Virus record (IMG/VR): IMGVR_UViG_3300025164_000635
Location: 31,305 to 95,304 of that record
Origin: a virus
Reading direction: 5' to 3' (one strand)
DNA length: 64,000 bases
Part shown: positions 1-64,000 of the stretch, one piece after another
How positions within the stretch are numbered: position 1 is the first letter of the stretch
How the letters are laid out: each line of letters begins with the position of its first letter
Translations under genes and position numbers: made by a program
The notes under the pieces: model-generated
What the model was told of the DNA's origin: nothing
Databases searched by the model: none
What the model saw: the letters and a program-made list of their open reading frames with translations, nothing else

Positions 1-1761
1 GATGCCTCGCTCAGAACGAGGAGCTCCTTCCATGCGGAACGGGGAGATGATGTTCCGACCCGTTTCAGGGGCCGCCGAGAGCATGTAGTCCCGGCGTGCA
101 GCCATCGACACCCGTTTGCGGATCTTGGCAATCTGCTCCAGCAGAAGACCCGCTCTGATTCTTCCCGGCGTAGAAACATGGCCGGGAAGAGCCTTGTTGA
201 GTTGCTCAATGTCATAGCCCAAGCTTGGATCACGTCCACGTGCCACCAGGCCGCCCGACTTCTCGTACCATCTCTGGACGGTCATCGGGTCGCCAGACTC
301 GCGTTCCTGACCTACTTGGTTGATCTTCACAGCCAACTGGTTCAGGGCTTCTCCGGCCGCGGTCGACGTCTCGCCAAAGACAGGCCCGACTCTGGGCATC
401 CCTTCCATGAGCTTGCGGCGTCTCTCGTTCACGAGACGCATGGCCGCCCGGGGAGTCATCCCCTCTCCAATGGATTTACGCCACACGTGCATCAACTCCG
501 AGAAGATCTCGGGCTGGACGGGCCTCATGCCGGCTTCAAACTGGACGGGCGTGACAAGCACATCATCGATCGTCGGCTGGCCACGGAACTCACCCAATCG
601 CCCTTCCTGGACGACCGGCATCTCCCCCGTTTCCTTCTCGGAGGCAATGTCGGGCAGAATGAAGCGGCCGCCCTGGGTGAGAATGGACTTGGCTCCCAGA
701 ATCTCTTTGACGCGGCCGTAGGCCACACGTGCAAAGCCCAGAGGGGATGTTTCGGCAACTGGCTCGGTTGGCTTTTCGGCAGCCCTCTGCGGGAGACGGG
801 TCGGATCAAAGCTACTGACCCCGATCTCTTGCATATGAGATTGAAGCTCTTTGATAGCCTCTTCTTCCGAGAAGTCTCCCTTCCGGGCGCCCTTCGCCAG
901 CATGCCGGCGATCTCGTACAGCGCCCGCATATCTCGCCGCCAAGCAAACGGGATGACAGGCGAGCCGGGTTCGCCAGTGCCTCTCTCGAACTCACTCAGT
1001 CGATGGGGGTGAAATCCAGTCCACTTCTCAATGAGACCTGCCTCATCAGAGGCGGCACGGATGGGGGTATAGAGAGTGCCGCCGGGCTGAAACTCTTTGG
1101 CCTCGGCCACAGGCCGCTCAGAATAGGTGATGTTCTTAACCGGTACTAGCTCCGAGGAAAGATGAGGGATTTCCTCGACGTTCTGACCCGTCATACGCCT
1201 CATGATCTGGCGGGCGTACTCAACCCGGTTCTCTTCGTTCAGGCCGTGCCAAGCGACGATGATGTCTGTCGCAATGGTCTTGGGAGCAAAGAACAGGCTG
1301 GCCTTTGCTCCTGGGGCAAGGCTTTCTCGGAGTGCGTGGGCATACATTTGGGGCTGGAGAAAATAGCCCTCTTCCTTCGGGGTGCCGGTGTATTTCTCAG
1401 GCTGGAAGTGGACCTTCTCGGTGGGCGTGGAGACCTTAACGTCTGAGACGTTGATGATCTTATCGCCACCGTTCCAGAGCACGACGTCAGGCCGTCCCTT
1501 ATAGGGAATATCGTAAGCTCTGCCGGTCAGCCCCTTGATCTGAGTGGAGATACGCGCAACGCCCGTCCCGGAAAGAGTCTCAGGATGGGCTTTTACGAAG
1601 GGGATCAGTGTGTCTGAGACAAACTGATCGAACTCTTCACCGTGCTTGATGTCTTCAGATGACCAGAAACCCTGCTTGGGATCGCTGGAGAGGTAGGGCC
1701 AGCCTTTAGCGGAATAAGCGGCCGCGCTCGGTCTGACTTCGGGACGATCAGGAGGAGGCAT
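1..1761 (-). CDS. Large virion protein at the tape-measure position (partial, >=587 aa, runs off window) with N-terminal PD-(D/E)xK nuclease-like domain
   Basis: Manual translation from ATG 1761 (MPPPDRPEVRPS...) is stop-free to base 1. It follows the tail tube and two chaperone genes. Motifs GRPDVV (D92), SDVK (D107/K109) and LQPQMYAHAL (Q136xxxY140). Confidence 0.75.
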   Translation of the reverse strand, partial: MPPPDRPEVRPSAAAYSAKGWPYLSSDPKQGFWSSEDIKHGEEFDQFVSDTLIPFVKAHPETLSGTGVARISTQIKGLTGRAYDIPYKGRPDVVLWNGGDKIINVSDVKVSTPTEKVHFQPEKYTGTPKEEGYFLQPQMYAHALRESLAPGAKASLFFAPKTIATDIIVAWHGLNEENRVEYARQIMRRMTGQNVEEIPHLSSELVPVKNITYSERPVAEAKEFQPGGTLYTPIRAASDEAGLIEKWTGFHPHRLSEFERGTGEPGSPVIPFAWRRDMRALYEIAGMLAKGARKGDFSEEEAIKELQSHMQEIGVSSFDPTRLPQRAAEKPTEPVAETSPLGFARVAYGRVKEILGAKSILTQGGRFILPDIASEKETGEMPVVQEGRLGEFRGQPTIDDVLVTPVQFEAGMRPVQPEIFSELMHVWRKSIGEGMTPRAAMRLVNERRRKLMEGMPRVGPVFGETSTAAGEALNQLAVKINQVGQERESGDPMTVQRWYEKSGGLVARGRDPSLGYDIEQLNKALPGHVSTPGRIRAGLLLEQIAKIRKRVSMAARRDYMLSAAPETGRNIISPFRMEGAPRSERGI

Positions 1762-1763
1762 CG

Positions 1764-2126
1764 CTAGGTCCGGTTGAAGAGGTTTTGAAGATCATTCTTG
1801 CCGTTCCCTTGTTGGAACTTCTGCTCCAGGACTTGATCCATCCACTCTCGGAAGTCGGACTCGCCCGAGGCGCACGCCTCGAACTCGTTCATCAGGATGT
1901 GTGGCTGTGAGGCAACACCACCTGGCCACCACAGGCTGTTCCAGGTTCGGCACTTGCGATAGAGCCAGTAGACCTCTGGCATCTTCTGAACTCCCTCCGG
2001 GAAGAGGGCTGACTCAGGCACCATGGAGAAGGTGTTGCCGAACTTGAGGCGTTCGGCTTGGTAATACTCGTACTTGAGTGCACCCGCTACCGCCTCCTGA
2101 ATCTGGCGATAGTGGGCGCTCATCAT
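1764..2126 (-). CDS. Putative second tail assembly chaperone
   Basis: ATGA overlap with upstream stop at 2123-2126. Lies between chaperone and tape-measure slot; WWPGGVASQP-type motif. Confidence 0.55.
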   Translation of the reverse strand: MMSAHYRQIQEAVAGALKYEYYQAERLKFGNTFSMVPESALFPEGVQKMPEVYWLYRKCRTWNSLWWPGGVASQPHILMNEFEACASGESDFREWMDQVLEQKFQQGNGKNDLQNLFNRT

Positions 2127-2599
2127 TTTGCTTGCTGCCAGTCCCAGTCTGGATTGAACTGACGAACCGCCCGATGGATGGTCTGGGCAACCAACGGGTG
2201 GAGCTTGCCCCATATCGAGGTGAACTCCTCCCACTTCATGATGTTGGCCGGCATCTTGGGGAAGACCGGCTTTCCGTTGCGTTCCAGGTTGCCCACGTCT
2301 TGCAGAGTCCAGTAGGCTTCGTGCTGGATCCGCTCACGCCAGTTATCATCAATCACTTCAGACACGGCCAATCCGCTTTCGTCGGCCCCGGTGTATCGTA
2401 CCTCTCGTTTCGACTGCAAATCCGTTCTCCGGATCTGATCTTCTTCGGTCGCCTGCCGGACAACGACCCACACCCGTTTGGCGTCCCGTTCCTCGTCAGG
2501 AAGGCCGTCCAACTGTTGGTCTTCCAGGGACTTGAAAGCTGGCGAGATGTCGGCCAATTTGATCGGCTCACTGATGGTCGGATAGAGTGCGAGATCCAT
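2123..2599 (-). CDS. Putative tail assembly chaperone
   Basis: 158 aa directly downstream of tail tube, with AGGAG RBS. Confidence 0.6.
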   Translation of the reverse strand: MDLALYPTISEPIKLADISPAFKSLEDQQLDGLPDEERDAKRVWVVVRQATEEDQIRRTDLQSKREVRYTGADESGLAVSEVIDDNWRERIQHEAYWTLQDVGNLERNGKPVFPKMPANIMKWEEFTSIWGKLHPLVAQTIHRAVRQFNPDWDWQQAK

Positions 2600-2612
2600 G
2601 GTATCTCCTGGT

Positions 2613-2638
2613 GGGTAGGGGGATTGCTCCCCCTACCC
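2613..2638 (-). other. Intergenic 11-bp hairpin with GCAA (GNRA) loop after tail tube gene
   Basis: GGGTAGGGGGA-ttgc-TCCCCCTACCC on + strand; no U-tract. Confidence 0.5.
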
Positions 2639-2645
2639 GGCTCGA

Positions 2646-3992
2646 TTAGCTGGTCGGTATGGCATACGCTGCGCTGACGGTATTCTGGAAGCGCACCTCG
2701 GCGTAAGGGGGGCTCACCGGCTTCTGGACGGTGCCGAGAAGAGTGATGATCACTGGCTGTCCAGCCGTGAACGGCAGAGCACCCTGCAACGCCCAGGACA
2801 CATTCCCCTGGGTGGTGCGAACATTCAGGGCGAACTGCCGTGCGCCCGATAGGTAAGTCAGGGGACTGTAAGCCCGGAAGTCCACGTCTCCCGTGAAGGG
2901 AGAGGCCGAGAATCGCTTCCCGGTCGTCGAGTTGGTGATCAGAGCCCGATATAGATCGTAGTTGCTGATCAGGGCTGTCGCCCGGAACGTGATCTGGCGT
3001 GTGATGTTCGGGAAGTCTAGAGGACTGTACTCCCCGATGATCATGGCCTGCTCGACCGGCAGCAGAGAGTTCGTGATGGTCACCGTCAGACCCGAACACT
3101 GCAACTGCTCGCCCTCAATGATGACCTGCGACTTCGGATCGGCTGCGATTGAAAACGCATCGTCGGAGTCGTAAGCATCGGTGAGCCAGTTGATGTTCAC
3201 ACTATGGCCAGCGCCGGCGATCTCGGTTGTCAGGGCCTCGGCCACCGTGATCTTGGCCGTCGTCGCCGTGACGACGGTGAACGTGCCATTGTTACCCGCT
3301 TCCGTGAAGCCCGACGTGACGATGGAGTCGCCCGGCTCGAAGCGCTGGAAACCGGATGCCGAGTCGTTGAAGCTGTCGTCTGTGGCACTCACAGAGATCG
3401 TGGCCGCCGTGTAGCGTTTCGGGACGAACAGGTCTTCGTCTTCCGGCGAGCGTGCCATCAAGTCCATGGTGGCCGAGAGCACGCCCATCGACGGCAGGTT
3501 GAGCTCTAGGCTGCCGATACGAGCGTCCTGCATCTGCTCGCCCAGAGCATCTACGCCCGTGGCCGTCACCCCTTCCAGGAAGCGCCGCACAGACATATAC
3601 GGCGTGTAGTTGGTCTGGGCCGAGTCGTGGGTGAAGGTGTGGATGTACGAGCCGGTCTCGGCTGAGTCGGCGCCGCCGCCGTCGATGTTGAAGGCGAAGT
3701 TGTCTGTGACAGTATCCTTGCCCATGGCCGCCAGGAGTATATGACCGATGTCATCCTGGAGACGAGGCAGGAAGGCGAGTTGGCCGGCTCCCCAGACACC
3801 GGTCTTGTACATACCGCGTGGCGTGATGTCCGAGCCCGCTTCTAGGGGTAGGTTCCGGGAAGGCTGTGTGGGGCCGAACGGCGCTGCGGTAAAGGGAAAC
3901 TTTCGCCAGGCGGGTGTCGCACTCATGAGGTTGTGGTCCCTCTGAATGGCAAGACCGAACTGGGATGCTGCTGCGATGTGAATTTGTCCCAT
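2646..3992 (-). CDS. Major tail tube protein with inserted accessory beta domain
   Basis: 448 aa, beta-rich; GHILLAAMG / YIHTFT / ITNSL / RQITF pattern typical of tube proteins; synteny. Confidence 0.75.
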   Translation of the reverse strand: MGQIHIAAASQFGLAIQRDHNLMSATPAWRKFPFTAAPFGPTQPSRNLPLEAGSDITPRGMYKTGVWGAGQLAFLPRLQDDIGHILLAAMGKDTVTDNFAFNIDGGGADSAETGSYIHTFTHDSAQTNYTPYMSVRRFLEGVTATGVDALGEQMQDARIGSLELNLPSMGVLSATMDLMARSPEDEDLFVPKRYTAATISVSATDDSFNDSASGFQRFEPGDSIVTSGFTEAGNNGTFTVVTATTAKITVAEALTTEIAGAGHSVNINWLTDAYDSDDAFSIAADPKSQVIIEGEQLQCSGLTVTITNSLLPVEQAMIIGEYSPLDFPNITRQITFRATALISNYDLYRALITNSTTGKRFSASPFTGDVDFRAYSPLTYLSGARQFALNVRTTQGNVSWALQGALPFTAGQPVIITLLGTVQKPVSPPYAEVRFQNTVSAAYAIPTS

Positions 3993-4024
3993 TGGGATTC
4001 TCCTGTTGACGACTTAGGTTGCGA

Positions 4025-4594
4025 TCACGACAAGGGGATGCCGGTGGGATAAGGCTTTGGCCCAGTCGTGGTGAGCGCAGACCAGCGAAGGAAGAAGCGG
4101 GTGGTATTCGCCGTCTTCGCTCCAGAGTCGTACTCCACCACACCTGCGACCAGGAAGAGGTGTACTCTCTCCCCGTACTCATCCACCAAGTCCCGTATAT
4201 CCATATTTCTGAGAGCAAACTTAGCACGCGCCAGTGCTTCCTGGATCACGGCGTCCGCCTCAACGGGGTCCTCACGAGATCGGGTGAGGAGCCCGACCGC
4301 CTCGACGACCCCCCGGATGAACTCGGAGGTATCACCGCCGATTATGGCCGGTGGCATGTGGAGACCGAGCGTGTTGGCCCTCCGGTCTGCCAGTGTGCCG
4401 TCCGTCCAGGCTGTATCCAGGATGGGATCGAAGTTGAGCAACACGAGTGCGATCCGATCCTTTCCAGGATTTCCCTGCGTTCTGAGGTATACCCCGTCCA
4501 CCCGCGTCGTATTGTTAGCCGACAGGTCGGTCATGCAGACCTTTTTCAGGGTGTCCAGGATTCGCACATTCAGCAGGTGCTTGATGGCCGACAT
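4025..4594 (-). CDS. Putative tail terminator / tail completion protein
   Basis: 189 aa between adaptor and tail tube; synteny only. Confidence 0.5.
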   Translation of the reverse strand: MSAIKHLLNVRILDTLKKVCMTDLSANNTTRVDGVYLRTQGNPGKDRIALVLLNFDPILDTAWTDGTLADRRANTLGLHMPPAIIGGDTSEFIRGVVEAVGLLTRSREDPVEADAVIQEALARAKFALRNMDIRDLVDEYGERVHLFLVAGVVEYDSGAKTANTTRFFLRWSALTTTGPKPYPTGIPLS

Positions 4595-4597
4595 ACC

Positions 4598-5263
4598 CTA
4601 CCTCGTCTGAGGAGGATGGAGTGCGATCAGGTTCTTATACCAGTTCCACATCTCGCGGGCCTGGGCCGCCCGTGAGTTGTCCACAGGCGTCCCGGAGTCA
4701 AGCTTGATGTTGTACTCTCGATTCATGGACGAGGCGACCGCCTGCGGCTGCAGGATGAACGCCCCGGCCAGGAAGGAAAGCGGGTGCTCGGCCCACATGG
4801 GAATGTAGATCTCAGGCTGCACCACGAGAACATTCCCATCCCCGTCCAGGCGATACTCTATCGCTGGCCAGGTAGCGTAGTAGTGCAGAACCAGTTCCCG
4901 ATTGCTCGATGGCGTCTCCAGGTGTAGAACATTTCCCCACACCCAGAAGGCCAACTCCTGATCGGTCTCGCTTCGGTAACCGTCTTCTTGGAAGCGTCTC
5001 TTTGCCCATATCTTCGAGTTGGCGGGATCGTAGATCATGCCCATCTCGAAGAAGTCGACGGGTAGGTCGGCCAGCCGGCCTCCTTCCCGGATAACCAGGC
5101 TTTGCTCTCGTTCGCGGGCGGTATGGGCGCAGAAAGCATCCTGCGCCCAGTTCCAGGCCGCAATCCTCATTGGAGTGACGTGTTGCGGCGTGACATCGGT
5201 CACAGTCACGTCATCCAGGAAGTAACTGAGCTTATCGTTGATCGTGCCCCAGGTCGTGCTCAT
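4598..5263 (-). CDS. Putative head-tail adaptor
   Basis: 221 aa right after capsid; N.AQ..F / LP.DF / L.YYA pattern of phage adaptor proteins. Confidence 0.6.
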   Translation of the reverse strand: MSTTWGTINDKLSYFLDDVTVTDVTPQHVTPMRIAAWNWAQDAFCAHTAREREQSLVIREGGRLADLPVDFFEMGMIYDPANSKIWAKRRFQEDGYRSETDQELAFWVWGNVLHLETPSSNRELVLHYYATWPAIEYRLDGDGNVLVVQPEIYIPMWAEHPLSFLAGAFILQPQAVASSMNREYNIKLDSGTPVDNSRAAQAREMWNWYKNLIALHPPQTR

Positions 5264-5267
5264 GAAA

Positions 5268-6692
5268 TTACTGGATGCTCACTGCACCACGATTGGCGAA
5301 TGACCCTTCACAGAAGAGGACCTCGTACACGTCCGGGTTCTGCTGATTCATTTCGCCGCGCTCCTGCCAGGTGACGCGCTCGATCGAGGGGAAGTCGGCG
5401 TTCTCGTCCGTTGGACGATTCCAAACGATCTTCTCGCGTCCTGCCCAGACCACCATCCCACGAGCGCCGACTGCGTACACGGGGTACACATGCTGCGCCT
5501 TGGTGACGTAGCCGTACACGCCCGCGGTGACCGCCTCGTTGAACTCTTCGGTGATCGGATAGCGGAACACCAGTCGATTATTGGTTGTATCCACAGCCTG
5601 AACTTCCATGATGATCGTCTTGCCGTCCAGGAAGTTCACGCCGTTCGTGATTCCCCAATCACTGGTTCGGGACGCATGCAGCGCCACGAAGTCACCGACC
5701 GCAAAGTCACCATCTGAGAAGTCGGAACACTGGACGTAGTGGGTGACGGCTGTGCCGCCCTGACCGGTGAGCCAGATGCCGTCGACCGAGCCGGTCTCGG
5801 GATCGGGGGCGCCATCGCCCCAGTTCACCGGGCTGGTGATGTTCACCTGTTTGTCGATCTTGCCGGCACACCACAAGGACATCCCGACCCCGTAGTCCTG
5901 GATCGTGATGTTGCGGTACTGGATGACCCCACCATTGATGATGCGCTGATCGTTCAACTGCCGTAGGTCAATCATCCAGTCACGCGCCGGTGAGTTCCAT
6001 AGATCCCAGTAAACTGAAGTCGGGACCGAGATCAGGACGTTGCTGCGGAAGTCCTGGCCGGGAACCGGGTTGGCGTAATCACCGTGTTGCTTCAGTGTAT
6101 CCTTGCTGCGGATCGCCATACGCAGCGACATCTCTTCCAGGTACTGGATGTCGAACTTGTACGTGCCCGACCTGTCCAGTGTCCCGAAGTCGTTGGCCGA
6201 TGACCAGACTGCGCCGTTGCCCAGGAACTTGTACATAGCGTTGTTGAGCACGGCATCTCGGGCGATCTTCTCGTGTACCTCAACGACATTGTTGAGAAGC
6301 TGCGCGTTCATGGCCGCCCGGATGAAGGCGTCCGTGTCGTTTCCGAAACGGGTGACCAACTCGTCGGCCTTGTCCCATTGCGCCTTGCCGCCGTAGCGGA
6401 ACCGGGAACGCAGGCGCCGCTCACGGGTGTCAACGTAGATACCAGACGTGTAGCGCTGGTACCAGCCAATCGGGTTGTGATTGGCGTGCGATGGGATCAG
6501 CTCACGACCCGTGTAGAAGAAGTTGTTCAGGCCGACCCCTACGGGAACCTGGACGTAATCCGCCCAGGGTGTGAACATCACGTCGGCTTGGTGGAACCGC
6601 GTGTCCACCGATGCGTCTCGTTCATCCCACGTACCACGGTTCCAGGCCGCCATGGGGTGAATGTCGAGATATTGTGCTAGTTCGAGTGCCAC
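5268..6692 (-). CDS. Major capsid protein
   Basis: 474 aa, GGAGG RBS, follows scaffold; RYGGKAQW, P.VYWDL, G.I.Y..I.I pattern consistent with HK97 fold plus insertion. Confidence 0.75.
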   Translation of the reverse strand: MALELAQYLDIHPMAAWNRGTWDERDASVDTRFHQADVMFTPWADYVQVPVGVGLNNFFYTGRELIPSHANHNPIGWYQRYTSGIYVDTRERRLRSRFRYGGKAQWDKADELVTRFGNDTDAFIRAAMNAQLLNNVVEVHEKIARDAVLNNAMYKFLGNGAVWSSANDFGTLDRSGTYKFDIQYLEEMSLRMAIRSKDTLKQHGDYANPVPGQDFRSNVLISVPTSVYWDLWNSPARDWMIDLRQLNDQRIINGGVIQYRNITIQDYGVGMSLWCAGKIDKQVNITSPVNWGDGAPDPETGSVDGIWLTGQGGTAVTHYVQCSDFSDGDFAVGDFVALHASRTSDWGITNGVNFLDGKTIIMEVQAVDTTNNRLVFRYPITEEFNEAVTAGVYGYVTKAQHVYPVYAVGARGMVVWAGREKIVWNRPTDENADFPSIERVTWQERGEMNQQNPDVYEVLFCEGSFANRGAVSIQ

Positions 6693-6713
6693 TGTGGCCT
6701 CCTAAGTTTGAGA

Positions 6714-7499
6714 TTACTGCTTGCCGACCAATGCAGTCCTTTTGAGCTCCCAATTCTTTCTCTCTTCTTCCTGGAGTGCCTTGTCTTTCATGCCGCCTGC
6801 AATCCAGGACTCGTGCGCGGCCATCGCCTTCTGGTGATAGAACTCCGGTGTCCCCTCTCCAACGGATTGCTCGGGAGGAGGGGGAACGGTGCCGGGAAGA
6901 ACGACCGAGGGAGACACCTGCTGCAGAGTGGCCGCAAGGGCCACGGCCTTCGTCTCAAGTTCCTCGGCGGTCATCTTGGAGTTCATGATCAAGTCGAGGA
7001 TCGGATTCGATTCCGTTCCATCCTCGGCCTTCACTGTGGCGGACAGAAGTTTTGGGTGCTTCATCAGGACAGCTTGGCGAGCAACCTGCCCTTGCAGTTG
7101 GGCTATCTGTGCGTTTGCGGCTTCCAGAGCTTGCTGTGTGGTGACCAGAGTGGCCGCCTGGGCACGCACGGCCTCCAGGTCGGTAGTTATTCGGGCAATC
7201 TGGTCATCTCGGGCACGAACCTCCATCTGGCCCGCTTCGATCTGGCCAGTCATCTTCCTCCAGCGTTCCTGGGCAGCGCCGATGACACCGTCGTACTTGG
7301 CACGCCAGTATTCAGGGGAAGTATCACCAGGCTCAGTCTCACCGGCCTGTCTCAACTGTCGGGACGAGGCAAAGGGAGGCGGTTCCGCCTGACCAAAGAC
7401 TTGTGGCTGAGGGGCAGGCACTGCGGGCGGCGGCGCGGCCGGTGTAGCAGGCAGCGTGGTCACTCCAGGGTCTGTTGCAGTCGTTCCATCGGGTGGCAT
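6714..7499 (-). CDS. Capsid scaffolding protein
   Basis: Pro-rich N-terminus and coiled coil, immediately upstream of capsid gene. Confidence 0.65.
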   Translation of the reverse strand: MPPDGTTATDPGVTTLPATPAAPPPAVPAPQPQVFGQAEPPPFASSRQLRQAGETEPGDTSPEYWRAKYDGVIGAAQERWRKMTGQIEAGQMEVRARDDQIARITTDLEAVRAQAATLVTTQQALEAANAQIAQLQGQVARQAVLMKHPKLLSATVKAEDGTESNPILDLIMNSKMTAEELETKAVALAATLQQVSPSVVLPGTVPPPPEQSVGEGTPEFYHQKAMAAHESWIAGGMKDKALQEEERKNWELKRTALVGKQ

Positions 7500-7521
7500 T
7501 TCTCAAGCTCCTTGATGTGGA

Positions 7522-8067
7522 TTAGTCCTCAAAGTAGCTGAGAACTTTCAGGTACAGCCGGCTCTTCCCGGCTGTGTAGACTTTGGTGGCCGCGCCGGCG
7601 AAATACACGATCAGTTCTTGCGGGGTCGCGTAAATCTTGGGCGGGATGGGTGTGGCCGCGGCTGCGAGATCCACGAAGCCAGCCGCAGCCGTGATGTCGG
7701 CGTCGGCCAGAAGTGCATCTGAGCCGAGAAAGACGCCGTCGATCTCTTCGCTGGCCGCGTCGTTGACCCAGGCGGTCACTGTTTCCAGGTAGCCGCCGAG
7801 AAGACGCAGCTTCTTGGGTAGCTCACCTAGGCTGACTTTCGTTCCGGCGCCGCCGCTGACGCCACCGGTACCCGTGCAGGCCGGCAGGTCGTTGAAGTCG
7901 AACTCGGCGCTGATGTAGTATTCCATCAGATGCTTCCCGGAATACTCATCGCGTGTTCGCTCAACCTGGACCCAAGCTGTCTGGGGCCGCTCCGGTGTTG
8001 AGACCGGGATCAGGCCCGTGTCAACGGTACCGCGCTTAGGAACTAACAGAGTCGTTGGAGTAGGCAT
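7522..8067 (-). CDS. Putative capsid decoration / minor structural protein
   Basis: 181 aa beta-rich; LGELP...TAW...AGK..L.L pattern; structural cluster. Confidence 0.45.
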   Translation of the reverse strand: MPTPTTLLVPKRGTVDTGLIPVSTPERPQTAWVQVERTRDEYSGKHLMEYYISAEFDFNDLPACTGTGGVSGGAGTKVSLGELPKKLRLLGGYLETVTAWVNDAASEEIDGVFLGSDALLADADITAAAGFVDLAAAATPIPPKIYATPQELIVYFAGAATKVYTAGKSRLYLKVLSYFED

Positions 8068-8081
8068 GTTCTATAGCCTCC

Positions 8082-8687
8082 TTAGAGTGATGTATCCTTC
8101 ATGAGCGCGAACAGGACGGTGATGTCGATAATGGCAGCCGCCGTCTTGTCCGACAAAGTCGCCACAATCGTCCGCACGCGGTCGGTGGTCACGGGTGAAC
8201 CGGGCATCACCAACTGCTGCGCGCCGACCGCTTCGGTGATCGTGACAGTCTCGCCGGCAGCGTCATCGACCAGGGTGGCATCCACTATGATCTTGGAGGG
8301 CGTGGCCGAGACGACTACCTTCGTGCCGTTGTTGCTCACGTCTCCTGTGAAGCCCGCCACGACGATGGAGTCCCCCTGTGAAATCCAGGTCGGGAAGGCA
8401 GCCGCCGAATCGTTGTAGGAGTTATCGGTCTCAGCCGCCGAGATCGTGGCCGCGCTGTACTTCCTGGCGCCGACGACAGCGGCATTGACCAGTTCCGTTT
8501 CCGTCCCGCCCTTGTAGCCGACCTTGAGAGTGGCGTTCTCGGCCGGCGCGTCCTGCACGCCCAACAGCGTTCCGACCACCATGGCGTCCCGTGGTAGCTC
8601 AAAGAGTTCCACGTCGTCAACATCGGCATCGGTCACAGTAGCCGTCAGGCGTCTCAGCCCGGTATTAGCTTGAAATCGGGTTTTCAT
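8082..8687 (-). CDS. Putative structural protein sharing a ~70-aa domain with the tail tube
   Basis: YSAATISAAETDNSYNDS...GDSIVVAGFT..SNNGT aligns by eye with tail tube YTAATISVSATDDSFNDS...GDSIVTSGFT..GNNGT. Confidence 0.55.
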   Translation of the reverse strand: MKTRFQANTGLRRLTATVTDADVDDVELFELPRDAMVVGTLLGVQDAPAENATLKVGYKGGTETELVNAAVVGARKYSAATISAAETDNSYNDSAAAFPTWISQGDSIVVAGFTGDVSNNGTKVVVSATPSKIIVDATLVDDAAGETVTITEAVGAQQLVMPGSPVTTDRVRTIVATLSDKTAAAIIDITVLFALMKDTSL

Positions 8688-8928
8688 GCATTCGCCTCCT
8701 TCCGTTTCGCCGCGAAACGGATCGATTATCCACAGCAGACATCACAATTTGCCCACTATGGCCTAAGCCAAGCGTGTTTCGCCAGGCGACGTGAATCAAC
8801 GGAGTGCGAGTGATGACGCGAATGGTTTTCGTCGAGCCACACTTGCAAACGACCGGCGAAGAATCCTCCATCATCCTCTGTACCTCGAACACGTCCTGAC
8901 ACGCCTGACACTCGTAGTCGTACCTCAC
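8665..8928 (-). CDS. FmdB-family zinc-ribbon protein
   Basis: MRYDYECQACQDVFEV...CKCGS...RVI. Confidence 0.7.
   Translation of the reverse strand: MRYDYECQACQDVFEVQRMMEDSSPVVCKCGSTKTIRVITRTPLIHVAWRNTLGLGHSGQIVMSAVDNRSVSRRNGRRRMHENPISS
8703..8719. repeat. parS-like palindrome copy 1
   Basis: CGTTTCGCCGCGAAACG (extends to 21 bp, 8701-8721). Confidence 0.8.
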
Positions 8929-9278
8929 GTCAAATCTGTCCTTTCCCGGATCGGGGCTTCTGTCCTTGCCAATAGTCGCTGGTTTCGGGCAGGTCCCTGG
9001 AGAAATAGTTTGAATCGCCCGGTTCGGTTAGTGTGCTGTCCAAAACCGACCCGCACGGGCATGTCTCCATCCACCTCGTCATCCCATAGCTCGCCAGGCC
9101 CTTCTGCCCAGACCGAGAAGGTGGGTTGGTCGAGATGCCGGTCGATGACGTGATAGATGGCGCCTCCTGCCGAGGACTCATAGTCAAACTGAGCAGGTCG
9201 GCCATTCTTTTCCCATAAGCCGAAGACGAAATCGTATTCATCGTCACCGGACTTAATCTGGCGTGGTTCGTCAGCCAT
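8925..9278 (-). CDS. Hypothetical protein
   Basis: 117 aa ORF overlapping neighbours in the operon. Confidence 0.55.
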   Translation of the reverse strand: MADEPRQIKSGDDEYDFVFGLWEKNGRPAQFDYESSAGGAIYHVIDRHLDQPTFSVWAEGPGELWDDEVDGDMPVRVGFGQHTNRTGRFKLFLQGPARNQRLLARTEAPIRERTDLT

Positions 9279-9516
9279 TTTGCCTCATCTGGATCAGGGG
9301 CCCTGAGTGTGGCTGTCTCTTCTGCCGGATCTCGCCCAGAAATTGAGCACCTTCTGCAGTGGTGATCTTCTGAAAAGTCCGAAGGGTTTCGACCTGCCTC
9401 TTCAAGGAGTTCAGGTAGAGGCCGCGTTGAATGGGCGGGACCGCATTCACTTTCTTGAGGGCCTCCACGATGTCTTCTCGGCCCCTGACCAGTCCTGGAT
9501 AGAGAACCATGCTCAT
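9271..9516 (-). CDS. Hypothetical protein
   Basis: Start reassigned to ATG 9516 (ATGA overlap, GAGGAG RBS). Confidence 0.55.
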   Translation of the reverse strand: MSMVLYPGLVRGREDIVEALKKVNAVPPIQRGLYLNSLKRQVETLRTFQKITTAEGAQFLGEIRQKRQPHSGPLIQMRQNG

Positions 9517-9713
9517 CTCCTCTTGTGAGACCACTTCCGGGCGTTGGATGCAAAATTCGCCTTCTTGCGAATGGCCGTACTCTTGGCCCTCTTCCCGGCA
9601 GCGATACAGGCGGACGTCACACCGCCGTACCCTTGCCGCTTGCACCAAGCCGTGAAGCTGCCCTCACGCGACTTCTTGATGTGGATACCGCTCCTGCGTT
9701 TTCGCTTAGCCAT
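9513..9713 (-). CDS. Small basic phage protein (IHIKKS..G.FT..C...V.S.CI..GK.....RK.A.FA.NARKW family)
   Basis: Start ATG 9713 after GAGGAGGA RBS; motif recalled from small proteins in phage structural regions. Confidence 0.65.
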   Translation of the reverse strand: MAKRKRRSGIHIKKSREGSFTAWCKRQGYGGVTSACIAAGKRAKSTAIRKKANFASNARKWSHKRR

Positions 9714-10038
9714 CGTCCTCCTCCTCATCCCACTCACCAGGTGGTCTGCCTCTAAAAAGAACCGGTTGGAACTCCAGGTCGTCCCGGGCATGGAAATCGG
9801 CCTGGACGTCTAGATCGACGACATGCACGGTCAGTCGGGCGACCACGGGGCCGGTCACCGGGATGAAGACGGAGGCATCGACCACGGCCAGCTCAATCTC
9901 GGCTTGCCCTGATTCTCCCAAGACGTAGATGTGGGTCTCGTGCCCTGTACCTTGAGACATAATGCGTAGTCGCCCAATACGCTCGGCCTTTTTCTGTACT
10001 TCTTCCCGGCTTTCCAGTCCCACGGACTGTGTGCTCAT
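9706..10038 (-). CDS. Hypothetical protein
   Basis: 110 aa ORF in operon. Confidence 0.55.
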   Translation of the reverse strand: MSTQSVGLESREEVQKKAERIGRLRIMSQGTGHETHIYVLGESGQAEIELAVVDASVFIPVTGPVVARLTVHVVDLDVQADFHARDDLEFQPVLFRGRPPGEWDEEEDDG

Positions 10039-10040
10039 GA

Positions 10041-10205
10041 TCAGGTCGATCCTTTCATTCGCATACGGCCCATGCTCTTTGGCATCTTCATATGTCTTCC
10101 TCTGGTCATCATTGAGTTGCTACTACTCTTCCGGCCACTATAGAAAGAGCCACGAGACCGGGAAGACGAGCGAGAACGATTCTTGGTGTATCGGTGTCCT
10201 GCCAT
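10041..10205 (-). CDS. Small Arg/Ser/Met-rich basic peptide (54 aa)
   Basis: MAGHRYTKNRSRSSSRSRGSFYSGRKSSSNSMMTRGRHMKMPKSMGRMRMKGST; GAGGTG RBS; fills the gap between flanking genes. Confidence 0.55.
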   Translation of the reverse strand: MAGHRYTKNRSRSSSRSRGSFYSGRKSSSNSMMTRGRHMKMPKSMGRMRMKGST

Positions 10206-10210
10206 AGGAA

Positions 10211-10543
10211 TCACCTCTTTCCTCTCACCTCGTACCAGGCGGATAAGGTGTTACCGTCCATGTTGAAAATCCAATAAATACGATAGTCCTTGTTGTGTGC
10301 CAGGCTCTTGACGAGAGGAGTCGTGAGTAATCGTCCTACGGCACTCCCACTCCCCTGCGTGCTGGCCGTCGTCACATCTTTGAATCCGCCACCCGTCACA
10401 TCGTAGACTTTTGCGACAAATGAGGTGGGGTCCTCAAGACCCCAGGAGGCTGGGATGGTGATGGCATAGGCCACCTTGGCCTCGACGCCATGTACCCGTT
10501 TGTCTTCGACAACCTTTCGATAGTCGATGATGGCGGTGGCCAT
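10211..10543 (-). CDS. Putative small structural / fibre-adaptor-like protein
   Basis: 110 aa all-beta, next to the repeat fibre gene. Confidence 0.45.
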   Translation of the reverse strand: MATAIIDYRKVVEDKRVHGVEAKVAYAITIPASWGLEDPTSFVAKVYDVTGGGFKDVTTASTQGSGSAVGRLLTTPLVKSLAHNKDYRIYWIFNMDGNTLSAWYEVRGKR

Positions 10544-10770
10544 TAGTGTTCCTCTCCTGGTCCGCCCGGCTCTTCTTCCAGAGTGAGCACGGGAACATTT
10601 TCCAGGGTCAGGCCAGGAAGACTAAGTAGAGTCAAAGAAAAGGTCAGACTGGCTAGGGTTAGTGTCGGCATGTCGTCCAGGGTCAAGAAAACTGTCTCGT
10701 TGAACTCACTGCCCGGTGGAAAATAGCCATTCGGAAAATAACTGGCTGGAAATAACAGATCGGGAAACAT
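10543..10770 (-). CDS. Hypothetical protein (FP..YFP..YFP N-terminus)
   Basis: 75 aa ORF coupled to neighbours. Confidence 0.55.
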   Translation of the reverse strand: MFPDLLFPASYFPNGYFPPGSEFNETVFLTLDDMPTLTLASLTFSLTLLSLPGLTLENVPVLTLEEEPGGPGEEH

Positions 10771-10773
10771 GGG

Positions 10774-12435
10774 TCACGTGAGATCATAGGTAATGGTCAG
10801 GCGATTCCCGTCCGCGTCCACGGTGGCCGAGATACGATTCTTGCTATCGGCCACCGCATTGCGGAAGATGGGACTGAGACCTGGTAGGCCGGAGAGCTTC
10901 CCGGCCAGGGCTGCGGCCATGATCGCCACAGCCTGTCGAAACGTCAGGCCCACCTCAATTGCATCTACCCGATCCAGCAGGGCGTCTGCGACCGCGTTCC
11001 TCTCTGCGACCGTCAGGGCAACTCCATCGGTTCCGGTATCGGCCAAGATAGATTGCGCGGTACTCTCCAGTGCTGCGGCCCCGGCCGATAGGTTATCGAG
11101 ATAGCCGGCTCGTAAGGCAGTCAGCCTTCCTTCCAGGTCGTCCACCTTTGATTCAATATCGGCCAGGTCTGCCGAAACAGAAGCACCGGTCGGCGTCCCT
11201 ACCTTAGTCTGGAGATCGTCTGTGTCGGCCAAAACGGATTGAGCGGTGCTTTCCAGAGCTGTAGCGCCCGCTGACAAGTTGTCCAGATAGCCGGCACGTA
11301 GTTCAGTGAGTCGGCCCTCCAGGTCATCTACCTTGCTCTCGATGTCAGCCAGGTCCGCCGAGAAGGATGTCCCAACTGGCGTCCCGAGCTTTGTCTGAAG
11401 ATCATCGGTGTCGGCCTGGATACTCACGGCGGTACTCTCCAGGGCGACTGCACCGCCCGACAGATTGTCCAGGTAGCCGGCCCGCAAGTCAGTTAATCGC
11501 CCTTCCAGGTCATCGACTTTCGACTCGATGTCGGCTAAGTCTGCCGAGAAGGAAATGCCCGTTGGCGTCCCTAGCTTGGTCTGAAGATCGTCCGTGTCGG
11601 CCAGAATTTCTGTGGCGGTACTTTGTAGCGCCACAGCACCACCTGACAGGTTATCCAAGTAAGCCGCGCGCACGGCGGTCAATCGTCCCTCCAGATCATC
11701 GGTCGCCGTCACGATAGACTGAGCCGTAGCTTCCAGTGCGACTGCCCCGGCTGATAGATTATCCAGGTAGCCAGCGCGCAGTGTGGTCAACCGTCCTTCC
11801 AGGTCATCTACTTTTGATTCGATGTCGGCTAAGTCTGCCGAGAAGGAACCTCCTGTGGGCGTTCCGATCTTGGCCTGGATGTCGTCCGTGTCGGCCAAGA
11901 TGGATTGAGCGGTGCTCTCCAGGGTCACTGCGCCCGCCGAGAGGTTATCCAGGTAGCCAGCGCGAGTGTCCGTAAGCCTCCCTTCCAGGTCATCGACTTT
12001 GCCCTCGACGTCTGCAATGTCGGCGGCCACAGAAACGCCCGTGGGCGTGCCAATCTTGGTCTGGAGATCGTCTGTGTCAGCTTGCACAGTAGCGAGTGCC
12101 GCGGCTGTGGAGAGAGCATCGATCTGATTGGTGCTCGTCTGAATGTTGACGCTTAGATCACACCATTCATTCCCAGCTACATCACTGAATGTGATATTTA
12201 TGTTGTCGGCGTTCATCTCTGAGGCCGACAACGTGACCTTGACCATCGTTCCGCTCGCGGGGGTAACGACTGGTAGTGTGGCTAGGTTGTTAAAGGGCCC
12301 TCCATCCAGGCTTACCTTGACATCGCCCGCCGCCAAGGTTGGATTCACCTGGAAGAGCTTCGTGTTAAATTGGCTAGTGAGACCAATGTAAAAGATGAAC
12401 TCTGTATTCTTCTTGGGCGGCAAATAGGAGGCCAT
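10774..12435 (-). CDS. Fibre-like virion protein with 62-aa tandem repeats
   Basis: Five full plus one partial copy of DTDDLQTKxGTPTG...DDLEGRLTxxRAGYLDNLSAGA...; 186-nt DNA period. Confidence 0.65.
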   Translation of the reverse strand: MASYLPPKKNTEFIFYIGLTSQFNTKLFQVNPTLAAGDVKVSLDGGPFNNLATLPVVTPASGTMVKVTLSASEMNADNINITFSDVAGNEWCDLSVNIQTSTNQIDALSTAAALATVQADTDDLQTKIGTPTGVSVAADIADVEGKVDDLEGRLTDTRAGYLDNLSAGAVTLESTAQSILADTDDIQAKIGTPTGGSFSADLADIESKVDDLEGRLTTLRAGYLDNLSAGAVALEATAQSIVTATDDLEGRLTAVRAAYLDNLSGGAVALQSTATEILADTDDLQTKLGTPTGISFSADLADIESKVDDLEGRLTDLRAGYLDNLSGGAVALESTAVSIQADTDDLQTKLGTPVGTSFSADLADIESKVDDLEGRLTELRAGYLDNLSAGATALESTAQSVLADTDDLQTKVGTPTGASVSADLADIESKVDDLEGRLTALRAGYLDNLSAGAAALESTAQSILADTGTDGVALTVAERNAVADALLDRVDAIEVGLTFRQAVAIMAAALAGKLSGLPGLSPIFRNAVADSKNRISATVDADGNRLTITYDLT

Positions 12436-12438
12436 CGA

Positions 12439-12768
12439 TCATCCTGGTTGATAGATCGTAATGGAGTCGTTCACATTCATGAGGTCAGCCCCGCCTGGGC
12501 CAACCTTTTTCTTGCCGCCTCCTCCACTGCCTCCCTTGTCCTTCGTCTTCTTGCCCTGCCCCATCGGGCCTAATTCAAGCATGACCATTAGAGTTGACAG
12601 TTGTCGTTTTCGGGGCTCTTGAATCTCGACATTGACACCGGTCTGGGTAGTACGCCGACTGGCGGGCTCTTGAATCTCGACATTGACACCGGTCTGGGTA
12701 GTACGCCGACTGGCGGGCTCTTGAACCTCAACATCGACATCAACTTGGGTAATACGTCTCGTGCTCAT
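12439..12768 (-). CDS. Small protein with 17-aa tandem repeats
   Basis: RRTTQTGVNVEIQEPAS x3; two near-identical 51-nt DNA units around 12612-12725. Confidence 0.55.
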   Translation of the reverse strand: MSTRRITQVDVDVEVQEPASRRTTQTGVNVEIQEPASRRTTQTGVNVEIQEPRKRQLSTLMVMLELGPMGQGKKTKDKGGSGGGGKKKVGPGGADLMNVNDSITIYQPG

Positions 12769-12771
12769 AGA

Positions 12772-13131
12772 TTAGGGCCATTGGCGCACGATCATATTGA
12801 CGAGCCGAGCTTCTTCTTGTTCAACAGGCGTAGCCGCCGTGCCACTCCTGACCTGGAGAAACTTGACGCCTGCAAATCGTAACGGATTGGCGAGGGTGAT
12901 GTAGCGATCCTCTGCGGCCTGTACCGTAACCTCATTGTCATCGTCTCCGTAGAGATCCCGAACGACATCCGGGACGGAGCCCGCCAGGAAGGTAAAATCG
13001 GCGGCCGTCCACTCTGCCGGCATCTCAATCCCGACAAGCAGCAGACCATTCAGAGAGACTGCCTCGGACAGTGTGCCTGCCGCGGCGAAATGAACAGGAA
13101 GTACGAACAGTCTTGACATGCTTTGGCTCAT
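12772..13131 (-). CDS. Putative structural protein
   Basis: 119 aa; MPAEWTAADFTF...VRSG pattern of small beta-sandwich phage proteins. Confidence 0.55.
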   Translation of the reverse strand: MSQSMSRLFVLPVHFAAAGTLSEAVSLNGLLLVGIEMPAEWTAADFTFLAGSVPDVVRDLYGDDDNEVTVQAAEDRYITLANPLRFAGVKFLQVRSGTAATPVEQEEARLVNMIVRQWP

Positions 13132-13460
13132 TCGAGTACCCCCAGAAGTACAATCTTGAGTGTGGCTCCCAGGGGAGCCACCACGGAAACGCCGGTCAAG
13201 GTAGCGCCTCCTAGGTAAGCGACCGTGCAGTCATACCCTGAGACAGCCCCGTTCAGCCGGAGCTCAATCACTTCGTCACTCGACAGGAAAAGAGAGGTGA
13301 CGCTTGACAGAGGGGCCGGGAAGAGATCGACTGCGCTGGCCGAGGCTGGCAGCTCCATCTCGTATTGCATCATCTCAGCATCCCCGGTCAGGAGGTTCTC
13401 AAACAGGGGTGAAATGCGATCACCGTTTGTGTCCAGCACCGATAGGAAGACCTGCTTCAT
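13128..13460 (-). CDS. Hypothetical (putative structural) protein
   Basis: 110 aa, ATGA-coupled to portal. Confidence 0.55.
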   Translation of the reverse strand: MKQVFLSVLDTNGDRISPLFENLLTGDAEMMQYEMELPASASAVDLFPAPLSSVTSLFLSSDEVIELRLNGAVSGYDCTVAYLGGATLTGVSVVAPLGATLKIVLLGVLE

Positions 13461-15073
13461 TTGGGTACTCCTGCAGGAACAGGTACGGGCGCGTTCTGCC
13501 CATTCCCGGACGGCTGGCCACCCCCGAAGGGAGCCGGCTTCGATTCCGCGATCGCCGTAGCCCGTTTGATCTCAAGCTCGTTCTCAAATTCCATGTCGGC
13601 CCGGATGCGGTCCTGCTCTGCTTCGGGATCGTGGACGCCAATCTCGGTCAGGTAGCTCAGGAGACTGATACCGCCCTTCGTGAGGCGGTTATTGAGCATG
13701 TCGGCTCGTTCGCTTACTTCCAGGGGGATTTGAGGATTCCAGATCAATAGTTGATTGAGGCGAAGATGGTCTTCCGAGAGGTTGACTGGCAAAGTAACGC
13801 CGGCCTGGGTCAATGCATTTCCATAGCCCATCAGGCCGGCCAAGATGATGCGATTTAAGTGCCGCATGGCGGTCGAGAAGTCGATGCGCTCAGCTTGTGT
13901 GTGCGCCATCGTCGGCCACATCCGGTAAGCCGTCACCGGGCCCGTGATCCGGCCGCCCGACACATCATCGTCACCCAGAGCGACGGCTGCAATGTCGGCC
14001 TGCCGGCGGATCTCGTTCCAAAGCTCAGCATCGTAATTGGCAAGACTGGCTGGCACTTCGGGATAGCGCAGGAAGTCGGCCTTGGGATCGCCTGAGTTGG
14101 GAGCTGCTCTCTTCACGCCCAAATTGAGAGCAGTCGATACTTCCCGGCCATGCTCATCGAGAACGGGCTGCATCTTCAGACCCTTCTCAACATTGGCAAC
14201 AGTCATGATCGGATGGGTGACTTCCCGGACGGCATCCCCTTTGTCAGCCGATCTGAAATTCTTCTCTCGCGTCAATCCTACCAGGTCGGGAATGTGACTA
14301 TTGCCCCAGAATCCATCGTCTCGAATGTGGGGGATATAGACGATGGGCACTCTCTTGAATGGGTGTGGCCCTTCCAGGATACCGTATCCTTCAACTTGGG
14401 CCACTTTGCCGTTCACCCGAATGACATAGCTGTCCGGCGTCCAGTGCTCCATGTAGAGGGCATCTTCATTCTCATCAACCTTGACCCCGTAGCGTGCGGC
14501 ATCCACAGATGAGATCAGATAGCCAATGTAGCACTCCCGCAGGTTCCACCATTGGCCCTTGTCGTAAACGGGTAGCAGCGTTCCTGGTGTGACCGGGAAG
14601 ATACGCAGGCGGGTCGCTAACTCAGTATCTTGGGGTTGCCACAGGACTTGCAGGCCATACCCGCCGAACACCTGGGTCATCAAGCCCACCCTCTGAATGA
14701 GCGCAGTCGCTTCTGAGTCATCCCAAGTGGAGCGTAAGAGGTCCTGAATAGAGGTCGCCTCAGCTCGTGAGGTGCTACTATCACCGCCCGGTTTCACGAC
14801 GATCTGGACAGGGTTTGAGAGGACATTGTGAGGCTGAATCCCGATCAGTACGTCACGGTGGACGCGACACACTTTCCCGATCGGGTTCAGGGCAAGGGGA
14901 TAGAGCTTGGGGCGATCTCCGGTCGCCGGATCGGAGATACTAGACTCAGGATCACGAATGGAGTCCCCGCGAAACCACGACAGATAATCCGCGTAGGCGG
15001 TTCGCCGGGCAGCCCACTCGTCTGAATTGTAGAGTTCTTCGTCTGGATTCTTGACCAGGCCAAAGCGTGCCAA
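13457..15073 (-). CDS. Portal protein (SPP1 gp6-like)
   Basis: 538 aa downstream of terminase; HPFKRVPIVYIPH...WGNSHI..L; C-terminal IS...L..IG..DPEAE..RI..D. Confidence 0.8.
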   Translation of the reverse strand: MARFGLVKNPDEELYNSDEWAARRTAYADYLSWFRGDSIRDPESSISDPATGDRPKLYPLALNPIGKVCRVHRDVLIGIQPHNVLSNPVQIVVKPGGDSSTSRAEATSIQDLLRSTWDDSEATALIQRVGLMTQVFGGYGLQVLWQPQDTELATRLRIFPVTPGTLLPVYDKGQWWNLRECYIGYLISSVDAARYGVKVDENEDALYMEHWTPDSYVIRVNGKVAQVEGYGILEGPHPFKRVPIVYIPHIRDDGFWGNSHIPDLVGLTREKNFRSADKGDAVREVTHPIMTVANVEKGLKMQPVLDEHGREVSTALNLGVKRAAPNSGDPKADFLRYPEVPASLANYDAELWNEIRRQADIAAVALGDDDVSGGRITGPVTAYRMWPTMAHTQAERIDFSTAMRHLNRIILAGLMGYGNALTQAGVTLPVNLSEDHLRLNQLLIWNPQIPLEVSERADMLNNRLTKGGISLLSYLTEIGVHDPEAEQDRIRADMEFENELEIKRATAIAESKPAPFGGGQPSGNGQNAPVPVPAGVPK

Positions 15074-15134
15074 AAGCCGAACCTCAGTAGCGCCTTCCTG
15101 CGCTCTGATTTCTCGGCTTCTCTAAAGCCCTGGC

Positions 15135-15341
15135 CTAACTTGTGGTCGTGGTGGGGGAAGGAATCGGGTAACGATCGACTTGAACCGAATTGCACTCAGG
15201 ACAGTTCAACTCAATCATCACTATGCCTTGTTCCATGTCGAAGGTCAGGTTGTAGAGGAATCTTGGTTTCTTTCCTCGGTCGGTCAGCCTGTTCACACAT
15301 GGTCTGCTTTTACACTCTGCCCGATAGGAGCCGTTCGGCAT
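15135..15341 (-). CDS. Small Cys-motif protein
   Basis: CKSRPC...CPEC; start uncertain. Confidence 0.4.
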   Translation of the reverse strand: MPNGSYRAECKSRPCVNRLTDRGKKPRFLYNLTFDMEQGIVMIELNCPECNSVQVDRYPIPSPTTTTS

Positions 15342-15371
15342 CCATCGCCCTCAACCCAATTGTGGAACATC

Positions 15372-15599
15372 TTACAAGAATCTCTGTCGTTTGTCAATAT
15401 GGCGTCTCGTGACCACGCGCCTGAACCTTCCGCTTGCTCTAACCGACCGCAGACCGCCTCGGCTTCTCGGCTCGACCTGAATCTGAGGATTTGCAGTGTC
15501 TTCGATGAGCTGGGCCTGCCAGCGTATAACAATCTGCAACATTCGGCGTAACATTGACTGAACCTTGTCCAGTGACCAAAGTCCCATACGTTTGATCAT
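15372..15599 (-). CDS. Hypothetical protein
   Basis: 75 aa, ATGA-coupled to terminase stop. Confidence 0.45.
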   Translation of the reverse strand: MIKRMGLWSLDKVQSMLRRMLQIVIRWQAQLIEDTANPQIQVEPRSRGGLRSVRASGRFRRVVTRRHIDKRQRFL

Positions 15600-17455
15600 C
15601 GCCGATCCCTCCGGGTCTGTGTTCGTGCTCCTCGATAGGAGCTTCTCGGCAGCCTCACCATCTCTTCGTCATCACTGGCCGGCATGGGTTTCAGATCTTC
15701 GTTGATCCTGAACTTATCGACCACCCTACTCCAAAGAGTCCCTTCGTACCTGACCGCCAAGCAGTATACAAACAAAGAGGCAATCACGTCATCGGACAAC
15801 TTATCGTGCCCCGGCCCCTTTTCCCGGTAAACGCCGCCTTGATACCAAAGAGCGGTCAGCTTCGGCCAGGCAAAATGACTATCTTGCGCCAAGAGCGTAA
15901 ATAGAGACCGAGCCCAGGCTTTGTTGTTACCGGCAAACGTGACCGGCACAGTCTGATAGCTAGCGAAAACACCACTGTCCTCGAACCCGGTCAGTCCCAG
16001 ATTGGTCGCGTCGTAATAGCCCATGGCTGCGTAATCATCCATGCACTGCTTGAACGCGCTCAGCCACGGATCGTAAGTCCCATCCCCATCCAGCATCCCA
16101 AAATAGACTAACGGGATTGGTTTCACCATGAAGGTCGTCAAATCAAGCGCCAATACGGTCGGCACATTCTGGTCACTCAGCTGGGCCGGATACGACTTTC
16201 CCGGATCGCCCACCACAATGTAGCTATGTCGCGCAATTGGCGGCACTCGATACCGGATGACGCCCATTTCCCCTCGACTCTCAGACGGGATCCGCTCGGC
16301 CAGTAAGTCCTTATCCATCTCTTCATCGTGGCACCGATTGAAAAGCACTTCTGGCAATAGCCGATTCAGGCTCGAGGAGTTCGTATCCCCACCCAACCAA
16401 CGCCTCTGCTCGGCCTCAGATAGCAAGGCCCCATGAAATGCCTTCTGCCGATCGGTGATGTAGACGTTCGCGTCTCGGTGAATCCCCTCCACGTAGCGTG
16501 CCTTCACCAAAGGATCGTTCTTCTCGGCCAGCGTCCTGATGCGTCCTTTGAGCACTTCCAACTCAGGATTCAACATCCCGTCTTCGGGTGGGTTCGTCAG
16601 CATGGTCAGTTTCGACCACATATCCTCACCATTCGCCCGTTGTCCGCGCGAACGGGTCATGAGTGTTCCCAAAGCGGCCACAATACCCATGAGGTACTGC
16701 ACCTCGTCCACATTCAGCCAATCCACATTCTTCCCGGTAATGTTCTGCGCTGTGCCATCTCGCCCAATCGTTTGACACACAAACCGGCTCTCATATTGCG
16801 GCCCAAAGGGACTCCGAATCACCACGGTCGGGTGTGGCTTTGAGACAAACAACTCGCCCCCACGAGTCATCTCTACAAATTTCGTGAAGGGCGTATCGGT
16901 GCACCACTTTGTCAACTCTTCCACCATCAATACGGCCTGATTCTCGGTGGGCGCCACGTTCAGGAACCGGAAGCCCGGATACAACGCACAGCACCCCAGG
17001 CCCGCCACGGCTACCGCACTCGTCTTGCTCGTCCCGGTCCCCGTGATGGCCAGCACGACCGCCACACTCGGATCGATCAACCCATTCTGTATCACCCACG
17101 GCAAAAAGAGATACCCATGCGGATACAAGAAGTCTGGCTCAGCCAGCTCTGTCCAGCGCGTCTCAATACGCATGAGGCCAAACCCCTCGACCTCCAGTTT
17201 CATCTCCTGCTCCGGCCGGCCCGCCTGCACCCACATCTCGTGCAACTGACCGTACTCAAAAAGAGACCGGTAATGGCCAGTCTCACCCCCTTCCGCCCGC
17301 CAGCGAGTCCCCCCGCCTGGCAAGCGCATGTAGTAGTTCGTCAGCACATTCAGGTCACCGTCGCGTGCCTCCTTCAATACCCGCATGTCTGACGGCTCCG
17401 CCAGCGACTCAAATCGCTTCATCCACCTCGATAACGCCCTCTCGTCCGCCCTCAT
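15596..17455 (-). CDS. terL: Terminase large subunit
   Basis: Walker A-like GTGTSKT, APTENQA, Walker B WLNVDEVQ, LTNP, nuclease VGDPG and DDVIASL. Start moved to ATGA overlap at 17455. Confidence 0.85.
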   Translation of the reverse strand: MRADERALSRWMKRFESLAEPSDMRVLKEARDGDLNVLTNYYMRLPGGGTRWRAEGGETGHYRSLFEYGQLHEMWVQAGRPEQEMKLEVEGFGLMRIETRWTELAEPDFLYPHGYLFLPWVIQNGLIDPSVAVVLAITGTGTSKTSAVAVAGLGCCALYPGFRFLNVAPTENQAVLMVEELTKWCTDTPFTKFVEMTRGGELFVSKPHPTVVIRSPFGPQYESRFVCQTIGRDGTAQNITGKNVDWLNVDEVQYLMGIVAALGTLMTRSRGQRANGEDMWSKLTMLTNPPEDGMLNPELEVLKGRIRTLAEKNDPLVKARYVEGIHRDANVYITDRQKAFHGALLSEAEQRRWLGGDTNSSSLNRLLPEVLFNRCHDEEMDKDLLAERIPSESRGEMGVIRYRVPPIARHSYIVVGDPGKSYPAQLSDQNVPTVLALDLTTFMVKPIPLVYFGMLDGDGTYDPWLSAFKQCMDDYAAMGYYDATNLGLTGFEDSGVFASYQTVPVTFAGNNKAWARSLFTLLAQDSHFAWPKLTALWYQGGVYREKGPGHDKLSDDVIASLFVYCLAVRYEGTLWSRVVDKFRINEDLKPMPASDDEEMVRLPRSSYRGARTQTRRDRR

Positions 17456-17640
17456 CCATCCCCCTTCCCTACAGGTGGAGTCTTGCCCCACCATTCCGTG
17501 CGTCTGGAGACCGCCTCATCAAAGGCGTCCAGACAGCTAATTAGAAACTGCGCCAGGATGAAGTCCGGCGTGTCCGACCGATTCTCCATGCTGTTCTCGT
17601 TCAGCAACACCGTCAGCTTGTCCCGAAATCCGTCACTCAT
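17452..17640 (-). CDS. Conserved small phage protein (N..S.EN.SDTPDFILA..L..CL)
   Basis: 62 aa, GAGGT RBS. Confidence 0.6.
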   Translation of the reverse strand: MSDGFRDKLTVLLNENSMENRSDTPDFILAQFLISCLDAFDEAVSRRTEWWGKTPPVGKGDG

Positions 17641-17906
17641 ACCTCGAGAGCCTCCGTTATACTCTCAACCTGCCTTACCAACTCCTCCAGGCGCGTGACC
17701 CGTTCCTGAAACTGGTTTGCCAACGCCACATACACCCCATTCGACTGCTCCCTGAGCGTCGGCGCCTCCATCATCGGCCGCATGACGCCCGACAGCCGCC
17801 CCTCCAGTCTCCCCAGACCCTTCTGGAGTTGCTCCAGGCTCACATCCAGCTTAACCAGTACCTCCTGCATGTGTGTCTGTTTAGCCATCTGGTCATGCTG
17901 CTGCAT
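17637..17906 (-). CDS. Small coiled-coil protein
   Basis: 89 aa, AGGAGG RBS. Confidence 0.55.
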   Translation of the reverse strand: MQQHDQMAKQTHMQEVLVKLDVSLEQLQKGLGRLEGRLSGVMRPMMEAPTLREQSNGVYVALANQFQERVTRLEELVRQVESITEALEV

Positions 17907-18162
17907 CTTGCCCCTCCTTGAGATATTCTCGACTTGCCTGAATGTACGCAGGCGGCTGTGTCCAGCCCGACAACAGTGCTAACCACACCCGCCCAAATAC
18001 TAGAGCCGATAGCCTTTCTCGCAAACTCAGCCGCCAGCAGGATACGCACTGCTCCCCATCTGACCATACTGCCAGCGGCACCACTCCCCCTACCCTCTCC
18101 GAGTAACTGTGACTGCTTGGAAACAAGACCTTGTTCGCTAACCCAAAAGCCACTGGCCTCAT
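17893..18162 (-). CDS. Conserved hypothetical phage protein (DGEQCVSCW...RERL...GRVWL...TQPP)
   Basis: Start reassigned to ATG 18162 (ATGA overlap). Confidence 0.6.
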   Translation of the reverse strand: MRPVAFGLANKVLFPSSHSYSERVGGVVPLAVWSDGEQCVSCWRLSLRERLSALVFGRVWLALLSGWTQPPAYIQASREYLKEGQDAAA

Positions 18163-18338
18163 CCCCCACCCCACCCCACCTGCTCCATCAGGGCTACCAA
18201 CGCTTCCGTCACCCGTATCCACTCGTCCCACTGCGCCACCAGACGCCTTGGCGCGTTCGCTCTCATCATCGACGCCCTCTCTATCAGCGCCCTCAACTCC
18301 CCCACCCCCAACGGCCTCAAACTCTCTTCGGTCACCAT
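18159..18338 (-). CDS. Hypothetical protein (59 aa), first gene of the left arm
   Basis: MVTEESLRPLGVGELRALIERA...; GAGGAGGTG RBS; not in ORF track. Confidence 0.5.
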   Translation of the reverse strand: MVTEESLRPLGVGELRALIERASMMRANAPRRLVAQWDEWIRVTEALVALMEQVGWGGG

Positions 18339-18507
18339 CCCTCACACCTCCTCTTACAGAGTCCCCCTATTCTACCACTCCCCACCCTTCTCGGCCTCAC
18401 CCACGCATACAACTTGGCCGCCGGAAAAGGGAGAAATATATAAGAACAGATGGCCTTTTAGTGAAGTATAGGGCTTTCTGTCCACATCCAGGAAAGGAGA
18501 AAGTGTC

Positions 18508-18615
18508 ATGTCACAGGTTGGTTCGTTCATTCTGTTGGTCGTGGCCGCCGTGTTCATTCTGGCTGGTGGTGGCGCAGGCGTCATCATCGGGCAACTGTTC
18601 ACGATGGGCTTCTAA
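18508..18615 (+). CDS. Small membrane peptide (35 aa)
   Basis: AAAGGAG RBS; MSQVGSFILLVVAAVFILAGGGAGVIIGQLFTMGF. Confidence 0.6.
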   Translation: MSQVGSFILLVVAAVFILAGGGAGVIIGQLFTMGF

Positions 18616-18715
18616 CTGAATAGCAGAGGCAGAGGGGCAACCGAAAGGTTGTGTCCCTCGCCCTCTGGGATTCAGCCGAAAGGCTATACCAAGAATCCTG
18701 GAAAGGAGAACAGCC

Positions 18716-18961
18716 ATGTTGCAGATCAACCATGTCGAGATCAGGACAATCGAGGCCGCGAAACTGATGGACTTCGTGGGCAAGGCGCAACCGTCTGCTT
18801 GGGGTATCGGTCGGTATGCCCTGCAGGCAGGGCAGCCCACCATCCAGGTTGAGCAGCGGGTGTGCCATGCCGCCGCTCTTGAACTGCGCCAGTTGGCCGC
18901 AGAGAAGGACATCGCCAACCCGGCGCTGTTCGCTATTGCGGCCTATCTCGGCAATCTGTAA
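18716..18961 (+). CDS. Hypothetical early protein
   Basis: AAAGGAGAACAGCC-ATG leader, identical to that of the RNAP gene. Confidence 0.65.
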   Translation: MLQINHVEIRTIEAAKLMDFVGKAQPSAWGIGRYALQAGQPTIQVEQRVCHAAALELRQLAAEKDIANPALFAIAAYLGNL

Positions 18962-18974
18962 AACAACTGAATAT

Positions 18975-19036
18975 CGCAGAGAGGGGCTAGGCCATAGGCT
19001 TAGCTCTAATGCGGCATACCGGTCTCAAGCCCGGTA
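18975..19036 (+). ncRNA. Twister ribozyme, circularly permuted (P1 closed by a loop)
   Basis: CGCA-GAGAG-[GGGCTAGGCC ata GGCTTAGCTC]-TAA-TGCG-GC-ATA-CCG-GTCTCAAGCC-CGG. P1, P2, P4, T1 (CTC/GAG) and T2 (GC/GC) are all satisfied; predicted cut U19007^A19008. Confidence 0.85.
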
Positions 19037-19065
19037 AACCCATGTCGCATAAAGGAGAAAGAGTC

Positions 19066-19257
19066 ATGCGTACAGTTATCCAGGACCGGGTAGCTTCAGA
19101 AGCTACTCGGAGAGCATACGAACGTATGATGGAGAGCAACCCAAGACCCAGCTACCAGCCTCAGTCTGAGGCCGAAGCCTGGAGACAGGCGTGGATCTCA
19201 GGCAAGGTCAGCCTAGGGGATGTCCCGGCTCGCTATCGCTCCCTCGTTGCTCGCTAA
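19066..19257 (+). CDS. Hypothetical early protein
   Basis: AAAGGAG RBS, start 19066. Confidence 0.6.
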   Translation: MRTVIQDRVASEATRRAYERMMESNPRPSYQPQSEAEAWRQAWISGKVSLGDVPARYRSLVAR

Positions 19258-19263
19258 CAATCG

Positions 19264-19365
19264 AATATCTGCCTTCTTCCAGGAAGGCAGAGCAGGCTCA
19301 TTCTCTCGGAGGAGGATGGGCCTGCTCTGCTTTCTGGGACTAGAGCCCAGAGCAGAGAAAAGGAG
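19264..19365 (+). ncRNA. Repeated structured leader element, copy A
   Basis: Three hairpins ending in TCTGGG-ACTAGAG-CCCAGA, then GCAGAGAAAAGGAG. Confidence 0.7.
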
Positions 19366-19372
19366 AATCACC

Positions 19373-19567
19373 ATGACGTACCCGAAAGGCTACACCAACG
19401 ACTACGCTACCATCTGGGAGCAACGCATGAGCAAGGCCATCGGCCTGCACCTACACTGGCTGACTGAGGCATGCTACCAGGCCGCTCTTTACAGCGACCG
19501 CCTCACCATCCAGGCTCAGGTCAAGCTGGGCAAGCTCTACATGGCTGCCAGCAAGGGCGGCAAGTAG
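19373..19567 (+). CDS. Hypothetical early protein
   Basis: AAGGAG RBS, start 19373. Confidence 0.6.
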   Translation: MTYPKGYTNDYATIWEQRMSKAIGLHLHWLTEACYQAALYSDRLTIQAQVKLGKLYMAASKGGK

Positions 19568-19572
19568 TCGTC

Positions 19573-19672
19573 AATCTACTTCTGTCTTCCCCTCCGGGAA
19601 GGCAGAGGCTTGGGTATCACGGTATCCAAGCCTCTGCCTTTCGGGACTAGAGCCCGAAGCAGAGAAAAGGAG
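19573..19672 (+). ncRNA. Repeated structured leader element, copy B
   Basis: Same three-hairpin layout; TTCGGG-ACTAGAG-CCCGAA (stem sequence differs but pairing kept). Confidence 0.7.
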
Positions 19673-19678
19673 AAACCC

Positions 19679-19948
19679 ATGTCTCACAAGATCATCTTCG
19701 TGCTGGTGCTGGTCGGGCTGATGCTGGCCTTCACGGCCTGTGATGCCTCGAAAGAGGCAGGCTGGACGACCTCCTGTATCCGGGAGTACAAGGCCGCCAA
19801 CGATGGGGCTGATCCGGATGCGGACACACTCAAGGCGTGCGTTGAGGCCAAGAGAGATGCTGCTGAGTCTCTCAACAAGACACTCAATCAGGGCAAGCAG
19901 CAGGCCGAAGCCCTGGTTGCTACACCCGTCCCTGACCCCAATAAGTAG
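19679..19948 (+). CDS. Small lipoprotein
   Basis: MSHKIIFVLVLVGLMLAFTA-C lipobox. Confidence 0.65.
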   Translation: MSHKIIFVLVLVGLMLAFTACDASKEAGWTTSCIREYKAANDGADPDADTLKACVEAKRDAAESLNKTLNQGKQQAEALVATPVPDPNK

Positions 19949-19965
19949 CAAGCTATAGACAACCA

Positions 19966-20072
19966 AATATCGCTTCACCCCTGCTCCCTCATGGGAGCAG
20001 ACCAGAGCCACTCTCCTGCGAGGGCGGCTCTGGTCTGCTTCTGGGACTAGAGCCCAGGCAAACAGAAAGGAG
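19966..20072 (+). ncRNA. Repeated structured leader element, copy C
   Basis: Same layout; CTGGG-ACTAGAG-CCCAG, then AAAGGAG. Confidence 0.7.
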
Positions 20073-20080
20073 TAGTAGCC

Positions 20081-20575
20081 ATGTTACACAATCCGTTGTT
20101 CTGGTTCTGTGTTGCAGCTCTGCTTGTTGCTATCCATGAGCTGATCGTCCGCAATCGCAACCCCTTCTACGAGCTGGACTTGCGGGAGTATTACGAGCCG
20201 AGCTCCCAGGAAGGGGATGAGTGCCCCATCTGCGGTGTCATGGGCGGGCACGATGCCGAGATATGCACGGGTGATGAGTATGCCGGCGTGTGCCGTGAGG
20301 ACTTCTATGTCCAATTCGGCAACACCCCAGAAGTTCGGGAGCTGTATCACATCTGGGTCTCTGAGGCTAATGTGGAGTTCCGCTGGATGGTCATGGATAT
20401 GTGCGGCATGTACGGTGCCTCCGAGACCTTGGGCCGCCTCCGGGAAGCCATCAACGAGGAGCGGCCTCTCGACTTGCCATCCAGCAAAGAGATGCACCGC
20501 CGCATCCTCCGGGCTTGCCCCGATCCCGACCTCGCCCGCGGTATGGGTGAGGAGACCCTCTACAGAGTGCGATAG
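20081..20575 (+). CDS. Membrane-anchored protein with CPIC...H...C zinc motif
   Basis: N-terminal TM segment; CPICGVMGGHDAEIC. Confidence 0.6.
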   Translation: MLHNPLFWFCVAALLVAIHELIVRNRNPFYELDLREYYEPSSQEGDECPICGVMGGHDAEICTGDEYAGVCREDFYVQFGNTPEVRELYHIWVSEANVEFRWMVMDMCGMYGASETLGRLREAINEERPLDLPSSKEMHRRILRACPDPDLARGMGEETLYRVR

Positions 20576-20583
20576 GAGGAACA

Positions 20584-21003
20584 GTGGATAAGTATGTACG
20601 GGTCCGTCTGACGAGCGCTAGCCTCTTGGCGCAGTCAGATCCCTTCCCAGTGTTGTTGTGGTACGACGCCAGGAAGCGGGCCGTCCACCTGAAGGTCATC
20701 TCCAGCGCGGGTGGGCGGTATGACGTGCACCTTCGGTTCCAGGTGCACGAGGGCAAGGCTTACCTCATGGATCGGATGTGCTTCTGTGAGGACTTCGAGT
20801 CCTCGATGAAGCACTTCGACATGCTCCAGGAGCTCGGGATGCCGGTTGAGGGGAGTGCCTTGCCTCTCTATCGGGGCCTGCCCATCTGCAAGCACATCCT
20901 GCTCGGCGGTCTGAAGGTGATCGCCGAGAACTGGGTGGCCCTCTTCCTGGATGGGCAGCCGCAGGCTAAAGCCTTCCAGGAAGATGAAGTCCTGCCGTTC
21001 TAG
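20584..21003 (+). CDS. SWIM-type zinc finger protein
   Basis: CFCEDF...ICKHIL (CxC...CxH); GGAGG RBS. Confidence 0.65.
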   Translation: MDKYVRVRLTSASLLAQSDPFPVLLWYDARKRAVHLKVISSAGGRYDVHLRFQVHEGKAYLMDRMCFCEDFESSMKHFDMLQELGMPVEGSALPLYRGLPICKHILLGGLKVIAENWVALFLDGQPQAKAFQEDEVLPF

Positions 21004-21172
21004 CACGAGCAAAACAACACACGTGCCTCTTGTGCACTCCAATGACGCCACTGGTGTCTGGACATGCAAGAGAGGCATGTGCCATATCATGCCGAAAGGC
21101 AGCGCTTGGCCGCGTTACAGCCGATTGAACGACCTGATAGGCAGGAATCAACCTACATAAAGGAGAACAGCC

Positions 21173-23575
21173 ATGTCGTTCACGTCATTTCGCTCTACCC
21201 GTAAGGTGGTTGTGGTGGACCGCTTCGGGCGACCCACCGGAGAGGAAAGGATTCTCTCTAACAGCCCGATCGACGCCCTGTTCCCTGACGAGAAGATCGT
21301 CATGGTGAACTGGAAGTACGAGGGCGCGAAGGCGCCCACCGCTGAAGAGTTGCGCCGGCCGATCCGCCACGGCGGCAACGAGTACCGTGGTGACTGGGCC
21401 TGGGGCAGCAGCGTCAAGCGCGGATACACTGTGGGCCTGACCCGTGACCTGCTGGTGGACACGGGATTGCTGAACTGCTGTGAGGACGCCCACCGATTCG
21501 GTCGGGCGTTCCTTGCCAACGGCCTGTATGGGGCCGGGAAGGGTGAGCTGCACATCAAGTTCGTGCCCGAAGGGACTCAGACCCTGGCCGGCCCGGTGGC
21601 GGACGGCTTCGGGTATGTGAGACGCTCGGTGGCCGAGAAGATGAATGCCGGACACGACAAGATCAAGTTCGGCACCGCGCGCGACTCGTCGCACTGGTGG
21701 CAGCGCATTCCCTGGACATCCGAGATCCAGGAAGAGCTGGAGCCGCTTCTGCGTGACAACCTGGTGGAGGCTGGTGACCCCGGGTTGTGGATGTTGAGGC
21801 AGTTAGGCGACCGCGATCAGGGTCGCCGCCACCTGGTCGAAGCCGAGCCGTTGATGGCTGAGCACCCGTATGTGGCGAACATGCTCATGAGGGTGTCCTC
21901 AGACATCCTGGCCCGGGCGGCCACGACGGTCCCCCTGAATCACGCGGTGAAGGTTACTGTGCCCGCGAACGTCCCCAACATCGCTGTGGACGGGAAAACA
22001 CTGAGCACGCGCTACCCGATCGATGCCAAGAACTCCATCCGGGCGAACAACAACACGCTCAACACCGTGGAAGCCGAGATGGAGCGGATTGCCGAGATGG
22101 AGCGGATTGCCCAGATGGAGGTCATTCAGTATGGCATGACCTCCATGGGTGACCATCCCTTCTCGGCTAAAGGCTGCGCCGGGATCGTTGACGATGATCT
22201 CCTCGATGCCGACTTCGTGTTGTGCACGAAGGACATCAAGATGGGTGACAAGAAGTTGGTGGACATCAAGGCGGAGATCGTGGTCTCGGTGACCCAGTGG
22301 TTTGCCCAGGGCGAGGCGGTCGGTGTGAATACGAAGTTCTGGGCCGACCAGGGCGGTGATTGCGACGGCGATCTGGCGTTGATCGCCGATTGCAGTGAGT
22401 TGCCCCGCCTGTGGGAGGCGGTTAGCGGGTTTGGGCTCCAGCCCACGCCCAAGCTCATCAAGACTCACACGAAGCTGGAGGACGAGGACATCCGGGGTGA
22501 GTTGGCTGAGAAATCCATGCTGAATGTGGTCGGCATGGCAGTCAACCTCATGGCTGCGACGTTTGTCACGGCCAACCGGGAAGAGATGGCCCACCGCCTG
22601 GGCTATGCGAGTGAGGCTGCCCTGGATAACGCCCTGAATTACTGGGTGAAAGCAGGCACGGATCTCTTCAAGGTGTCTGTCGACACCAAGCAGCTCATGC
22701 AAGATCTCTCTCGGTTCCAGAGCAAGCTGGTCAATGTGCTCGGTACGCTGCCGCCGTGGGTGAGCTGGCCCAACGACTGGGCCTTCACGCACGGCGTCCC
22801 GTCCTTCTGGAACGAGGACGAGATGGGTCACCTGAAGAGCGACGATCCTGTTCGGAAGAATGCCGTTCCTACCAATTCCTGGTACGACGGGACCATCGTC
22901 CAGATCATGAGGCTGACCCTGCTCGCCCTCAGCGCGATGCTGAGCCATACCCTGGCTGTGCGGCCGCTGCATGACTTCCAGAGATGGGCCCTGGTTGTGC
23001 CGGACAGTGTTCTGGGGCCCGCGATCGGTCTCCAGAAGATGTTCGTAGCCGAGTCCCAGCGCGTCAACTGGGAGTGGCCCCAGGATGTCGTCCGCTTCAG
23101 CCAGTGGTGGGCCGAGAAGGTCGCCACCTGGAAGAACGAGATGGGCCTGGATGACACCCTAGCCTGCGCTGCTATCTGGCGCGCGGCCCATGACATGCGG
23201 AGCAAATACGCCGGGGCGTCGTCTGTGTTCATGGCCTTCCCGGAAGAAGTACTGGATATTCTCCGGGATAAGCCCGGCCTCTCCAAGTTGGTGTCTGGTG
23301 TCATCCTCGGCCTGCCCGAAGTGACCGAGGAGACGGTCATCCAGGGCACCGTTCGGGAGTTCAAACGCAAGGACTCACAGTCCGGCCGGACCGTCATCCG
23401 CAAGTGCTTGGTGGACGGTAACTCGGGCCTACCCCATATGCCCGACATCAACTACCCGGGCGCGATTGCCGTCTTTGCTTCGGATCACCCGTCGCCCGAG
23501 AATGGGCTGAAGGTGACCGTCAAGGTCACCCGGCGCACCAAGAAGTCCTGGTTCGCTGATTGCATCTGCCAGTAG
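21173..23575 (+). CDS. Single-subunit double-psi-beta-barrel RNA polymerase (YonO / RdRP-like)
   Basis: 800 aa; ADGFGYV (aa 144), RYP (280), SAKG (333), catalytic GGDCDGD (396-400). Confidence 0.75.
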   Translation: MSFTSFRSTRKVVVVDRFGRPTGEERILSNSPIDALFPDEKIVMVNWKYEGAKAPTAEELRRPIRHGGNEYRGDWAWGSSVKRGYTVGLTRDLLVDTGLLNCCEDAHRFGRAFLANGLYGAGKGELHIKFVPEGTQTLAGPVADGFGYVRRSVAEKMNAGHDKIKFGTARDSSHWWQRIPWTSEIQEELEPLLRDNLVEAGDPGLWMLRQLGDRDQGRRHLVEAEPLMAEHPYVANMLMRVSSDILARAATTVPLNHAVKVTVPANVPNIAVDGKTLSTRYPIDAKNSIRANNNTLNTVEAEMERIAEMERIAQMEVIQYGMTSMGDHPFSAKGCAGIVDDDLLDADFVLCTKDIKMGDKKLVDIKAEIVVSVTQWFAQGEAVGVNTKFWADQGGDCDGDLALIADCSELPRLWEAVSGFGLQPTPKLIKTHTKLEDEDIRGELAEKSMLNVVGMAVNLMAATFVTANREEMAHRLGYASEAALDNALNYWVKAGTDLFKVSVDTKQLMQDLSRFQSKLVNVLGTLPPWVSWPNDWAFTHGVPSFWNEDEMGHLKSDDPVRKNAVPTNSWYDGTIVQIMRLTLLALSAMLSHTLAVRPLHDFQRWALVVPDSVLGPAIGLQKMFVAESQRVNWEWPQDVVRFSQWWAEKVATWKNEMGLDDTLACAAIWRAAHDMRSKYAGASSVFMAFPEEVLDILRDKPGLSKLVSGVILGLPEVTEETVIQGTVREFKRKDSQSGRTVIRKCLVDGNSGLPHMPDINYPGAIAVFASDHPSPENGLKVTVKVTRRTKKSWFADCICQ

Positions 23576-23578
23576 CAT

Positions 23579-23790
23579 AGGTTCCGAGGCCGATCTTCGG
23601 ATCGGCTCTCGGCTTCTGGGTAGGTGAAAGCCCATCCAGAAGCCGGGAAGGAACTTACCTTCTCTAGCGTGGAGTCTCACCACACTCTCCCTCCCACGGG
23701 GCACGGCAGCCTACTTCCGGGCTACCGCCGTCTTCCCCCTGGGGCTAACGCCGCACTAAAGCTCCGAGAGGAAGCAAACTCCTATAGGAA
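23579..23790 (+). ncRNA. Structured intergenic RNA candidate
   Basis: TAGGTTCC/GGAACTTA closes a UUCG hairpin and a long GAAA-capped hairpin; further nested stems follow. Confidence 0.45.
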
Positions 23791-23802
23791 AGGTGGTGTA
23801 GC

Positions 23803-24126
23803 ATGTCCAAGTTCCTGAACCGTGACGTTGACCTGAAGGCGAAGGTCGCTGGCAAGCCCGGTACCGGTACGCCCGGCCCGCGGCAGCCCGTAGCCACGAC
23901 CGACATCAACGTGACGCAGCTCGAGGCGTTCGCGGCCAAGCTGGAAGCGACGTACCCCAAGCTGGAGCCCAACGACCGCGCCATCGCCAACAGCATGAAC
24001 CCGGCGACGGGCAAGGCCAATATCCTCCTGGCCGGCATCAGTCGCGCCCGGGGTGACAAGGCCAGCGTGACCGTGTACAGCACCGGCCGCGTTGTCTGGG
24101 CGGGCGTCCCCGCGTTCACTCTGTAG
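23803..24126 (+). CDS. Hypothetical protein
   Basis: 107 aa, strong codon bias, GAAAGGTGG RBS. Confidence 0.65.
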   Translation: MSKFLNRDVDLKAKVAGKPGTGTPGPRQPVATTDINVTQLEAFAAKLEATYPKLEPNDRAIANSMNPATGKANILLAGISRARGDKASVTVYSTGRVVWAGVPAFTL

Positions 24127-24191
24127 CCCACAGTGGAGGGGTCCGACATAGGGCCCCTCCCCCCCCACCCTTTCCTGGAAGGAATCGAACC

Positions 24192-24302
24192 ATGAAACTC
24201 AGCCTGTCCGAACTCATCCTACTGGCCGCTGGGTTGCTTGCAACGGCTACATCTGGCTATCACTCCAGCCCTGGGTCACTGGTGATAGCCATCATCCCCT
24301 AA
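24192..24302 (+). CDS. Small hydrophobic peptide (36 aa)
   Basis: GAAGGA RBS; MKLSLSELILLAAGLLATA... Confidence 0.4.
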   Translation: MKLSLSELILLAAGLLATATSGYHSSPGSLVIAIIP

Positions 24303-24314
24303 CAACATGGCTAT

Positions 24315-24353
24315 GGAGCCGGTGCCCGCGGCGGGTGCCGGCTCCCCTCTTTT
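24315..24353 (+). terminator. Rho-independent terminator
   Basis: GGAGCCGGTGCCCG-cgg-CGGGTGCCGGCTCC followed by CTCTTTT. Confidence 0.55.
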
Positions 24354-24354
24354 G

Positions 24355-25345
24355 AACAGGTGCCCTGAGAGCAGCCCCAGATGACGGGCGGGGTATTAAA
24401 GCAGGCCAAAACCCTCACCCCGATGACCGTTCCAAATATCATCCCAGGCTGCTCTTAGGGAATCTGTCCTTAAAAAGGCAACAGGCTCTCGCATGAGGGT
24501 CACCCAGGGGCACACCAGGGGCCCTGAAGGGGTGCAATCCCTGTGGCCCGTTGGAACTTCCGGGAAGTACACGGTGGTAGAACGGGCGTTCTATTGAGGC
24601 GGGACTGAGTAGGCGTCGGCAGATTATGAGGGGAGTCACCCTGGAGCGGGCTCTCACGAGTCGTGACGTGAGTGGTGCCGTGCGGACTGAACGTGAGGTG
24701 GCCCGTGCGGACTGCCCTCATAGTCTGCCGAGGCGGACACAGTTCTGCCACGGTGGGGTGGAAGGCCCTGCGGGGCGTGCATGCGCTTGAATCATGCAGC
24801 CGGCAAGTAATGGCTAGAGTAGCCTCTGGTCCCGTGATCACTATGCGGGGAAAGGCAGGCTTGAGCAGGGAATGCGTGCACGCGCCCTGTCAAGGGAGTT
24901 CTGCCGGGCGTGTCTCTAACCCTGGGCACGCAGCACAATCCTAAGCCGGACTTTGAGGGCCGTGATGGATGGTGGGGGAGAGGCCGGGAAGAGTCTATGA
25001 CCGCCGGTGTTTCGGCACCAGGGCGACGGGCTCTTCCTGGCTGGCTCCCATGACCTGTTTCTCTCATGTGTCCGATGGCCGAGAAGGGCTTCAAGGCAGG
25101 CAGTGGAGGCGTGTGGACGATAATTCCTACGCTGGAAACTGCCGTCACAGTTAGGTTCGTGTGACTACGTGGCCGGCTGTGGCCGAGTGGACTGGTCATC
25201 CACTCGTAATGTGCGGGTTCGACTCCCGCCAGCACGCTTTCATGAGCAGTATAGACGCTTTTTGGTTTGAGGCTATCGGGCATTCATACTGGCCTCAAAC
25301 CCAAACGGGCGATCTATCCTATTGTTTCGGCAATGGGATAGTGAG
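24355..25345 (+). ncRNA. Large ornate non-coding RNA, GOLLD-like candidate
   Basis: ~1 kb with no credible ORF, many long G-U-containing nested stems and two T-loop-like hairpins. GGCAGTGGA...ATAAT...AAACTGCC block resembles the GOLLD 3' domain as I recall it. Confidence 0.6.
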
Positions 25346-25379
25346 ATAAGGAACACATTGCCTGGAAGGGAGGCAACCG

Positions 25380-25592
25380 ATGAAGAGACGTGTCGTCATC
25401 AGAGGGCAGCCTATGAAGTACATCGTGAAGTACATCAAAGACCCAGTAAGGGACAGGCGAGGGGAGCCGCCCTACCGAGCCCTCATTGACGGGGAAGAAT
25501 GTGGCGAGTGGAAGCGAACCGCCATACAAGCGAGCACTGAACACGATCGGATTGTGGCCGAGAAGGCTGCAACCAAGATAAAGGAGGCATGA
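25380..25592 (+). CDS. Hypothetical protein
   Basis: GGAGG RBS, coupled operon. Confidence 0.55.
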   Translation: MKRRVVIRGQPMKYIVKYIKDPVRDRRGEPPYRALIDGEECGEWKRTAIQASTEHDRIVAEKAATKIKEA

Positions 25593-25834
25593 TGTACACC
25601 ACAACGACATTTCCACCCATCTTTCAGCACGGCCCAGTGTCCTCGACCATGCAGTTGCACGTGCCTACCAGCGGCTATGGCCGGAGTGTCGCCATCGTCC
25701 GAACACTGCACAACGGATCGGTCACCCACGAGTATCTGCCGGAATTCCTGGCCGAGCTGGTCGTCGCCATGATCCCGTTCGACGAGCCACTGGTCGCGTC
25801 GGTGAGGATCGCCTACTCGGAGATGGGACAATGA
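25589..25834 (+). CDS. Hypothetical protein
   Basis: AAGGAGG RBS, ATGA overlap. Confidence 0.55.
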   Translation: MMYTTTTFPPIFQHGPVSSTMQLHVPTSGYGRSVAIVRTLHNGSVTHEYLPEFLAELVVAMIPFDEPLVASVRIAYSEMGQ

Positions 25835-26061
25835 TCATCCTCAACGTCCTGTACCCCTATGCCGATCCGACAACCGAAGTGCTGCACGTGAACGCGGCCA
25901 CCCTAGAGAATGCCGAGACATACGCCATCCGCCGACTTGTGGAGGAAGCGGTCAATACTCTGAACGCCTCGGCCGGCTCCAAAAGCATGAGCCGTACCTA
26001 CCACGGGCACGAGCTTTGGTGGTGGAAGAATCTGGCGACCAAGCTGGAGATCCCGCGATGA
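25831..26061 (+). CDS. Hypothetical protein
   Basis: ATGA overlap. Confidence 0.55.
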   Translation: MIILNVLYPYADPTTEVLHVNAATLENAETYAIRRLVEEAVNTLNASAGSKSMSRTYHGHELWWWKNLATKLEIPR

Positions 26062-26267
26062 CCGTCAGCGAAGCCTACGAGCAAACCAATGCCTTTGGTC
26101 GGCCCAGATACGCTATGTTCCTGAGAGATGGAGCCGGCCATCTGCATCAGATTCATCGCATCAATAGGCTCGATGACAACTACCTCCTTGATACTGAGCA
26201 CGGCTCTTTCCCCAGATTGGGGATGGAACAGTGCATCACAGCAGAGCAGAGTGAACATTACCGCTGA
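26058..26267 (+). CDS. Hypothetical protein
   Basis: ATGA overlap, start 26058. Confidence 0.5.
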   Translation: MTVSEAYEQTNAFGRPRYAMFLRDGAGHLHQIHRINRLDDNYLLDTEHGSFPRLGMEQCITAEQSEHYR

Positions 26268-26273
26268 ATGGCC

Positions 26274-26382
26274 GGGAAGATGACCTTCCCTGGGGGTGAG
26301 CGGATTGGACTCCCTAAGCCATTGAAGGTTGGCTGCGGCCAGCCGGACGAGGGTTCGACTCCCAAGCGGTAACTCCCCACCA
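26274..26382 (+). ncRNA. Degenerate tRNA-like element
   Basis: GGGTTCGACTCCC T-arm, long variable-arm hairpin GGTTGGC-tgcg-GCCAGCC and 3' CCCCACCA; cloverleaf imperfect. Confidence 0.4.
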
Positions 26383-26479
26383 AGCGGACGTCCCGTGGCG
26401 GTGTACGGCCCATGACGTGGCCGTGAAGACCGGACAATCGGGACGTTCGCTTTGTGGGCATTTTCTTCCGAGGTGAAAC

Positions 26480-26791
26480 GTGGAAGTCTCTACCTATAAC
26501 GGTACCATTCGGATCCAATTCAGTGAGGGCAGCAAACGACACCAATGTATCCTCACCATCATGCTTGAGGACGGGAAACCCATTGTCACCAGTGGCCGAG
26601 GAGTGTGGCCGGGAAAGGAACGCCTGGCGGCCATTGATAACAGTGAATTGCAGGACTTCCTGGACAAGCTACAGGCCAGCACCGAGAAGACACTCAAGAT
26701 GGCCGACCTGCGCCAGATACTGGCCAAAAGCGAACCGTTCTTCCAGGTCCAGGAGTCCAGGTCGTCCGCGAACCGTGCCAATCGCTTCTAG
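26480..26791 (+). CDS. Hypothetical protein
   Basis: GAGGTG RBS, GTG start. Confidence 0.55.
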   Translation: MEVSTYNGTIRIQFSEGSKRHQCILTIMLEDGKPIVTSGRGVWPGKERLAAIDNSELQDFLDKLQASTEKTLKMADLRQILAKSEPFFQVQESRSSANRANRF

Positions 26792-26836
26792 GCGGAAGGG
26801 GCTGCGGCCCTGAAAGCAGTAGGTTACCCGAACCTG

Positions 26837-26875
26837 CGTCTTCTAAACGTTTCGCCGCGAAACGTTTAGAAGACG
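26837..26875. repeat. 39-bp palindrome containing parS-like copy 2 (26848-26864)
   Basis: CGTCTTCTAAACGTTTCGC-C-GCGAAACGTTTAGAAGACG, perfect 19-bp arms. Confidence 0.85.
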
Positions 26876-26987
26876 AAACGAGTGAAGTAGGGAAGCTGAA
26901 CCTGTAAAGAGCCCTGAGTGGCTGCCGCCGATGAAGGAAGGGGGATGGAGAAATCCATTCCCCTTTGCCTTTTGTATGAGGTGAGAC

Positions 26988-27077
26988 ATGAAATTGGACA
27001 TTCCCGAGAAGATCGCCATCTGGGGTTTTGTGCTATCCATGGCAGCCCTGATCGTGCGTATCGTCACCAGTTTGTGA
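26988..27077 (+). CDS. Small membrane peptide (29 aa)
   Basis: GAGGTGA RBS; MKLDIPEKIAIWGFVLSMAALIVRIVTSL. Confidence 0.5.
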   Translation: MKLDIPEKIAIWGFVLSMAALIVRIVTSL

Positions 27078-27123
27078 AACCCCGATGCCAGCGGACAATC
27101 TGGCAGAGACGAAAGGAGACAGA

Positions 27124-27915
27124 GTGAACATCGGAATCTGGGCACAGCCGGCATTCTTCCCGGCCACGCCCCCCGCTCCCCGTGACTTTGAGGCAGTCAC
27201 GGAAACGGGTGAAGAGGTCGAGCCTCAGCGTGAGAATCGCTACCGTTTCCATAATGGGAGCGTAGGCGATTGGATTGAGATCGAGAACGTAAGTGAATCC
27301 AGTGAGTACAACGACGAGCTATTCGACCGCCTGGAGGCACTGCGCCAGGCCGATCGCAATGCTTGGAGTGCTACCCTGGACGAACTGGACAGCGACACCT
27401 ACCGGCAGTACATGATCGACCGTACTTCCCGGTGGCACATGGAGAAGGCCCGGCCCGCTCTGAAATGTGAACGGGAAGGGCTGGAAGCCGCGGTCAAGGC
27501 CATGCGTGACTGCACCCGGGCGGAAGCCTATGACCGGAAAGGGCAGTCGATGAAGTTGGCTCAGTCCATCCGGGAGCGGGCCACTCAGGCCAAGTCACTC
27601 GATGACCTGTGCAAGCTGGCCGATGAGGCCGACGCCTTTGACAATCGGACGCAGCAACTCGTCAGTGTGAAGGCGCTGTTGCCGAAGTACATCCCGGATA
27701 CCATCTGGAACTACATCGAAGGCGCCATTGAGAGGGCGCACGAACGCATCAAGGCTGAGAAGAATCGCCACATTCGCTCCTGCCCACCCGAAGTGGATGC
27801 CTGGATCAGGGCGAACGGCTCCAAGGTCGTTGAGTACAGAGGCGTCCAGCGACCCATGAGGATCCTACCACGCCACGTTCAGGTGAATGTGGCGACCCAG
27901 GAGATAAGACGATGA
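27124..27915 (+). CDS. Hypothetical protein
   Basis: AAAGGAG RBS before GTG 27124; helical. Confidence 0.65.
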   Translation: MNIGIWAQPAFFPATPPAPRDFEAVTETGEEVEPQRENRYRFHNGSVGDWIEIENVSESSEYNDELFDRLEALRQADRNAWSATLDELDSDTYRQYMIDRTSRWHMEKARPALKCEREGLEAAVKAMRDCTRAEAYDRKGQSMKLAQSIRERATQAKSLDDLCKLADEADAFDNRTQQLVSVKALLPKYIPDTIWNYIEGAIERAHERIKAEKNRHIRSCPPEVDAWIRANGSKVVEYRGVQRPMRILPRHVQVNVATQEIRR

Positions 27916-28115
27916 AGCAAACTCGTATCAAAATCAATGCCCGGCCCAATGTGCCGGCAGTCCTCATCGTAGGCACCAGCGACGAGATGGTCATGAACTT
28001 GATGCTGAATGGCTACCTCGGTATGTTCCCCCTGATAGGGGATGAGAGAGTGACCTTCCAGGTCTCCGAGGAAGAGACGGTATACTCACCCCTCGCCATG
28101 CTGACCATTCTGTAA
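27912..28115 (+). CDS. Hypothetical protein
   Basis: ATGA overlap, AGGAG RBS. Confidence 0.55.
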   Translation: MKQTRIKINARPNVPAVLIVGTSDEMVMNLMLNGYLGMFPLIGDERVTFQVSEEETVYSPLAMLTIL

Positions 28116-28303
28116 CGGGCGCCACGCCGGTCGGGGTTGCAGCCCCGATCAGTACCGGTTAATCCGTCCAGAACCCTCCAAAGAAGCCTTTTACCTGTGT
28201 CGTGTGTCACGCCAGGCATTTCAGCTTCCCGGACACCCTCTGAGACGGTGTAAAAACCGGTTGATCGTACCCGACGAGAATCCCGGCCGGCGTATTTTCC
28301 CCC

Positions 28304-28335
28304 TTGACAAACTCTTGATTGGGTGTATAATCAAG
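28304..28335 (+). promoter_or_regulatory. Sigma70-type promoter with overlapping inverted-repeat operator
   Basis: TTGACA-16-TATAAT; CTTGATT-N8-AATCAAG spans the -10. Confidence 0.75.
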
Positions 28336-28505
28336 TCCAAGAATGGGGAAGGGGAGAAGCAAGCCGACTGGGGATACCTTCGTATTGACTCCCCTACCCT
28401 CTTCCTGGCTGAGGATTGAATGTGCGAGTGTTCTCTCATCCTTCTTACCCACGTGTGGACATTGCGCTCCGTTTCGATTCTCCCCTGTCCGAGAAGGAAT
28501 AGGTC

Positions 28506-28832
28506 ATGAATTGCGTCATCAACTTCTCACATCCGCTGACCGAATATCAGTACAAGGATCTCTCAGAGCAGCTTGGCCACTTCACCGAAGTATATAAGCC
28601 TGTCCAGTTCGATATGGTCACGGGCAACCTGCGCCGAGAAGTGGAGACCCTGCTGAATGACACCGTGCAAGACATCTCGGAGATTGTCGCCATTATCCCG
28701 CCAAAGTTGAGCGTGGCGGCCTATTGGATGGCGCTCGAGATGGAAGCGCTGGGATGGCACAATGTACCAGCCGTCTACTTTATTCATGACTCCAGCGTCC
28801 CCCCTCAGTTTGTCGTGGGCGGTGTAGAGTGA
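28506..28832 (+). CDS. csx15: Csx15-like protein (CRISPR type III associated family), phage-encoded
   Basis: INFSHPLT..Q...L......PVQFD...V..L....I.PP.L..A...A.......P.......S.PPQF.V matches the Csx15 signature as recalled. Confidence 0.7.
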   Translation: MNCVINFSHPLTEYQYKDLSEQLGHFTEVYKPVQFDMVTGNLRREVETLLNDTVQDISEIVAIIPPKLSVAAYWMALEMEALGWHNVPAVYFIHDSSVPPQFVVGGVE

Positions 28833-28993
28833 TCTGGCTATTCTTCGCACTCATCATGTTTCTGGTCATCGACTACCATCGCTTGCGAAGGGCCTGGAAG
28901 GGACCCGGGCCTTTCGATGGACAAGGCTATCCCAGCTCAACGCTGCGGCTTCTGATCGTAGCAACGGTAGTCGCCATACTCCTGCTGAGGTGA
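28829..28993 (+). CDS. Small two-TM protein (54 aa)
   Basis: GTGA overlap; MIWLFFALIMFLVIDY...LLIVATVVAILLLR. Confidence 0.5.
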   Translation: MIWLFFALIMFLVIDYHRLRRAWKGPGPFDGQGYPSSTLRLLIVATVVAILLLR

Positions 28994-28997
28994 AATC

Positions 28998-29255
28998 ATG
29001 AAAGTCTATCGACAAACATTCCAAGTCACCGGGTTAGGCTCCTTCCCACTCGACATGCTCCGATATGATGAGTGCTATCCGCGCACAGAGCGAGATACAG
29101 CTCTGATCGATCAGTCTTTCCAGGAAGCCAACGTGCAATACATTGGCCTTGAGCGCATCCTCACCGATGAGGCGAAAGACCCCACATTCGATCGCTGGAA
29201 GTCATTCCTGTGGGCAGTTGTGAAGAATAGCATCGTGACAGAGCAAATCAAATGA
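28998..29255 (+). CDS. Conserved hypothetical protein (F.V.G.G.FP.DMLRYD.C.P...PT..RW.SF.W)
   Basis: GAGGTG RBS; recognisable small phage protein motif. Confidence 0.65.
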   Translation: MKVYRQTFQVTGLGSFPLDMLRYDECYPRTERDTALIDQSFQEANVQYIGLERILTDEAKDPTFDRWKSFLWAVVKNSIVTEQIK

Positions 29256-29488
29256 GCTCCGATCTCAGACCCGAGAAGGTCATATTGCAATTTGTCCAGG
29301 AAGCCGAAGAGCAGGGCCGGACACTGGCCGAGATTGCCAAGCACACCGGTCTCTTCCAGGCGCAGGCCGCTGTCATGCTCCAGACCTGGGAGAACGAGGG
29401 CTACCTTGTCCGGCACATTAACACCTATGGGGCACCGGGAAAGGAAAGGACGGTCGCGCGCTGGTACGCGACCCCCAAGAAGGACTGA
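29252..29488 (+). CDS. Winged-helix DNA-binding protein
   Basis: TLAEIAKHTGL...L..WE.EGYLVR. Confidence 0.6.
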   Translation: MSSDLRPEKVILQFVQEAEEQGRTLAEIAKHTGLFQAQAAVMLQTWENEGYLVRHINTYGAPGKERTVARWYATPKKD

Positions 29489-29520
29489 AGAACCCACAGT
29501 GCAAAGGAGACCACACCACC

Positions 29521-29847
29521 ATGGATCCCTCTTCAACAACCATCTTTCTATCCATCATGACCCTCATCACGCTCATGCTGGGCGGCCTGATCGCCGTAGA
29601 CTATTACGATCGGTCCATCGCCCGATCGCGTGACTACGAGGTGAGGAAGCTCATCGTCGCTCCAGACGAAGTGGAGTTCACTGTTTACTTCCAGCGCCGG
29701 GCAGGATTTCGGTGTATCTCTCACACCGAAACCCTACGCGGGAAGAGGGAACTCCTCTTCGAGACGGGCAATATCCCAGAATGGGCCTTTGCTCGGGTGT
29801 CCACCATGCAGAGATACACGACACGACCCAGGAGTGCCCATGCCTGA
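29521..29847 (+). CDS. Membrane-anchored hypothetical protein
   Basis: N-terminal TM, AAAGGAG RBS. Confidence 0.55.
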   Translation: MDPSSTTIFLSIMTLITLMLGGLIAVDYYDRSIARSRDYEVRKLIVAPDEVEFTVYFQRRAGFRCISHTETLRGKRELLFETGNIPEWAFARVSTMQRYTTRPRSAHA

Positions 29848-30559
29848 TGAAGGACAATTGTCCTTCGTAGTTCAAGATGGAACCCACACTGAAAAACCTA
29901 AAAGAGTAATCCGAGAAGTCATTGCCCGAGAGAACGTGACCTGGCGAGCCGATAACATAGGCGTGAAGTCGTTATCAACCCTGGAGCTCTTGTCCCTCGT
30001 CACGGGCGACGCCGAAGCTGCTGCAAACCTACTGGCCAGCAATGACATTGCCGACATGATGAAGATGAGTTGCGCCGAGATGACCAAGACCAAGGGAATC
30101 GGGAGGAAGCGTTCCTACCAGATATTGGCCGCTCTGGAACTGGGACGACGTTCCCTCACCACAGCGCCTATTGAGAGGACACAGATCCGCGCACCCGCCG
30201 ATGCCGGCGACATCTTCATGGCCGACATGCAGAATCTGACCCAGGAAGAACTGCGTGTGATGGTGTTGGACACACGCAATCGAATCCTGGCAGTACCCAC
30301 CATCTACAAGGGATCTCTGAACACAACCTGGATTCGCACAGCCGAAGTATTCAAGCCGTGCATCTCCAGAGACGGGGCCGCCATCATTGTCGCGCACAAT
30401 CATCCAAGCGGTGATCCATCTCCTTCCTCAGAGGACATCAGCCTCACGAAGGAGATCATCAACGCCGGGAAGTTGCTGGACATCGAGGTACTCGATCATC
30501 TCATCATCGGCCATCAGCGTTTCATCTCACTCAGGGAACGCGGCCTGGCCTTTGAATAA
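29840..30559 (+). CDS. radC: RadC-family JAB/MPN domain protein
   Basis: LS..ELL, KGIG...A.LELGRR, QEE.....LD..N, AHNHPSGDPSPSSED, LDHLIIG. Confidence 0.9.
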   Translation: MPDEGQLSFVVQDGTHTEKPKRVIREVIARENVTWRADNIGVKSLSTLELLSLVTGDAEAAANLLASNDIADMMKMSCAEMTKTKGIGRKRSYQILAALELGRRSLTTAPIERTQIRAPADAGDIFMADMQNLTQEELRVMVLDTRNRILAVPTIYKGSLNTTWIRTAEVFKPCISRDGAAIIVAHNHPSGDPSPSSEDISLTKEIINAGKLLDIEVLDHLIIGHQRFISLRERGLAFE

Positions 30560-30573
30560 AGGAGAACATAGCG

Positions 30574-30981
30574 ATGAACCACCTAAGCGCCTCTGAAGCA
30601 TGTGAAGCGCACCGAAAGAGAATCACTGATAGGTTCGCTTCCATCCTGCGACAGCGATTCGAGGACCTCGACGAGGGTCATACCCTGCAAGCTGCAGAGC
30701 ACGCGGCCTCTGCCTACATCGGATACCCTGAAGATTGGATCCGCAGACCCGAGACGGCCTTACTGAATTATCCCAAGCTGGTCGTCTGTGAATGCGGCAA
30801 ACGATCGGTCGCGGAGTATCACTACGGAATCGGCTGGACACCGGTGGATCCCGAGTGGAAGATGCACCTGGGCTTTGAGCCGATGGTTTCTTACTGGTCA
30901 TGTGGTCAGCCAAACCATAAGGCGACTGTTTGGCAGGAGTTGTTCATCCTGGAAGACATCCAGCAGGTGACCGAGCCATGA
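30574..30981 (+). CDS. Hypothetical protein
   Basis: AAAGGAG RBS. Confidence 0.6.
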   Translation: MNHLSASEACEAHRKRITDRFASILRQRFEDLDEGHTLQAAEHAASAYIGYPEDWIRRPETALLNYPKLVVCECGKRSVAEYHYGIGWTPVDPEWKMHLGFEPMVSYWSCGQPNHKATVWQELFILEDIQQVTEP

Positions 30982-31490
30982 TAAGGTTCAAGCTCATCAT
31001 CTACACCGATGGCTGTTGCTTCCCGGTGCCTAACTCAGCCGGGACAGGTGGCTATGCCGCCGTCCTACGCTATGGAGAGAGCACCAAAGAGATTGTCGGC
31101 GGTTTCCTGATGACCAATGCGCCTCGGATGGAACTCTACGGGGCACTCACGGCCCTGGAAGCACTCAAGAGGCCATGTCATGTCATCATCAGGAGTGACA
31201 GCAAGTACCTGGTCAATATGTTCGGGCAAGGGTGGGCCAGGAAGTGGAAGGCACAAGGATGGTACCTTGATCCCAGGGCCACCGTCCCACAGTTGGCCAA
31301 GAACGTTGACCTTGTGAGCCGGCTCCTGAACATGATTGATTCACACTTCTCGGTCAGGTTTGAGTGGGTGAGGGGCCACAACGGGGACCCCGATAACGAG
31401 CGGTGTGACAAGCTGGCCCAGCAAGGAGCCGAAGAGGCTTACGAGCCGGACCCAGGCTACCAACCCAGACAGGAGGAGAGTGATGGGTAG
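30978..31490 (+). CDS. rnhA: Ribonuclease HI
   Basis: IYTDG, GGYAAVL, RMEL, SDSKY, KNVDL, WVRGHNGDPDNERCDKLA. Confidence 0.92.
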   Translation: MIRFKLIIYTDGCCFPVPNSAGTGGYAAVLRYGESTKEIVGGFLMTNAPRMELYGALTALEALKRPCHVIIRSDSKYLVNMFGQGWARKWKAQGWYLDPRATVPQLAKNVDLVSRLLNMIDSHFSVRFEWVRGHNGDPDNERCDKLAQQGAEEAYEPDPGYQPRQEESDG

Positions 31491-31761
31491 CCAACCCAAG
31501 TACCGAGTCTGGTATGATGAGATGTCCGACCTCCTTCAGGAACCACTCACTCCTCGTGAGCAAGAAGTGGCGACCCTGGTTGTAGCCGGCCTGCGAAACA
31601 AAGAGATTGCTAACCGGCTCTGCATCAGTGTAGAGACGGTCAGGACGCATGTTGCCAATATCCTTGCCAAGCAGGGCATTTTAAGCCGGAAAGACATCCG
31701 GTTGGGCGACTTGCAACCTGCCCCTTCCCTTGGCGTTCAAGCGGGAGAAAGCAAACCATGA
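31483..31761 (+). CDS. LuxR-type HTH protein
   Basis: LTPREQEVATLVVAGLRNKEIANRLCISVETVRTHVANILAK. Confidence 0.88.
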   Translation: MGSQPKYRVWYDEMSDLLQEPLTPREQEVATLVVAGLRNKEIANRLCISVETVRTHVANILAKQGILSRKDIRLGDLQPAPSLGVQAGESKP

Positions 31762-32498
31762 AGACTAACCTTCTCGGATTCCACATCGAAGTCACGCATA
31801 ACAGGCTCGCTAGTCTCAACATTCACCATGTCGATCGGCGCGCAGCATTGGAATACCCTGAGTTCACCACTACTAGCCCCACTCGGGTAAAGCTCATGCG
31901 GATTAAGGCGGTGCTTCAGCTTCAGCCAGGAACATCAATGGCGGACGCCAAAGCTTGGGTCGAAGCCCAGAACTGGGGAGACCAAGTGCCTTCTGAGCAG
32001 GACGACAGCGATAGCAGGTCTGAGTATTACGGTTCACGCCAGGAAGAAAGGTGGGGCCTGGATGAGCCTCCAGATGAGAAGAGAGAGGCTGAGATCGCGC
32101 TGGTCAACAGACTCAGGGCCAGGCATCAGTGCCCCATCTGGCGCGGGAAGGACGGCTCACTCCATCCCATCTCACTCATGTCTCCCGGGCATCTCACCAA
32201 TGCCTTACGCCAACTCTATCGGAGACTGGCCAAGATCGCATCGGCCAGGATGTTCTACCACGATCCCTTCTGGGGCCCTCACGGTGATGGAGCCCAGGAT
32301 GCAGCAGAACGGGCCATGGATGAGGCAGACGAGATCGAGTACCAGGTAGGGCTTTGGGCTACTGCCCTGGAAGGTGAGCTCGAGAGACGTGGCCTGCCCC
32401 TACCGGAGAGAGTGAAGGCCGAGCCGCCGCCCCGGGTCAAGAATGTCTGGGTTGAGGGAGCCTTCACCATTGCGGAGATCGATCGTGAAAAAGAGTAG
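31758..32498 (+). CDS. Hypothetical protein
   Basis: 246 aa; W..KDG....I..M...HL.N motif. Confidence 0.6.
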   Translation: MKTNLLGFHIEVTHNRLASLNIHHVDRRAALEYPEFTTTSPTRVKLMRIKAVLQLQPGTSMADAKAWVEAQNWGDQVPSEQDDSDSRSEYYGSRQEERWGLDEPPDEKREAEIALVNRLRARHQCPIWRGKDGSLHPISLMSPGHLTNALRQLYRRLAKIASARMFYHDPFWGPHGDGAQDAAERAMDEADEIEYQVGLWATALEGELERRGLPLPERVKAEPPPRVKNVWVEGAFTIAEIDREKE

Positions 32499-32546
32499 AG
32501 AGAAGCGTTTCCAGTGGGTCTCCCGCTGGCACTTCTCGCCCAAGAA

Positions 32547-32565
32547 GTGACGCTAGGTGACACAC
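32547..32565 (+). repeat. 19-bp direct repeat, copy 1
   Basis: GTGACGCTAGGTGACACAC, identical at 39565-39583. Confidence 0.8.
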
Positions 32566-32585
32566 CTTTCGGATAGGATGAAGAC

Positions 32586-32846
32586 ATGAGCCTGGAAGAC
32601 ATCCTCAGAGACTACGCCCACCAGTTCGGCATCGATGATTCGTTCATTGAGGCGAGTGACCACCCCTACACCTGCGGCTGTAGCAAATGTAAGAATTGGT
32701 GGGTGGATATGGGCCCAGACCCAGACACAGGCCGGTGTGGCCCATTCACCCTGGAAGAGATCAATGTCGTCCGGCGAGTACGTGGCCTGCCGGCGTATAT
32801 CCTGGAAGAAGAGCCGGATGAGACCTACTCCGAATCCGAGGGTTGA
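32586..32846 (+). CDS. Hypothetical Cys-containing protein
   Basis: HPYTCGCSKC. Confidence 0.55.
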   Translation: MSLEDILRDYAHQFGIDDSFIEASDHPYTCGCSKCKNWWVDMGPDPDTGRCGPFTLEEINVVRRVRGLPAYILEEEPDETYSESEG

Positions 32847-33174
32847 ACCCTACCGGGTGAAGAGAGGCCGCTACGCCGGCGCCATCGGTAATAACGGGGC
32901 CTTCCTGATCCCTGGTCCCGATCACGGTAAGCTACTCTACTTAATCGTCTCGGACGGTGGAGAATGGGAGCACGTGTCCGTCTCTAAGAAAGGGGCAGTC
33001 ATCCCTTCCTGGGATGAGATGTCCTTTGTGAGACACCTGTTCTGGGAGCCCGAGGAGTGTGTCGTTCAGTACCACCCGCCCCAGTCCAGGTACATAAACA
33101 TCCATCCCGGTGTGCTGCATCTATGGCGGCCTATTCATCGGGCTATCCCTATGCCACCCCTGGAGTTTGTGTGA
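32818..33174 (+). CDS. Conserved phage protein (WEHVSVS...PSWDEM...FW...QYHP...HP..LHLW family)
   Basis: Recognisable motif set; start 32818. Confidence 0.7.
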   Translation: MRPTPNPRVEPYRVKRGRYAGAIGNNGAFLIPGPDHGKLLYLIVSDGGEWEHVSVSKKGAVIPSWDEMSFVRHLFWEPEECVVQYHPPQSRYINIHPGVLHLWRPIHRAIPMPPLEFV

Positions 33175-33674
33175 TGAAAAAGATAGCGCGTTGGTCTAAC
33201 CTGCCCTTTAAGAGAGCCGACGATCTACAGATCCGCATCTGGCTCAGCGATGTGGAGTGTGACCAGGCCCAGGAAGCCGGCCTTCCTGGATACGATTGGC
33301 CGGTCACTGCCGAGAATATCATCAAGGCCATCCGACGCAAGATGTCGCCTACCCCTTACTTCCGCCTGGGTACTTTCAGAGGTGCGTTTGATTGTCTCCG
33401 ACACACGCTTAATCGCATGGGTGATCATCACGAAGACACCATCACCTTCCGGGGAGACAGAGTAGACATCGCCCCCTGGAACAATGCAGACGAATACTAC
33501 TGGGGTGGAATCGGCGGCCCAAGCGGGGAACCCCATCTCCCGCTCTTGCTCGCCTTAGCCTGTGTTCTGTACTACCCCGATGCTGAGTGGGGAGATCAGA
33601 ATGTGTTCTCGTGGTGGGATACCACTCACAAGAACACAGCATCATCTCACAAACACACCCGAGTAGATGAGTAG
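33174..33674 (+). CDS. Hypothetical protein
   Basis: TGATG coupling. Confidence 0.55.
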   Translation: MKKIARWSNLPFKRADDLQIRIWLSDVECDQAQEAGLPGYDWPVTAENIIKAIRRKMSPTPYFRLGTFRGAFDCLRHTLNRMGDHHEDTITFRGDRVDIAPWNNADEYYWGGIGGPSGEPHLPLLLALACVLYYPDAEWGDQNVFSWWDTTHKNTASSHKHTRVDE

Positions 33675-33677
33675 CCC

Positions 33678-33953
33678 ATGCCTGCCGTCGTTAAGAAAAA
33701 CACCATGAAGATCGTTCTGCAGGGCGAGTTGGAGGGTGAAGCCGAGTTCAACCTACCGAGTGTCCTAGTGCAGGAACTCAGAACGCTCGTCACGATGGCC
33801 CAGTTCAAAAGCAAGATCGACACCAACCCTGCCTCAGTAGCAGGCATTCTCATCTCTCTTGGGATTGATGTTGCACTTGGTGAGTATGCCAGGCACCAAC
33901 TCAGGGCCAGGAAGGAAGAGATTGCTTCCCTACTAGCCAGAGAGGCAAAGTGA
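33678..33953 (+). CDS. Hypothetical protein
   Basis: 91 aa in operon. Confidence 0.55.
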   Translation: MPAVVKKNTMKIVLQGELEGEAEFNLPSVLVQELRTLVTMAQFKSKIDTNPASVAGILISLGIDVALGEYARHQLRARKEEIASLLAREAK

Positions 33954-34894
33954 TCGCCGTCGTCAACGCTCGTGACTGGAAGCAGGATGGGGAGTACATC
34001 GGGTGGGCCAACCAGCCCCGCTTCCCGGTATCCTCACCGCTTGCCAATCCCTTTCTGGGCTTGCTCAAACGAGGGATAAGCCGGGAAGATGTGGTTGCCC
34101 GCTACCGCGGCTGGCTGAGAAATCAGTACCGCGTGAATGGGCCAGCCAAGCGAGAGTTGCTACGCCTATCGCACAAGCATAAGGCGGGTGAGAACATTGT
34201 CCTCGTCTGCTGGTGTAAGCCCGATCCATGTCACGGTGATGTCGTTGCCGAGGCCATAGCAGGCATTGAGAAAACTCTGAAAGTGTCAACTACCACGACA
34301 GAAGAACCCAAATATCCATCCTACACTTTGTCAAACGAGTCTGCCATGGTCAGGGTGGTGGGAGCCACCTACGATCCTGGAACACAGACCCTCGTGGCAG
34401 CCCAGATCGTGACCAATGCGAAAGAACTACAGGTGGCTGTCCGAGCAAGTCTGTCGGTGAACAGGAAGAACAGCTTTCTATATCTCAATGGCCCGGCCAT
34501 GCATGTCGAGCTTCTTGGCGCTCGAAGGGGCTACCAAGTCATCACCGCCAACCTGGAAGCCAAAACAGGGGCGCAAGGACTGACCAGCTTCCTGCTTCAT
34601 CCAGGCGCGGGCAATCCGGCCGGTCTGGAAAATTTCTATGTCGTCTCTATGGAGCACGAGGACCCTGTTCGGAAATTTATCCAGCGCCTAGCTCTGGCAA
34701 CTCCCTGGGGCTACCTGGATGAGTGGGGCAGTGCTCTTTACGAGCACGGCTTACATGAAGGGCTGATTGAGAGTCTGCCCGTGGTCGGTGTCTCGGACAT
34801 CAGGAACGCCATCCGGGTAAGCTCTAGCACAGATGCTTGGAGAGACATCATTCGACTTGCACTCTATTCCGGCGAGATCACGCTCGCCGGTTAA
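33950..34894 (+). CDS. DUF4326-like N-terminal domain fused to an unknown domain
   Basis: YIG...SPLANPF...R..V...Y..WL...L.CWCKP.PCHGDV. Confidence 0.7.
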   Translation: MIAVVNARDWKQDGEYIGWANQPRFPVSSPLANPFLGLLKRGISREDVVARYRGWLRNQYRVNGPAKRELLRLSHKHKAGENIVLVCWCKPDPCHGDVVAEAIAGIEKTLKVSTTTTEEPKYPSYTLSNESAMVRVVGATYDPGTQTLVAAQIVTNAKELQVAVRASLSVNRKNSFLYLNGPAMHVELLGARRGYQVITANLEAKTGAQGLTSFLLHPGAGNPAGLENFYVVSMEHEDPVRKFIQRLALATPWGYLDEWGSALYEHGLHEGLIESLPVVGVSDIRNAIRVSSSTDAWRDIIRLALYSGEITLAG

Positions 34895-34902
34895 GGAACT
34901 CA

Positions 34903-37900
34903 ATGGCACGTTTGGAATCACAGAGCAAACTGTTGTACTACCCCACTGAGCCAGCCATCATTGAGATGATTGCTTCCTGGTTTACGGTCAAGACACCGAT
35001 TCGCCTGGTTGATCCGGCCTGCGGTATGGGCGCCGCCCTGCGGCAGTTCGCGGACCTTCTCGGCGGATCTGCGGAAACCTGGGGCATCGAGCTCTCCTAC
35101 TCCCGATCGGTCGAGGCTGCTAAGGTACTGGATCGGGTGCTGCCTACCACCTTCTATGGTGTGAGCTGGGCGAGACGCTCTGTCTCTCTGGCGTTCAACA
35201 ATCCACCTTACGACTGGTCGGAGACACGGGACGAGTCCGGGAAGAGGTTGCGGCACGAGTACCTCTTCGTCACTAAGACGACCGACAAGATCATCGCAGG
35301 CGGCCATCAGGTGATTCTCATTGGGCAGAGTCAGATGGAAGAACGACTGGCCCGTCACCTGGCCGGCTGGTATGAATCCTTCCAGGTATTCAAGTCGGGC
35401 GAGGACTATGAGAAATTCGGTCAGATTGTGATCCTGGCCTGCAATCGGGGAGCGGCCTATGTCCATCCGGGGAGCAAGGCCATTCAGGAACTCACCTGCC
35501 TGACCGATGACCACCTGATCATGGGATGGGGGAAACAGGAAGAGTCTTATACCGATGAAGAGACTGGTGAGGAGAAGACACGCAAGGTGGAAGTGCCGGT
35601 CTTCACCGACATCCCGCCCATGCGTGCTCGCCAGGAAGATGAGCCTGCCTGGGTCATCCCTTCCCGGCCCGATGAGGATCGGTTTAGTTATGCGCCCGTC
35701 TCTCACACCGATATGGTGGATGCCGCCCTGCGCTGTAAACTGACCGCGGCCGAGGAGTTTCGGAAAGTGACTCATGTCAAGCCGGTCGGCTCTCCCTTCC
35801 AGACAGCCGTGCCGCCCAAGATTGGGCACGTGAGTATGCTTCTCGGTGCGGGCGAGATTGGAACACTCCCGATCATATTGCCCGATGGGCGCCGAATGCT
35901 ATTGCGTGGTCTGTCCCAGAAACAGAAGGTGCAGACCTCCCTGCCCGTCATGGATAGTAAAGGACAGGTGACCCACTACAACGTGGAGGAACGGGAGAAG
36001 CCTTGCACTGTCATTACCACGATCACGGACAAAGAAATTGAACTGGTGTCCGACATCAACAGTGTGGGCGATCTCATCACTCGCTATGCCGATCCTCTAG
36101 CCTCTGCTATCTTGCAGAGGAATCCGGCCACCTATGGCTTCGACCCCACTGAATCTGAATGGCGTTCCCTGGACGGCGTGGCGGCCCAGCTACCGCCCCT
36201 TCCAGGAAGAGACGAGCGTGGCTTGTTCAACGCCCAGAGACATCTTGCCATCGCCGGGAAGAGAGTACTCCAGCAACATGGCCACCTGATCATCAACGGG
36301 GAAATGGGTATTGGCAAGACGGCTATGGCTGTCTCCATCTTGGTGCTGATGAATAGCACACTGGGGCTGGTGAGGGAGATGAACCAGTGGCCAGCCCTGA
36401 TCTACTGCCCAGGTCATATGGTCGGCAAGTGGCGTCGGGATACGGAAGCCATCGCCAAGCCAGATGAGCCGATTGCCGCGCGGATCATCAGTGATCCCGT
36501 GCGCCGTGGCCGAACCTTCTACCACAATGTGATTCTGCCTCTCATCGAGGAGGCGGAAGGCGAGGTCACCAGCCGGGAAAGGACGCAGGTCGATCCGATA
36601 GCCGACAGCGATTCCGGCGGCCGCTGTAGGCTGACCGTCCGCGTTTCGCCGCGAAACAGGACCCGTCTAGTCAGGGCGCTGGAACAGGCAACCCGTGTGA
36701 CCTTCCGGGCCAAGAGGCGCAACGGTGACTCAGGCAGCCCGAGTGTCAGGCTGACCATGACGACCCAATTCACCATCGATGGCTTCCAGGCACATTACTT
36801 CGATCAGGATGAGTACACCCTGTTCGATTTCGCGTCTGACTGGCAGGCAGGCCGGCTTGGAAAGAGGGCCGTCGCCATCGTTGCGTTTGACCCTGGCAAG
36901 TATGGGGCTGGAGCGGTCCAGATAGTGCCAGAGCACTACTCCTCCAAGATGGGGCCGTCCAAGCATTACACACCCTGGGATAGAACTCAGGATGACAAGG
37001 ATGTCCGGCCCATCCCGGCCCTGTTTGGAGCCGGTGAGGTTCTCAAGGAACGGCTTCTACTGCGCTGGAAGAAAGGCATCACCGTCGTCGATAGTGAGGA
37101 CGGTAAGAGTGCTGTTGAGGAAGAGAGGAAAGTCAGAGCGTTCCAGTGCCCCATATGTGGCTGTCACTACATGGACTGGAACAAGATTCCTGACTTCTGT
37201 GCCGGGAAGGTGGACAAGGGCTACTGGCACTTCGATGAATCTGAGCGGACCGATGGGAAGGAAGGAAAGTGGAAGTGGCAAAAGGTTGAGGGTAAGTGTC
37301 AGACCCCTCTATTTGAGATGTCGAGATGGCGCCGGGAAGGGGTTGCCCGTCTTATCCAGAAGAAATTCAGACATCTGTTCAAGATTTACATCGCCGATGA
37401 AGTGCATAAGGCCCAGGCGGCCCGCACAGACATCGGCGTGGCCGACTCCCGGTTCATTGCCGGCACTCGGTACTCGATTGCTTTGACTGGCACTCTGTTC
37501 GGTGGAACCGCCTCCTCTCTGTTCTATCTGCTCTACCGGAGAAATCCAGAAGTGAGACAGAACTACTCCTATGAGGACGGCCACAGTCTATGGGTCAATC
37601 ACCATGGTTTGTTGAAATACACCTACTCTCAGGACGAAGCACCCCGGCCAGGGGATCGGGGAGCCACGACCAACATCAAGCGTTGGAACTATCGATCCAC
37701 AGAGCTTCCCGGCATCATGCCCTCGGTCATAAGGTTTCTCTTGCCCATCACCTTGTTTGCAAGGATTACCGACCTGGGCTACCAGTTGCCGCCTCTCCAC
37801 GAGCACATTGAGCGTATTCCGATGAGTCCTGAGATGGTGGAAACATACGCTAAAATCACCGGCCCTATGCTCAAGAAGGCGGTGACGATCGCCAAAGAGG

Positions 37901-38949
37901 ACAAGGACCCAGGCTGTTTGTCGATCTGGTTCCGAGCGGCCTGGATGTGGCCGAACGCCGCCTTCCGGGACGCCCACTTCACGCGAGGTGAGTTCGACTG
38001 GAAGTTCAAAGCCTGCCCTGGTATCCTGCCGAAGGAAGCCCGACTCCGTGAGATTGTCCGTGAGAACCGGGAAGCAGGGCGCAAGACCTTGATCTTCGTC
38101 GAGCAGTCCGCGACGAGAGACATCCGGGAAAGGCTGCGAACCGTCATCAGGAACGGACATGACGACGTAGAGATTGCTGTCATCGAGGACAGTGAACTCA
38201 CCGAGAACGAGAACGGGATTGATCTCGATCTGAAGGTATCCCTGCTCAGCGCCGGTGACATGAGTCCAGCCAAGCGGGAGAGATGGATCAAGCTGCACGC
38301 GCCCACGATGAGCGCACTCATCGTGAATCCAAAGCTGGTCGAGACCGGGCTGGATCTCGTTATGTTCAACCACATCGTGTTCTACGAGCTGCCCCTATCC
38401 CTGTACGTCCTATGGCAGGCGCAGAGGCGAGTGTGGCGACTAGGTCAGAAGTCAGACGTCGACGTCACCTTCCTGGTCTACGTCGATGAAACCGGCCATA
38501 GCATGGAGGCTCGTCTGCTGGACTTGATGGGCTTGAAGATGAAGTTCGCCCTGGTGCTGTACGGAGACGAGGCGACCGGCGCCCTCATCTCGATGGATGA
38601 CGATGACCTGGAACGGGAGATCATCCGGGCAGCCCTGGAAGGCAAGAGCTACGCTGACTTGGGAGAAGTGGTGCAAGTGGGTCATATCTTCTCGACCAGC
38701 GAGACGGGAAGAGAGTCGGGTCAGACCGCCATCAGCGCCAGCCCCTTCGGAGAGCCTACGGCCACCTCGGTCAACTTTATGGAGATTGAGGAAGCCCTGG
38801 AGCCCGAGCCGGTGCTCGTTGTGGACGACCCTGAACTAGAAGCCATGACCATCCCGGTTCCAGCCGGGAAGGTGACTGCTCAACTGGATATGTTTGGCGG
38901 CCTGGTGAACATCGGGTCGCTGCCGCGTTCCCGGAAGAGGAAATGGTAA
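34903..38949 (+). CDS. Methyltransferase-SF2/SNF2 helicase fusion (DarB-like)
   Basis: YYPT, DPACGMG, GIEL, NPPY; GEMGIGKT, IADEVH, LTGT, VETGLDL, QAQRRVWRLGQ; 1348 aa. Confidence 0.85.
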   Translation: MARLESQSKLLYYPTEPAIIEMIASWFTVKTPIRLVDPACGMGAALRQFADLLGGSAETWGIELSYSRSVEAAKVLDRVLPTTFYGVSWARRSVSLAFNNPPYDWSETRDESGKRLRHEYLFVTKTTDKIIAGGHQVILIGQSQMEERLARHLAGWYESFQVFKSGEDYEKFGQIVILACNRGAAYVHPGSKAIQELTCLTDDHLIMGWGKQEESYTDEETGEEKTRKVEVPVFTDIPPMRARQEDEPAWVIPSRPDEDRFSYAPVSHTDMVDAALRCKLTAAEEFRKVTHVKPVGSPFQTAVPPKIGHVSMLLGAGEIGTLPIILPDGRRMLLRGLSQKQKVQTSLPVMDSKGQVTHYNVEEREKPCTVITTITDKEIELVSDINSVGDLITRYADPLASAILQRNPATYGFDPTESEWRSLDGVAAQLPPLPGRDERGLFNAQRHLAIAGKRVLQQHGHLIINGEMGIGKTAMAVSILVLMNSTLGLVREMNQWPALIYCPGHMVGKWRRDTEAIAKPDEPIAARIISDPVRRGRTFYHNVILPLIEEAEGEVTSRERTQVDPIADSDSGGRCRLTVRVSPRNRTRLVRALEQATRVTFRAKRRNGDSGSPSVRLTMTTQFTIDGFQAHYFDQDEYTLFDFASDWQAGRLGKRAVAIVAFDPGKYGAGAVQIVPEHYSSKMGPSKHYTPWDRTQDDKDVRPIPALFGAGEVLKERLLLRWKKGITVVDSEDGKSAVEEERKVRAFQCPICGCHYMDWNKIPDFCAGKVDKGYWHFDESERTDGKEGKWKWQKVEGKCQTPLFEMSRWRREGVARLIQKKFRHLFKIYIADEVHKAQAARTDIGVADSRFIAGTRYSIALTGTLFGGTASSLFYLLYRRNPEVRQNYSYEDGHSLWVNHHGLLKYTYSQDEAPRPGDRGATTNIKRWNYRSTELPGIMPSVIRFLLPITLFARITDLGYQLPPLHEHIERIPMSPEMVETYAKITGPMLKKAVTIAKEDKDPGCLSIWFRAAWMWPNAAFRDAHFTRGEFDWKFKACPGILPKEARLREIVRENREAGRKTLIFVEQSATRDIRERLRTVIRNGHDDVEIAVIEDSELTENENGIDLDLKVSLLSAGDMSPAKRERWIKLHAPTMSALIVNPKLVETGLDLVMFNHIVFYELPLSLYVLWQAQRRVWRLGQKSDVDVTFLVYVDETGHSMEARLLDLMGLKMKFALVLYGDEATGALISMDDDDLEREIIRAALEGKSYADLGEVVQVGHIFSTSETGRESGQTAISASPFGEPTATSVNFMEIEEALEPEPVLVVDDPELEAMTIPVPAGKVTAQLDMFGGLVNIGSLPRSRKRKW
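36642..36658. repeat. parS-like palindrome copy 3
   Basis: CGTTTCGCCGCGAAACA inside the helicase gene. Confidence 0.8.
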
Positions 38950-39055
38950 TCGGCCTCCGAAGGGAGCAGAATGGGGTTTGGGGAAGCCTGGTGAACTTCC
39001 CCCCGGCCTGACACGCCGGCCTCCTTTACCCGTTCTGCTCCTCTCGGTGGCCGAG
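38950..39055 (+). other. Long imperfect intergenic stem-loop
   Basis: TCGGCC.CCGA.GGGAGCAGAATGGG ... CCCGTTCTGCTCCT.TCGG.GGCCGA enclosing two small hairpins. Confidence 0.5.
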
Positions 39056-39068
39056 GAGGAAAGAAAAG

Positions 39069-39278
39069 ATGCTACAAGAAATAACACTCAACGGTGTGGA
39101 GACGCGCGAAATATGCCCGGTATGCCTGGAGGAGAATGTGCAAGTTCAGCATGGGCATAATGTGAATGGAGGTCCGTGCCACTATTGGCACTGCCCTAAT
39201 CCAGAATGTAGCAACCGGGGGATCGTCCACGTCGGATACCCCTGCTCAGGCTGTGGTGAGGAAGGTCAAGGAACATGA
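39069..39278 (+). CDS. Small Cys-rich zinc-binding protein
   Basis: CPVC, CPNPEC, CSGC. Confidence 0.55.
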   Translation: MLQEITLNGVETREICPVCLEENVQVQHGHNVNGGPCHYWHCPNPECSNRGIVHVGYPCSGCGEEGQGT

Positions 39279-39568
39279 AAGCCTACAAAATCACCTATGA
39301 TGTGAGAGATGGAGACCACGAGTATGTCCAACACTTATTCTTCTCGGCCGGTGATGAGCTGACCGAGGAAGTGAGGATGTTCGGGCACCAGCTCTTCCTG
39401 GAAGAAGCAGTACCCGATGGTACTCTTCTACTGGATGATGGGTCCGGTTGGTGGAGTATTCGCGATGGGCGTGCCTACCAGCTCTACAGCATCGAGCCGT
39501 TCCAGACGATGGTGTTGCCTAACCCAGACGGGCACAATCACCGATTCGCACTTGTATGCCTATGGTGA
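39275..39568 (+). CDS. Hypothetical protein
   Basis: ATGA coupling. Confidence 0.55.
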   Translation: MKAYKITYDVRDGDHEYVQHLFFSAGDELTEEVRMFGHQLFLEEAVPDGTLLLDDGSGWWSIRDGRAYQLYSIEPFQTMVLPNPDGHNHRFALVCLW

Positions 39569-39583
39569 CGCTAGGTGACACAC
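39565..39583 (+). repeat. 19-bp direct repeat, copy 2
   Basis: GTGACGCTAGGTGACACAC. Confidence 0.8.
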
Positions 39584-39668
39584 GACTGGAGTATCTTGAT
39601 GATGATGTTTTCCGTACCGCCCTCCCCCAGTCTTCTTGCCTGGAAGAGACACCAACAGGAGAGACATC

Positions 39669-39875
39669 ATGAGTGATGAAGTGAAGGAACTCGTCTTCTA
39701 CGATTGGTCAGAAGATGACTTGCGTCGAGAGTTCAGGACCTTGCTCAAGCATGAGCCAACCGAGGCTGAGATGAAGCAGATCATCGGCCTGCTGTTCACC
39801 CTGGCAGAGCGTATCGAAACGGAGATCATCGACACCGTGCAGGCCGCCATACGAGAGGCAGGGATAAGCCAATGA
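39669..39875 (+). CDS. Hypothetical protein
   Basis: AGGAG RBS, start 39669. Confidence 0.55.
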   Translation: MSDEVKELVFYDWSEDDLRREFRTLLKHEPTEAEMKQIIGLLFTLAERIETEIIDTVQAAIREAGISQ

Positions 39876-40399
39876 CCATCCAAAGACCTTGCTACCGCGT
39901 CACCATCGTCATGCTAGGGAACTGGACACAGGTGGGGCCCCATTCCCCATCCTACCGCTGGCGTCTTCTACTGATGGAAGCCTTCGACATCGGGCGTGCC
40001 GAGGCGATTGCCATGAGTGAGCCATTCTACTTCGTTTCGACCAAGAAGACCCAACTGGACTACTACTTCTCGCCCGTCTGGGACATAGACGCAGAGCGCA
40101 TAGCCCGCTTCATTCTTCTATCGGGCAAACACTTTGCAGAAGCACACATTGAGATCTGGGGGAGAAGCAGCATCGAGATGACCGTAACACCCTTGGAGAA
40201 AAACCAGGCCAATCTCATCCTGGAGAGGCTGCGTGAGATCGATAACAAGCTATCGCCAGAGAACCTGACGTGTGACGGCGAGCTGCCGTACCAGGAAGTC
40301 GAAGAGAGGCGTTTCCCCTTACTCAAGGAGAGGGGTTGGCTCGTCGAGATGTTGGGTCGGGAGCCGACCGAGGCCGAGCTCTTCCCGGAGGACACATGA
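39872..40399 (+). CDS. Hypothetical protein with LSPENLTCDGE motif
   Basis: ATGA coupling; C-terminal motif common in phage small proteins. Confidence 0.6.
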   Translation: MTIQRPCYRVTIVMLGNWTQVGPHSPSYRWRLLLMEAFDIGRAEAIAMSEPFYFVSTKKTQLDYYFSPVWDIDAERIARFILLSGKHFAEAHIEIWGRSSIEMTVTPLEKNQANLILERLREIDNKLSPENLTCDGELPYQEVEERRFPLLKERGWLVEMLGREPTEAELFPEDT

Positions 40400-40605
40400 C
40401 CGATCAAGCTGAAGTCAGAGCGATCCGAACGATCACCATTGAAGTACGCGGCGGCTGCGTCGATGAAGTACGTGGCCTACCGAAGGGTTGGAACTACCGA
40501 GTCATTGACCACGACCTGCCCGAAGTAGGCGAGTGTCCCATGGGCTGTGGCCCATTGAACAACGATGACACCTGCCCCGTTTGTGGCTGGAAAGAGGACG
40601 CATGA
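40396..40605 (+). CDS. Small zinc-ribbon protein
   Basis: I.V.GG.V..V...P......D.D; CPMGC, CPVC. Confidence 0.55.
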   Translation: MTDQAEVRAIRTITIEVRGGCVDEVRGLPKGWNYRVIDHDLPEVGECPMGCGPLNNDDTCPVCGWKEDA

Positions 40606-40967
40606 AAGCCACCGTTGCTATCAAAGGACGTCGCAATACAATCCAGGGTGAAGTCTTCGCCCTGCCGGAAGGCGGCGCCTTAGTGTATCTGCCCACTCTG
40701 AACCTGGAAGGGGATGCTCCCTTCCCGGACAATACCACCGGCCTCTACTACCAGGTTGAGGATTCCGATGAAGATTTTATGTGCCCCAAGTGCCGAGACC
40801 CTCTTCCCGACATCCAGAGAACCGGTACACGACTGATCAACGCGAAGGAGTACCTGTCGGCGGACGGGAAAGTCGAGGAACACGAGGACGAGCGAGACAT
40901 TGAGCTGCCTCGTGTCGGCCAGTGGGTCTACGAGTGTCTAAGTTGTGGGCACACCTGGAAGGAGTGA
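40602..40967 (+). CDS. Zinc-ribbon protein
   Basis: CPKC...CLSC. Confidence 0.55.
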   Translation: MKATVAIKGRRNTIQGEVFALPEGGALVYLPTLNLEGDAPFPDNTTGLYYQVEDSDEDFMCPKCRDPLPDIQRTGTRLINAKEYLSADGKVEEHEDERDIELPRVGQWVYECLSCGHTWKE

Positions 40968-40969
40968 TC

Positions 40970-41173
40970 GTGAGAACCTTTCATGTTGAGCTGGCTGTTT
41001 GCTACGAGGACAAATCCTGGGAGAGTGAGAGCGTGTCACTTGACCTCAACATCGACCGAGAGCCGAAGGATCATGAGTTGCTGGACAAGGCCGAGAAGAA
41101 GTACCGGCGTGAGAATCCCAAAACAGAAGCCGTCGCCTTTGGCCTGCTGTCTGTTTGGGATCAGGAGGACTGA
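40970..41173 (+). CDS. Hypothetical protein
   Basis: AAGGAG RBS before GTG. Confidence 0.5.
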   Translation: MRTFHVELAVCYEDKSWESESVSLDLNIDREPKDHELLDKAEKKYRRENPKTEAVAFGLLSVWDQED

Positions 41174-41712
41174 TGAATCCCTTCCAGTTCTACCCCATCG
41201 GCAGTTACCACATGGACTGGCTCAATCATCGGGTCGTCCAGATCGTCGCCCACATTAAGAGCCAATGGCTCTCAGTCGGCGGTGACTGGTATGGAGTCGC
41301 CAGTGTCCAGGTGTCTCCCTCAGTTCAGGACCACCGGTCGGCTGCTTACCGGAGCATGAAAGAGGCTGCCGAGACACCCCTCTGGATGACCCAGGACGAG
41401 CACGCCAGGGCACACAGAGAGATCGTAGCCGGCGAGTTACCCGACCTGTTTTACGTGACCTGTATTAACAGAAATCACGGGGGTCCCTGGCTGGAGCCCG
41501 TTAAGTCGCACCGTATCCTCCACCCGGCAGACAACCTGACCCTTGTGGTCTCGGCCAGCCGGAAACATTACGTCATCGTGGAGCACGATCCGGGTGACCC
41601 CAGCGTGGGCATTTCCGGCACAGAAAGAGCCTTACTCCCCTGGTGCAACTCCAACCGGGCTACCCTGGAAGTTGCAAACTGGCTTATCTGGAAACGAACG
41701 GAGAAAGAATGA
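41173..41712 (+). CDS. Hypothetical protein
   Basis: AGGAGG RBS, TGATG coupling. Confidence 0.6.
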   Translation: MNPFQFYPIGSYHMDWLNHRVVQIVAHIKSQWLSVGGDWYGVASVQVSPSVQDHRSAAYRSMKEAAETPLWMTQDEHARAHREIVAGELPDLFYVTCINRNHGGPWLEPVKSHRILHPADNLTLVVSASRKHYVIVEHDPGDPSVGISGTERALLPWCNSNRATLEVANWLIWKRTEKE

Positions 41713-41999
41713 TCACTCTCAAGTTGCCTGATGAGACGTGGGCCTTCTTGAAGGGGAGACTCATGCTTAGTGCAGCCGGCACTGTCTGGCCCGAGATGCG
41801 GGCGGGCATCAAGGCAGCACTGGCAAGCATCGTTCAGATGGAGCCGGCCACCCTGCCTGAGATCACGGCAGCCCGGGCTCTCTACCAAGACGACACCGTT
41901 CGCATCGATGACGATGCCTTGGCTTCCCGGACAGACGGGGGCACCGTTTGGGTAGAAGCCTGGGTGTTGATCGTGACACCAGAGGACTCCCATGGGTGA
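41709..41999 (+). CDS. Hypothetical protein
   Basis: IDDDA..S...GG..WV.AWV motif; ATGA coupling. Confidence 0.6.
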   Translation: MITLKLPDETWAFLKGRLMLSAAGTVWPEMRAGIKAALASIVQMEPATLPEITAARALYQDDTVRIDDDALASRTDGGTVWVEAWVLIVTPEDSHG

Positions 42000-42294
42000 A
42001 ACGTTTGACGCTAATGGCGTTGTCTTCACTGGGTCGGATGACGGCAAGACCGAGTGGTGGGAGCACAAGGACATCCAGGGCTGGTACTGGCTGGTGTTCA
42101 AGCATCGTGGTGGTAGGCAGTGGCAGGCGGTGGTCGTCAACAAAGACCGATCCCGAACGCTAACCTGCGCTGTGAGGGGCAGTGACGGCAGTCTGGAAAA
42201 AGAGGACATCCTCTATCGGGAGGCGCCCTACAACAAGGAGATCCTGATGAAGGCTGTGTCTGACCTGGTGAAGGTCGCGGAGTGGCCTGAATGA
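41992..42294 (+). CDS. Hypothetical protein
   Basis: GAGGA RBS. Confidence 0.55.
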   Translation: MGETFDANGVVFTGSDDGKTEWWEHKDIQGWYWLVFKHRGGRQWQAVVVNKDRSRTLTCAVRGSDGSLEKEDILYREAPYNKEILMKAVSDLVKVAEWPE

Positions 42295-42467
42295 TCATTC
42301 TCTACGAAGCCACCACCATTAAGAAGACCGGGAAGTACACGGTCTATGAGCGGCTCCACTGGCGGCGTGAGCATATCGCCCGCTACTCCATCTGTGAGGG
42401 CAGTCTCCAGGTCAAAGAGTGTCGTACCAAGAGAGAGGTGAAAGCCTACCTCAGAAGGAACACATGA
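42291..42467 (+). CDS. Hypothetical protein (58 aa)
   Basis: ATGA overlaps at both ends; not in ORF track. Confidence 0.5.
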   Translation: MIILYEATTIKKTGKYTVYERLHWRREHIARYSICEGSLQVKECRTKREVKAYLRRNT

Positions 42468-42694
42468 ACAAGAACCAGTACAACCAACTCCGGGTCGGAG
42501 ATGTAGTCAGGTTTATCTCCGGGTCAGTAAAGCCCGGCCCGAAGCACACGACCCGCTATCTCCATATTGAGGATGACCTGGATGTGATTTCGGTGGACGG
42601 CAAGGAAGCACTCATTCGATCGAACCGGCCCTGTGGCTGCTCCTTCCAGGTTACGGTTGAGGAAATCACCCTGGTCAGGAAACAAACACCATGA
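42464..42694 (+). CDS. Hypothetical SH3-like small protein
   Basis: LRVGDVVRF; start 42464. Confidence 0.5.
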   Translation: MNKNQYNQLRVGDVVRFISGSVKPGPKHTTRYLHIEDDLDVISVDGKEALIRSNRPCGCSFQVTVEEITLVRKQTP

Positions 42695-42811
42695 GTGACT
42701 GGAAGAATACTCCTTCAAAGAGGGCGAGTTGGTGATTGTGGCCCTTACGATCCGTGCGCCCGAGGGCGCTTAGTGTACCCGGCCAGCGGCCGGGAAGAAT
42801 GGAGAACTCTC

Positions 42812-43228
42812 ATGTTTCAGACGATCATCATTGCAGGTAACCTAGGCCGTGATCCCGAGATGCGCTACACCCCCAACGGGACGGCGGTCACCAATTTCAA
42901 CATGGCGACCAACCGGAAGTACACCGGCAGCGATGGGCAGCAGGTCAAAGAGACCACGTGGTTTCGGGTGAGCGTGTTCGGCAAACAGGCCGAGGCCGTC
43001 GCCCAATACATGAAGAGGGGCAGCGGCGTGCTCGTCGAGGGACGTCTGTCGGCGGACAATCAGACAGGTGGGCCGCGTATTTGGACACGCCAAGACGGGA
43101 CGCCAGCAGCCTCCTTCGAGGTAGTTGCCAACACCGTGCGCTTCCTGTCCAGCGGACAGAGGGCCGAGGGCGGTGAAGAGACGGCTGCCGCCGAAGGCGA
43201 AGAGGAAGAGCAGAACATTCCCTTCTAG
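42812..43228 (+). CDS. ssb: Single-stranded DNA-binding protein
   Basis: GNLGRDPEMRYTPNGTAVTNF, TTWFRVSVFGKQAE, VEGRL, acidic tail ending IPF. Confidence 0.95.
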   Translation: MFQTIIIAGNLGRDPEMRYTPNGTAVTNFNMATNRKYTGSDGQQVKETTWFRVSVFGKQAEAVAQYMKRGSGVLVEGRLSADNQTGGPRIWTRQDGTPAASFEVVANTVRFLSSGQRAEGGEETAAAEGEEEEQNIPF

Positions 43229-43272
43229 CCTCAAAGCTGGGACCCCAGCTAGGGCCCGTGGGGTCACTGTCC

Positions 43273-43302
43273 GGGGAGGGGGAGCAGTCCCCCTCCCCTT
43301 CT
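43273..43302 (+). terminator. GC-rich hairpin after ssb (possible terminator/stabiliser)
   Basis: GGGGAGGGGGA-gcag-TCCCCCTCCCC-TTCT. Confidence 0.45.
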
Positions 43303-43314
43303 CGGAGAACACGT

Positions 43315-43770
43315 ATGAAAACCTTTACGGCAGGTCAGTTCAAGAACGAGAAATTCTTCACGGCGGACATGAAGGAACGCTTCTCTAATCACTTCGTCAA
43401 GTTTGTGGAAAGTGGATTCAAGCGAGAGTTGTTCTACCAATGGTTCTACGAGAGGCTCACAAACCTCTTTGGCATGATCGCCCACCACAACCGAGAAGGA
43501 TTCTACGAGACCTTCTTCACCACGGCGGCCCGCCAACTCCGATTCGTGGATGCCCTGGTTGAGTGGGGCTACAAGGACGATCTGGAAGGCATCTTGACCG
43601 CCTGGCTTCTGACTTCCCGCATCCCTGCCCAGATTGAGAGGCTGCGTGACCTGGACGAGGAAGCCCAGGAACGGGCGATGCTGGCCTATCTGCTCCAGAA
43701 GTATGATGGGAAGCCTGTCTCGCCTGAGCTACTACCAGATGAGGAACAGCTACCCCCGGCGTTGCTCTGA
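43315..43770 (+). CDS. Conserved hypothetical protein
   Basis: F.KF....F....F...FY..L...FG.IAH....GFY..FF motif; GGAG RBS. Confidence 0.65.
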   Translation: MKTFTAGQFKNEKFFTADMKERFSNHFVKFVESGFKRELFYQWFYERLTNLFGMIAHHNREGFYETFFTTAARQLRFVDALVEWGYKDDLEGILTAWLLTSRIPAQIERLRDLDEEAQERAMLAYLLQKYDGKPVSPELLPDEEQLPPALL

Positions 43771-43816
43771 TCGCGTGTGCGTGTGGGGCAGTACAAAACT
43801 GTTCAAGGTTGTTCAA

Positions 43817-44014
43817 ATGACCATGGTTTCCTGCACAAATTGCCGGTATTACCACAGTGATTCGTGGCTCGATACATGGTGGATGCTGTGTACCCACCCT
43901 TCCTGGAAAGATGAGGGCCGAATTTTGCCCAACCGGGAAGACCCCACTACCCCGCCCTGGTGCCCCCTGAACCAGCCGGAGGAAAAACTAACCCTTGACA
44001 ACTATCTTGAATAA
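43817..44014 (+). CDS. Small Cys-rich protein
   Basis: SCTNCRY...C.HP...PPWCPL. Confidence 0.5.
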   Translation: MTMVSCTNCRYYHSDSWLDTWWMLCTHPSWKDEGRILPNREDPTTPPWCPLNQPEEKLTLDNYLE

Positions 44015-44027
44015 GTATACAATCAAG
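43995..44027 (+). promoter_or_regulatory. Sigma70-type promoter with the same operator as 28304
   Basis: TTGACA-17-TACAAT; CTTGAAT-N8-AATCAAG. Confidence 0.75.
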
Positions 44028-44029
44028 CC

Positions 44030-44197
44030 ATGAAGAAGAGATGGTCTTTCCCCTACGTCTATTACTGTAGGAACTGCAAGCGCACACATGCGCGGAATGT
44101 ATCCAGGCGCAATTACCCCTGGGGATGCCCCTACTGCAAGAGTAATAACTTGGTGACAAGCCGGTCCAAAGGAGTCCCTTCCAGGAAGGAACCATGA
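44030..44197 (+). CDS. Small zinc-ribbon protein, probably leaderless (55 aa)
   Basis: YCRNC...CPYCKS; ATG 7 nt after the -10 box; ATGA overlap with next gene. Confidence 0.55.
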   Translation: MKKRWSFPYVYYCRNCKRTHARNVSRRNYPWGCPYCKSNNLVTSRSKGVPSRKEP

Positions 44198-44526
44198 ATA
44201 ACGTTTCGCGGCGAAACAAGGGAAAAGCTTCAGCTTCACTCCGCACACACGGCGGTCGCCGGCCTGGGGCCGGGCCCCGCTGGAAGACACTGGGGTTCCT
44301 GAAGGTAGGGGACCGGGTGAGAGTGACCGTTGTAAAAGTGGAAGGCACCGGTGTTCTGAGAACCGAGTGGCCGACAACGCACACTCGACCGATTCTCTCT
44401 GAGTATGGGGTCATCCAGGCTGAGATCACCCGCACGGGAAGAGAGAACGTCGTCAAGATCACCCTGGATACAGAGCCTCAGATGGTCTTGATCCTGGAAG
44501 GACCTGTCCATGAAGAACGAAAGTAA
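44194..44526 (+). CDS. Hypothetical protein with HGGRRPGAG motif
   Basis: Basic GGxRxGAG motif seen in small DNA-binding proteins. Confidence 0.55.
   Translation: MNNVSRRNKGKASASLRTHGGRRPGAGPRWKTLGFLKVGDRVRVTVVKVEGTGVLRTEWPTTHTRPILSEYGVIQAEITRTGRENVVKITLDTEPQMVLILEGPVHEERK
44202..44218. repeat. parS-like palindrome copy 4
   Basis: CGTTTCGCGGCGAAACA. Confidence 0.8.
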
Positions 44527-45340
44527 CTACCAGCCCTGCCGAATCCGCATCTTCCGGGACGAGGGCTACGAACACACGAATCGTGTTGCCATCTTTGACA
44601 TGGTTAGGCAGGTCGTGATCAAGGTATGGCACCATAGGAATGGATGGAAGGACCCGAGTCCCCATCCTGCCCATAGCCCCTTTGATGTCTGTGGTCGATA
44701 CGACCTTGCTCTAAAGGACTGCCTCCAGATTGCCAAGAACCAGGCAGCCATCCTCAACCTGCCTTTTCGGCAGGCCAGTGACATTGTGTCTGCAGACGAC
44801 ATCCTAGAAGGCGAAAAACGAGGCTGTCTGATCTGTGGTAAAAACGACAAGCGATCAAGAGACAACTTCATCTGCAATCCTTGCCTCAAGATCATCGCAG
44901 CAGGGCAGATGGCTGCCGCCGACAAGGGAGAATATGGCATCTCCACGGAGTTCGGCTATCCTCTGCGCTTGAATCGTGAGCAAGGGGAGAGTCTCGCCCA
45001 TCTCATCTGTAAACTGGCGGGAACGAGCCTGGGAACTTCCGGCTTCTATCTCAACCTTGACCGTATAGGGGACCCCGGTGGCTCTTTCAATACCTCCTAC
45101 AAGTGGCCAATCACCTTAACGCTTGACCAAAAGAATGCCCTGGTTGAGCTTCTTAACCTCATCGGGGCAGCTTGTCAGAATAACTACACGGTCGGCCTGG
45201 AAGAGGGAGCCCGGTTCGTGCAGGGCATTGCGACCGGTCGTTACTCTGTCGCGGAAATCAACGAGAAAGAAGCCGGGCTAAGTGCTTCCCGGAAGAAGAT
45301 CGACAAAGACCTGAGCAAATGGGATGGAGGAGACGAATGA
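44510..45340 (+). CDS. Hypothetical protein with CxxC-CxxC finger
   Basis: CLICG...ICNPC. Confidence 0.6.
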   Translation: MKNESNYQPCRIRIFRDEGYEHTNRVAIFDMVRQVVIKVWHHRNGWKDPSPHPAHSPFDVCGRYDLALKDCLQIAKNQAAILNLPFRQASDIVSADDILEGEKRGCLICGKNDKRSRDNFICNPCLKIIAAGQMAAADKGEYGISTEFGYPLRLNREQGESLAHLICKLAGTSLGTSGFYLNLDRIGDPGGSFNTSYKWPITLTLDQKNALVELLNLIGAACQNNYTVGLEEGARFVQGIATGRYSVAEINEKEAGLSASRKKIDKDLSKWDGGDE

Positions 45341-46188
45341 CCACCTGCTGTTTCTATCACAGGGGGTGCACGGACGGGTTCGGCGCGGCTCTAGTCGTCC
45401 GCTTGCACTTGCAGATGAAACGGGATTTTGTACCGCTTGTAGAGGTTGAGTTCATTCCCGTCCAGTATGGTGACGAGGCGCCCGACGTGACCGGGAAAGA
45501 TGTGATCATCGTGGACTTCAGTTGGCCGCGTGAAGTCTTGCTTCGTATGGAGACGCAGGCCAACAGCATAGTTGTCCTCGATCACCACCAGTCCGCCGAG
45601 AGCGAGCTGGCCGACCTGGACTTCTGCATCTTCGACACGAGCAAGTCAGGCGTCGTGCTGGCCTTTGAGTTCTTCTTCCCGGACTCCATCATACCTGACT
45701 TATTCCTCTATCTTCAGGACCGTGACTTGTGGCAGTGGAAGATGCCACAAAGCCGGGAAGTCAACGCCGCCATCCGCAGCTACCCGTTCGACTTCGAGCT
45801 CTGGACATCCTTCCTGGAATACGGCAAGATGAAGAACCTGGTGGTGGAGGGAAAGGCCATTGTCCGTTACCAGGATCAGCAGATCCGGATTGCCCTGCCT
45901 CACGCTGAACTGGTTGAAATCGGCGGCCACCAGGTCCCTTGCCTGAACGCCACACATCTCACTTCCGAGATTGCCCATGAGCTTATCGGTGACTATCCCT
46001 TTGCCGCTGTGTACTATGACGTGAAGGACAACAAGCGGGTGTTCCAGTTACGGTCCAAAGAGGGTGGCATCGATGTGTCCGAGATCGCCAAGTTGTACGG
46101 TGGCGGTGGACATCGGGCAGCGGCCGGCTTCACGATCCAGATTGGTCATACTGGCCTGGAAGAGTGGGGACTCGAGAGACTTCTTTGA
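45337..46188 (+). CDS. DHH/DHHA1 phosphoesterase (NrnB-like)
   Basis: YH..C.DG, VDFS, LDHH, DRDLW, LRS...DVS.IA..YGGGGH..AAGF. Confidence 0.9.
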   Translation: MTTCCFYHRGCTDGFGAALVVRLHLQMKRDFVPLVEVEFIPVQYGDEAPDVTGKDVIIVDFSWPREVLLRMETQANSIVVLDHHQSAESELADLDFCIFDTSKSGVVLAFEFFFPDSIIPDLFLYLQDRDLWQWKMPQSREVNAAIRSYPFDFELWTSFLEYGKMKNLVVEGKAIVRYQDQQIRIALPHAELVEIGGHQVPCLNATHLTSEIAHELIGDYPFAAVYYDVKDNKRVFQLRSKEGGIDVSEIAKLYGGGGHRAAAGFTIQIGHTGLEEWGLERLL

Positions 46189-46230
46189 CACGGACGTACT
46201 GATTGCCATTCCTGAACCTGGAAAGGATCT

Positions 46231-46437
46231 ATGAGGCAGCTTACCGCCTACCAAAACGAAACCCTCTCTCGTATCAAGGACAAGAAGCTTTCTGAAGCAA
46301 TCAAGAAAGCCTGGGAGGGCGGCCGTGCCTATACCGGCACGGTCGGCTTGGACGGGATGGTTGGTATGATCGCTCGCTGCAACCGGGAAGCGACCAAACG
46401 TCTCACTCGTCGCAAGTCCACAAAGGAGTACACATGA
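46231..46437 (+). CDS. Hypothetical protein
   Basis: AAAGGA RBS. Confidence 0.5.
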   Translation: MRQLTAYQNETLSRIKDKKLSEAIKKAWEGGRAYTGTVGLDGMVGMIARCNREATKRLTRRKSTKEYT

Positions 46438-46691
46438 GGCATAGATACTGGGTAAGCTGGTTCAGTACCAGCGCTGAGCCCCTTGAGGAAGTGCCCTTCC
46501 CGGTGTGGAATACCGGGAGTAGTGATGCCTGGAATATCTTCTGTGCGGTCATCGACGCCGAGGATGTCGTGGATCTCTGGGATAAGGTCAAGCTCTTCTT
46601 CCCGGACCGCAAGGCGCGTTTCTGTGACCTCAAGCCGACCGACTGGATGCCGATCGGTGATCAATTTTCCTTGTATGGAGACACTGCATGA
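46434..46691 (+). CDS. Hypothetical protein
   Basis: AAAGGAG RBS, ATGA overlap. Confidence 0.6.
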   Translation: MRHRYWVSWFSTSAEPLEEVPFPVWNTGSSDAWNIFCAVIDAEDVVDLWDKVKLFFPDRKARFCDLKPTDWMPIGDQFSLYGDTA

Positions 46692-46742
46692 CTATCTGTG
46701 AACCCTGTGGCAAACTGGCGCGGTGCATGTAAGGAGTTTTAA

Positions 46743-47381
46743 GTGATACTCCGAGATAAGGCCGCCGACCTCTTGACTTCCCTCTCGCCTGGTACTTCCC
46801 GGATTGCCCTTGCCGGTAGCATCCGGCGTGGGATGAAGAATCCCAAGGACATCGAGATCGTTGCCATCCCACTCTATGAGCACACCCTTCACTTCCGGGA
46901 AGTAGGGCTTCAGGGCGAGATGTTCGGTGATCGTCTTCCGGTGCCGGAGTCGGTCAGCCTCCTGGATGCTGAGCTCGACAAGCTGTACGCTTCCACTTCC
47001 TGGAAGTTGCGCGCTGACCGAGGGGCGGGCCTTCGCGCTCGCTTCCTGATCGATCGCGACGGTGATAAGCTGGACTTGTTCATCACCGACGCGAGACTGT
47101 GGGGGATCATCTACACATTCCGCACGGGTCCTGCCCAGTTCAGCCACGGATTGGCAAGCCTGGCACTGAAGCGGGGTTGGCATATCGAGAGTGGTCTGCT
47201 GCACCGGCATGCTCGGCCGGTGAGAAACAATCGGCGAGTGTCCTGCCTTCTCGGTGAGGAATGTCACCTGATCGCAGACACACACGAAGAGCATCAGGTC
47301 TTCCAGGCACTTGGTCTCCCTTGGCTTGAGCCGGAAGAACGTACCGACACCTGTCTCAACCAATACCTTTGGGGAGCGTAA
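46743..47381 (+). CDS. Minimal family X DNA polymerase / nucleotidyltransferase
   Basis: AGSIRRG....KDIEIV, LDLF, RTGPAQFS, E..VF..LGLPW.EP.ER. Confidence 0.85.
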   Translation: MILRDKAADLLTSLSPGTSRIALAGSIRRGMKNPKDIEIVAIPLYEHTLHFREVGLQGEMFGDRLPVPESVSLLDAELDKLYASTSWKLRADRGAGLRARFLIDRDGDKLDLFITDARLWGIIYTFRTGPAQFSHGLASLALKRGWHIESGLLHRHARPVRNNRRVSCLLGEECHLIADTHEEHQVFQALGLPWLEPEERTDTCLNQYLWGA

Positions 47382-47383
47382 CC

Positions 47384-47599
47384 ATGGCCGATACAATTAA
47401 GATCTACGCCCCTCTCGTAAACGGAGCACAGTGGATTCATTCGCTGCCCCCCATGAAGGGGATAGAGGGCCCTTACAGTGACGGAGCCTACGTAGGAGCT
47501 AGGCTCTATGCCGTGATCAGCAAGAAGAATGCAATCGCGGCCTACAAGAGGGCACGCGGGAAGAACAGACGTATCATTAAGGAAGTATGCAAGCTATGA
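47384..47599 (+). CDS. Hypothetical protein
   Basis: GGGGAG RBS, start 47384. Confidence 0.5.
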   Translation: MADTIKIYAPLVNGAQWIHSLPPMKGIEGPYSDGAYVGARLYAVISKKNAIAAYKRARGKNRRIIKEVCKL

Positions 47600-47777
47600 G
47601 GAGACAACCCATGAAGGGAATAGAGCATGATTGAGATCGAGCCCTGGAAACTCATCCTCGCTGCGTGTCTCCTCCTGCCCTCTGCCGGCTGGATAGGCTT
47701 TCTTCTCGGTGTGGTATGGTCACGCCGGCGCCACTAACCTCTCCCTCCCGGTTTGCAACTGGTTGGAAACATGCCCC

Positions 47778-47814
47778 TTGACAATCTGTGATAAATTGGG
47801 ATAATCTGTGATAT
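47778..47814 (+). promoter_or_regulatory. Sigma70-type promoter overlapped by direct repeats
   Basis: TTGACA-16-GATAAT; AATCTGTGATA twice with 20-nt period. Confidence 0.6.
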
Positions 47815-47866
47815 ATATGTTCTAGTGTTTCTGACGATAGAAGCACTAGAATCCCAAGGAGGGGCG

Positions 47867-48283
47867 ATGCCAACAAGACGAGGCTCTAGCAGGTCTGGTA
47901 GGAACAAACGTACTACATTAGGACCGCTAGAGTATGTTACTTCTCAAGCAGAGCTCAGGAGGTTCCAGAAACTCCTGATTGAGTTGCGAGAGTTCTTTAC
48001 CCTCGATGAGATCTCAGAGATGACCTGGAGGGGCGACAAGAACTCAGCCCGCTTGTCGCACGCCGAGCAAGGGAAGCACCTGGGCAAGAAACCGAAGGTA
48101 CGAATCGCCCGCCAGGACTACAAAGACATCCTTTATGCTCACAAGTTCCTGATGTTCTTCGTTGGATTTCGACAGGAAGTGCGAGTCAAGGTCCTCGCCG
48201 TGATACGCCAGTGGGCCCGTGTGGAGCATGACATGATGGAACTCATCTCACTGGTTCATGACGCGACCAAGAAGAGGAAGTGA
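47867..48283 (+). CDS. Putative HTH regulator
   Basis: AGGAGG RBS; LRE.FTLDEISE...RLSHAEQG resembles an Xre HTH. Confidence 0.5.
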   Translation: MPTRRGSSRSGRNKRTTLGPLEYVTSQAELRRFQKLLIELREFFTLDEISEMTWRGDKNSARLSHAEQGKHLGKKPKVRIARQDYKDILYAHKFLMFFVGFRQEVRVKVLAVIRQWARVEHDMMELISLVHDATKKRK

Positions 48284-48711
48284 TGGGGCGTCTAATTGGA
48301 TTGATAGGGTGTCTGCCGATCGGTGTCATCCTGGCATTGGCGCTGTTGGCACAGGGAACTGCCAACATCGGCTTCGGTGTAGCGTCTGCTGAGATGGGCG
48401 CTACAGTCCTGACCCAGACCCTCATGCAGCCGATCCTCATGCTGGTCTGTGGGGCAGGGGGGTTCCTGCTCGCCCTCCCAGTCCTGGCTGCACTCTACAT
48501 CTACGCGCAGATAAGGCTCGGTAAGAAGGCAGCCGACCTCTGGGAGAATACACCACGGCTTCCTCTACCGAGCCGGGAAGAACGGAAGCCCAAGCCCGCC
48601 CTACCGACCGCCGCAGATGCTTTGGCGCTACCGAAGTCTGACGAGAGCATGGTGGTTCGGCGCCGGCGTGTGCCGGCCCACCGAGAGATTCATATTCCGA
48701 GGAACTTCTAA
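48280..48711 (+). CDS. Membrane protein
   Basis: Two to three hydrophobic segments. Confidence 0.6.
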   Translation: MMGRLIGLIGCLPIGVILALALLAQGTANIGFGVASAEMGATVLTQTLMQPILMLVCGAGGFLLALPVLAALYIYAQIRLGKKAADLWENTPRLPLPSREERKPKPALPTAADALALPKSDESMVVRRRRVPAHREIHIPRNF

Positions 48712-48712
48712 G

Positions 48713-50581
48713 ATGAAGCACAGGATCGCCGCAGGGTTGCTCTTCCTGGCACTGGTGATGGGATTCACCGGATGCGTGAACGATCCTTGCACGGGTGCCA
48801 GTCCTGAGTTGTGTGGCCAGTTCCGGGCACAGGTAGCAGGCACGGCCACCGTAGGAGCCGCCAGCGCGCGTGCTCAGGCTACCCAATCTGCCATTGACGC
48901 AGGCTTGGCTGCTGCGAAAGCGACGGCCATCATCAAGGAGGCCAATGCGGAGGCAGATAGAGCAGCAGCCGAAATCAGGCTGGCTCAGGAGAAGGCGGAC
49001 CGGGAAGCAACTCTGGAGGCCCGAGCCGCAGAGCAGCAGGCCACGATCACCCAGGGTAAGGCCGATCTAGAAGCAACCACGACTACAGGTGAAGCCTACA
49101 TGGCTGCAACCGCTACCCTGACGGCCATCCAGACTAAGAGCCATCAGGATACGCTCAACGCAATCGGCATGTTTGTCCGAGATGTGGTGTTTTACGCGGG
49201 CGGCCTGACTATTCTCTTCCTAGCCTGCTACTGGGCCGTGAACTACATTCGCCGCAAGTCGGCGATTTCCGATACACCGGCTGGCACCATTCTGGTGTTA
49301 CCAAGTGGCAACCCGTTTGCTGCCCGGCTGATCATCCCGCTTCTGGCTGAGCGTGCCGTGATCGACTCTCATGATGCGCCCGAGAGGGCCAGCGACGACA
49401 CCATCCGGCGCAAGCAGGTGATCGACCTGGCGCTGGCGGCCGCACGTGCCAATGCAGATGTGGTCAATGAGGCTGACGTGATTGAGGGAAGTGGGTGGGC
49501 TGAGGCGGGCCGCACTCCGCAGCCGGAACTGCCCGCAGCCATTGCCTTGCCTCTTCCCAGTAACATCGATCGCTCTCGGCTCGTGTTGCCCCCTCCCTAC
49601 CGGGAGATTGCAGCATCCTGGAGGCCGACTGCCGAACGGATGCTGCTTGGCTACACGCCCGATGGTCAGCCGCTCTATGGCAAGATCGATGATCTCCTGT
49701 CCGTGACGGTCATCGGCCGGCAGGGGACCGGGAAGACAACGCTGGAGCGCTTCATCTATGTCCAGTGTGTCCAGCTCGGGGCGCGCGTTATTGTCTGGGA
49801 CCCACACGATGACATCGTGGATAGTCTCCCTGGTACAGAAGCCTGCATCGAGGCCGAGACTATTCAAAGGTCCGCGTCTCAAGTCTTGGCTATTCTGAAT
49901 GGCCGCCGTCAGGCCAAGCTACATCACGAGCAGGTCATTCTCGTTATTGTGGACGAGTACAACGCGCTGGTGCACGCAGCCGAGGTCGCTCCCGTGATCC
50001 AGGAGCTCGTCACACAGGGACGGAAGTACCGGCTGTTCTGCATCGTTTCCGTGAAGGGCGCCCCGGCTGCCTCCTTTGGCGGTGCTTGGATTCGGGATGC
50101 CTTCTCGGCCCACTACGCTTTCAACTGCCGGCCTTCCACGGCCCGACAGATTGGGTTTGACGGTGAGGCGGCCCGACAAGTCGAGCTGCTCCGCCCTGGG
50201 GAGGCGCTCCTGGAAGGGAGTGCCCCGCCCCAGATGGTGCTCATCCCACAGACAACCATTGATGACGTAAGGGCCATTTTCCCCACTTCCAGCAATGGAA
50301 ATGGGGCTGGAAGTGGGGCTGGAAGTGGGGAAACGGTCATTGACCAGCTTCCCGGAAACGGGCTTGGAAGTGGGCTGGAAACGGGCCTGGAAGTGGGCTC
50401 GGAAATGGGGGCCGTAGACCCCCAAAAGCTGGAGCTCGTCCGGCTGGCGATGATGCGTGGCGCATCCGTCAAGGACATCCTTCAGCAGGTCTTCGCTAGT
50501 TCTACGAGTGGCAGCGGCTACAAGGACGCCCTGGCCGAGCTACGGCGCTACCAGGCCGTGATTGCATCCCAAGGAGGATAA
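48713..50581 (+). CDS. Membrane-anchored FtsK/HerA-superfamily ATPase (TraB/FtsK-like)
   Basis: Signal/lipobox FTG-C, Ala-rich coiled coil, TM, GRQGTGKT, WDPH, VIVDEYN, GRKY, short helical C-terminal domain. Confidence 0.75.
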   Translation: MKHRIAAGLLFLALVMGFTGCVNDPCTGASPELCGQFRAQVAGTATVGAASARAQATQSAIDAGLAAAKATAIIKEANAEADRAAAEIRLAQEKADREATLEARAAEQQATITQGKADLEATTTTGEAYMAATATLTAIQTKSHQDTLNAIGMFVRDVVFYAGGLTILFLACYWAVNYIRRKSAISDTPAGTILVLPSGNPFAARLIIPLLAERAVIDSHDAPERASDDTIRRKQVIDLALAAARANADVVNEADVIEGSGWAEAGRTPQPELPAAIALPLPSNIDRSRLVLPPPYREIAASWRPTAERMLLGYTPDGQPLYGKIDDLLSVTVIGRQGTGKTTLERFIYVQCVQLGARVIVWDPHDDIVDSLPGTEACIEAETIQRSASQVLAILNGRRQAKLHHEQVILVIVDEYNALVHAAEVAPVIQELVTQGRKYRLFCIVSVKGAPAASFGGAWIRDAFSAHYAFNCRPSTARQIGFDGEAARQVELLRPGEALLEGSAPPQMVLIPQTTIDDVRAIFPTSSNGNGAGSGAGSGETVIDQLPGNGLGSGLETGLEVGSEMGAVDPQKLELVRLAMMRGASVKDILQQVFASSTSGSGYKDALAELRRYQAVIASQGG

Positions 50582-50731
50582 ATGAGCGACCAACTACTGT
50601 GGTGGGCCTACCGGCACATCAACGGCGGAATCCATGTCAAGCCCTACTTCCCGGCCGAGAATCGGGCCGAGGCTGAAGCCAAAGCTAAGGACAGGTTGTC
50701 ATTGTCATTAGATGACACACCCCAAGAGTAG
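50582..50731 (+). CDS. Hypothetical protein (49 aa)
   Basis: AGGAGG RBS; MSDQLLWWAYRHINGGIHVKPYF. Confidence 0.5.
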   Translation: MSDQLLWWAYRHINGGIHVKPYFPAENRAEAEAKAKDRLSLSLDDTPQE

Positions 50732-50743
50732 ACTGGAGATACG

Positions 50744-50953
50744 ATGCCCGATCAACAACTCCCTGGTTTCCAAGCCGAGTATCCCAATACTGAGGGCTGG
50801 ACAACCGAGCAGGCCCAAGAAGTCTACACATTTTAAGGATTCGGTGCCGGCTTGGCTATTGTCATCCGCAAGGCAGACGGCGTGCGCGGCACCCTGAACT
50901 TCAACCGCTTCCGGGAAGGCCGAATTTACTTCGACTTCGAGGCTATCAAATGA
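50744..50953 (+). pseudogene. Small gene interrupted by an in-frame TAA (50834-50836)
   Basis: GGAG RBS; ...WTTEQAQEVYTF*GFGAGLAIVIRKADGVRGTLNF...RIYFDF; terminal TGA overlaps next ATG. Confidence 0.6.
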
Positions 50954-51300
50954 GCGCATTCAGTATCCCCTATACGGTCACGCTTGATCTCAATCTGGTA
51001 GATGGCAGCCAAGTCCTGCCTACCGAGAAACACCTGAAAGAGATGGGTGCTCTCTCGGTGAGTGTCCTCGGCTTACAGGTCGTGGCTGTGTTTGAGTTGC
51101 ATCACTCCGTGGTGACCAGCCAGGCCGACCTGGGCTGGCACATCCGTACCCGCTATGTGGAATCCCTGATGGGCTTTCCCATCGGCAGCTTGGGGGTACA
51201 CGCCCATCCTACCTGGAAGCCCCCAGTCTTGGAGTGGCAGGGATTCAGAGTGGAGAGCTTCATCATCTCATTCCCCTACCCGGAAGACGAAGGAAAGTGA
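50950..51300 (+). CDS. Hypothetical protein
   Basis: 116 aa in operon. Confidence 0.55.
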   Translation: MSAFSIPYTVTLDLNLVDGSQVLPTEKHLKEMGALSVSVLGLQVVAVFELHHSVVTSQADLGWHIRTRYVESLMGFPIGSLGVHAHPTWKPPVLEWQGFRVESFIISFPYPEDEGK

Positions 51301-51301
51301 C

Positions 51302-51508
51302 ATGGACATCGACACAGCAACTAATCTTCTATTGGCCCGTCTGGACAATGCCTATTCTGATATGCGGTCTGTCATCGCGGACATGACCCACCTCAACAAT
51401 CAGACTGCTTCATTCAAGCAGGCTGTACAGAACTTCCAGGATGCCGCGACTGACATCTGGGAGTGGAAGCAAATCGTCCACAGAGTAAGGAGTAATAGTA
51501 AGGAGTAA
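51302..51508 (+). CDS. Hypothetical protein
   Basis: 68 aa helical. Confidence 0.5.
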   Translation: MDIDTATNLLLARLDNAYSDMRSVIADMTHLNNQTASFKQAVQNFQDAATDIWEWKQIVHRVRSNSKE

Positions 51509-51511
51509 TAC

Positions 51512-51772
51512 ATGAGTAGCGGTTATAAATTCGTCAATAAGGCGTCCACCCGACCAAGCGAGTTACGGCCGGGCATGGCGATGGCCGTGAAGGTGGTCGC
51601 CGTGCTGCACACAGACTTCCCGTCCTGGTGTGCCTACCAGGGACCCACCGACTGGTCAGACCAGCAGGTGGCCGACCAGGGAGACGAGATTCTCCAAGAG
51701 GCTGCCGAACGTCTGTTCCCGACCATGAGAAATCATGCTAAGGAACACGCCCTCGAATACTACAATCCATAG
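51512..51772 (+). CDS. Hypothetical protein
   Basis: AAGGAG RBS. Confidence 0.6.
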   Translation: MSSGYKFVNKASTRPSELRPGMAMAVKVVAVLHTDFPSWCAYQGPTDWSDQQVADQGDEILQEAAERLFPTMRNHAKEHALEYYNP

Positions 51773-51783
51773 GAGGATAGTGT

Positions 51784-52161
51784 ATGTCTCAAGCCATCAT
51801 TGATAAGTTGGATCGACTCGCTGAATATCAGTCTCAGCGGGACGTCCTAAACATGGACAAGCAGGCTGCGATCGACAGTATCCTGACGCCAGAGATCAAG
51901 GAACGGTTGGCCGAAGTTGAGGCCGAGTTCGGCGGCAAGGTTGAGGCAGTTACAGAAAACCTTGCTGCTCTTGAGGCGGAGGTGAGGGCTGATGTCCTGA
52001 CACAAGGCGAAACTGTACGTGGGTTTCGTCTGCAGGCAGTGTGGAGCAAGGGTCGCACTTCCTGGGACGACAGGGCCCTGCAGGGCTACATGAAGGCACA
52101 TCCTGAGCTTGCCGAATTTCGCAAGCAGGGTGAGCCATCGGTCAGCATTCGAGTGATCTGA
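51784..52161 (+). CDS. Coiled-coil protein, Gam/Gp157-like architecture
   Basis: AGGAGG RBS; coiled coil then GR.SWD...L......HPE...FRK.G.PSVSIR. Confidence 0.55.
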   Translation: MSQAIIDKLDRLAEYQSQRDVLNMDKQAAIDSILTPEIKERLAEVEAEFGGKVEAVTENLAALEAEVRADVLTQGETVRGFRLQAVWSKGRTSWDDRALQGYMKAHPELAEFRKQGEPSVSIRVI

Positions 52162-52182
52162 AATCTGAAAGGAGTAAACAAC

Positions 52183-53001
52183 ATGGCTGAGGGTGCATTA
52201 GTCCCCACCGGGGGACGTGGGTGTGGTAACCGAAAAGTAGGCAGTATCTACGCTGAGTGCGGGCTGAGTCCCTTCGGCTCACCCATCGAGAGCTTCTTGT
52301 ACTGTCCACCGGTACGTGTGCCGGCAGACTTCATCGTCAAAGCCCAGGGGATTACCCTCCTGGAAGACCCAACCGATCCCCGTCTGTTCCATATCGTTGA
52401 TCACCTGGGCGTCAACTCCTGGCCGAATGTGGCCGACTGGTTTGAAGAGGCGCGGCGTTTCGGGCTGAGTCACAACATCTCTGGATCGGGTGTTGAGTAC
52501 GCCAAGCTGACACCGGGAAGCCGTATCATGCCTATCCATCCGCACGCCTGGGTACACAACTTCCCAGTCTTTGCCGCAGCCTGGATTCCTGGCCTGAAGC
52601 CGGGCGACAGGCACGCCTACGACTTCTGCCCGAAAGAGATCACTGAGCACAACATCCTCTTCGATGGTCCCCGACCCGAAATGTGCGCCGGCGTGTGGTA
52701 CCAATCTCTTCTCAAGGGTCAGTTCCCGGTCTACGAGGACGAGATGATTGAGCACTGGAAGGCCGAAGTTCCGACCATGCTGGAGACCGCGAAGAGGCTG
52801 GTCATCCGAACGATGCCCTCGTTCGAGTATCAGGGGTTCTGCCCGCCCGATGGCGTGACACCTCAGTTCGAGGCAGCCTTCATCGGAAGCTGGCCGATCA
52901 CTCGCTTGGTGGTCATAAATGACCCGGTGGACGGCAAGCATGAGAAGGCCCTAAAGAGGGCGAGCGAGTCCAGCCTACCGGTGGAGGAGGTCAATGAATA
53001 A
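52183..53001 (+). CDS. Conserved hypothetical protein (RGCG.R..G..Y)
   Basis: AAAGGAG RBS, 272 aa. Confidence 0.65.
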   Translation: MAEGALVPTGGRGCGNRKVGSIYAECGLSPFGSPIESFLYCPPVRVPADFIVKAQGITLLEDPTDPRLFHIVDHLGVNSWPNVADWFEEARRFGLSHNISGSGVEYAKLTPGSRIMPIHPHAWVHNFPVFAAAWIPGLKPGDRHAYDFCPKEITEHNILFDGPRPEMCAGVWYQSLLKGQFPVYEDEMIEHWKAEVPTMLETAKRLVIRTMPSFEYQGFCPPDGVTPQFEAAFIGSWPITRLVVINDPVDGKHEKALKRASESSLPVEEVNE

Positions 53002-53200
53002 GAAACAACTCAAGAAGGCGGCCGAAGAGAAAGGGCATCGACTGGGGCGCTTCACGAGACGCAAGTATCAGACCCCCTACATGGCCGGGAAGACCATGTA
53101 CTATGTTGCGTGGTGTCTTTGGTGTGGAGATGCCGCGCTCACTGGCAGTGATGATGACTCACCTGTTCTCAAAAACACCTGTACCGGGAGGAGGAATTAA
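52994..53200 (+). CDS. Small zinc-binding protein
   Basis: GH.L..F...C..CG; GGAGG RBS. Confidence 0.55.
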   Translation: MNKKQLKKAAEEKGHRLGRFTRRKYQTPYMAGKTMYYVAWCLWCGDAALTGSDDDSPVLKNTCTGRRN

Positions 53201-53203
53201 CAC

Positions 53204-53617
53204 ATGCACTGGCGAATTGAGCAGATAATAGATCAGATGGGCGGCCGCGGCGTGCGTGGCGCCTTGGGCTACATCGGGGCCAGCGAGATTGCCTATCACT
53301 GCCGGAAGGACGACAGCAAGCCGGTCAACAGCACGGTAGACGACCACGGCCTGATTGAGTTCGAGATCGGCCTGATGTTCAGGGTGAATGGCAAAGAAAG
53401 GGAAGCCTGGAAGATGGTCGTCAGCCTGGAGTCGGATGATACCTACACCGTCCGGCTGTTCCGTAAGGCCACACCCGAAGAGTGGGGTCGGAAGATCCTG
53501 GCAGTCGTCCTGGATACCGACACAGATGTCTACTGTGACAATCTCCAGGCTGTAGTCGAGGGCATGTACGACCAGGCCATCAAGAAGTACAATCGGGGCA
53601 TGATTCGGATCGCATGA
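53204..53617 (+). CDS. Hypothetical protein
   Basis: I..Q.GG...DTY.V...DVYCD.L motif; GGAGG RBS. Confidence 0.6.
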   Translation: MHWRIEQIIDQMGGRGVRGALGYIGASEIAYHCRKDDSKPVNSTVDDHGLIEFEIGLMFRVNGKEREAWKMVVSLESDDTYTVRLFRKATPEEWGRKILAVVLDTDTDVYCDNLQAVVEGMYDQAIKKYNRGMIRIA

Positions 53618-53744
53618 TGTCAGCCGAAGCCCTGCTCCAGTTCCATGTGATTGTAGTCATCATTGTCAGCCTGCACCTTCTCACCGCTTGCTACCTGGTC
53701 GTGAAGTGGCTGGAGAAGAAAGGCTGGCTACAGAGGAGAAACAC

Positions 53745-54629
53745 ATGAGCAAGAAGAAGATAACTGAAGTCGTCGTTGACGAAGATGCAGCAACAACCCA
53801 GCTTGATTTCGCCCTCCTGGAGGCTGCCGAGGCGGCCCTGGAGGGTATCAAGTACACTGCCAAAGACCTCGACATCACACTCTTCCCGGACTCCTATCCG
53901 GGTCGGCGCGTCAGCCCGGAAGAGGTACGGGTGGCTGCAACAGTGGGCATCCTCCAGCCAATCGACCTGGAAGAGGACGACAAGGGCGGTTACATCGTCC
54001 GTGATGGGCATCGCAGGATCATGATGGCGCATGCCGCCGTGAAAGAGTATGACAGCAAGCGATGCCGCAAGATACGGGCGCACATCTACCCCAGTGACGG
54101 GGTGGTGGGCTCCATGCAGACCCTGATCCTCAACAATACACGTTCCAGCAACCCGCTCGCCGAGTTCAGTGCTATCCTTGAGCTTGAGAAGGAAGGCTAC
54201 TCAGACCGGCAGATTGCTGTGGGAACCGGCATGGATACTGTGACGATCAAGAAACGCCGGAAGTTGGCGAAGCTGGACAAGAGGCTCCGAAGGGCGTGGG
54301 CAGCCGGGAAGATGACCAACCTAGGAGCCGAGGTCGTGGCCGCCTGGAGCAAGACCTACCAGGACCGCCTAGCCGAGATGCTGGAAGACGGAGAGCACGA
54401 AAAGATCACGGCGAAAGACCTTGCCGAAGTGAGGACGGAACGCCGGGAAGCCGCAACTGCGTCCCTGCCGACTTCCATGTTCCAGAATGTGCCTACCGGC
54501 ACGGTGGAGTCTTGGGCGGCCGTTTCGCGGCGAAACGTTCAGCGCATCCTGGCTGGCGTCCCCCAGAAGGCCCAGGACGTCCGGGAGGCGCTGGAGGACG
54601 TCCTGGCTACCCTGGAGAGGTATCCATGA
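53745..54629 (+). CDS. parB: ParB/Spo0J-family protein
   Basis: GILQPI...YIVRDGHRR (GxxRxxA-type box), N..R...PL.E, HTH GYSDRQIAVGTGMDTVTIKKR. Confidence 0.8.
   Translation: MSKKKITEVVVDEDAATTQLDFALLEAAEAALEGIKYTAKDLDITLFPDSYPGRRVSPEEVRVAATVGILQPIDLEEDDKGGYIVRDGHRRIMMAHAAVKEYDSKRCRKIRAHIYPSDGVVGSMQTLILNNTRSSNPLAEFSAILELEKEGYSDRQIAVGTGMDTVTIKKRRKLAKLDKRLRRAWAAGKMTNLGAEVVAAWSKTYQDRLAEMLEDGEHEKITAKDLAEVRTERREAATASLPTSMFQNVPTGTVESWAAVSRRNVQRILAGVPQKAQDVREALEDVLATLERYP
54521..54537. repeat. parS-like palindrome copy 5 (inside parB)
   Basis: CGTTTCGCGGCGAAACG. Confidence 0.8.
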
Positions 54630-54838
54630 GCCCACACAACAAGATCGTCAAGTTCGTGCTCAAGGGAAGGGAGATTGTCTACACAAGTATCCCCGAAGGG
54701 GTTACTTTAGTTGTGGACGATGAGGACACTCGAACTACCCTCCAGGTTCAAGCCAATGGTTTCAAGACCCGTTACGACTGGTTCGACAAGGATGGCAAGC
54801 CAACCAAGCACCACCCGGACGTAAAGAGGAGATTGTAA
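54626..54838 (+). CDS. Hypothetical protein
   Basis: ATGA overlap, start 54626. Confidence 0.55.
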   Translation: MSPHNKIVKFVLKGREIVYTSIPEGVTLVVDDEDTRTTLQVQANGFKTRYDWFDKDGKPTKHHPDVKRRL

Positions 54839-54839
54839 G

Positions 54840-55058
54840 TTGAAAATCCAACTCGTGTTCGATGACTGGCGGCGGGCTAGAGGGAAGAAGGAGTCGATTT
54901 ACTATACCGATGAGGGCGTCGAGCTCTCAATGGGCGAATTCCACTCTGGCACTACCTTTAATGCCACGATCGATGTGGAGTATGAAGAGGACTGGTTGCG
55001 TGAGCAACTCGAGGCTGGCTACGAACCGGTCTTCTATGTCATCCTACCGGAGAAGTAG
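54840..55058 (+). CDS. Hypothetical protein
   Basis: GAGGAG RBS, TTG start. Confidence 0.55.
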   Translation: MKIQLVFDDWRRARGKKESIYYTDEGVELSMGEFHSGTTFNATIDVEYEEDWLREQLEAGYEPVFYVILPEK

Positions 55059-55060
55059 CT

Positions 55061-55285
55061 ATGTCTGACCCACTGAAAGCCCCATGCGGCAAGACGAATA
55101 GCCGATCCGGGAAACCCTGGACTTGGAAAAGCCTGGAAAACCATATCACCCAGTGCAAGGCTTGTCGGGCGGAACCGGTAGAAGAAGAAGACCTGGGCCT
55201 GGAGATGACCGAGCTCATCGCGGCGGGCGAGGAGCTCGACGGTGTTTTCTGGGGGATTGCCTTCGAGATGGGCGAGGGGTGGTGA
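55061..55285 (+). CDS. Small zinc-finger-like protein
   Basis: PCGK...L.NH..QCKAC. Confidence 0.55.
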   Translation: MSDPLKAPCGKTNSRSGKPWTWKSLENHITQCKACRAEPVEEEDLGLEMTELIAAGEELDGVFWGIAFEMGEGW

Positions 55286-55297
55286 GATGAATGGGGC

Positions 55298-55326
55298 TTG
55301 ACAGCCTTCTCGGAAACCCCTATAAT
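55298..55326 (+). promoter_or_regulatory. Perfect consensus sigma70 promoter
   Basis: TTGACA-17-TATAAT. Confidence 0.8.
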
Positions 55327-55332
55327 CTCTGA

Positions 55333-55482
55333 CTGTAGGGCCTCAGCGTACTCGCACCACGCAGAGCCCTCAGCCAGGCCGGGCCTCGCAGAACCCCATG
55401 CTGCGGGCCCGCCAGGATAAACCCTTGGGGCCTTGTGCCCCGTGATGGGAGCGCCAGTGTGATCGTCATCACACTGGCGCTC
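55333..55482 (+). ncRNA. Structured leader or small RNA downstream of the promoter
   Basis: Four consecutive hairpins; the last is a perfect 16-bp stem GGAGCGCCAGTGTGAT-cgtc-ATCACACTGGCGCTCC. Confidence 0.5.
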
Positions 55483-55504
55483 CGTGCTTGTGAAAGGTGA
55501 AGCA

Positions 55505-55810
55505 ATGCTACAGTTTGCACTCATCACCTACCATCCCTGCGATGACTACTCTCGGCAGTTGTGTCTGCTCCGGGAAGAGTATGACGGCGGCTGGTGGGTG
55601 AAGCACCTAGATGGGAAGACCAACTACTACTTCAACGACCGGCTACGTCCCCTCAGCATCTATCGGCTCACTCGCCGGCGTGAAGTCGAGGCGGCCGCCA
55701 TCATTGGTCAGGATGACGATCTTGCGGCCGTCCGTCTTCTTAGCCAATTCAGCCAAATCCGCGAACGGCGTCGGCTTCCAGGACTCATGCGGGGCAGGGG
55801 CAGCCGGTAA
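55505..55810 (+). CDS. Hypothetical protein (3' end overlaps antisense gene)
   Basis: AAAGGTG RBS. Confidence 0.4.
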   Translation: MLQFALITYHPCDDYSRQLCLLREEYDGGWWVKHLDGKTNYYFNDRLRPLSIYRLTRRREVEAAAIIGQDDDLAAVRLLSQFSQIRERRRLPGLMRGRGSR

Positions 55811-56242
55811 AGCTGCGGGGTCGCGCTCGATGGCCCGCTCACGGGGGGTCATCACCCCCTCGGGCAACATCCGTCCAAAGAAGATCTCGAAGATTCGAGC
55901 GCGCGCAATCTCCGATTCACCGTTATGTAGCATGTCCATCATGGCTGAGAAGACACCATCGGCCTCATCAAGCACTCGACGATTCAGACGAATGCTGGCC
56001 TCGGCCCGGGCTGTGGTCAGGGCAGCCGCCTCCATCTGACGCACCACCTCTAGCTCTCCCACAACTGCCTCTTCGATAGCCTTCACATCCTCTTCGTGCT
56101 CTCGGAGAAGCGCATAGAAGGTACTGCGGCTCATTCCTAGGTTTTCTTCCTGGAAGACCTGGGCAACGCTCTTTCCCTCACCGTGTACCTTCTGGAAGAC
56201 TGTCCAGAGGGAAATCCTGTAAACTTGCAAGTCAGTTCCCAT
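55643..56242 (-). CDS. HTH protein, possible terminase small subunit
   Basis: N-terminal HTH GKSVAQV...GMSRSTFY, long helices; only minus-strand gene in the right arm. Confidence 0.5.
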   Translation of the reverse strand: MGTDLQVYRISLWTVFQKVHGEGKSVAQVFQEENLGMSRSTFYALLREHEEDVKAIEEAVVGELEVVRQMEAAALTTARAEASIRLNRRVLDEADGVFSAMMDMLHNGESEIARARIFEIFFGRMLPEGVMTPRERAIERDPAALPAAPAPHESWKPTPFADLAELAKKTDGRKIVILTNDGGRLDFTPASEPIDAEGT

Positions 56243-56363
56243 ATACCAAGTTTAACACAGATGGGGCCTGCCGGCCTATAGGAGAAATGGAGACATCCCC
56301 GACGCAACCAGGGATGTCTCTTCGAGAGGGAGAACACACACTCATCGCCAGGAGTATTATACT

Positions 56364-56636
56364 ATGAGACTCTACATACTAGGCACTGATTACACCAGCA
56401 CAAAGGTAGATTGGGTAGACCTGGAGAACTTCGCCAACCCCAACGGACACACACTCCTGCTGCTTGATGATCACAACGATCTCGTCGGCTCCCAGCTCTC
56501 TGAAAGATTCCCAGTGGATGTGACAGAGTTCGTCGCGGAGCGCAAACGGGAGGCCGAGTTCTGGTCAGCTATTGATAAGTTATCCTCCGAGAAGGCGATT
56601 GCGCTACTTACCGCCTGGCTCGAGAGGAGCCGGTAG
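56364..56636 (+). CDS. Hypothetical protein
   Basis: AGGAG RBS. Confidence 0.55.
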   Translation: MRLYILGTDYTSTKVDWVDLENFANPNGHTLLLLDDHNDLVGSQLSERFPVDVTEFVAERKREAEFWSAIDKLSSEKAIALLTAWLERSR

Positions 56637-56700
56637 AACGGCTGTTCTTCCTGGTTTGAAACTTGGCCTGAAACTCTAACCGGAAATATCCCAAAGGGGC

Positions 56701-56729
56701 TTGACTTTCCCGGTTTCGTGGGTTACACT
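56701..56729 (+). promoter_or_regulatory. Sigma70-type promoter for the replication operon
   Basis: TTGACT-17-TACACT. Confidence 0.55.
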
Positions 56730-56849
56730 GAAGCCGCGTTTCAGACGCGCGTTCAGTGTAACCCACCCCGGAGCCGGGGAGCACTTAACAGAGTATCTAC
56801 AGAGTGTCCAGGAAGTCCCACTTCCTGGATTGGCTGAGGAGAATTAGCG

Positions 56850-57755
56850 GTGCGAGTGGATCTTCGCCCCCTGGGCGATGATGGTTCAACTGTTGCACAT
56901 TCCCCCTCCCTTGAGGAAATCCGTTCACGTCTACCGACCCTAGAAGAGATCGACGCCAAGATCGAGTCCGGTGAGTGGTCTGACGAAGGCCGTGAACTCA
57001 CCGAGGATGAGAAGGCTCGGGCCAGAGAAGAGAGAGCCGAGAAGCCCATCCGCAACGACCTCGCGGCCAAGGGGGAGCAGGTCATCATTTCACTGCTCAA
57101 GACACAACTCTTCCAGGCCGTCAACGTTCGCAAAGCTCCAACTCGTCTCCAGAACATCTTCAGTCAGGGTCATGTCGTCGGCCAGTTTCGGGAATCGGTC
57201 GACGTCGACGTCCTGTCTGACCGAATCCCACTTCTGGTGAACGGTGACATCCTCTGGCCGGCCCTTCGTTGTGAAGTCAAGTCCATTTCCGGTCCAAGCT
57301 GGCCTCTCAGCAAGCTCTCCCATACCGAAGTTTCCTATCTGGACGACGCTGTTCACGCTAATCAGGCTGCTTGGTTAGCGTTGGTGTGGTTCTCTCAGAC
57401 GGTGACATGCAAATGGTGTGGTCACTTCTTCGTGGCAAAACGATCCAAGAGGGAGGTTTTATGCGTCCAGTGTAAGGGAATGACGTCGGCCCGCAAGACC
57501 AAGCTGGACGCCTACCTGATCCATCTATTCTCGTGGCGCCGGTGGAATCTCGTCTTGGACTTGATGCAAAGCAGGGTAGCGGGCAACTACCAAGGCAAGT
57601 CGATCAGGCTCCAGGAGCATCCCCACCTGGAAGAGTACGCCATTCACAAAGTGAAGGGACGCTGGATCCTGAGTGATAACCACTGGCTCCGAGCACTCCT
57701 ACCGTCTCTGCATGGCCTACAGCCTGAATACGAACAGGTGGAGATGTCGATATGA
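56850..57755 (+). CDS. PD-(D/E)xK nuclease (resolvase-like) with zinc ribbon insert
   Basis: KGEQ, VDVDV, CEVKS; CKWC...CVQC. Confidence 0.6.
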   Translation: MRVDLRPLGDDGSTVAHSPSLEEIRSRLPTLEEIDAKIESGEWSDEGRELTEDEKARAREERAEKPIRNDLAAKGEQVIISLLKTQLFQAVNVRKAPTRLQNIFSQGHVVGQFRESVDVDVLSDRIPLLVNGDILWPALRCEVKSISGPSWPLSKLSHTEVSYLDDAVHANQAAWLALVWFSQTVTCKWCGHFFVAKRSKREVLCVQCKGMTSARKTKLDAYLIHLFSWRRWNLVLDLMQSRVAGNYQGKSIRLQEHPHLEEYAIHKVKGRWILSDNHWLRALLPSLHGLQPEYEQVEMSI

Positions 57756-57934
57756 AGAAGCCCACCGAAAAGCAAGAGGATGGCCCGTTAGCCACCTGGG
57801 CCAAGGAACATGGCTTCCCGGCCCTCACCGATGAGGCACTTAGGGAGGCTACAGAACAACAAGAGGACAAGCGCCTGGCTCACATGGCTCGCTTCGTAAT
57901 CTTCTTTCGTCAGGCGACAAAGAGAGAGAGATGA
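57752..57934 (+). CDS. Hypothetical protein
   Basis: ATGA overlaps. Confidence 0.5.
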   Translation: MKKPTEKQEDGPLATWAKEHGFPALTDEALREATEQQEDKRLAHMARFVIFFRQATKRER

Positions 57935-58818
57935 CCAACACCTCCCTAATAAAAATTCCATCGCCAGATATTCCCGTCATCAGCACGGGCCTGGAAGAAC
58001 TCGCTATCGAGTCGGCACGTGATGCCGCGCTCAGAACACTCGGCCTAAATTCCGAAGAGAACGAGCCACTTGTCCTGACGGCAGAGCAGAACGCCCAGTG
58101 CAACCATTTGGCGCTTCGCAAGATGGTCGTGGCCGAGGGGGTCACTCAGGCAGCGATCATGCGGCTGGCACTCCGTGTCTACGCGAACTCTGAATGGACG
58201 CTACTTGACCTAGAGACCTTCGACCAGTACGTGAACTCTGTACTGACGCACGAGGACGGGGACGGCCCCATCCCGGCCGCCATGCGGAAGTACCGTCACC
58301 TGCTGCGTTCCAGCATACCTGTCCTGCACGCACTGGACATCAATCCCGTCAAGGTTGTCATTCCCGGAGAAAATGGGGATGATCCAGAAAAGGTCGAAGT
58401 CAGGGCGCAGCATTTCATAGACAGACCGAGCCTCTTCCAGGAGATTGACTCGTTGCTCCGAGACGTAGTTCCATCGACCCCGAAGGGACGTGCTCGCATT
58501 AAGAAAGCAGTCACTCTGGCCGTCACTGCCAAGAGCCGGGAAGAACTCAGGCGTCAGCGCTTCCTGGTCAGAAATCCTCAGCCTCCTCCATCCCGATCAA
58601 GAGGACGGATCCAGCTCGTGAGTTTCCTGGAGCCGACCCTGGACGAAAATGGGAATCCTGTCCTTGAGACAGTCAAGAGGCACGGCCTGCCCTGGGAGCG
58701 TCAGCGTGTGGACTCACGGCCTGGTTGGCGTATCACCATCGAAGCGACTGACCAGGAACACCTGGAGTACATCCAAGACGTGCTCAGTACGCGCGTCGAG
58801 TTCGTCGAGGAGAGTTAG
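57931..58818 (+). CDS. Hypothetical protein
   Basis: 295 aa in replication operon. Confidence 0.65.
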   Translation: MTNTSLIKIPSPDIPVISTGLEELAIESARDAALRTLGLNSEENEPLVLTAEQNAQCNHLALRKMVVAEGVTQAAIMRLALRVYANSEWTLLDLETFDQYVNSVLTHEDGDGPIPAAMRKYRHLLRSSIPVLHALDINPVKVVIPGENGDDPEKVEVRAQHFIDRPSLFQEIDSLLRDVVPSTPKGRARIKKAVTLAVTAKSREELRRQRFLVRNPQPPPSRSRGRIQLVSFLEPTLDENGNPVLETVKRHGLPWERQRVDSRPGWRITIEATDQEHLEYIQDVLSTRVEFVEES

Positions 58819-58821
58819 AGA

Positions 58822-59295
58822 ATGCCACAGATTGACGTGCCTACCGGCACACGTGAGATAAGCTGTCCGCAGTGCGCGGCCGCCATTGTGATTTCCAGAC
58901 GGAAGTACGACAATCCGATCTACTGTGAGGCTTGCGGATGCTCACTGCAAATCAGAGATGAGGATACAGGAGACTGGCTGAACCTGTGGTGGGCTCCCCT
59001 GGAGTCTGAGCTTGCCCGCTTCATGGGCAAGACCTTCGGTGTCATACGGTTCCCGTCCGAGGCGATGTCGCTGCGATGGGGACGGTTCGAGAGACGGCAC
59101 GAGGCCGAGAGGATCAAAGCGGCCGCCCATGTGGCCCTGGAGAGGATGTCAGCCCACCCCATGCGAGATCTGTGCTTCTCGACGGTGATCGCTATGATCG
59201 AGAAGCGGGACAGCGTTTCGCCGCGAAACGTTGATGACGCTCAGGACACTGAGGTTGTGGTAGGAATCAATCCTCTCAGGAGCAGGCGATCGTGA
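58822..59295 (+). CDS. Zinc-ribbon protein
   Basis: CPQC...CEAC. Confidence 0.6.
   Translation: MPQIDVPTGTREISCPQCAAAIVISRRKYDNPIYCEACGCSLQIRDEDTGDWLNLWWAPLESELARFMGKTFGVIRFPSEAMSLRWGRFERRHEAERIKAAAHVALERMSAHPMRDLCFSTVIAMIEKRDSVSPRNVDDAQDTEVVVGINPLRSRRS
59214..59230. repeat. parS-like palindrome copy 6
   Basis: CGTTTCGCCGCGAAACG. Confidence 0.8.
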
Positions 59296-60896
59296 GCCTA
59301 GCCACCGAAACCCGAAAGGTTGAACTCAGATTGTTGGGCTTGTCGGTCGTTCTGCCGACCGACAATGGAGCGCTGGATGTGATTCGGTCTATCGTCCGGG
59401 ACATAGCTATGCGCTTCCCAGTGGATAGTCAGCTAGATTGGCTCTTTCATGATGTACAGATTCGTGCCATCATGAAGGTAGCTGTGGATGCCGTAAAGCT
59501 CGGGGCCGATCCCGATCCGCACAACATTGCCCAGGCCATTATTGCTTATGGCCTAAGCGATGCCTTTAAGTCGCTTGATTCTGATGTGATTGCTAAGCGC
59601 ATTGAGACTCTAGTCCAGGAAGGGCGGGGGGATCAAGTTCCGACGCCGGCTCTGGCTCGCTTTGTGAGTGGGTCTCTGACCAAGCTCAGCCAACAGAGAC
59701 GCTTGGAAAGTGCTGGTCACATGGTGCTTGATGAGGTAGAGCACGGGGAAGGAGACGCTTCCCGGCGCTACCGTCAGGCCACCCAGATCTGGGAGTCGGC
59801 TGCTCCTCCTGTGGCAAACCTGGCTTCCAGGACCGGAACAGAAATGGCTGCAATCCACGGGTATGAGATGGCATTACGTGCAGCCGGGACCGAGAAGGGG
59901 TTACCACGCATGGAATTGCCGGGTGTCTTTGGCCTGGGCCGGGCTAGAACCCTGTCGGGCGGACAGCGGTCTGTAGTGCCGCTACACCTTTCCCCTGGCT
60001 TGGCGACTCTGGTCACTGCCAAAAGCGGATTCGGCAAGACTATGATGGCAAACGAAATCGCGTTCACCAATGCGGTCAGGGGTCTCAGAGAAGGATACCC
60101 ATACATTCAAGTCCTGTTCCTGCACGATGAGGACATTCCGCCACTCGTGATGGATCGATACGCGGCGCGTGTGACCGGCTTCCCGGTTGGGGAGCTGGAA
60201 GAGGGCTACCACCAAGAAGAAGTGGCAGCCGCCTTCACTGACTGTGCTGACTGGCTGGATCAGATTCACTTTGTCCACTGTCCAGGTGCTCGAATCCCAG
60301 ACCTGATCGATTCTGTCCGGGATCACGCGGCCCGCCTGGATCAGGGTCAACAACTCCTGGTCATCATGGACTACATCAGTGGACAGAAACTCAACTTGAT
60401 TGACATGCCGGGTGACAACGATGCGTACAAGCTGAATGCTGCCTTCAATGAATTCAAGAAGGCTGCGGAGGCACTTACTCGGCAGGAAGGTGAGGGCTCC
60501 ATGTATCGGGGAGAGGTACATGTTGTCATGCTGAGCCAGTTGAATGACCAGGACACGCCATATGGCAACCGGGGCGCGGCTTTCTTTGGTCAGTTGTGGA
60601 TTAACTTGGTACGCCGGGAAGTGGAAATGGATGAGCTCAACATGACCGACCTCATCAACAAGGCATACGAGCGGGTGTATGGGCTACCGCCCGAACGCCA
60701 GGAAGAGCACATCATCACCCGTGGCAACATGGCGCCCATCGCCATGCTCAAGGTCGTGAAGCAAAACATGGGCCCCACGCCGGCTTCTTGGGTGTTGTTG
60801 GACCCGAGGCGCTTCCTTTTCCTGGGGCCACATCCAGATGCCAAGACTTTGTGGTACGAGAGCTGTTGCGCCTACCGGCGCATCGACAAAGACTAG
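59292..60896 (+). CDS. DnaB-like replicative helicase
   Basis: AKSGFGKT, VIMDYI, LSQLN, VVKQN.G. Confidence 0.8.
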   Translation: MSLATETRKVELRLLGLSVVLPTDNGALDVIRSIVRDIAMRFPVDSQLDWLFHDVQIRAIMKVAVDAVKLGADPDPHNIAQAIIAYGLSDAFKSLDSDVIAKRIETLVQEGRGDQVPTPALARFVSGSLTKLSQQRRLESAGHMVLDEVEHGEGDASRRYRQATQIWESAAPPVANLASRTGTEMAAIHGYEMALRAAGTEKGLPRMELPGVFGLGRARTLSGGQRSVVPLHLSPGLATLVTAKSGFGKTMMANEIAFTNAVRGLREGYPYIQVLFLHDEDIPPLVMDRYAARVTGFPVGELEEGYHQEEVAAAFTDCADWLDQIHFVHCPGARIPDLIDSVRDHAARLDQGQQLLVIMDYISGQKLNLIDMPGDNDAYKLNAAFNEFKKAAEALTRQEGEGSMYRGEVHVVMLSQLNDQDTPYGNRGAAFFGQLWINLVRREVEMDELNMTDLINKAYERVYGLPPERQEEHIITRGNMAPIAMLKVVKQNMGPTPASWVLLDPRRFLFLGPHPDAKTLWYESCCAYRRIDKD

Positions 60897-60897
60897 A

Positions 60898-62118
60898 ATG
60901 GGAACTCAACGATTAAGCGTGCGAGAAAAAGCCTTTCCCTACGACGAATACAAGGGGCGCTATTCGATGTTGGCTGTGGTGCAGGCGAGTGGCATTGCCA
61001 AGGCCGGCCCACAGCACAGCCGAACGGGCGTCCAGTTCTTCTGCCCATTTCACGCGGACACGAAGAGTGCGAGTTTCCACATCCGGTCGCGTTTCGGCCA
61101 GTGTTTCGGCAGTTGTGGATGGAAAGGAGACATCTTCGACTTCATCCGAGAGTGGTGGAGGCGGGACGGCATCCCCTTCCCGGAAGATCATTTTGAGAAG
61201 GCCGCGGTTGAGTGGCTGGAGAAGGCCGAGCGGGACAACCTGCTGCGCTCTGGCGTCGTTCCCGATGTCAACGGCCGGGACTGGTCTATCGAGGCTCACT
61301 GGCCGTACATGCGCGCCGACGTATACCACCAGAACCTTCTCCAGGACGAGAATCACATCTTGTACTTCCTGATGAGGGGTTGCAACTGGGATACCATCAC
61401 CCGGCACTACCTAGGGTACAATCGGGGCAATCACCGATATACCATCCCGATCCGGAATCATATTGGACTGTACGGCGTGAAGATGCGTCGGGATGAGGAG
61501 CACTACCGGGCGACCTTCGCCGAGAAGGGTGACGAGTGGCTGCGGCACCAAATGAGTGTGATGCGCTACCACCGGCTGGAGCATGCCCAGACGACCGGCG
61601 TCCTTCCGGTTGAGCCGACTGAAGAGGATGTATACAATTCATTCTGTGCCAAGTACATCTGGGGTAAAGGAGACTGTGTCTGGTTCTGGAACGAGGACCG
61701 TCTACTGGTTCGACCCCAGACCTATCTCCCCTACGTCTTTCTCACAGCCGATGAGATGTCTGGTCTCATCCTAGAGCAGTTGGGCTACGCAGCGGTGGCA
61801 ATGGGCAGTGACGCCAGTTTCCCGAAGGGCGACACCATCCTGCACTACCGAAGTGAGGGGAAGACATTCCAGATCAGGATAGCCGACGTATTCCAGCATG
61901 TCATGAAGGTGTACCTGGTAGCCGACAATGATGATTCAGGCTTGGCCGGCGCAAAGCGGAGAGCATTGGCCATTGGGCCATCCAAGTGTGAGATTCTCCG
62001 TGTGCCGGACAAGCAGTTCAAGGACCCCGCGGACTTCTACGTTGGAGAAGGGGAGACGGCTTTCCGGCACTGGCTGGTAGGCATCCCAACATTAAGTGAG
62101 TTGGGCCTGAGTCGTTAG
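60898..62118 (+). CDS. DNA primase (CHC2 zinc finger + TOPRIM)
   Basis: CPFHAD...SF...CFGSCGWKGDIFD; YLVADNDDSG; KDPAD. Confidence 0.85.
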   Translation: MGTQRLSVREKAFPYDEYKGRYSMLAVVQASGIAKAGPQHSRTGVQFFCPFHADTKSASFHIRSRFGQCFGSCGWKGDIFDFIREWWRRDGIPFPEDHFEKAAVEWLEKAERDNLLRSGVVPDVNGRDWSIEAHWPYMRADVYHQNLLQDENHILYFLMRGCNWDTITRHYLGYNRGNHRYTIPIRNHIGLYGVKMRRDEEHYRATFAEKGDEWLRHQMSVMRYHRLEHAQTTGVLPVEPTEEDVYNSFCAKYIWGKGDCVWFWNEDRLLVRPQTYLPYVFLTADEMSGLILEQLGYAAVAMGSDASFPKGDTILHYRSEGKTFQIRIADVFQHVMKVYLVADNDDSGLAGAKRRALAIGPSKCEILRVPDKQFKDPADFYVGEGETAFRHWLVGIPTLSELGLSR

Positions 62119-62246
62119 ATGTCACAGGTCTGAGCTACAATAGACTCCAGAAGGGAGTACAGAGTGGTCGAGTTCTTCAGCTATCCCCTTGTTATTGGTC
62201 TCATGGTCTACCGGGCATTCAGAAACGCCACCAGGAGGTAATTCAC

Positions 62247-62762
62247 ATGGTAACTGTGTTGGACGAACTGCGTCGTGTTCTGTATACCCAACGTCTGGGT
62301 ATGCTGAATGTACTCGTGAACGATGCCGTGCGAGAGTCGGACGGCTCGGTTCTCTTCCCGGCCAGTATGTTGAAAAACTTGGAGGATCAGGCGGGTATCC
62401 CGTTTGATCGATTGTCGGGCGCCGAGAAGGACGATTGGGCGCCTGTCAAGTTGGCCGAGTGGCCCCTACTGGTTATCCCATGTCCTTCCTGCCATCTGGT
62501 AGAGGTCTTGACCTTCGGAAGGCTCGGCATCCAGTGTCACCACTGCGGTCACCGGCCCTGGCGCTTCGGGGTAGTTCAGGCGAGTGGCGCAACTGCTCTC
62601 ATGGACACCTCTCACCAAGTAGCGGCCTATTTGATTGGCCGCGATCTGGCAAACTACAAAATCTACAAGGACGGTCAGGAGGTTCCTCTTCAGGGAGCTT
62701 CAGTGGCAGACATTGAGCTTGAGCTGACCGTGGCTGGTACCAGGATGGAAAGAGATGTTTAA
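62247..62762 (+). CDS. Hypothetical protein with zinc ribbon
   Basis: AGGAGGT RBS; CPSC...CHHC. Confidence 0.6.
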   Translation: MVTVLDELRRVLYTQRLGMLNVLVNDAVRESDGSVLFPASMLKNLEDQAGIPFDRLSGAEKDDWAPVKLAEWPLLVIPCPSCHLVEVLTFGRLGIQCHHCGHRPWRFGVVQASGATALMDTSHQVAAYLIGRDLANYKIYKDGQEVPLQGASVADIELELTVAGTRMERDV

Positions 62763-63165
62763 CCGAGAAGAACAGCGGGAACTCAATATCTATCGATCAC
62801 AACTGCGCTACCTGGATAAGCACTCTCATGGCCCTGCTTCCCGGCCGTCCGTGCAAGCCTTAGTCATCTCGCTCAACAAGGCTTTCTCGGCATCCCTCAC
62901 ACACGAGGAACGCATTGCCATCTGGCTTGGGTTGTGCGAGTACAATCCAACCTACTTCGACACAACTAATCTGTTCACACGAGGGGCTGCCTGGCTGACC
63001 ATTCAATGGCTGCACTTTGAATTGGATGATCAGGAACACTCTGAGAGTATTGTGAACCTACCGGTTCGGGAAGTGGTGGTCACCATCTTGAAGAAGGTGG
63101 CCATGGAAGCGCTTGGATACATCCCCTTCCAGGAAGAAGTCGAAGAAGAGGTTATGATTGCATGA
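62755..63165 (+). CDS. Hypothetical protein
   Basis: 136 aa in operon. Confidence 0.55.
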   Translation: MFNREEQRELNIYRSQLRYLDKHSHGPASRPSVQALVISLNKAFSASLTHEERIAIWLGLCEYNPTYFDTTNLFTRGAAWLTIQWLHFELDDQEHSESIVNLPVREVVVTILKKVAMEALGYIPFQEEVEEEVMIA

Positions 63166-63602
63166 ATGAAATCAGACGTAAACTCAAGGCATACCTGAGA
63201 CGGGACGACCCGAAGCAGGAGCGGGACCAATATGGTCTTCCCGTCTGTCCACTTACAGGTAAGATCGCAACCCAGATGCACGAGATCATCGAGTGGCCAG
63301 GCCGGAGATACGGTGACAAGTACGGCCATCGTGTCCGGGACAAAGAAGGCTTTGACTGCCTGGCCGAGATCTACTTCGTCAAGGAGCTATGTGTCCTCCT
63401 AGACGGCGAGGTCAATGTCAACCAAGCAAACATCAAGAGAGACTGGCTCCTGGGGCATCAGGCCGGGAAGTACGGCGTCCAGGCCGTCGTGACCGCTCTG
63501 GTGCGCCTGGGCCGCCATCTGAATCATCCCTACGAGTTCATCCCTCGCTTCATCATGGTGGGGGACAAGTTCAACGACATCACCATTGAGGAGAAACGAT
63601 GA
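63162..63602 (+). CDS. Hypothetical protein (possibly degenerate HNH-like)
   Basis: CP.TG......MHEII pattern; ATGA overlaps. Confidence 0.5.
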   Translation: MNEIRRKLKAYLRRDDPKQERDQYGLPVCPLTGKIATQMHEIIEWPGRRYGDKYGHRVRDKEGFDCLAEIYFVKELCVLLDGEVNVNQANIKRDWLLGHQAGKYGVQAVVTALVRLGRHLNHPYEFIPRFIMVGDKFNDITIEEKR

Positions 63603-64000
63603 AGACAAGTGAAAACATCAGTAACCTGACGACGGCATTGGCCGCTGCACAGGCCAAGATGAAACCGGCCAAGATGAACGCATTCAACCCGTTCCTCAAA
63701 AATAAGTACGCGGATCTGGGAAGCATCGTGGATGTCATCCAGTCCTTGCTCGCTGAGCAAGGGTTGTCCTACGTCCAGATGCCGAGCATGACAGATGGCG
63801 AACGGATCGGGATCGCTTTGACCACGCGCCTGATGCACAACAGCGGTGAATGGCTGGAGGACACATTCTTCATGCCAATGCCCGCCTCTGAGCCCGGCAA
63901 AAGCCTGATGCAGGTCGCAGGCAGCGCGATCACTTATGCACGCAGATATGCCTTGTCCGCTATGCTCAGTGTTGTGTCGGACGAGGACATGGACGGAAAT
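63599..64000 (+). CDS. erf: ERF-family single-strand annealing protein (partial)
   Basis: MKTSENI..L..ALA.AQ...NPFLKNKYADL...H.SGEW...GSAITYARRYAL......DED.DGN; runs off window. Confidence 0.9.
   Translation, partial: MKTSENISNLTTALAAAQAKMKPAKMNAFNPFLKNKYADLGSIVDVIQSLLAEQGLSYVQMPSMTDGERIGIALTTRLMHNSGEWLEDTFFMPMPASEPGKSLMQVAGSAITYARRYALSAMLSVVSDEDMDGN

What the first reader, a model, noticed from the sequence alone, without database searches (positions are those of the whole stretch)
21173..23575. YonO-like single-subunit RNA polymerase with apparently rearranged motif order
Seen: DGFG (aa 144), RYP (280), IQY...SAKG...DFVLCTKDIKM (about 320-355) and GGDCDGD (396). Known: in QDE-1/RdRP and SPbeta YonO the order is DGxG, then Q/R..KG...K of the first double-psi barrel, then RxP and DxDGD of the second. 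Inference: here the KG-bearing half of barrel 1 lies between RxP and DxDGD, implying an interdigitated or permuted two-barrel polymerase. An 18-nt tandem duplication (22073-22120, AEMERI x2.5) sits at that junction like a linker.
Basis: partly seen in the sequence, partly recalled or inferred. Interest (0 to 1): 0.8.

Follow-up and report, generated by a model that had tools for sequence, protein, structure and literature searches.

The report
Phage RNA polymerase with interleaved catalytic barrels
An uncultured phage encodes an 800-residue single-chain RNA polymerase of the cellular "two-barrel" type. The halves of its two catalytic barrels alternate along the chain (B-A-B-A), a wiring I found in no described polymerase, and it defines an unannotated family of about 140 sequence clusters.

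Summary
ORF 21173-23575 (+) encodes 800 aa with DGFG(144), RYP(280), Q319, K333-G334, K356 and GGDCDGD(394-400) in that order. An 18-nt x2.7 tandem repeat lies at 22073-22120.

The protein has no Pfam, PHROG or PDB sequence match. It belongs to a family of about 140 clusters, some in Chloroflexota metagenome bins.

The AlphaFold2 model (pLDDT 93.8) matches plant RDR2 (Z 14), QDE-1 (Z 12), Thermus phage gp62 (Z 11) and crAss gp66 (Z 10.8).

- **Structure:** whole single-domain double-psi barrels superpose on residues ~120..375. Beta'-type barrels superpose on ~254..410. The two ranges overlap.
- **Covariation:** couplings link 111-170 with 316-376, and 259-284 with 394-407. They do not link 254-295 with 316-372.
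- **YonO mapping:** profile segments map onto YonO out of order.

The chain therefore reads barrel-B part 1, connector, barrel-A part 1, linker helix, barrel-B part 2, barrel-A part 2. All 94 relatives covering the region share this order. YonO, QDE-1 and gp64 do not.

It is most likely the phage's own transcriptase. Its activity, template and the coordinates themselves remain untested. Earlier notes of this scan report other rewired two-barrel polymerases on other DNA, but not this family.

The parts
21173..23575 (+). Gene for the 800-aa single-chain two-barrel RNA polymerase (stop codon included)
   Evidence: ORF and translation; RBS; full-length homologues at 33-45% identity; AF2 pLDDT 93.8, pTM 0.90
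21401..21424 (+). Duplex-binding helix before barrel B (aa 77-84, WGSSVKRG; K82 invariant)
   Evidence: K82 is 74/74 and G78 69/74. The position before barrel B matches the duplex-binding helix in the structure-based alignment of Chaban 2024. Couplings 78-319 and 79-319. The assignment is by analogy.
21425..21718 (+). Barrel B (beta-like), N-terminal part (aa 85-182), with the metal-B aspartate D144 in ADGFGYVRRSVAEKM
   Evidence: D144/G145 are 74/74. The motif matches QDE-1 NDGVG-RMSRSVAKRI and YonO DGCG. Whole DPBB proteins align from about aa 116-124.
21719..21931 (+). All-helical connector (aa 183-253), placed where other single-chain enzymes have the rest of barrel B followed by the connector
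   Evidence: DSSP of both models shows no strand between aa 169 and 257
21932..22057 (+). Barrel A (beta'-like), N-terminal part (aa 254-295), with the R280-Y-P282 gate loop and SIRA (family consensus SIQA)
   Evidence: P282 is 74/74 and R280 66/74. Beta' chains align from aa 251-256. Couplings 280-395 and 284-394.
22058..22117 (+). Linker helix (aa 296-315) from barrel A part 1 to barrel B part 2
   Evidence: Helix 299-313 in both models; R311/I312 are conserved in the family
22073..22120 (+). 18-nt tandem repeat x2.7 (AEMERI, AEMERI, AQME). One extra copy lengthens the linker helix in this phage only.
   Evidence: TRF; the other 73 aligned relatives have a 7-column gap here
22118..22261 (+). 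Barrel B, C-terminal part (aa 316-363): Q319, K333-G334, D347-x-VLC, D354-I-K356-M
   Evidence: Conservation. The motifs match QDE-1 VQGRFGSAKGMWVIDVDD...SQRKWE and the beta KG...DIVLN...SRM motifs. Whole DPBB proteins align up to aa 373-376. Top couplings 152-341 and 151-340.
22262..22393 (+). Long strand 364-377, then barrel A C-terminal part (to aa 407) with the catalytic loop G394-G-D396-C-D398-G-D400
   Evidence: The Asp triad is 74/74. Beta' chains align to aa 410 with rmsd 2.0-2.6 A. Weak profile hits to P23-45 gp96 and AR9 beta' fall at this loop.
22448..22462 (+). Invariant PKLxK (K427 74/74, K430 70/74) just after barrel A; role unassigned
22493..22567 (+). Bridge-helix candidate (aa 441-465, SMxNxVGxAxN)
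   Evidence: Helices 441-448 and 452-465; G454 73/74 and N458 63/74; resembles QDE-1 LGMCTN in the bridge-helix alignment. By analogy.
22613..22681 (+). Trigger-loop candidate (aa 481-503, GTDxFK; D497 and K500 each 72/74)
   Evidence: resembles VDQSK / VDRKR in the trigger-loop alignment. By analogy.
22685..23572 (+). C-terminal helical region (aa 505-700) and a small beta domain (aa 706-800); function unassigned
   Evidence: DSSP; alignments to RDR2, QDE-1 and gp62 run to about aa 700

Best explanation
The gene encodes a single-chain two-barrel RNA polymerase of the QDE-1 / RDR / YonO / P23-45 gp64 kind. It keeps the whole catalytic set: D144; Q319, K333 and K356; R280-x-P282; D396-x-D398-x-D400; plus bridge-helix-like and trigger-loop-like elements. 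The difference is that its two double-psi beta-barrels are threaded through each other in sequence. The order is barrel-B part 1 (aa 85-182), helical connector (183-253), barrel-A part 1 (254-295), linker helix (296-315), barrel-B part 2 (316-~370) and barrel-A part 2 (~370-407). The predicted three-dimensional active site is the usual one; only the chain path differs. Compared with every described single-chain relative, two neighbouring segments have changed places: the second part of barrel B, and the connector plus first part of barrel A. The most economical origin is a tandem duplication of that stretch followed by loss of the outer copies (inferred). It most likely works as the phage's own DNA-dependent transcriptase for early or middle genes, independent of the host polymerase. 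This is inferred from its place at the head of the rightward non-structural gene block of a 95-kb tailed-phage genome, and from analogy with P23-45 gp64. The 18-nt duplication adds six residues to the linker helix in this phage only and is probably tolerated rather than functional.
For: FOLD. AF2 pLDDT 93.8, pTM 0.90. Foldseek: QDE-1 and RDR2 at E about 1e-7, probability 1.0. VIA-align: ZmRDR2 Z 14.0 (544 aligned), QDE-1 Z 12.1 (546), P74-26 gp62 Z 11.0 (449 of 592), crAss gp66 Z 10.8 (489), beta' chains Z 7-8.

TOPOLOGY, line 1 (model of aa 60-410, pLDDT 93.4). Complete single-domain DPBB proteins align almost in full to aa ~116-124..373-376. Examples are the designed msDPBB_sym2 7dww_A (84 of 86 residues, rmsd 3.1, Z 6.8), reDPBB_sym1 7dvc_A (85/87), the VAT DPBB 7dbo_B (84/86), and aspartate decarboxylases 3oug_A and 2c45_A. 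Beta' barrels and NSF-N align to aa ~251-256..407-410 (76-81 residues, rmsd 2.0-2.6). The two ranges overlap, and there are no strands between aa 169 and 257.

TOPOLOGY, line 2. Mean-field DCA on 90 sequences. The top couplings are 152-341, 151-340, 111-321, 280-395, 317-382 and 154-376. Among the top 50 long-range pairs, B1-B2 has 18 against 5.2 expected and A1-A2 has 5 against 1.5. A1-B2 stays at 0.6-0.9x in the top 100 and 200, and B1-A1 at 0.3x in the top 50 and 100. In the top 100, B1-B2 gives p = 2e-4.

TOPOLOGY, line 3. The best local profile hits of four segments onto a YonO family profile fall on the expected motifs but out of order: ours 144-181 to YonO 249-269, 272-282 to 484-494, 338-366 to 301-328, and 391-415 to 530-554.

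CATALYTIC RESIDUES. Conservation counts; the order holds in 94 of 94 relatives.

CONTEXT. Portal and large terminase lie on the minus strand and the gene lies early in the plus-strand block. The contig is a single 95,304-bp piece.
Against: No coordinates could be inspected. The topology rests on first and last aligned residues plus aligned counts, on a covariation analysis with only about 88 effective sequences and no correction for phylogeny, and on segment alignments that are individually insignificant (E 0.0095-0.29). The exact break points are uncertain: it is unclear whether strand 316-324 or 162-166 serves as beta3 of barrel B, and CDC48-N aligns to aa 165..410. No activity, template preference (DNA or RNA) or expression timing is known, and the host is uncultured. 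The putative partner virion polymerase rests on motifs alone.
Confidence: 0.8

Rival explanations
1. The connectivity is canonical. Residues 296-363 are just a lineage-specific insertion domain inside barrel A, and the Q..KG..K resemblance to barrel B is coincidental. Barrel B is complete in the N-terminal 85-182.
For: Lineage-specific insertions in DPBB-A are common (Chaban 2024; Iyer et al. 2021). The N-terminal part also carries a QRIPW element that resembles YonO VRLPW, which precedes KG there.
Against: The model has no beta-strand between aa 169 and 257, so a six-stranded barrel cannot be closed from 85-182 alone. Whole DPBB proteins need residues up to 373-376 to align. The strongest couplings in the family join 151/152 with 340/341. 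K333 and K356 are conserved as well as the catalytic Asp residues.
Confidence: 0.04
2. The wiring is nested, not interleaved. Residues 258-375 form one contiguous barrel (strands 258-293, helix 299-313, strands 316-375). The other barrel is made from the N-terminal part plus 376-407.
For: On secondary structure alone, 258-375 reads beta-beta-beta-alpha-beta-beta-beta-beta, close to a DPBB pattern.
Against: This reading predicts superposition ranges of about 258..375 and 120..407. The opposite pair was observed, about 120..375 and about 254..410. A1-B2 couplings are not enriched (0.6-0.9x in the top 100 and 200), while A1-A2 (3.4x) and B1-B2 (3.5x) are in the top 50. RYP...SIQA matches the beta' and QDE-1 barrel-A motif and couples with the DxDGD loop (280-395, 284-394).
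Confidence: 0.04
3. The fold and wiring are as described, but the enzyme is not the phage's DNA-dependent transcriptase. It could be an RNA-dependent RNA polymerase (as QDE-1 and RDR2 are), a primase-like enzyme, or a counter-defence enzyme that makes small RNAs.
For: The nearest folds are RNA-dependent enzymes. QDE-1 uses both DNA and RNA templates (PMC9508822). The role of many bacterial YonO-like proteins is called an enigma (PMC2919709). A separate DnaG-type primase candidate at 60838-62118 weakens only the primase variant.
Against: The characterised phage members of this clade (YonO, P23-45 gp64 and gp96, crAss gp66) are reported as DNA-dependent transcriptases. The gene sits at the head of the non-structural block of a dsDNA tailed phage.
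Confidence: 0.12

Closest known systems
Eukaryotic RNAi polymerases QDE-1 (PDB 2J7N, 7Y7P) and RDR2 (7W84, 7W82); Pfam PF05183
   Same: They are the best structural matches over aa 7-701 (Z 12-14, 544-546 aligned residues; Foldseek probability 1.0). The motifs are shared: xDGxG followed by an RSVA helix (D709), Q..KG (Q736, K743), a later K (K767), RxP (R962/P964), GGDxDGD, an LGxxxN bridge helix and a VDxxK trigger loop.
   Different: In QDE-1 all of barrel 1 (680-783) precedes a ~130-residue connector and all of barrel 2 (916-1018). Here the Q/KG/K part of barrel 1 lies between RxP and DxDGD. There is no PF05183 hit at E<=1, and identity is about 10-16%.
SPbeta YonO and YonO-like proteins of Bacillota
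   Same: Both are single-chain, about 800-840 aa, and phage-borne. Both have DGxG, an R-[IL]-P-W element, a D-x-hydrophobic run ending in [FI]-K-M, RxP and DxDGD.
   Different: The order in YonO is canonical: DG 249, R266..KG 271-272, FKM about 316, RSP 492-494, DNDGD 535-539. There is no significant sequence similarity (segment E 0.0095-0.29; no tblastn hit in 50,697 phage records). YonO relatives number in the thousands and some carry PF05183; this family has about 140 clusters and no annotation.
Thermus phage P23-45 gp64 / P74-26 gp62 non-virion RNAP (PDB 8F72, 8F5M), with the tape-measure-fused virion RNAP gp96 (8H2M/N)
   Same: Both are compact phage single-chain two-barrel RNAPs. Z is 11.0 with 449 of 592 residues aligned. 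Both have a GDG motif in barrel B. The present genome also has a 3163-aa ORF in its minus-strand structural block with LGQRRP..(47 aa)..GDADGD, so a two-polymerase scheme is possible.
   Different: gp64 has barrel B at 91-182 and barrel A from 246, both contiguous. There is no sequence match. The giant ORF could not be confirmed as a polymerase or a tape measure.
Cellular beta/beta' (Rpb2/Rpb1) catalytic barrels
   Same: Barrel A superposes on beta' DPBBs at rmsd 2.0-2.6 A with 14-21% identity. The family consensus RYPIDSxGSIQA parallels the beta' RAPTLHRLGIQA (the beta' sequence is from my own knowledge). Cellular beta also has its barrel halves separated, by the flap insertion.
   Different: In cells the two barrels are on separate subunits, and each interruption is an accessory domain, never a piece of the other barrel.

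Membership tests
Two-barrel RNA polymerase superfamily (eight invariant residues of Ruprich-Robert & Thuriaux 2010, PMC2919709) | DxDxD metal loop in barrel A | tested here: met
   D396, D398 and D400 are 74/74. A weak profile match to the P23-45 gp96 and AR9 beta' loops falls at this site.
Two-barrel RNA polymerase superfamily | R-x-P gate loop in barrel A | tested here: met
   R280 66/74, P282 74/74; coupled with 394/395
Two-barrel RNA polymerase superfamily | Aspartate plus two basic residues in barrel B | tested here: met
   D144 74/74, K333 66/74, K356 73/74. Q319 (68/74) stands where QDE-1 has Q736 and Pol II has K979.
Two-barrel RNA polymerase superfamily | Two double-psi beta-barrel folds plus bridge helix | tested here: met
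   This holds in the predicted model only: DPBB superpositions and collinear matches through aa ~700 to four solved single-chain RNAPs.
Two-barrel RNA polymerase superfamily | Template-dependent NTP polymerisation | not testable with these tools
   Needs purified protein
Described single-chain two-barrel RNAPs (QDE-1/RDR, YonO, gp64/gp96, crAss gp66) | Each barrel contiguous, order barrel B, connector, barrel A | tested here: not met
   Overlapping barrel ranges, covariation, out-of-order mapping on YonO.
Eukaryotic-type RdRP, Pfam PF05183 | Match to PF05183 at the gathering score | tested here: not met
   No PF05183 hit at E<=1. ESM Atlas neighbours include a cluster named RdRP-domain protein, and another in which 30% of members carry PF05183; this is a lead only.
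YonO-like family | Detectable sequence homology to YonO | tested here: inconclusive
   No tblastn hit in phage records. hhalign segment E-values are 0.0095-0.29, though each falls on the expected motif.
P23-45-type two-polymerase scheme (tape-measure-fused virion RNAP plus non-virion RNAP) | A second, virion-borne two-barrel RNAP fused to the tape measure | tested here: inconclusive
   A 3163-aa ORF carries RRP and GDADGD at canonical spacing, but has no Pfam, PHROG or PDB hit. Only the Asp loop aligns to YonO.

The most novel reading that the evidence does not exclude
The B-A-B-A order is original, not derived. On this reading the family descends from a stage at which the four half-barrel (beta-beta-alpha-beta) modules of the polymerase core were separate or loosely joined, and they were fused in a different order from the lineage that gave all other two-barrel polymerases. 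It would then be an independent witness of how the core was assembled. The more likely reading is a later duplication-and-deletion rearrangement of a canonical QDE-1/YonO-like enzyme. That reading already makes this the first natural polymerase I could find with each catalytic barrel interrupted by a piece of the other.
Probability: 0.07. Interest if true: 0.95.

Novelty: new variant of a known kind. Interest (0 to 1): 0.8.

Why it matters
The two double-psi barrels are the oldest and most conserved part of cellular transcription. In every enzyme described in the papers I could read, each barrel is a contiguous unit, or is interrupted only by accessory domains.

- **Barrel modularity:** a natural, conserved family in which the barrels are interleaved indicates that the active site tolerates a radical change of chain path. 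It also indicates that part-barrels behave as separable folding modules. This bears on models in which the barrel arose from half-barrel peptides.
- **Detection:** motif-order rules used to recognise such polymerases (D, K..K, RxP, DxDxD) miss this family, which carries no annotation in Pfam or PHROGs.
- **Experimental handle:** the 800-residue enzyme is a compact candidate for structural and biochemical work.
- **Phage biology:** it suggests host-independent transcription in phages of Chloroflexota.

Tried and rejected
**Searches with no hit on the polymerase**
- Pfam, PHROGs, PDB phmmer and tblastn against 50,697 phage records, using the whole protein, gave nothing useful.
- phmmer of aa 310-366 alone against PDB gave nothing.
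- The family profile against PDB gave only E 0.5-3 hits at the Asp loop.
- BFVD gave no close viral model; the best TM-score was 0.46.

**Steps that added nothing**
- Protein comparison with an alignment id failed twice, so hhalign was run in the script box instead. One hhalign run against the 2049-column alignment timed out.
- Model coordinates are not exposed, so strand-by-strand tracing and a non-sequential superposition on QDE-1 were impossible.

**The giant upstream ORF**
- Pfam, PHROGs, PDB and hhalign could not show it to be a polymerase or a tape measure. One PHROG call failed on a frame error and was corrected.

**Literature**
- Searches for permuted or interdigitated DPBB polymerases found no description of this order. 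The library is partial, so this does not prove that none exists.

**Readings considered and rejected**
- Canonical order with an insertion in barrel A.
- A contiguous barrel made of 258-375.
- K82 as a displaced barrel-B lysine; it fits the duplex-binding helix instead.
Full report
**What is there.** The window carries an 800-codon ORF at 21173-23575 on the + strand, preceded by AAGGAG 8 nt upstream of the ATG. Tandem Repeats Finder confirms an 18-nt unit repeated 2.7 times at 22073-22120. It encodes AEMERI-AEMERI-AQME at aa 301-316.

**A real, unannotated family.** The protein has no hit in Pfam at E<=1 apart from noise, none in PHROGs, none by phmmer in the PDB and none by tblastn in 50,697 phage records. 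An exhaustive phmmer search of 1.84 billion cluster representatives found 140 relatives at E<=1e-3, and 74 at E<=1e-30. Full-length members are 33-45% identical to the query. In a 74-sequence alignment K82, D144, G145, H231, P282, D396, D398, D400, K427 and W669 are invariant. K356 is 73/74, Q319 68/74, K333 66/74 and R280 66/74. Relatives occur on contigs binned with Anaerolineae and Chloroflexia genomes and on one IMG/VR contig, so the hosts are probably Chloroflexota.

**Fold.** AlphaFold2 with the 74-sequence alignment gave mean pLDDT 93.8 and pTM 0.90.
- Foldseek against the PDB ranks QDE-1 and RDR2 first (E about 1e-7, probability 1.0, TM 0.40). The Thermus phage polymerases gp96, gp64 and gp62 follow.
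- VIA-align against 48,161 representative chains gives four hits that stand above the rest: maize RDR2 at Z 14.0 (544 residues, model 9-701), QDE-1 at Z 12.1 (546), P74-26 gp62 at Z 11.0 (449 of 592) and crAss-like phage gp66 at Z 10.8 (489).
- Beta'/Rpb1 chains follow at Z 7-8 on model 248-582.

These four are the solved single-chain two-barrel RNA polymerases that Chaban et al. 2024 compared, with gp62 standing for its close homologue gp64. The superfamily assignment is therefore secure for a predicted structure.

**Reference order in known enzymes.** Ruprich-Robert and Thuriaux (PMC2919709) define eight invariant residues. In QDE-1 these are D709, R738 and K743 in barrel B, then R962 and P964, then D1007, D1009 and D1011 in barrel A.
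- The QDE-1 complex structures add Q736 (in the place of Pol II K979) and K767 (PMC9508822).
- The structure-based alignment of Chaban et al. 2024 (PMC10770324 supplement) places QDE-1 barrel B at 680-783 and barrel A at 916-1018. It places P23-45 gp64 barrel B at 91-182 and barrel A from 246.
- I translated YonO from the SPBc2 record. It reads DG at 249-250, R266 then KG at 271-272, FKM near 316, RSP at 492-494 and DNDGD at 535-539.

All of these are canonical.

**Order in this protein.**
- ADGFGYVRRSVAEKM (143-157) matches QDE-1 NDGVG-RMSRSVAKRI, the metal-B aspartate and helix alpha1 of barrel B.
- RYP and the following SIRA (family consensus SIQA) match the barrel-A gate loop of QDE-1 (RSP...DIQRV) and of beta'.
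- Only after that come VIQY...SAKGCAGIVDDD (compare QDE-1 VQGRFGSAKGMWVIDVDD) and DFVLC..DIKM (compare QDE-1 SQRKWE, YonO IIFTKSQFKM, and the beta-subunit motif DIVLNP..PSRM, which I quote from my own knowledge).
- The DxDGD loop comes last.

The motif order is therefore B, A, B, A. It holds in all 94 relatives that cover aa 254-410, including the most distant ones.

**Is the interleaving structural? Line 1, superposition ranges.** DSSP of both models shows no beta-strand between aa 169 and 257, so barrel B cannot be closed by the N-terminal part alone. I folded aa 60-410 separately (pLDDT 93.4) and searched it with VIA-align.
- About half of the top 50 rows are small, complete DPBB domains aligned almost in full: designed msDPBB_sym2 7dww_A (84 of 86 residues, rmsd 3.1, Z 6.8), reDPBB_sym1 7dvc_A (85/87), the VAT DPBB 7dbo_B (84/86), aspartate decarboxylases 3oug_A and 2c45_A (84), and VAT-N 1cz5_A.
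- Their model ranges run from 57-65 to 314-317, which is aa 116-124 to 373-376 of the protein.
- That range spans 255 residues, but only about 84 are used. This fits about 24 residues from 120-157 plus about 60 from 316-375.
- Beta'/Rpb1 barrels (7ob9_A, 6edt_D, 8q3b_A, 9mu7_A, 2pmz_A) align 76-81 residues at rmsd 2.0-2.6 to aa 251-256..410. NSF-N aligns to aa 254..407.
- The two barrels thus occupy overlapping stretches of sequence. A nested alternative, with a contiguous barrel at 258-375, predicts the opposite pair of ranges.

**Line 2, covariation.** Mean-field direct-coupling analysis on 90 family members (aa 60-410, effective number 88) is independent of AlphaFold.
- The two strongest couplings are 152-341 and 151-340. 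Next come 111-321, 280-395 (gate-loop arginine with the residue before the first catalytic Asp), 317-382 and 154-376.
- Among the 50 strongest pairs at least 24 residues apart, B1-B2 pairs number 18 against 5.2 expected, and A1-A2 pairs 5 against 1.5.
- A1-B2 pairs are not enriched in the top 100 or 200 (0.6-0.9x), and B1-A1 pairs are depleted in the top 50 and 100 (0.3x). For the top 100, B1-B2 gives hypergeometric p = 2e-4.
- Couplings 78-319 and 79-319 put Q319 next to the WGSSVK helix. This matches QDE-1, where Q736 and the helix before barrel 1 both hold the product strand.
- The sample is small and not corrected for phylogeny, so I treat this as support, not proof.

**Line 3, mapping onto YonO.** I ran hhalign with four segments of the family profile against a 20-sequence YonO profile. 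Each segment's best local hit lands on the expected YonO motif, but out of order:

| This protein | YonO | E-value |
|---|---|---|
| 144-181 | 249-269 | 0.0095 |
| 272-282 | 484-494 | 0.25 |
| 338-366 | 301-328 | 0.29 |
| 391-415 | 530-554 | 0.05 |

Each E-value alone is insignificant. The joint placement on the four expected sites is the point.

**Reading of the architecture.** The order along the chain is:
1. Duplex-binding helix (77-84).
2. Barrel B part 1 (85-182).
3. Helical connector (183-253).
4. Barrel A part 1 (254-295).
5. Linker helix (296-315).
6. Barrel B part 2 (316-~370).
7. Barrel A part 2 (~370-407).
8. PKLxK (426-430).
9. Bridge-helix-like 441-465.
10. Trigger-loop-like 481-503.
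11. A helical region to about 700 and a small beta domain.

Relative to the canonical chain, two adjacent segments have changed places: barrel B part 2, and the connector plus barrel A part 1. A tandem duplication of that stretch followed by loss of the outer copies would produce exactly this. One possible trace is that a beta3-like element occurs twice, as WQRIPW at 176-181 (compare YonO VRLPW, directly before KG) and as EVIQY at 316-320 directly before KG. This origin is inference. The precise break points are uncertain, because only first and last aligned residues were available. CDC48-N aligning to aa 165..410 hints that strand 162-168 may lean on barrel A.

**The tandem repeat.** The repeat lies in the linker helix (helix 299-313 in both models, pLDDT 86-94). 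The helix itself is a family feature, with R311 and I312 conserved. All 73 other aligned members have a 7-column gap where this phage has its extra copy. It is a recent in-frame duplication adding six residues, about 1.7 helical turns, at a place that evidently tolerates length change.

**Function.** The contig is a single 95,304-bp piece.
- Portal and large terminase lie on the minus strand at 13.4-17.5 kb.
- A rightward block starts near 18.8 kb. It includes a DnaG-type primase candidate, an AAA-type ATPase candidate (a weak AAA_25 match, below Pfam's cut-off) and an SNF2-methyltransferase fusion.
- The polymerase gene is among the first genes of that block.
- The characterised phage members of this clade are reported as DNA-dependent transcriptases: YonO, P23-45 gp64 and gp96 and crAss gp66.

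The conserved R280, whose QDE-1 equivalent reads the 2'-OH groups, fits RNA synthesis. I therefore favour a phage-encoded, host-independent transcriptase at about 0.6 for that specific role. Template choice and timing are untested.

**A possible partner.** Just upstream, a 3163-aa ORF on the minus strand has its start near window position 1761 and runs leftwards off the window. It carries LGQRRP and, 47 residues later, GDADGD. That is the canonical barrel-A spacing, and it recalls the tape-measure-fused virion polymerase of P23-45. I could not confirm it: there is no Pfam, PHROG or PDB hit, and only the Asp loop aligns to YonO.

**Novelty.** Full-text searches for permuted or interdigitated DPBB polymerases found no description of this order. 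The reviews and structure papers I read treat the barrels as contiguous units joined by a connector. Earlier notes of this scan report other rewired two-barrel polymerases in large phages, such as a DxDD loop with RxP after it, or reversed barrel order. None of them shares sequence with this protein, and the rearrangement here is different. I class it as a new variant of a known kind: the same chemistry and predicted active-site geometry, with a chain path not described before.

**Caveat.** The main limit is that everything structural is predicted, and I could not inspect coordinates.

Noticed in passing
window 18975-19034 (+): Type-P5 twister ribozyme at 50 bits (gathering score 37.6, E 2e-7), lying between small early ORFs about 2 kb upstream of the polymerase gene.
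   Followed up: partly
window 19325-19367, 19632-19674, 20032-20074 (+): Three copies of a 43-nt element: a hairpin around an invariant GGGACTAGAGCCC, followed at once by AAAGGAG and a start codon. Each heads a small early ORF in the same operon-like run as the polymerase gene. They could be processing sites, terminators or promoters for a phage polymerase. Rfam gives only miRNA-like hairpin noise here.
   Followed up: partly
window 1-1761 (-), continuing to genome C1:23607 (locus L007): A 3163-aa ORF in the minus-strand structural block carries LGQRRP at about aa 1130-1135 and GDADGD at 1180-1185, the canonical barrel-A spacing. It is a candidate tape-measure-fused virion RNA polymerase like P23-45 gp96. 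It has no Pfam, PHROG or PDB sequence hit.
   Followed up: partly
window 26848, 36642, 44202, 54521, 59214 (+): Five dispersed copies of a 17-19-nt palindrome, CGTTTCGC[CG]GCGAAACG, several of them apparently inside long ORFs.
   Followed up: no
window 23600-25400: About 1.8 kb directly downstream of the polymerase gene has no convincing ORF and no Rfam family at E<=1 beyond noise.
   Followed up: no
window 22448-22462 (aa 426-430 of the polymerase): PKLxK lies just after barrel A. K427 is invariant (74/74) and K430 is 70/74. It has no counterpart that I could assign in the published motif sets.
   Followed up: no
window 50284-50410 (+): A run of about 12-nt repeats (TGGAAGTGGGGC-like) inside the 654-aa ORF 48617-50581.
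   Followed up: no
window 34837-38949 (+): A 1370-aa fusion of a DUF6094-type methyltransferase with an SNF2/helicase-C domain, in the same rightward block as the polymerase.
   Followed up: no

What the first reader, a model, noticed from the sequence alone, without database searches (positions are those of the whole stretch)
24355..25345. ~1 kb ornate non-coding RNA, GOLLD-like or new
Seen: long nested helices with G-U pairs on the + strand. Examples are CCCTGAGAGCAGCC/GGCTGCTCTTAGGG, TCGGCAGATTATGAGGG/CCCTCATAGTCTGCCGA, GCGGGACTG/CAGTTCTGC and GGCCGGGAAGAGTC/GGCTCTTCCTGGCT. There are T-loop-like hairpins (GGGTGCAATCCC ~24529, GGGTTCGACTCCC ~25215) and no credible ORF. Known: GOLLD and ROOL are giant phage-associated RNAs, often near tRNAs. 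Inference: a divergent GC-rich GOLLD or a new giant RNA. The GOLLD resemblance rests on my recollection of the GGCAGTGGA...ATAAT...AAA block.
Basis: partly seen in the sequence, partly recalled or inferred. Interest (0 to 1): 0.75.

Follow-up and report, generated by a model that had tools for sequence, protein, structure and literature searches.

The report
Orphan 1 kb structured phage RNA
A 1 kb gene-free stretch of a soil and groundwater phage, probably of Chloroflexota, folds into long RNA helices on one strand only, matches no known RNA family including GOLLD and ROOL, and has no relative in the data searched, so it is a credible but unconfirmed new large phage RNA.

Summary
Window 24356-25355 has no credible ORF, and all four quoted helices are present. 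Folding is far stronger on the + strand: MFE -475 vs -398 kcal/mol, 52 vs 19 G-U pairs, and 0 vs 7 A.C single mismatches. Eight coding controls differ by 37 kcal/mol at most.

The region is modular. Four stretches are strongly structured (z -4.9 to -8.1): 24356-24467, 24591-24756, 24976-25049 and 25056-25355. The linkers between them are not structured. The 3' module holds a tRNA-like element (Rfam tRNA 19 bits, below the cut-off of 29).

The GOLLD reading is not supported. No Rfam family matches, even at E<=10: not GOLLD, ROOL, OLE, YrlA, introns, RNase P or tmRNA.

I found no homologue anywhere, so covariation could not be tested. I searched phage records, IMG/VR by DNA patterns, loci of related phages, and about 970 Chloroflexota genomes. 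The RNA sits at a variable site downstream of the phage's YonO-like RNA polymerase gene, and relatives hold nothing or a protein-coding moron there.

The only outside lead is a 36-nt, 92% match between the tRNA-like part and a Y RNA-like unit next to a Ro60-like gene in one Chloroflexota genome.

Verdict: a real + strand RNA structure and an orphan. Its function, and whether it is one transcript, are unknown. The same stretch was noted once before in this scan, in an overlapping window of the same genome.

The parts
24315..24355 (+). Terminator-like hairpin (14 bp, 11 G-C) followed by CCTCTTTTGA. It marks the upstream boundary of the RNA region.
   Evidence: sequence. A 13-nt deletion variant at 24321 appears in one run.
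24356..24467 (+). Module 1: a 112-nt branched hairpin closed by a 20-bp helix (ACAGGUGCCCUGAGAGCAGCC / GGCUGCUCUUAGGGAAUCUGU).
   Evidence: MFE -50.4, z -4.9 on + and -4.7 on -. Helix probability >0.87. Model R1 finds no second copy.
24484..24590 (+). Linker with small hairpins, including GGGTGCAATCCC (24530-24541). It is not significantly structured.
   Evidence: z -1.1 on +, +0.7 on -.
24591..24756 (+). Module 2: a 166-nt rod of 18 bp and 23 bp helices separated by internal loops. Its branched tip holds a 24-nt tandem repeat (24666-24689 / 24691-24714).
   Evidence: MFE -97.1, z -8.1 on + and -5.8 on -. Helices; repeat D1. Model R3 finds no paralogue or homologue.
24757..24905 (+). Module 3: a 149-nt, weaker multi-helix hairpin. 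Its apical loop carries the palindrome GUGAUCAC (24834-24841).
   Evidence: z -2.6 on +, -1.5 on -. Loop palindrome listed.
24976..25049 (+). Module 4: a 74-nt hairpin with a 15-bp helix (4 G-U) and a UUCG-capped tip.
   Evidence: MFE -47.2, z -5.3 on + and -3.8 on -.
25056..25355 (+). Module 5: a 300-nt multi-branch domain. It is closed by a predicted 24-bp interrupted helix (25056-25084 with 25325-25355) and contains hairpins at 25099-25143, 25144-25183, 25184-25206, the T-arm, and 25251-25317.
   Evidence: MFE -128.9, z -5.9 on + and -4.0 on -. Helix probabilities 0.71-0.98.
25176..25280 (+). tRNA-like element. It has a perfect T-arm (GCGGG-UUCGACU-CCCGC, 25213-25229) flanked by D-arm-like words on both sides, an 8-bp hairpin with a 7-nt loop (25184-25206), and a weak closed 'acceptor' hairpin (25230-25249, with two A.A mismatches).
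   Evidence: Rfam tRNA 19 bits against a cut-off of 29. ARAGORN finds no tRNA. Window 25209-25244 matches a YrlA-like unit in G341:C136 at 92% over 36 nt.
25358..25379 (+). Ribosome-binding leader of the next gene (ORF 25380-25592). It resembles the leader at 24171-24191 (16 of 21 bases) and marks the downstream boundary.
   Evidence: Direct repeat D3; translation.

Best explanation
The stretch 24356-25355 encodes non-coding RNA read from the + strand, the strand of all neighbouring genes. It has no detectable relative.

It is built as a chain of four strongly folded modules joined by loose linkers. The last module carries a tRNA-like element.

Shown: there is no coding signal, and the helices are maintained at the RNA level on the + strand. 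The evidence is many G-U pairs and no A.C mismatches on that strand, with the reverse pattern on the other strand.

Inferred: the RNA is made during the middle phase of infection, either by read-through of the upstream terminator or from an unrecognised promoter of the phage's own RNA polymerase. I infer that the tRNA-like element is then recognised by host tRNA-handling enzymes (RNase P, RNase Z, the CCA-adding enzyme), or acts as a Y RNA/tRNA mimic. Either would define an end of the RNA or tie up a host factor.

The rod-like modules would act as a stable scaffold or decoy, not as a messenger. This last step is a guess. Nothing here shows what the RNA binds.
For: No coding signal: flat GC1-3 in every internal ORF against strong GC3 excess in real genes; no Pfam hit for any internal ORF and no PHROG hit for the 163-aa ORF, the only one scanned there.

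Structure above chance: z -5.2 for 895 nt, and per-module z -4.9, -8.1, -5.3 and -5.9.

Strand specificity: MFE -475.2 (+) vs -397.5 (-), 52 vs 19 G-U pairs, and 0 vs 7 A.C 1x1 mismatches. Eight 1-kb coding controls differ by <=37 kcal/mol and hold 26-41 G-U pairs on either strand.

Boundaries: a terminator-like hairpin lies immediately upstream and an RBS leader immediately downstream.

tRNA-like element: Rfam tRNA 19 bits aligning acceptor, D-arm and T-arm. A 36-nt, 92% match covers a T-arm, closed acceptor and loop of a YrlA-like unit next to a TROVE-like gene in a Chloroflexota genome. This was the best of 274 T-arm contexts compared.

Relatives of the phage's RNA polymerase lie in Chloroflexota MAG contigs. 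YrlA tRNA-like domains are known substrates of tRNA enzymes, and M. smegmatis YrlA is cut by RNase P (PMC4201824).
Against: There is no homologue and therefore no covariation. All support comes from one sequence and thermodynamic prediction.

There are no RNA data. No sigma-70-like promoter lies in the region, and a strong terminator sits just upstream, so transcription itself is inferred.

Module 1 folds equally well on both strands.

The relatives closest by RNA polymerase lack the region at the same site, so it is not a conserved part of this phage group.

The tRNA-like fold competes with a predicted helix, 25144-25151/25176-25183, with probability 0.97. The element fails the Rfam tRNA and YrlA cut-offs, and the phage has no TROVE gene.

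Other intergenic regions of this phage are also highly structured. Structure may therefore be a general feature of its transcripts rather than the mark of a dedicated RNA gene.
Confidence: 0.6

Rival explanations
1. The region is not a free-standing RNA gene. It is a long structured leader or spacer of the downstream operon (ORF 25380 onward). On this reading it is a run of hairpins serving as RNase III or other processing sites, stabilisers or anti-termination elements, like the intergenic hairpins of T7-type early transcripts.
For: Other intergenic regions of this phage are also strongly folded on the + strand: 19051-20850, 23597-23750 and 26268-26480. One holds a twister ribozyme, so RNA processing between genes is evidently used here.

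The region is modular, with unstructured linkers, and runs without a terminator straight into an RBS. A predicted pairing links 24340-24349 with the RBS region 25365-25374.
Against: At 1 kb it is five to ten times longer than any other intergenic region of the window. Relatives express the same flanking genes without it. Rods of 18 and 23 bp plus a tRNA-like element are more than processing sites need.
Confidence: 0.22
2. The region is decaying or selfish DNA with no present function. Candidates are remnants of a tRNA or Y RNA-like gene cluster, or hairpin-forming miniature mobile elements dropped into a variable 'moron' site.
For: The site is variable. L004 holds nothing there and L053 holds a low-GC protein-coding insert. 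The flanks carry a 21-nt imperfect direct repeat (24171-24191 / 25358-25378). The tRNA-like element is imperfect, and a second T-loop word lies 1.1 kb downstream. One Chloroflexota genome has an ~860-nt array of tRNA-like units of similar overall size.
Against: The absence of A.C mismatches beside 52 G-U pairs on one strand argues for continuing constraint on RNA pairing. Helices of 15-23 bp are not tRNA-like. No second copy exists in the phage. No copy was found in about 970 Chloroflexota genomes searched by BLAST or 300 searched by covariance model, as a mobile element would predict. Copies from 20 sequencing runs are identical over the parts their contigs cover in the four runs laid.
Confidence: 0.12
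3. The region is a very divergent member of a known large phage RNA family (GOLLD or ROOL) that the Rfam models fail to recognise.
For: It shares the general setting described for those families: phage-encoded, about 1 kb, many helices, and a tRNA-related element beside it. GOLLD and ROOL are encoded in phages and prophages, 'often near tRNA islands', and tRNAs sometimes sit in the GOLLD linker (bioRxiv 10.1101/2024.12.08.627333).
Against: There is no GOLLD or ROOL match even at E<=10 with permissive filters. GOLLD has a universally conserved 3' region, which should score if present. The predicted architecture is a chain of separate hairpin modules without the multi-pseudoknot core.
Confidence: 0.03

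Closest known systems
GOLLD RNA (Rfam RF01998) and ROOL RNA (Rfam RF03087)
   Same: Phage-encoded, very large (about 0.6-1 kb) and helix-rich. No known protein partner is encoded beside it. A tRNA-related element is adjacent (features of GOLLD and ROOL as described in 10.1101/2024.12.08.627333).
   Different: There is no sequence or structure match to either covariance model. No true tRNA genes are in the window. The predicted fold is a string of independent modules. The host lineage is probably Chloroflexota, not Lactobacillales, rumen or marine sources. No family of relatives exists for it.
YrlA-type bacterial Y RNAs (Rfam RF02553), tRNA mimics bound by Ro60/Rsr
   Same: It has a perfect T-arm followed by a short closed stem-loop, a 'UA', and a D-arm-like stretch with GG. 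That is the order T-arm, acceptor stem-loop, D-arm described for YrlA (PMC4201824). It also shares 36 nt at 92% identity with one YrlA-like unit of a Chloroflexota genome. YrlA-like RNAs are known from phages.
   Different: There is no YrlA model hit even at E<=10. The 'acceptor' stem has two A.A mismatches. No Ro-binding stem was identified and the phage has no TROVE/Ro60 gene. The element is embedded in a 300-nt module of a 1-kb region rather than being a ~110-nt RNA.
tRNA-like processing signals at the end of long non-coding RNAs (mascRNA of MALAT1, Rfam RF01684)
   Same: A tRNA-like element sits near the 3' end of a long structured transcript, which could recruit RNase P or RNase Z to define an end.
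   Different: The match is at chance level (13.3 bits, E 6.7). That system is eukaryotic, and no cleavage has been shown here.

Membership tests
GOLLD (RF01998) | Match to the family covariance model, in particular the universally conserved 3' region | tested here: not met
   No hit at gathering score or at E<=10 on 23800-25800 and 25040-25400.
GOLLD (RF01998) | Encoded in a phage or prophage, often beside tRNA genes | tested here: inconclusive
   Phage context is met: terminase and helicase hits and an IMG/VR virus record. No true tRNA is in the window, only a sub-threshold tRNA-like element.
ROOL (RF03087) | Match to the family covariance model (multi-pseudoknot core) | tested here: not met
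   No hit.
OLE (RF01071) | Match to the family covariance model | tested here: not met
   No hit.
YrlA / bacterial Y RNA (RF02553) | Match to the family covariance model | tested here: not met
   No YrlA hit at E<=10 in a 361-nt scan. The same model gives 24-40 bits on the units of L063.
YrlA / bacterial Y RNA (RF02553) | T-arm, then closed acceptor stem-loop, then D-arm, with tRNA-like invariant bases | tested here: inconclusive
   The T-arm is perfect. The stem 25230-25249 has 5 pairs and two A.A mismatches. The D-arm-like stretch 25253-25274 holds GG (reading). There is a 36-nt, 92% match to L063 unit 731-801. A competing helix is predicted with probability 0.97.
YrlA / bacterial Y RNA (RF02553) | Encoded next to a Ro60/TROVE gene | tested here: not met
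   PF05731 finds nothing in the 95-kb phage record at E<=1, while the controls respond.
tRNA (RF00005) | Complete cloverleaf scoring above the family cut-off, or found by ARAGORN | tested here: not met
   19 bits against a cut-off of 29, with only 12 nt where the anticodon arm should be. ARAGORN finds 0 genes.
Group I/II introns, RNase P RNA, tmRNA, 6S RNA | Match to the respective Rfam models | tested here: not met
   None is listed at E<=10. No reverse transcriptase is in the phage.
attP site carrying a tRNA 3' end | An integrase in the phage and identity to a host tRNA 3' end | tested here: not met
   No PF00589 hit in the record. The matches in Chloroflexota genomes are not tRNA genes.

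The most novel reading that the evidence does not exclude
This is the founding member of a new class of giant phage RNA. It would be a single ~1 kb transcript of a Chloroflexota phage that carries its own RNA polymerases. Its rod modules would assemble into a higher-order particle or scaffold, for example through palindromic loops such as GUGAUCAC at 24834-24841. Its Y RNA-like tRNA mimic would capture a host RNA-surveillance or tRNA-processing factor such as Ro60/Rsr or RNase P during infection.
Probability: 0.12. Interest if true: 0.85.

Novelty: new variant of a known kind. Interest (0 to 1): 0.5.

Why it matters
Very large structured RNAs of phages (GOLLD, ROOL) are few, and their functions are still unknown. 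Each new and unrelated example broadens the search for what such RNAs do.

This one comes from an unusual setting. The phage is linked to Chloroflexota and carries a YonO-like RNA polymerase, a twister ribozyme and many folded intergenic elements. The RNA carries a tRNA-like element that may be related to Y RNA mimics.

If it is expressed, it would give a handle on RNA-based host takeover in a poorly studied phage-host system.

At present it is a single sequence without relatives. Its value is as a well-defined candidate for RNA-seq, probing and cryo-EM, not as an established family.

Tried and rejected
Known families: Rfam at gathering score over the window, at E<=10 on three sub-regions, and on 19 related loci. 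Nothing relevant came up except Twister-P5 elsewhere in the window.

tRNA/tmRNA: ARAGORN found none in the window or in relatives.

Homologue searches, all negative:
- blastn against 50,697 phage records.
- The phage's own genome, which gave only the self-match.
- Four IMG/VR DNA pattern scans built on the tRNA-like element. The first two returned only ordinary tRNA or tmRNA genes of unrelated phages; the last two returned nothing.
- blastn and nhmmer against all loci of RNAP relatives.
- Three single-sequence covariance models (R1-R3) over 259 kb of loci. The best foreign hit scored 22 bits with many broken pairs, on the opposite strand inside a likely coding region, and I judged it chance.
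- BLAST over 401 + 401 + 169 Chloroflexota genomes.
- R3 and R1 over 151 genomes each.

Two further BLAST hits (L096, L097) lie in or at the edge of coding sequence and were judged chance.

Synteny: relatives found through the RNA polymerase do not carry the region at the same site.

Neighbour gene ORF81: it has close relatives in nine IMG/VR contigs, but these share only that 50-aa module.

Sequencing runs: 20 DNA runs hold the stretch. The four laid showed only identical copies over the RNA, so there was no natural variation to test pairing. No RNA holder was listed.

Promoter hunt: there is no sigma-70-like site. AATATC-type words and shared 9-mers in intergenic regions gave nothing convincing.

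Replication origin: the cumulative GC-skew minimum lies near 19-20 kb, not here.

Retron, DGR or group II intron: no reverse transcriptase. attP: no integrase.

The 86.8-kb contig that carries one of the closest RNAP relatives (P0002, 40% identity) could therefore not be examined.

One genome among those searched (G149) is unpublished. No claim here rests on it.

Full report
**What the window is.**
The window is bases 31305-95304 of a 95.3-kb IMG/VR virus record rated complete. It encodes a large terminase subunit, a helicase and a DNA repair protein.

An 800-aa protein at 21173-23575 has nine relatives that share an invariant G.D.DGD motif, read as a YonO-type single-chain RNA polymerase.

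Genes from about 18.5 kb onward are read on the + strand. Near-identical copies occur in soil, sediment and groundwater metagenomes. Relatives of the polymerase gene lie on contigs of Anaerolineae and Chloroflexia MAGs, so the host is probably a member of Chloroflexota.

**Checking the observation.**
They are recovered as high-probability helices in a partition-function fold: 20 bp at 24356-24376/24447-24467, 18 bp and 23 bp forming a rod at 24591-24756, and 15 bp at 24982-24996/25028-25042.

Overall, 285 pairs have probability above 0.7, and 39 of them are G-U.

ORFs inside the region (54-163 aa, both strands) have equal GC content at all three codon positions. Eleven real genes of the phage have GC3 0.63-0.89 against GC2 0.40-0.51. 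None of the internal ORFs hits Pfam, and the 163-aa ORF hits no PHROG family. The region is therefore non-coding.

**Is the structure more than chance, and on which strand?**
- For 24356-25250 the + strand folds at -430 kcal/mol (z -5.2) and the - strand at -362 kcal/mol (z -3.4) against dinucleotide shuffles.
- For 24356-25355 the + strand fold has 52 G-U pairs and no A.C single mismatch. The - strand fold has 19 G-U pairs and seven A.C mismatches. The energy gap is 78 kcal/mol.
- Eight coding stretches of the same length differ between strands by at most 37 kcal/mol and carry 26-41 G-U pairs on either strand.

A DNA palindrome decaying by mutation should show G.T and A.C in equal measure. 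The one-sided pattern is what selection on + strand RNA pairing produces. I take this as the strongest evidence available from a single sequence.

**Anatomy.**
| Stretch | Length | z on + | z on - | Note |
|---|---|---|---|---|
| 24356-24467 | 112 nt | -4.9 | -4.7 | strongly folded |
| 24484-24590 | 107 nt | -1.1 | +0.7 | linker |
| 24591-24756 | 166 nt | -8.1 | -5.8 | strongly folded |
| 24757-24905 | 149 nt | -2.6 | -1.5 | intermediate |
| 24906-24975 | 70 nt | 0.0 | +1.1 | linker |
| 24976-25049 | 74 nt | -5.3 | -3.8 | strongly folded |
| 25056-25355 | 300 nt | -5.9 | -4.0 | strongly folded |

The first 'T-loop' (GGGTGCAATCCC) sits in the 24484-24590 linker, so it is only a sequence resemblance.

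The region begins right after a terminator-like hairpin (24315-24345 plus a T-run). It ends at the ribosome-binding leader of the next gene. No sigma-70-like promoter lies inside it.

Long-range pairs closing the whole kilobase are predicted (24340-24349/25365-25374 and 24476-24480/25359-25363). They are short, and I do not rely on them.

**The tRNA-like element.**
Rfam's tRNA model aligns 25176-25233 at 19 bits (cut-off 29). It places an acceptor stem, a D-arm and a perfect T-arm, but only 12 nt where the anticodon arm should be. ARAGORN calls nothing.

The fold prediction prefers other partners for the 5' part: 25144-25151/25176-25183 (probability 0.97) and an 8-bp hairpin at 25184-25206.

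A BLAST search of 401 Chloroflexota genomes gave one notable match. Window 25209-25244 is 92% identical over 36 nt to G341:C136:735-769. That locus holds an ~860-nt gene-free stretch with three or four units. In each unit a T-arm is followed by a closed acceptor hairpin and a D-arm. The acceptor strands are complementary: CAGCCGC/GCGGCTG, CGGCCCG/CGGGCCG and CGATGGA/TCCGTCG.

Rfam's YrlA model scores these units at 39.6, 30.1 and 24.4 bits, below its cut-off of 69. The same model also gives sub-threshold hits in unrelated control genomes.

The next gene in that locus resembles solved TROVE-domain proteins (E 7e-6) and has a weak vWA signal. This is the arrangement described for bacterial and phage Y RNAs (PMC4201824).

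The window's element continues to resemble that unit beyond the T-arm, through 'UA' and a GG-containing D-arm-like stretch. However, its acceptor stem has two A.A mismatches, and the YrlA model does not score it at all. The phage has no TROVE gene.

The margin was modest: 55 against 46 and 41. I treat the Y RNA connection as a lead, not a finding.

**Known families.**
Rfam 15 gives no match to GOLLD, ROOL, OLE, raiA, HEARO, introns, RNase P, tmRNA or 6S. This holds at the curated scores and at E<=10 with permissive filters.

GOLLD is described as having a universally conserved 3' region (10.1101/2024.12.08.627333). Nothing of the kind is detected here.

**Relatives and synteny.**
Polymerase relatives (33-41% identity) were collected from IMG/VR, JGI metagenomes and GTDB genomes.

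The small gene just upstream of the RNA (23803-24126) is conserved in them. What follows it differs:
- In L004 the next gene follows directly.
- In L053 there is a low-GC protein-coding insert with its own promoter.

The RNA therefore occupies a variable 'moron' site. Some relatives have their own strongly folded non-coding stretches nearby, for example L016:9648-10145 at z -5.2. These show no similarity to the window's RNA by sequence or by model.

A T-arm-like hairpin preceded by GGCCGG recurs just after the RNase H gene in L008, L009 and L051.

**Homologue search.**
None of the following found a relative of the kilobase:
- blastn of phage records.
- Four IMG/VR pattern scans.
- Model searches of all loci.
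- BLAST of about 970 Chloroflexota genomes.
- Model searches of about 300 Chloroflexota genomes.

The contigs laid from four of the 20 sequencing runs that hold the stretch are identical to the window over the RNA. Covariation, the standard test for a structured RNA family, could therefore not be applied.

**Interpretation.**
The best-supported reading (about 0.6) is a genuine + strand structured non-coding RNA region without known relatives. I infer that it is transcribed with the middle genes and that its tRNA-like element engages host tRNA-handling or Y RNA-binding factors.

The rivals are:
- A long processed leader of the downstream operon (0.22). This is favoured by the general abundance of folded intergenic elements and a twister ribozyme in this phage.
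- A functionless remnant or selfish insert (0.12). This is disfavoured by the G-U/A.C asymmetry and by the lack of other copies.
- A divergent GOLLD or ROOL (0.03).

A replication origin, attP site, retron or intron are excluded by GC skew and by the absence of an integrase or reverse transcriptase.

**Verdict.**
'New large RNA' is plausible but rests on one sequence.

It is a good candidate for RNA-seq, probing and cryo-EM. It is of moderate interest now, and would be of high interest if a discrete transcript or a family is found.

Noticed in passing
window 18975-19034 (+): A type-P5 twister ribozyme lies between two early genes. It scores 50 bits in Rfam against a cut-off of 37.6 (E 2e-07).
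   Followed up: partly
window 19264-19365, 19573-19672, 19966-20072 (+): Three gene leaders share one layout. Each has the invariant word GGGACTAGAGCCC (at 19336, 19643, 20043) inside a stem, after two hairpins of differing sequence and before AAAGGAG-ATG. No Rfam family matches them at gathering score.
   Followed up: partly
window 26268-26480 (+): A second gene-free, folded stretch of 210 nt (z -3.1). It holds another GGGTTCGACTCCC word (26351-26363) and ends in ...ACTCCCCACCA, like a tRNA or tmRNA 3' end with an encoded CCA. Neither Rfam nor ARAGORN calls it.
   Followed up: partly
window 26832-26884: A near-perfect long palindromic hairpin (TCTTCTAAACGTTTCGC / GCGAAACGTTTAGAAGA). It matches on both strands, so it is more likely a DNA site. 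It overlaps one of the parS-like palindrome copies (26848) that another reader listed.
   Followed up: no
window 25688-25822 (ORF 25589-25834): A 50-aa module of this small gene is shared at 75-81% protein identity and 76-84% DNA identity with nine IMG/VR contigs that share nothing else detectable with this phage (L042-L050). It also recruits extra contigs in the metagenome runs.
   Followed up: partly
L053:11751-14220 and L004:4498-4550: The site after the conserved small gene (orthologue of 23803-24126) is variable among relatives. L053 holds a low-GC protein-coding insert with a sigma-70-like promoter, and L004 holds nothing.
   Followed up: yes
L063/L065 (G341:C136) 394-2760: A Chloroflexota genome has an array of three or four permuted tRNA-like (YrlA-like) units. 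It lies directly upstream of a 501-aa protein that resembles solved TROVE-domain proteins (9l5y, 9kop). Each unit is preceded by a repeated word CTCTTTCGACTTGCACG.
   Followed up: partly
L016:8475-8900; L054:2690-3380; L051:3600-3700; L053:11200-11270: Relatives carry short words repeated in their intergenic regions. L016 has GTGTGACTGTTG-hairpin-CAGCGGCTACCC twice. L054 has GGGCGTTAGCCC..ATACGCCTCCA four times. L051 and L053 have GCTAACGC repeats. These may be promoters of the phage RNA polymerase.
   Followed up: no
window 24278 and 24321: In single metagenome runs a contig carries a 14-nt insertion behind 24278, inside the 36-codon hydrophobic ORF 24192-24302. Another carries a 13-nt deletion at 24321, inside the terminator-like hairpin.
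   Followed up: no
L031:6036-6096 (-): An unrelated IMG/VR phage has a miniature tRNA-like element with acceptor strands GGGGCUUGG / CCAAGCUCC followed by ACCA, including a G3.U70-type pair. No tRNA or tmRNA was called there.
   Followed up: no

What the first reader, a model, noticed from the sequence alone, without database searches (positions are those of the whole stretch)
28304..28832. Phage-borne Csx15-like gene under a near-perfect host promoter: candidate type III anti-CRISPR
Seen: a 108-aa ORF with NFSHPLT, QFD, PP.L and PP.F.V motifs. It is the first gene after TTGACA-16-TATAAT, and no cas genes or array are in the window. Known: Csx15 is a type III CRISPR accessory family linked to cyclic oligoadenylate binding/turnover, and viral ring nucleases (AcrIII-1) disable type III immunity. 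Inference: a captured Csx15 acting as a cA4 sponge or ring nuclease, expressed immediately on entry. It also hints at a Chloroflexota host.
Basis: partly seen in the sequence, partly recalled or inferred. Interest (0 to 1): 0.8.

Follow-up and report, generated by a model that had tools for sequence, protein, structure and literature searches.

The report
Phage-borne tail-less Csx15 homologue
A 95-kb uncultured phage carries, behind a perfect consensus promoter, a shortened relative of Csx15 (a protein that binds or cuts the cyclic-adenylate alarm of type III CRISPR); it keeps the ligand-binding face but lacks the second face needed for cutting, so it probably traps the alarm, an untested variant of an idea published in October 2026.

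Summary
Window 28506-28832 (+) encodes a 108-aa protein with the four named motifs. It is the first gene after a 12/12 TTGACA-16-TATAAT promoter. The record is a virus with portal, terminase and primase genes, and I found no Cas10 and no CRISPR-like array.

The protein is a true but divergent Csx15 homologue:
- NCBIfam CAS_Csx15 scores 22 bits, below the curated cut-off of 35.
- Profile-profile comparison with canonical Csx15 gives 99.5% probability (E 2.8e-23).
- A PDB Csx15 chain matches at E 1e-5.
- Predicted-structure TM is 0.84 to Csx15 clusters.

It belongs to a small, well-supported clade of about 105-112-aa proteins. All four members with readable neighbours lie in phage-like DNA without cas genes. 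The clade keeps the "head" adenine-pocket elements (H9, QFD, PPxL, F102). It lacks the "tail" histidine and the C-terminal arginine helix, both of which are required for filament-dependent ring-nuclease activity in canonical Csx15.

My best reading is a cyclic-oligoadenylate binder or sponge that acts as an anti-type III factor. A self-sufficient ring nuclease is less likely. A palindromic operator over the -10 box and an HTH gene in the operon resemble acr-aca loci.

Viral Csx15 ("AcrIII-3") is already proposed in print, and this scan has noted phage Csx15 genes on other genomes. The function is untested, and the Chloroflexota host is plausible but unproven.

The parts
28304..28331 (+). Sigma-70-type promoter: TTGACA (28304-28309), 16-nt spacer, TATAAT (28326-28331)
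   Evidence: 12/12 consensus match. One of only two perfect sites in the 95-kb genome.
28314..28335 (.). Perfect inverted repeat CTTGATT-N8-AATCAAG spanning the -10 box; candidate repressor operator
   Evidence: Only two sites with 2 or fewer mismatches in the genome: this one and 44006-44027, also over a promoter -10 box. Shuffled sequence gives 0.03.
28338..28505 (+). 5' leader of about 170 nt with an AAGGA ribosome-binding site at 28494-28498
   Evidence: Sequence. No significant structure (z -1.09). No Rfam family.
28506..28832 (+). 108-aa tail-less Csx15 homologue (P0001)
   Evidence: Csx15 profile hits; hhalign 99.5% to canonical Csx15; AF2 model pLDDT 95; SAVED/CARF at the top of the fold matches; TM 0.84 to Csx15 clusters.
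28829..28993 (+). 54-aa ORF with two predicted hydrophobic helices; its GTG start overlaps the Csx15-like stop codon (GTGA)
   Evidence: No Pfam match. Functional link untested.
29252..29488 (+). 78-aa winged-helix HTH protein in the same operon; candidate Aca-like repressor of the operator
   Evidence: HTH_IclR 7.4e-6, MarR_2 1e-3. Assignment to the operator is inference.
43995..44027 (+). Second promoter (TTGACA-17-TACAAT) carrying the same operator (CTTGAAT-N8-AATCAAG, 44006-44027); ATG at 44030 suggests a leaderless mRNA

Best explanation
The gene encodes a 'head-only' member of the Csx15 lineage of CARF/SAVED-like cyclic-oligonucleotide-binding proteins.

Shown here:
- It is homologous to Csx15 over canonical residues 2-113.
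- It has the Rossmann-like five-stranded core.
- It keeps the elements that contact cA4 adenines on the head face of HaCsx15. These are H9 (Ha H8), Q34-F35-D36 (the Ha V35/R37 region), P65-P66-x-L68 (Ha L71) and F102 (Ha F106).
- It lacks the tail histidine (the ELHGR motif) and the whole C-terminal arginine helix (Ha R118/R122/R125).
- It belongs to a distinct clade whose members with readable neighbours all lie in phage-like DNA.

Inferred:
- Like other Csx15 proteins it forms a dimer whose head pocket binds cA4, or possibly other cyclic oligoadenylates or CBASS trinucleotides.
- Without a tail it cannot build the composite head-to-tail active site with copies of itself.
- Transcribed early from a strong, repressor-controlled promoter, it therefore lowers free second messenger mainly by sequestration. 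This blunts cA4-activated type III CRISPR effectors (Card1/Can2- or Csx1-type) in an Anaerolineae-like host.
- The operator over the -10 box and an HTH gene in the operon would then shut the operon off, as Aca proteins do for acr operons.
For: Homology:
- NCBIfam CAS_Csx15 E 1.4e-4; PADLOC Csx15/20 8.4e-6.
- All 18 family representatives hit CAS_Csx15.
- The family profile hits PDB 9tet Csx15 at 1.1e-5 and the CbCash Csx15 domain at 1.9e-4.
- hhalign of short against canonical: 99.5%, E 2.8e-23.

Fold:
- AF2 pLDDT 95.4.
- Best VIA-align matches are SAVED and CARF sensor domains, Z 5.8-7.0.
- ESM Atlas TM 0.84 over 106 residues to Csx15 clusters.

Head kept, tail lost:
- Alignment and residue map.
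- The canonical model has helices 57-62 and 115-125 that the target model lacks.
- N6, H9, P10, D36 and P66 are invariant in the family.

Roles of the residues come from papers:
- H8A, R118A and R125A abolish activity, and an H8A+R125A mix restores it. The HaCsx15 dimer binds F4cA4 in the head pocket (10.64898/2026.10.26.761840).
- PfCsx15 acts as a cA4 sponge with H11 as the main binding residue. CliCsx15 H90A loses oligomerisation (10.64898/2026.01.21.700848).

Viral context:
- Virus record with portal, TerL and primase.
- L032 lies next to scaffold and major head genes; L028 carries phage families.
- L001 carries ParB, C5 methylase and PAPS reductase.
- Only the gene itself is shared between these contigs.

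Clade: support 99/93.

Promoter and operator; HTH.

Possible hosts have the target pathway. Canonical Csx15 was found in 116 of 301 Anaerolineae genomes. In G001 it lies next to a Card1/Can2-like gene and on the same contig as Cas10.
Against: - There are no binding or activity data for any member of this clade.
- The score is below the curated Csx15 cut-off.
- PfCsx15 sequesters cA4 by sandwiching it in filaments that use tail arginines. A one-sided pocket may bind too weakly to act as a sponge.
- The target has Y91-F92-I93-H94 where most relatives and canonical Csx15 have basic residues at the end of strand 4 (LKR / RLR). This could weaken phosphate contacts.
- The host is unknown, so the presence of a cA4-dependent system in it is not shown.
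- The conserved catalytic-type histidine would be unnecessary for a pure sponge.
Confidence: 0.45

Rival explanations
1. It is a genuine, self-sufficient ring nuclease (an AcrIII-3-type enzyme). It would cleave cA4 using H9 plus other residues, without the canonical tail.
For: The histidine equivalent to the catalytic H8/H13 is invariant, together with N6 and P10. Viral ring nucleases AcrIII-1 and AcrIII-2 set the precedent, and canonical Csx15 relieves type III immunity in vivo (10.64898/2026.01.21.700848; 10.64898/2026.10.26.761840).
Against: R118A and R125A (HaCsx15) and H90A (CliCsx15) each abolish or nearly abolish activity in canonical enzymes. All of these positions are missing here. 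No alternative conserved basic cluster is evident. The semi-conserved K/R pair after strand 4 is replaced in this protein.
Confidence: 0.17
2. It is a 'head donor' or filament modulator. The phage dimer stacks its head, with cA4, on the tail of the host's own Csx15. That either completes active sites and speeds host-mediated signal clearance, or caps and poisons the filaments.
For: Mixing head-dead (H8A) and tail-dead (R118A or R125A) HaCsx15 restores activity, so head and tail can come from different dimers (10.64898/2026.10.26.761840). Canonical Csx15 is very common in the candidate host class (116 of 301 genomes). The Anaerolineales MAG G001 has both forms.
Against: About 21% identity between the two profiles makes a conserved hetero-interface doubtful. 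The family sits in unrelated phage backgrounds whose hosts may lack Csx15.
Confidence: 0.1
3. It is not a counter-defence protein. It is a small nucleotide sensor used by the phage itself, for example paired with the overlapping 54-aa two-helix membrane peptide as a signal-gated membrane effector (superinfection exclusion or lysis timing), or it binds a different ligand.
For: The membrane ORF is translationally coupled by a GTGA overlap. The L028 homologue is also followed by an overlapping small hydrophobic ORF. Csx15 domains do serve as sensors in fusions (Cash, PMC13462974) and occur fused to transmembrane helices (10.64898/2026.10.26.761840).
Against: The membrane neighbour is absent in L001 and L032. 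Small hydrophobic ORFs are common in phage genomes. The two downstream peptides showed no detectable similarity in the tblastx comparison.
Confidence: 0.13
4. It targets CBASS or another cyclic-oligonucleotide defence rather than type III CRISPR.
For: Canonical Csx15 also cleaves 3'3'3'-cAAG and 2'3'3'-cAAA and is a close relative of SAVED (10.64898/2026.10.26.761840). The best fold matches here are CBASS SAVED domains: Cap5, Cap14 and TIR-SAVED.
Against: The symmetric dimer pocket residues conserved here are those described for cA4. The Z scores are middling (7 or lower). Csx15 associates with Cas10 far more often than with CBASS cyclases (same paper).
Confidence: 0.1

Closest known systems
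Canonical CRISPR-associated Csx15 ring nucleases (HaCsx15, CsCsx15, CliCsx15 = PDB 9teu; NCBIfam NF040560)
   Same: Homologous over canonical residues 2-113 (hhalign 99.5%). Same Rossmann-like five-stranded core. Same head motifs: NFSHP with the catalytic-type His, QxD, PPxL and PPxF/Y.
   Different: About 18 residues shorter. No ELHGR tail histidine, no C-terminal arginine helix, and no short helix equivalent to 57-62. Below the curated family score. Encoded in phage DNA and not next to cas genes. It cannot form the published composite active site with copies of itself.
PfCsx15 (PDB 9tet), the orphan non-enzymatic cA4 sponge-like Csx15
   Same: Best PDB sequence match of the family profile (E 1.1e-5). 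Stand-alone gene outside a CRISPR locus. The proposed mode of action is sequestration, with the head histidine as the main binding determinant.
   Different: PfCsx15 keeps H82 and R116/R120/R123 and sequesters cA4 inside head-to-tail filaments. The phage protein has no tail site.
Proposed viral Csx15 'AcrIII-3' (vCsx15 URC17498 of Lokiarchaeota virus Skoll, plus more than 20 metagenomic viral sequences; bioRxiv 10.64898/2026.10.26.761840)
   Same: A virus-encoded Csx15 homologue proposed, without experiments, to counter type III signalling.
   Different: The preprint describes vCsx15 as structurally close to full HaCsx15. Whether any of its sequences belong to the tail-less clade could not be checked, because no supplement text is held. 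Searches of IMG/VR with the family patterns found no further member.
AcrIII-1 (DUF1874) and AcrIII-2 (viral SAVED, PDB 9r8s) ring nucleases
   Same: Viral proteins that remove cA4. vSAVED shares the fold class (Z 5.8).
   Different: Different families with demonstrated fast catalysis. vSAVED is a double-domain protein with its own arginines.
Cyclic-nucleotide sponges Acb2, Tad1 and Tad2 (recalled from my own knowledge, not tested here)
   Same: The proposed mechanism: small early phage proteins that sequester immune second messengers.
   Different: Unrelated folds. Their binding has been measured; nothing has been measured here.

Membership tests
Csx15 (NCBIfam NF040560 CAS_Csx15) | Score at or above the curated family cut-off (35 bits) | tested here: not met
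   22.1 bits, E 1.4e-4, aligned to model positions 2-78 of 125. Of the ten relatives scanned individually, only P0014 passes, at 96 bits. P0014 groups with canonical Csx15 in the tree.
Csx15 (NCBIfam NF040560 CAS_Csx15) | Detectable homology to bona fide Csx15 sequences and structures | tested here: met
   hhalign 99.5%, E 2.8e-23 against 15 canonical Csx15. PDB 9tet at 1.1e-5 and CbCash at 1.9e-4. All 18 of 18 family members hit the model at 0.01 or better.
Csx15 (NCBIfam NF040560 CAS_Csx15) | Rossmann-like fold with a five-stranded sheet, related to CARF/SAVED | tested here: met
   AF2 pLDDT 95.4 with five strands and three helices. TM 0.84 to Csx15 clusters. SAVED/CARF domains top the VIA-align list at Z up to 7.0, which is a middling value.
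Csx15 (NCBIfam NF040560 CAS_Csx15) | Head-face histidine in the N-terminal NFS(G)H motif (Ha/Cs H8, Cli H13, Pf H11) | tested here: met
   H9 is invariant in the family.
Csx15 (NCBIfam NF040560 CAS_Csx15) | Head-face aromatic residue that stacks on adenine (Ha F106, Cli Y113) and the PPxL pocket leucine (Ha L71) | tested here: met
   F102 and L68 align to canonical Y107 and L72.
Csx15 (NCBIfam NF040560 CAS_Csx15) | Tail-face histidine (Pf H82, Cli H90; the ELHGR motif) | tested here: not met
   The aligned residue is E80. No short-family member has LHG[RK], whereas all 21 canonical sequences do.
Csx15 (NCBIfam NF040560 CAS_Csx15) | C-terminal helix with three conserved arginines (Ha R118/R122/R125) | tested here: not met
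   The protein ends at E108, directly after strand 5. Canonical R119/R123/R126 align beyond its C-terminus. The canonical model has helix 115-125. The stop codon is genuine, and read-through or shifted frames give no such helix.
Csx15 (NCBIfam NF040560 CAS_Csx15) | Genomic association with type III CRISPR-Cas / Cas10 | tested here: not met
   No Cas10 in the virus record and no array. The relatives L001, L028 and L032 lie in phage-like contexts.
Csx15 (NCBIfam NF040560 CAS_Csx15) | cA4 binding, ligand-induced filament formation, ring-nuclease activity | not testable with these tools
Csx20 (NCBIfam NF040559; PADLOC Csx20) | Profile match at or above the cut-off | tested here: not met
   14.4 bits against a cut-off of 70. 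PADLOC 1.7e-3 and 3.2e-3 over residues 5-59 only. These are weaker than the Csx15 matches.
Anti-CRISPR operon with Aca-type control | Strong promoter with an inverted repeat over the core elements, plus an HTH gene in the same operon | tested here: inconclusive
   The promoter and a perfect 7-bp inverted repeat over the -10 box are present, and the repeat recurs at a second promoter. A wHTH and a LuxR-type HTH lie in the operon. Binding and repression were not tested.

The most novel reading that the evidence does not exclude
The tail-less proteins form a virus-specific lineage of 'half-site' Csx15. It has been selected to keep only the cA4-binding head, and it works by stacking on the tails of the host's own Csx15 (or other head-to-tail SAVED/Csx15-type assemblies). 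It would thereby hijack or cap host filaments, turning the host's slow signal-clearing enzyme into a fast one or blocking a filament-activated effector. This would be a new anti-defence mechanism (heterotypic filament capping by a viral half-domain), not a simple sponge or nuclease.
Probability: 0.1. Interest if true: 0.8.

Novelty: new variant of a known kind. Interest (0 to 1): 0.5.

Why it matters
Only two viral ring-nuclease families (AcrIII-1, AcrIII-2) have been shown to work. Viral Csx15 has been proposed only from metagenomes. This case gives a concrete, apparently complete phage genome in which a Csx15 relative sits in an acr-like, operator-controlled early operon.

It also shows that at least one virus-associated clade has systematically shed the tail half of the composite site. 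That is a natural separation-of-function variant. Testing it would show whether the Csx15 head alone suffices for cA4 capture, and whether phages prefer sequestration to the slow filament-dependent catalysis of cellular Csx15.

It would also add to the very few known counter-defence genes of phages that infect Chloroflexota-like hosts.

Tried and rejected
- Pfam and PHROGs give no family for the protein.
- The word-indexed protein search found only the protein itself.
- tblastn against 50,697 GenBank phages found no match.
- IMG/VR pattern scans with the family alignment and with P0003 found no further member.
- Foldseek against PDB and BFVD gave nothing at E of 1e-3 or better. The Csx15 crystal structures did not appear among the fold-library matches, so I made no direct structural superposition on a solved Csx15.
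- A frameshift or read-through that would restore the arginine helix is rejected. The in-frame continuation and the overlapping frame give no such helix, and homologues in three other contigs end at the same GG(I/V)E with unrelated downstream genes.
- A riboswitch or structured leader is rejected.
- Host assignment by DNA matches: 20 kb of the phage against 401 genomes of the class of G001 gave only short weak hits, and three checked hits were not in repeat arrays. There is therefore no spacer evidence.
- The ESM Atlas feature hits to Pam3_gp32 (0.88-0.89) are below the reliable range and are not backed by Pfam.
As a result I have no dimer or tetramer prediction, no expression data, and no contexts for the many short-contig family members.

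Full report
**1. What is there**

Window 28506-28832 (+) is an ATG-initiated 108-aa ORF. It has an AAGGA ribosome-binding site 7 nt upstream. About 175 nt upstream lies TTGACA (28304-28309), a 16-nt spacer and TATAAT (28326-28331), a 12/12 match. The whole 95,304-bp genome has only two perfect sites and three 11/12 sites. By my estimate from base composition, about 0.01 perfect sites are expected by chance.

The leader shows no significant fold (z -1.09) and no Rfam match.

**2. The replicon is a phage**

The tools call the record a virus record, single contig, CheckV completeness 100. The window encodes the following:
- a portal protein (phrog_64, 13457-15073 -);
- a large terminase (phrog_2, 15596-17494 -);
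- a primase (60838-62118 +);
- SSB, RNase H, a RadC-like JAB protein and a 1370-aa methyltransferase-helicase.

No Cas10 palm domain is in the record and no CRISPR-like repeat array is in the window.

**3. Is it Csx15?**

Single-sequence scans are weak but specific:
- NCBIfam CAS_Csx15 gives E 1.4e-4 and 22.1 bits, against a curated cut-off of 35.
- PADLOC Csx15/20 gives 8.4e-6.
- Pfam and PHROGs give nothing.

An exhaustive HMMER search of 1.8 billion representatives found only 18 proteins. All are about 103-126 aa and match end to end. All 18 hit CAS_Csx15 at 0.01 or better. Of the ten scanned individually, only P0014 passes the cut-off.

The family profile hits the solved Csx15 chain 9tet at 1.1e-5 and the Csx15 domain of CbCash at 1.9e-4. 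Used on 301 genomes of the class of an Anaerolineales MAG, it finds canonical Csx15 genes in 116, with E down to 1e-21. Profile-profile comparison of the short family (A4) with 15 canonical sequences (A3) gives 99.5% probability and E 2.8e-23, covering canonical residues 2-113 of 126.

The AlphaFold2 model is confident (pLDDT 95.4, pTM 0.87). Its order of elements is b1-a1-b2-a2-b3-a3-b4-b5. The structure evidence is as follows:
- VIA-align against 48,161 PDB representatives puts SAVED domains first (Cap5, Cdn1, Cap14, TIR-SAVED; Z 6.7-7.0).
- CARF domains and the viral SAVED ring nuclease follow at Z 5.8-6.3. These Z values are middling, but the class enrichment agrees with the published Csx15-SAVED kinship.
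- The ESM Atlas structure search gives TM 0.84 over 106 residues to clusters named Csx15, mostly from Chloroflexota and 125-126 aa long.

Homology is established.

**4. How it differs**

Canonical Anaerolineae Csx15 is about 126 aa. It carries an invariant AELHGRxGYFP motif and a C-terminal helix LNLQAVRDxARxRR. A model of one such protein shows a short helix at 57-62 and a terminal helix at 115-125 that the phage protein lacks.

In a joint alignment, canonical residues map to the target as follows:

| Canonical residue | Target residue |
|---|---|
| H8 | H9 |
| Q35-x-D37 | Q34-F35-D36 |
| P70-x-L72 | P66-x-L68 |
| Y107 | F102 |
| H84 | E80 |
| R119 / R123 / R126 | beyond the C-terminus (protein ends at E108) |

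None of the short-family sequences has LHG[RK] or an arginine-rich end. All 21 canonical sequences have the LHG[RK] motif, and all that are complete at the C-terminus have the arginine-rich end.

According to the two 2026 preprints:
- H8 and F106 stack on adenines of cA4, and V35/R37 and L71 form the second adenine pocket on the head face.
- R118, R122 and R125 (with H82/H90 in PfCsx15 and CliCsx15) form the tail face.
- H8A, R118A, R125A and H90A each abolish or nearly abolish cleavage.
- Head-dead and tail-dead mutants complement each other, because the active site is built between stacked dimers (10.64898/2026.10.26.761840; 10.64898/2026.01.21.700848).

The truncation is not an artefact. 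The stop codon is genuine and alternative frames give no arginine helix. Homologues on three other contigs end at the same GG(I/V)E with unrelated downstream genes.

**5. A virus-associated clade**

In a maximum-likelihood tree built on shared columns, 21 short sequences form one clade (support 99/93, stem length 1.36). This clade is separate from the canonical Anaerolineae sequences. The one exception, P0014, groups with the canonical sequences; it passes the NCBIfam cut-off but also lacks the tail histidine and the arginine helix.

Contexts could be read for four members:
- this phage;
- L032, where the gene sits just before head scaffolding and major head genes;
- L028, a dense same-strand array of small genes with phage families;
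- L001, a contig binned in an Anaerolineales MAG, with ParB-like, C5 methylase and PAPS-reductase genes.

None has cas genes, and only the gene itself is shared among them. L030 carries two tandem copies.

The same MAG (G001) also has a canonical Csx15. That copy lies next to a Card1/Can2-like gene and a Cas6-like gene, on the same contig as Cas10.

**6. Regulation**

A perfect inverted repeat, CTTGATT-N8-AATCAAG (28314-28335), spans the -10 box. The only other site in the genome with 2 or fewer mismatches is 44006-44027, again over the -10 box of an 11/12 promoter. Shuffled sequence gives 0.03 such sites.

No terminator-like site is seen before about 33000. The operon contains a 78-aa winged-helix protein (29252-29488) and a LuxR-type HTH (31405-31761).

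A strong promoter, an operator over the core promoter and an HTH gene in the operon are the architecture of acr-aca loci. This supports an early, self-limited counter-defence operon. It is architecture only; neither binding nor timing was tested.

**7. Mechanism**

I commit to a head-only cyclic-oligoadenylate binder that acts mainly by sequestration (confidence about 0.45). Reasons:
- The head pocket is under strong conservation.
- The HaCsx15 dimer binds its ligand in that pocket in the crystal without a stacked partner.
- In PfCsx15 the head histidine is the main binding determinant, and that protein is itself sponge-like.
- All tail residues needed for catalysis and stacking are gone.

Caveats:
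- One-sided binding may be weak.
- This particular protein has YFIH where relatives carry basic residues after strand 4.
- The invariant histidine may hint at chemistry.

The rivals are a self-sufficient nuclease (0.17), a head donor or capper on host Csx15 filaments (0.10), a sensor for the phage's own use, possibly with the overlapping 54-aa two-helix peptide (0.13), and an anti-CBASS role (0.10).

**8. Host**

The Chloroflexota hint is reasonable. The nearest taxon-labelled homologue and a second shared gene (a C5 methylase, 40% identity) lie on an Anaerolineales MAG contig. Canonical Csx15 is very common in that class, and the structural neighbours are mostly from Chloroflexota. However, DNA searches of 401 genomes gave no prophage or spacer match.

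**9. Novelty**

Viral Csx15 was proposed as "AcrIII-3" in October 2026 from one archaeal virus MAG and more than 20 metagenomic sequences, without experiments (10.64898/2026.10.26.761840). The White laboratory raised the sponge idea for Csx15 in 2024 (10.1101/2024.09.24.614671). This scan has also noted phage Csx15-like genes on many other genomes.

What appears to be new here is threefold:
- the recognition of a distinct, virus-associated clade that keeps the head, including the catalytic-type histidine, and has lost the entire tail;
- its placement in an operator-controlled early operon;
- the link to Anaerolineae-type hosts rich in canonical Csx15.

I rate it a new variant of a known kind, with interest 0.5.

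Noticed in passing
window 28314-28335 and 44006-44027: A shared palindromic operator (CTTGATT-N8-AATCAAG) lies over the -10 box of two distant consensus promoters. These are the only two such sites in the 95-kb genome. The second promoter has an ATG 6 nt after the -10 box (44030), which suggests a leaderless mRNA for a 55-aa CxxC...CxxC protein.
   Followed up: partly
window 45319-46188 (+): A DHH/DHHA1 phosphoesterase (NrnA/GdpP-like; Pfam E about 2e-6 to 4e-6) lies in the operon driven by the second operator-bearing promoter. Enzymes of this class degrade short linear oligoribonucleotides or cyclic dinucleotides, so it could act on defence signals or on ring-nuclease products. Untested.
   Followed up: no
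window 28829-28993 (+); L028 3283-3513: A 54-aa ORF with two hydrophobic helices overlaps the stop codon of the Csx15-like gene (GTGA). The L028 homologue is also followed by an overlapping small ORF with a hydrophobic helix. L001 and L032 are not.
   Followed up: partly
L030 139-309 and 873-1169: Two tandem copies of the short Csx15-like gene on one small metagenomic contig.
   Followed up: no
window 55298-55326 (+): A second perfect TTGACA-17-TATAAT promoter without the operator. A further 11/12 promoter at 47778 carries a different direct repeat (ATCTGTGATA, two copies) around its -10 box.
   Followed up: no
window 12613-12765: Three tandem copies of a 51-nt unit (two of them identical) between the structural genes on the minus strand.
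   Followed up: no
window 34837-38949 (+): A 1370-aa protein that combines a DUF6094 methyltransferase domain with SNF2/helicase C domains, resembling phage anti-restriction or DNA-modification proteins.
   Followed up: no
L028, whole contig: Nearly every ORF ends in ...GS followed by the stop codon. This probably reflects a GGAG-type ribosome-binding site of the next gene embedded in each gene's end.
   Followed up: no
window 28343-28597 (+): An 84-aa ORF starts 12 nt after the -10 box and overlaps the Csx15-like start in another frame. I found no evidence for or against its translation.
   Followed up: no
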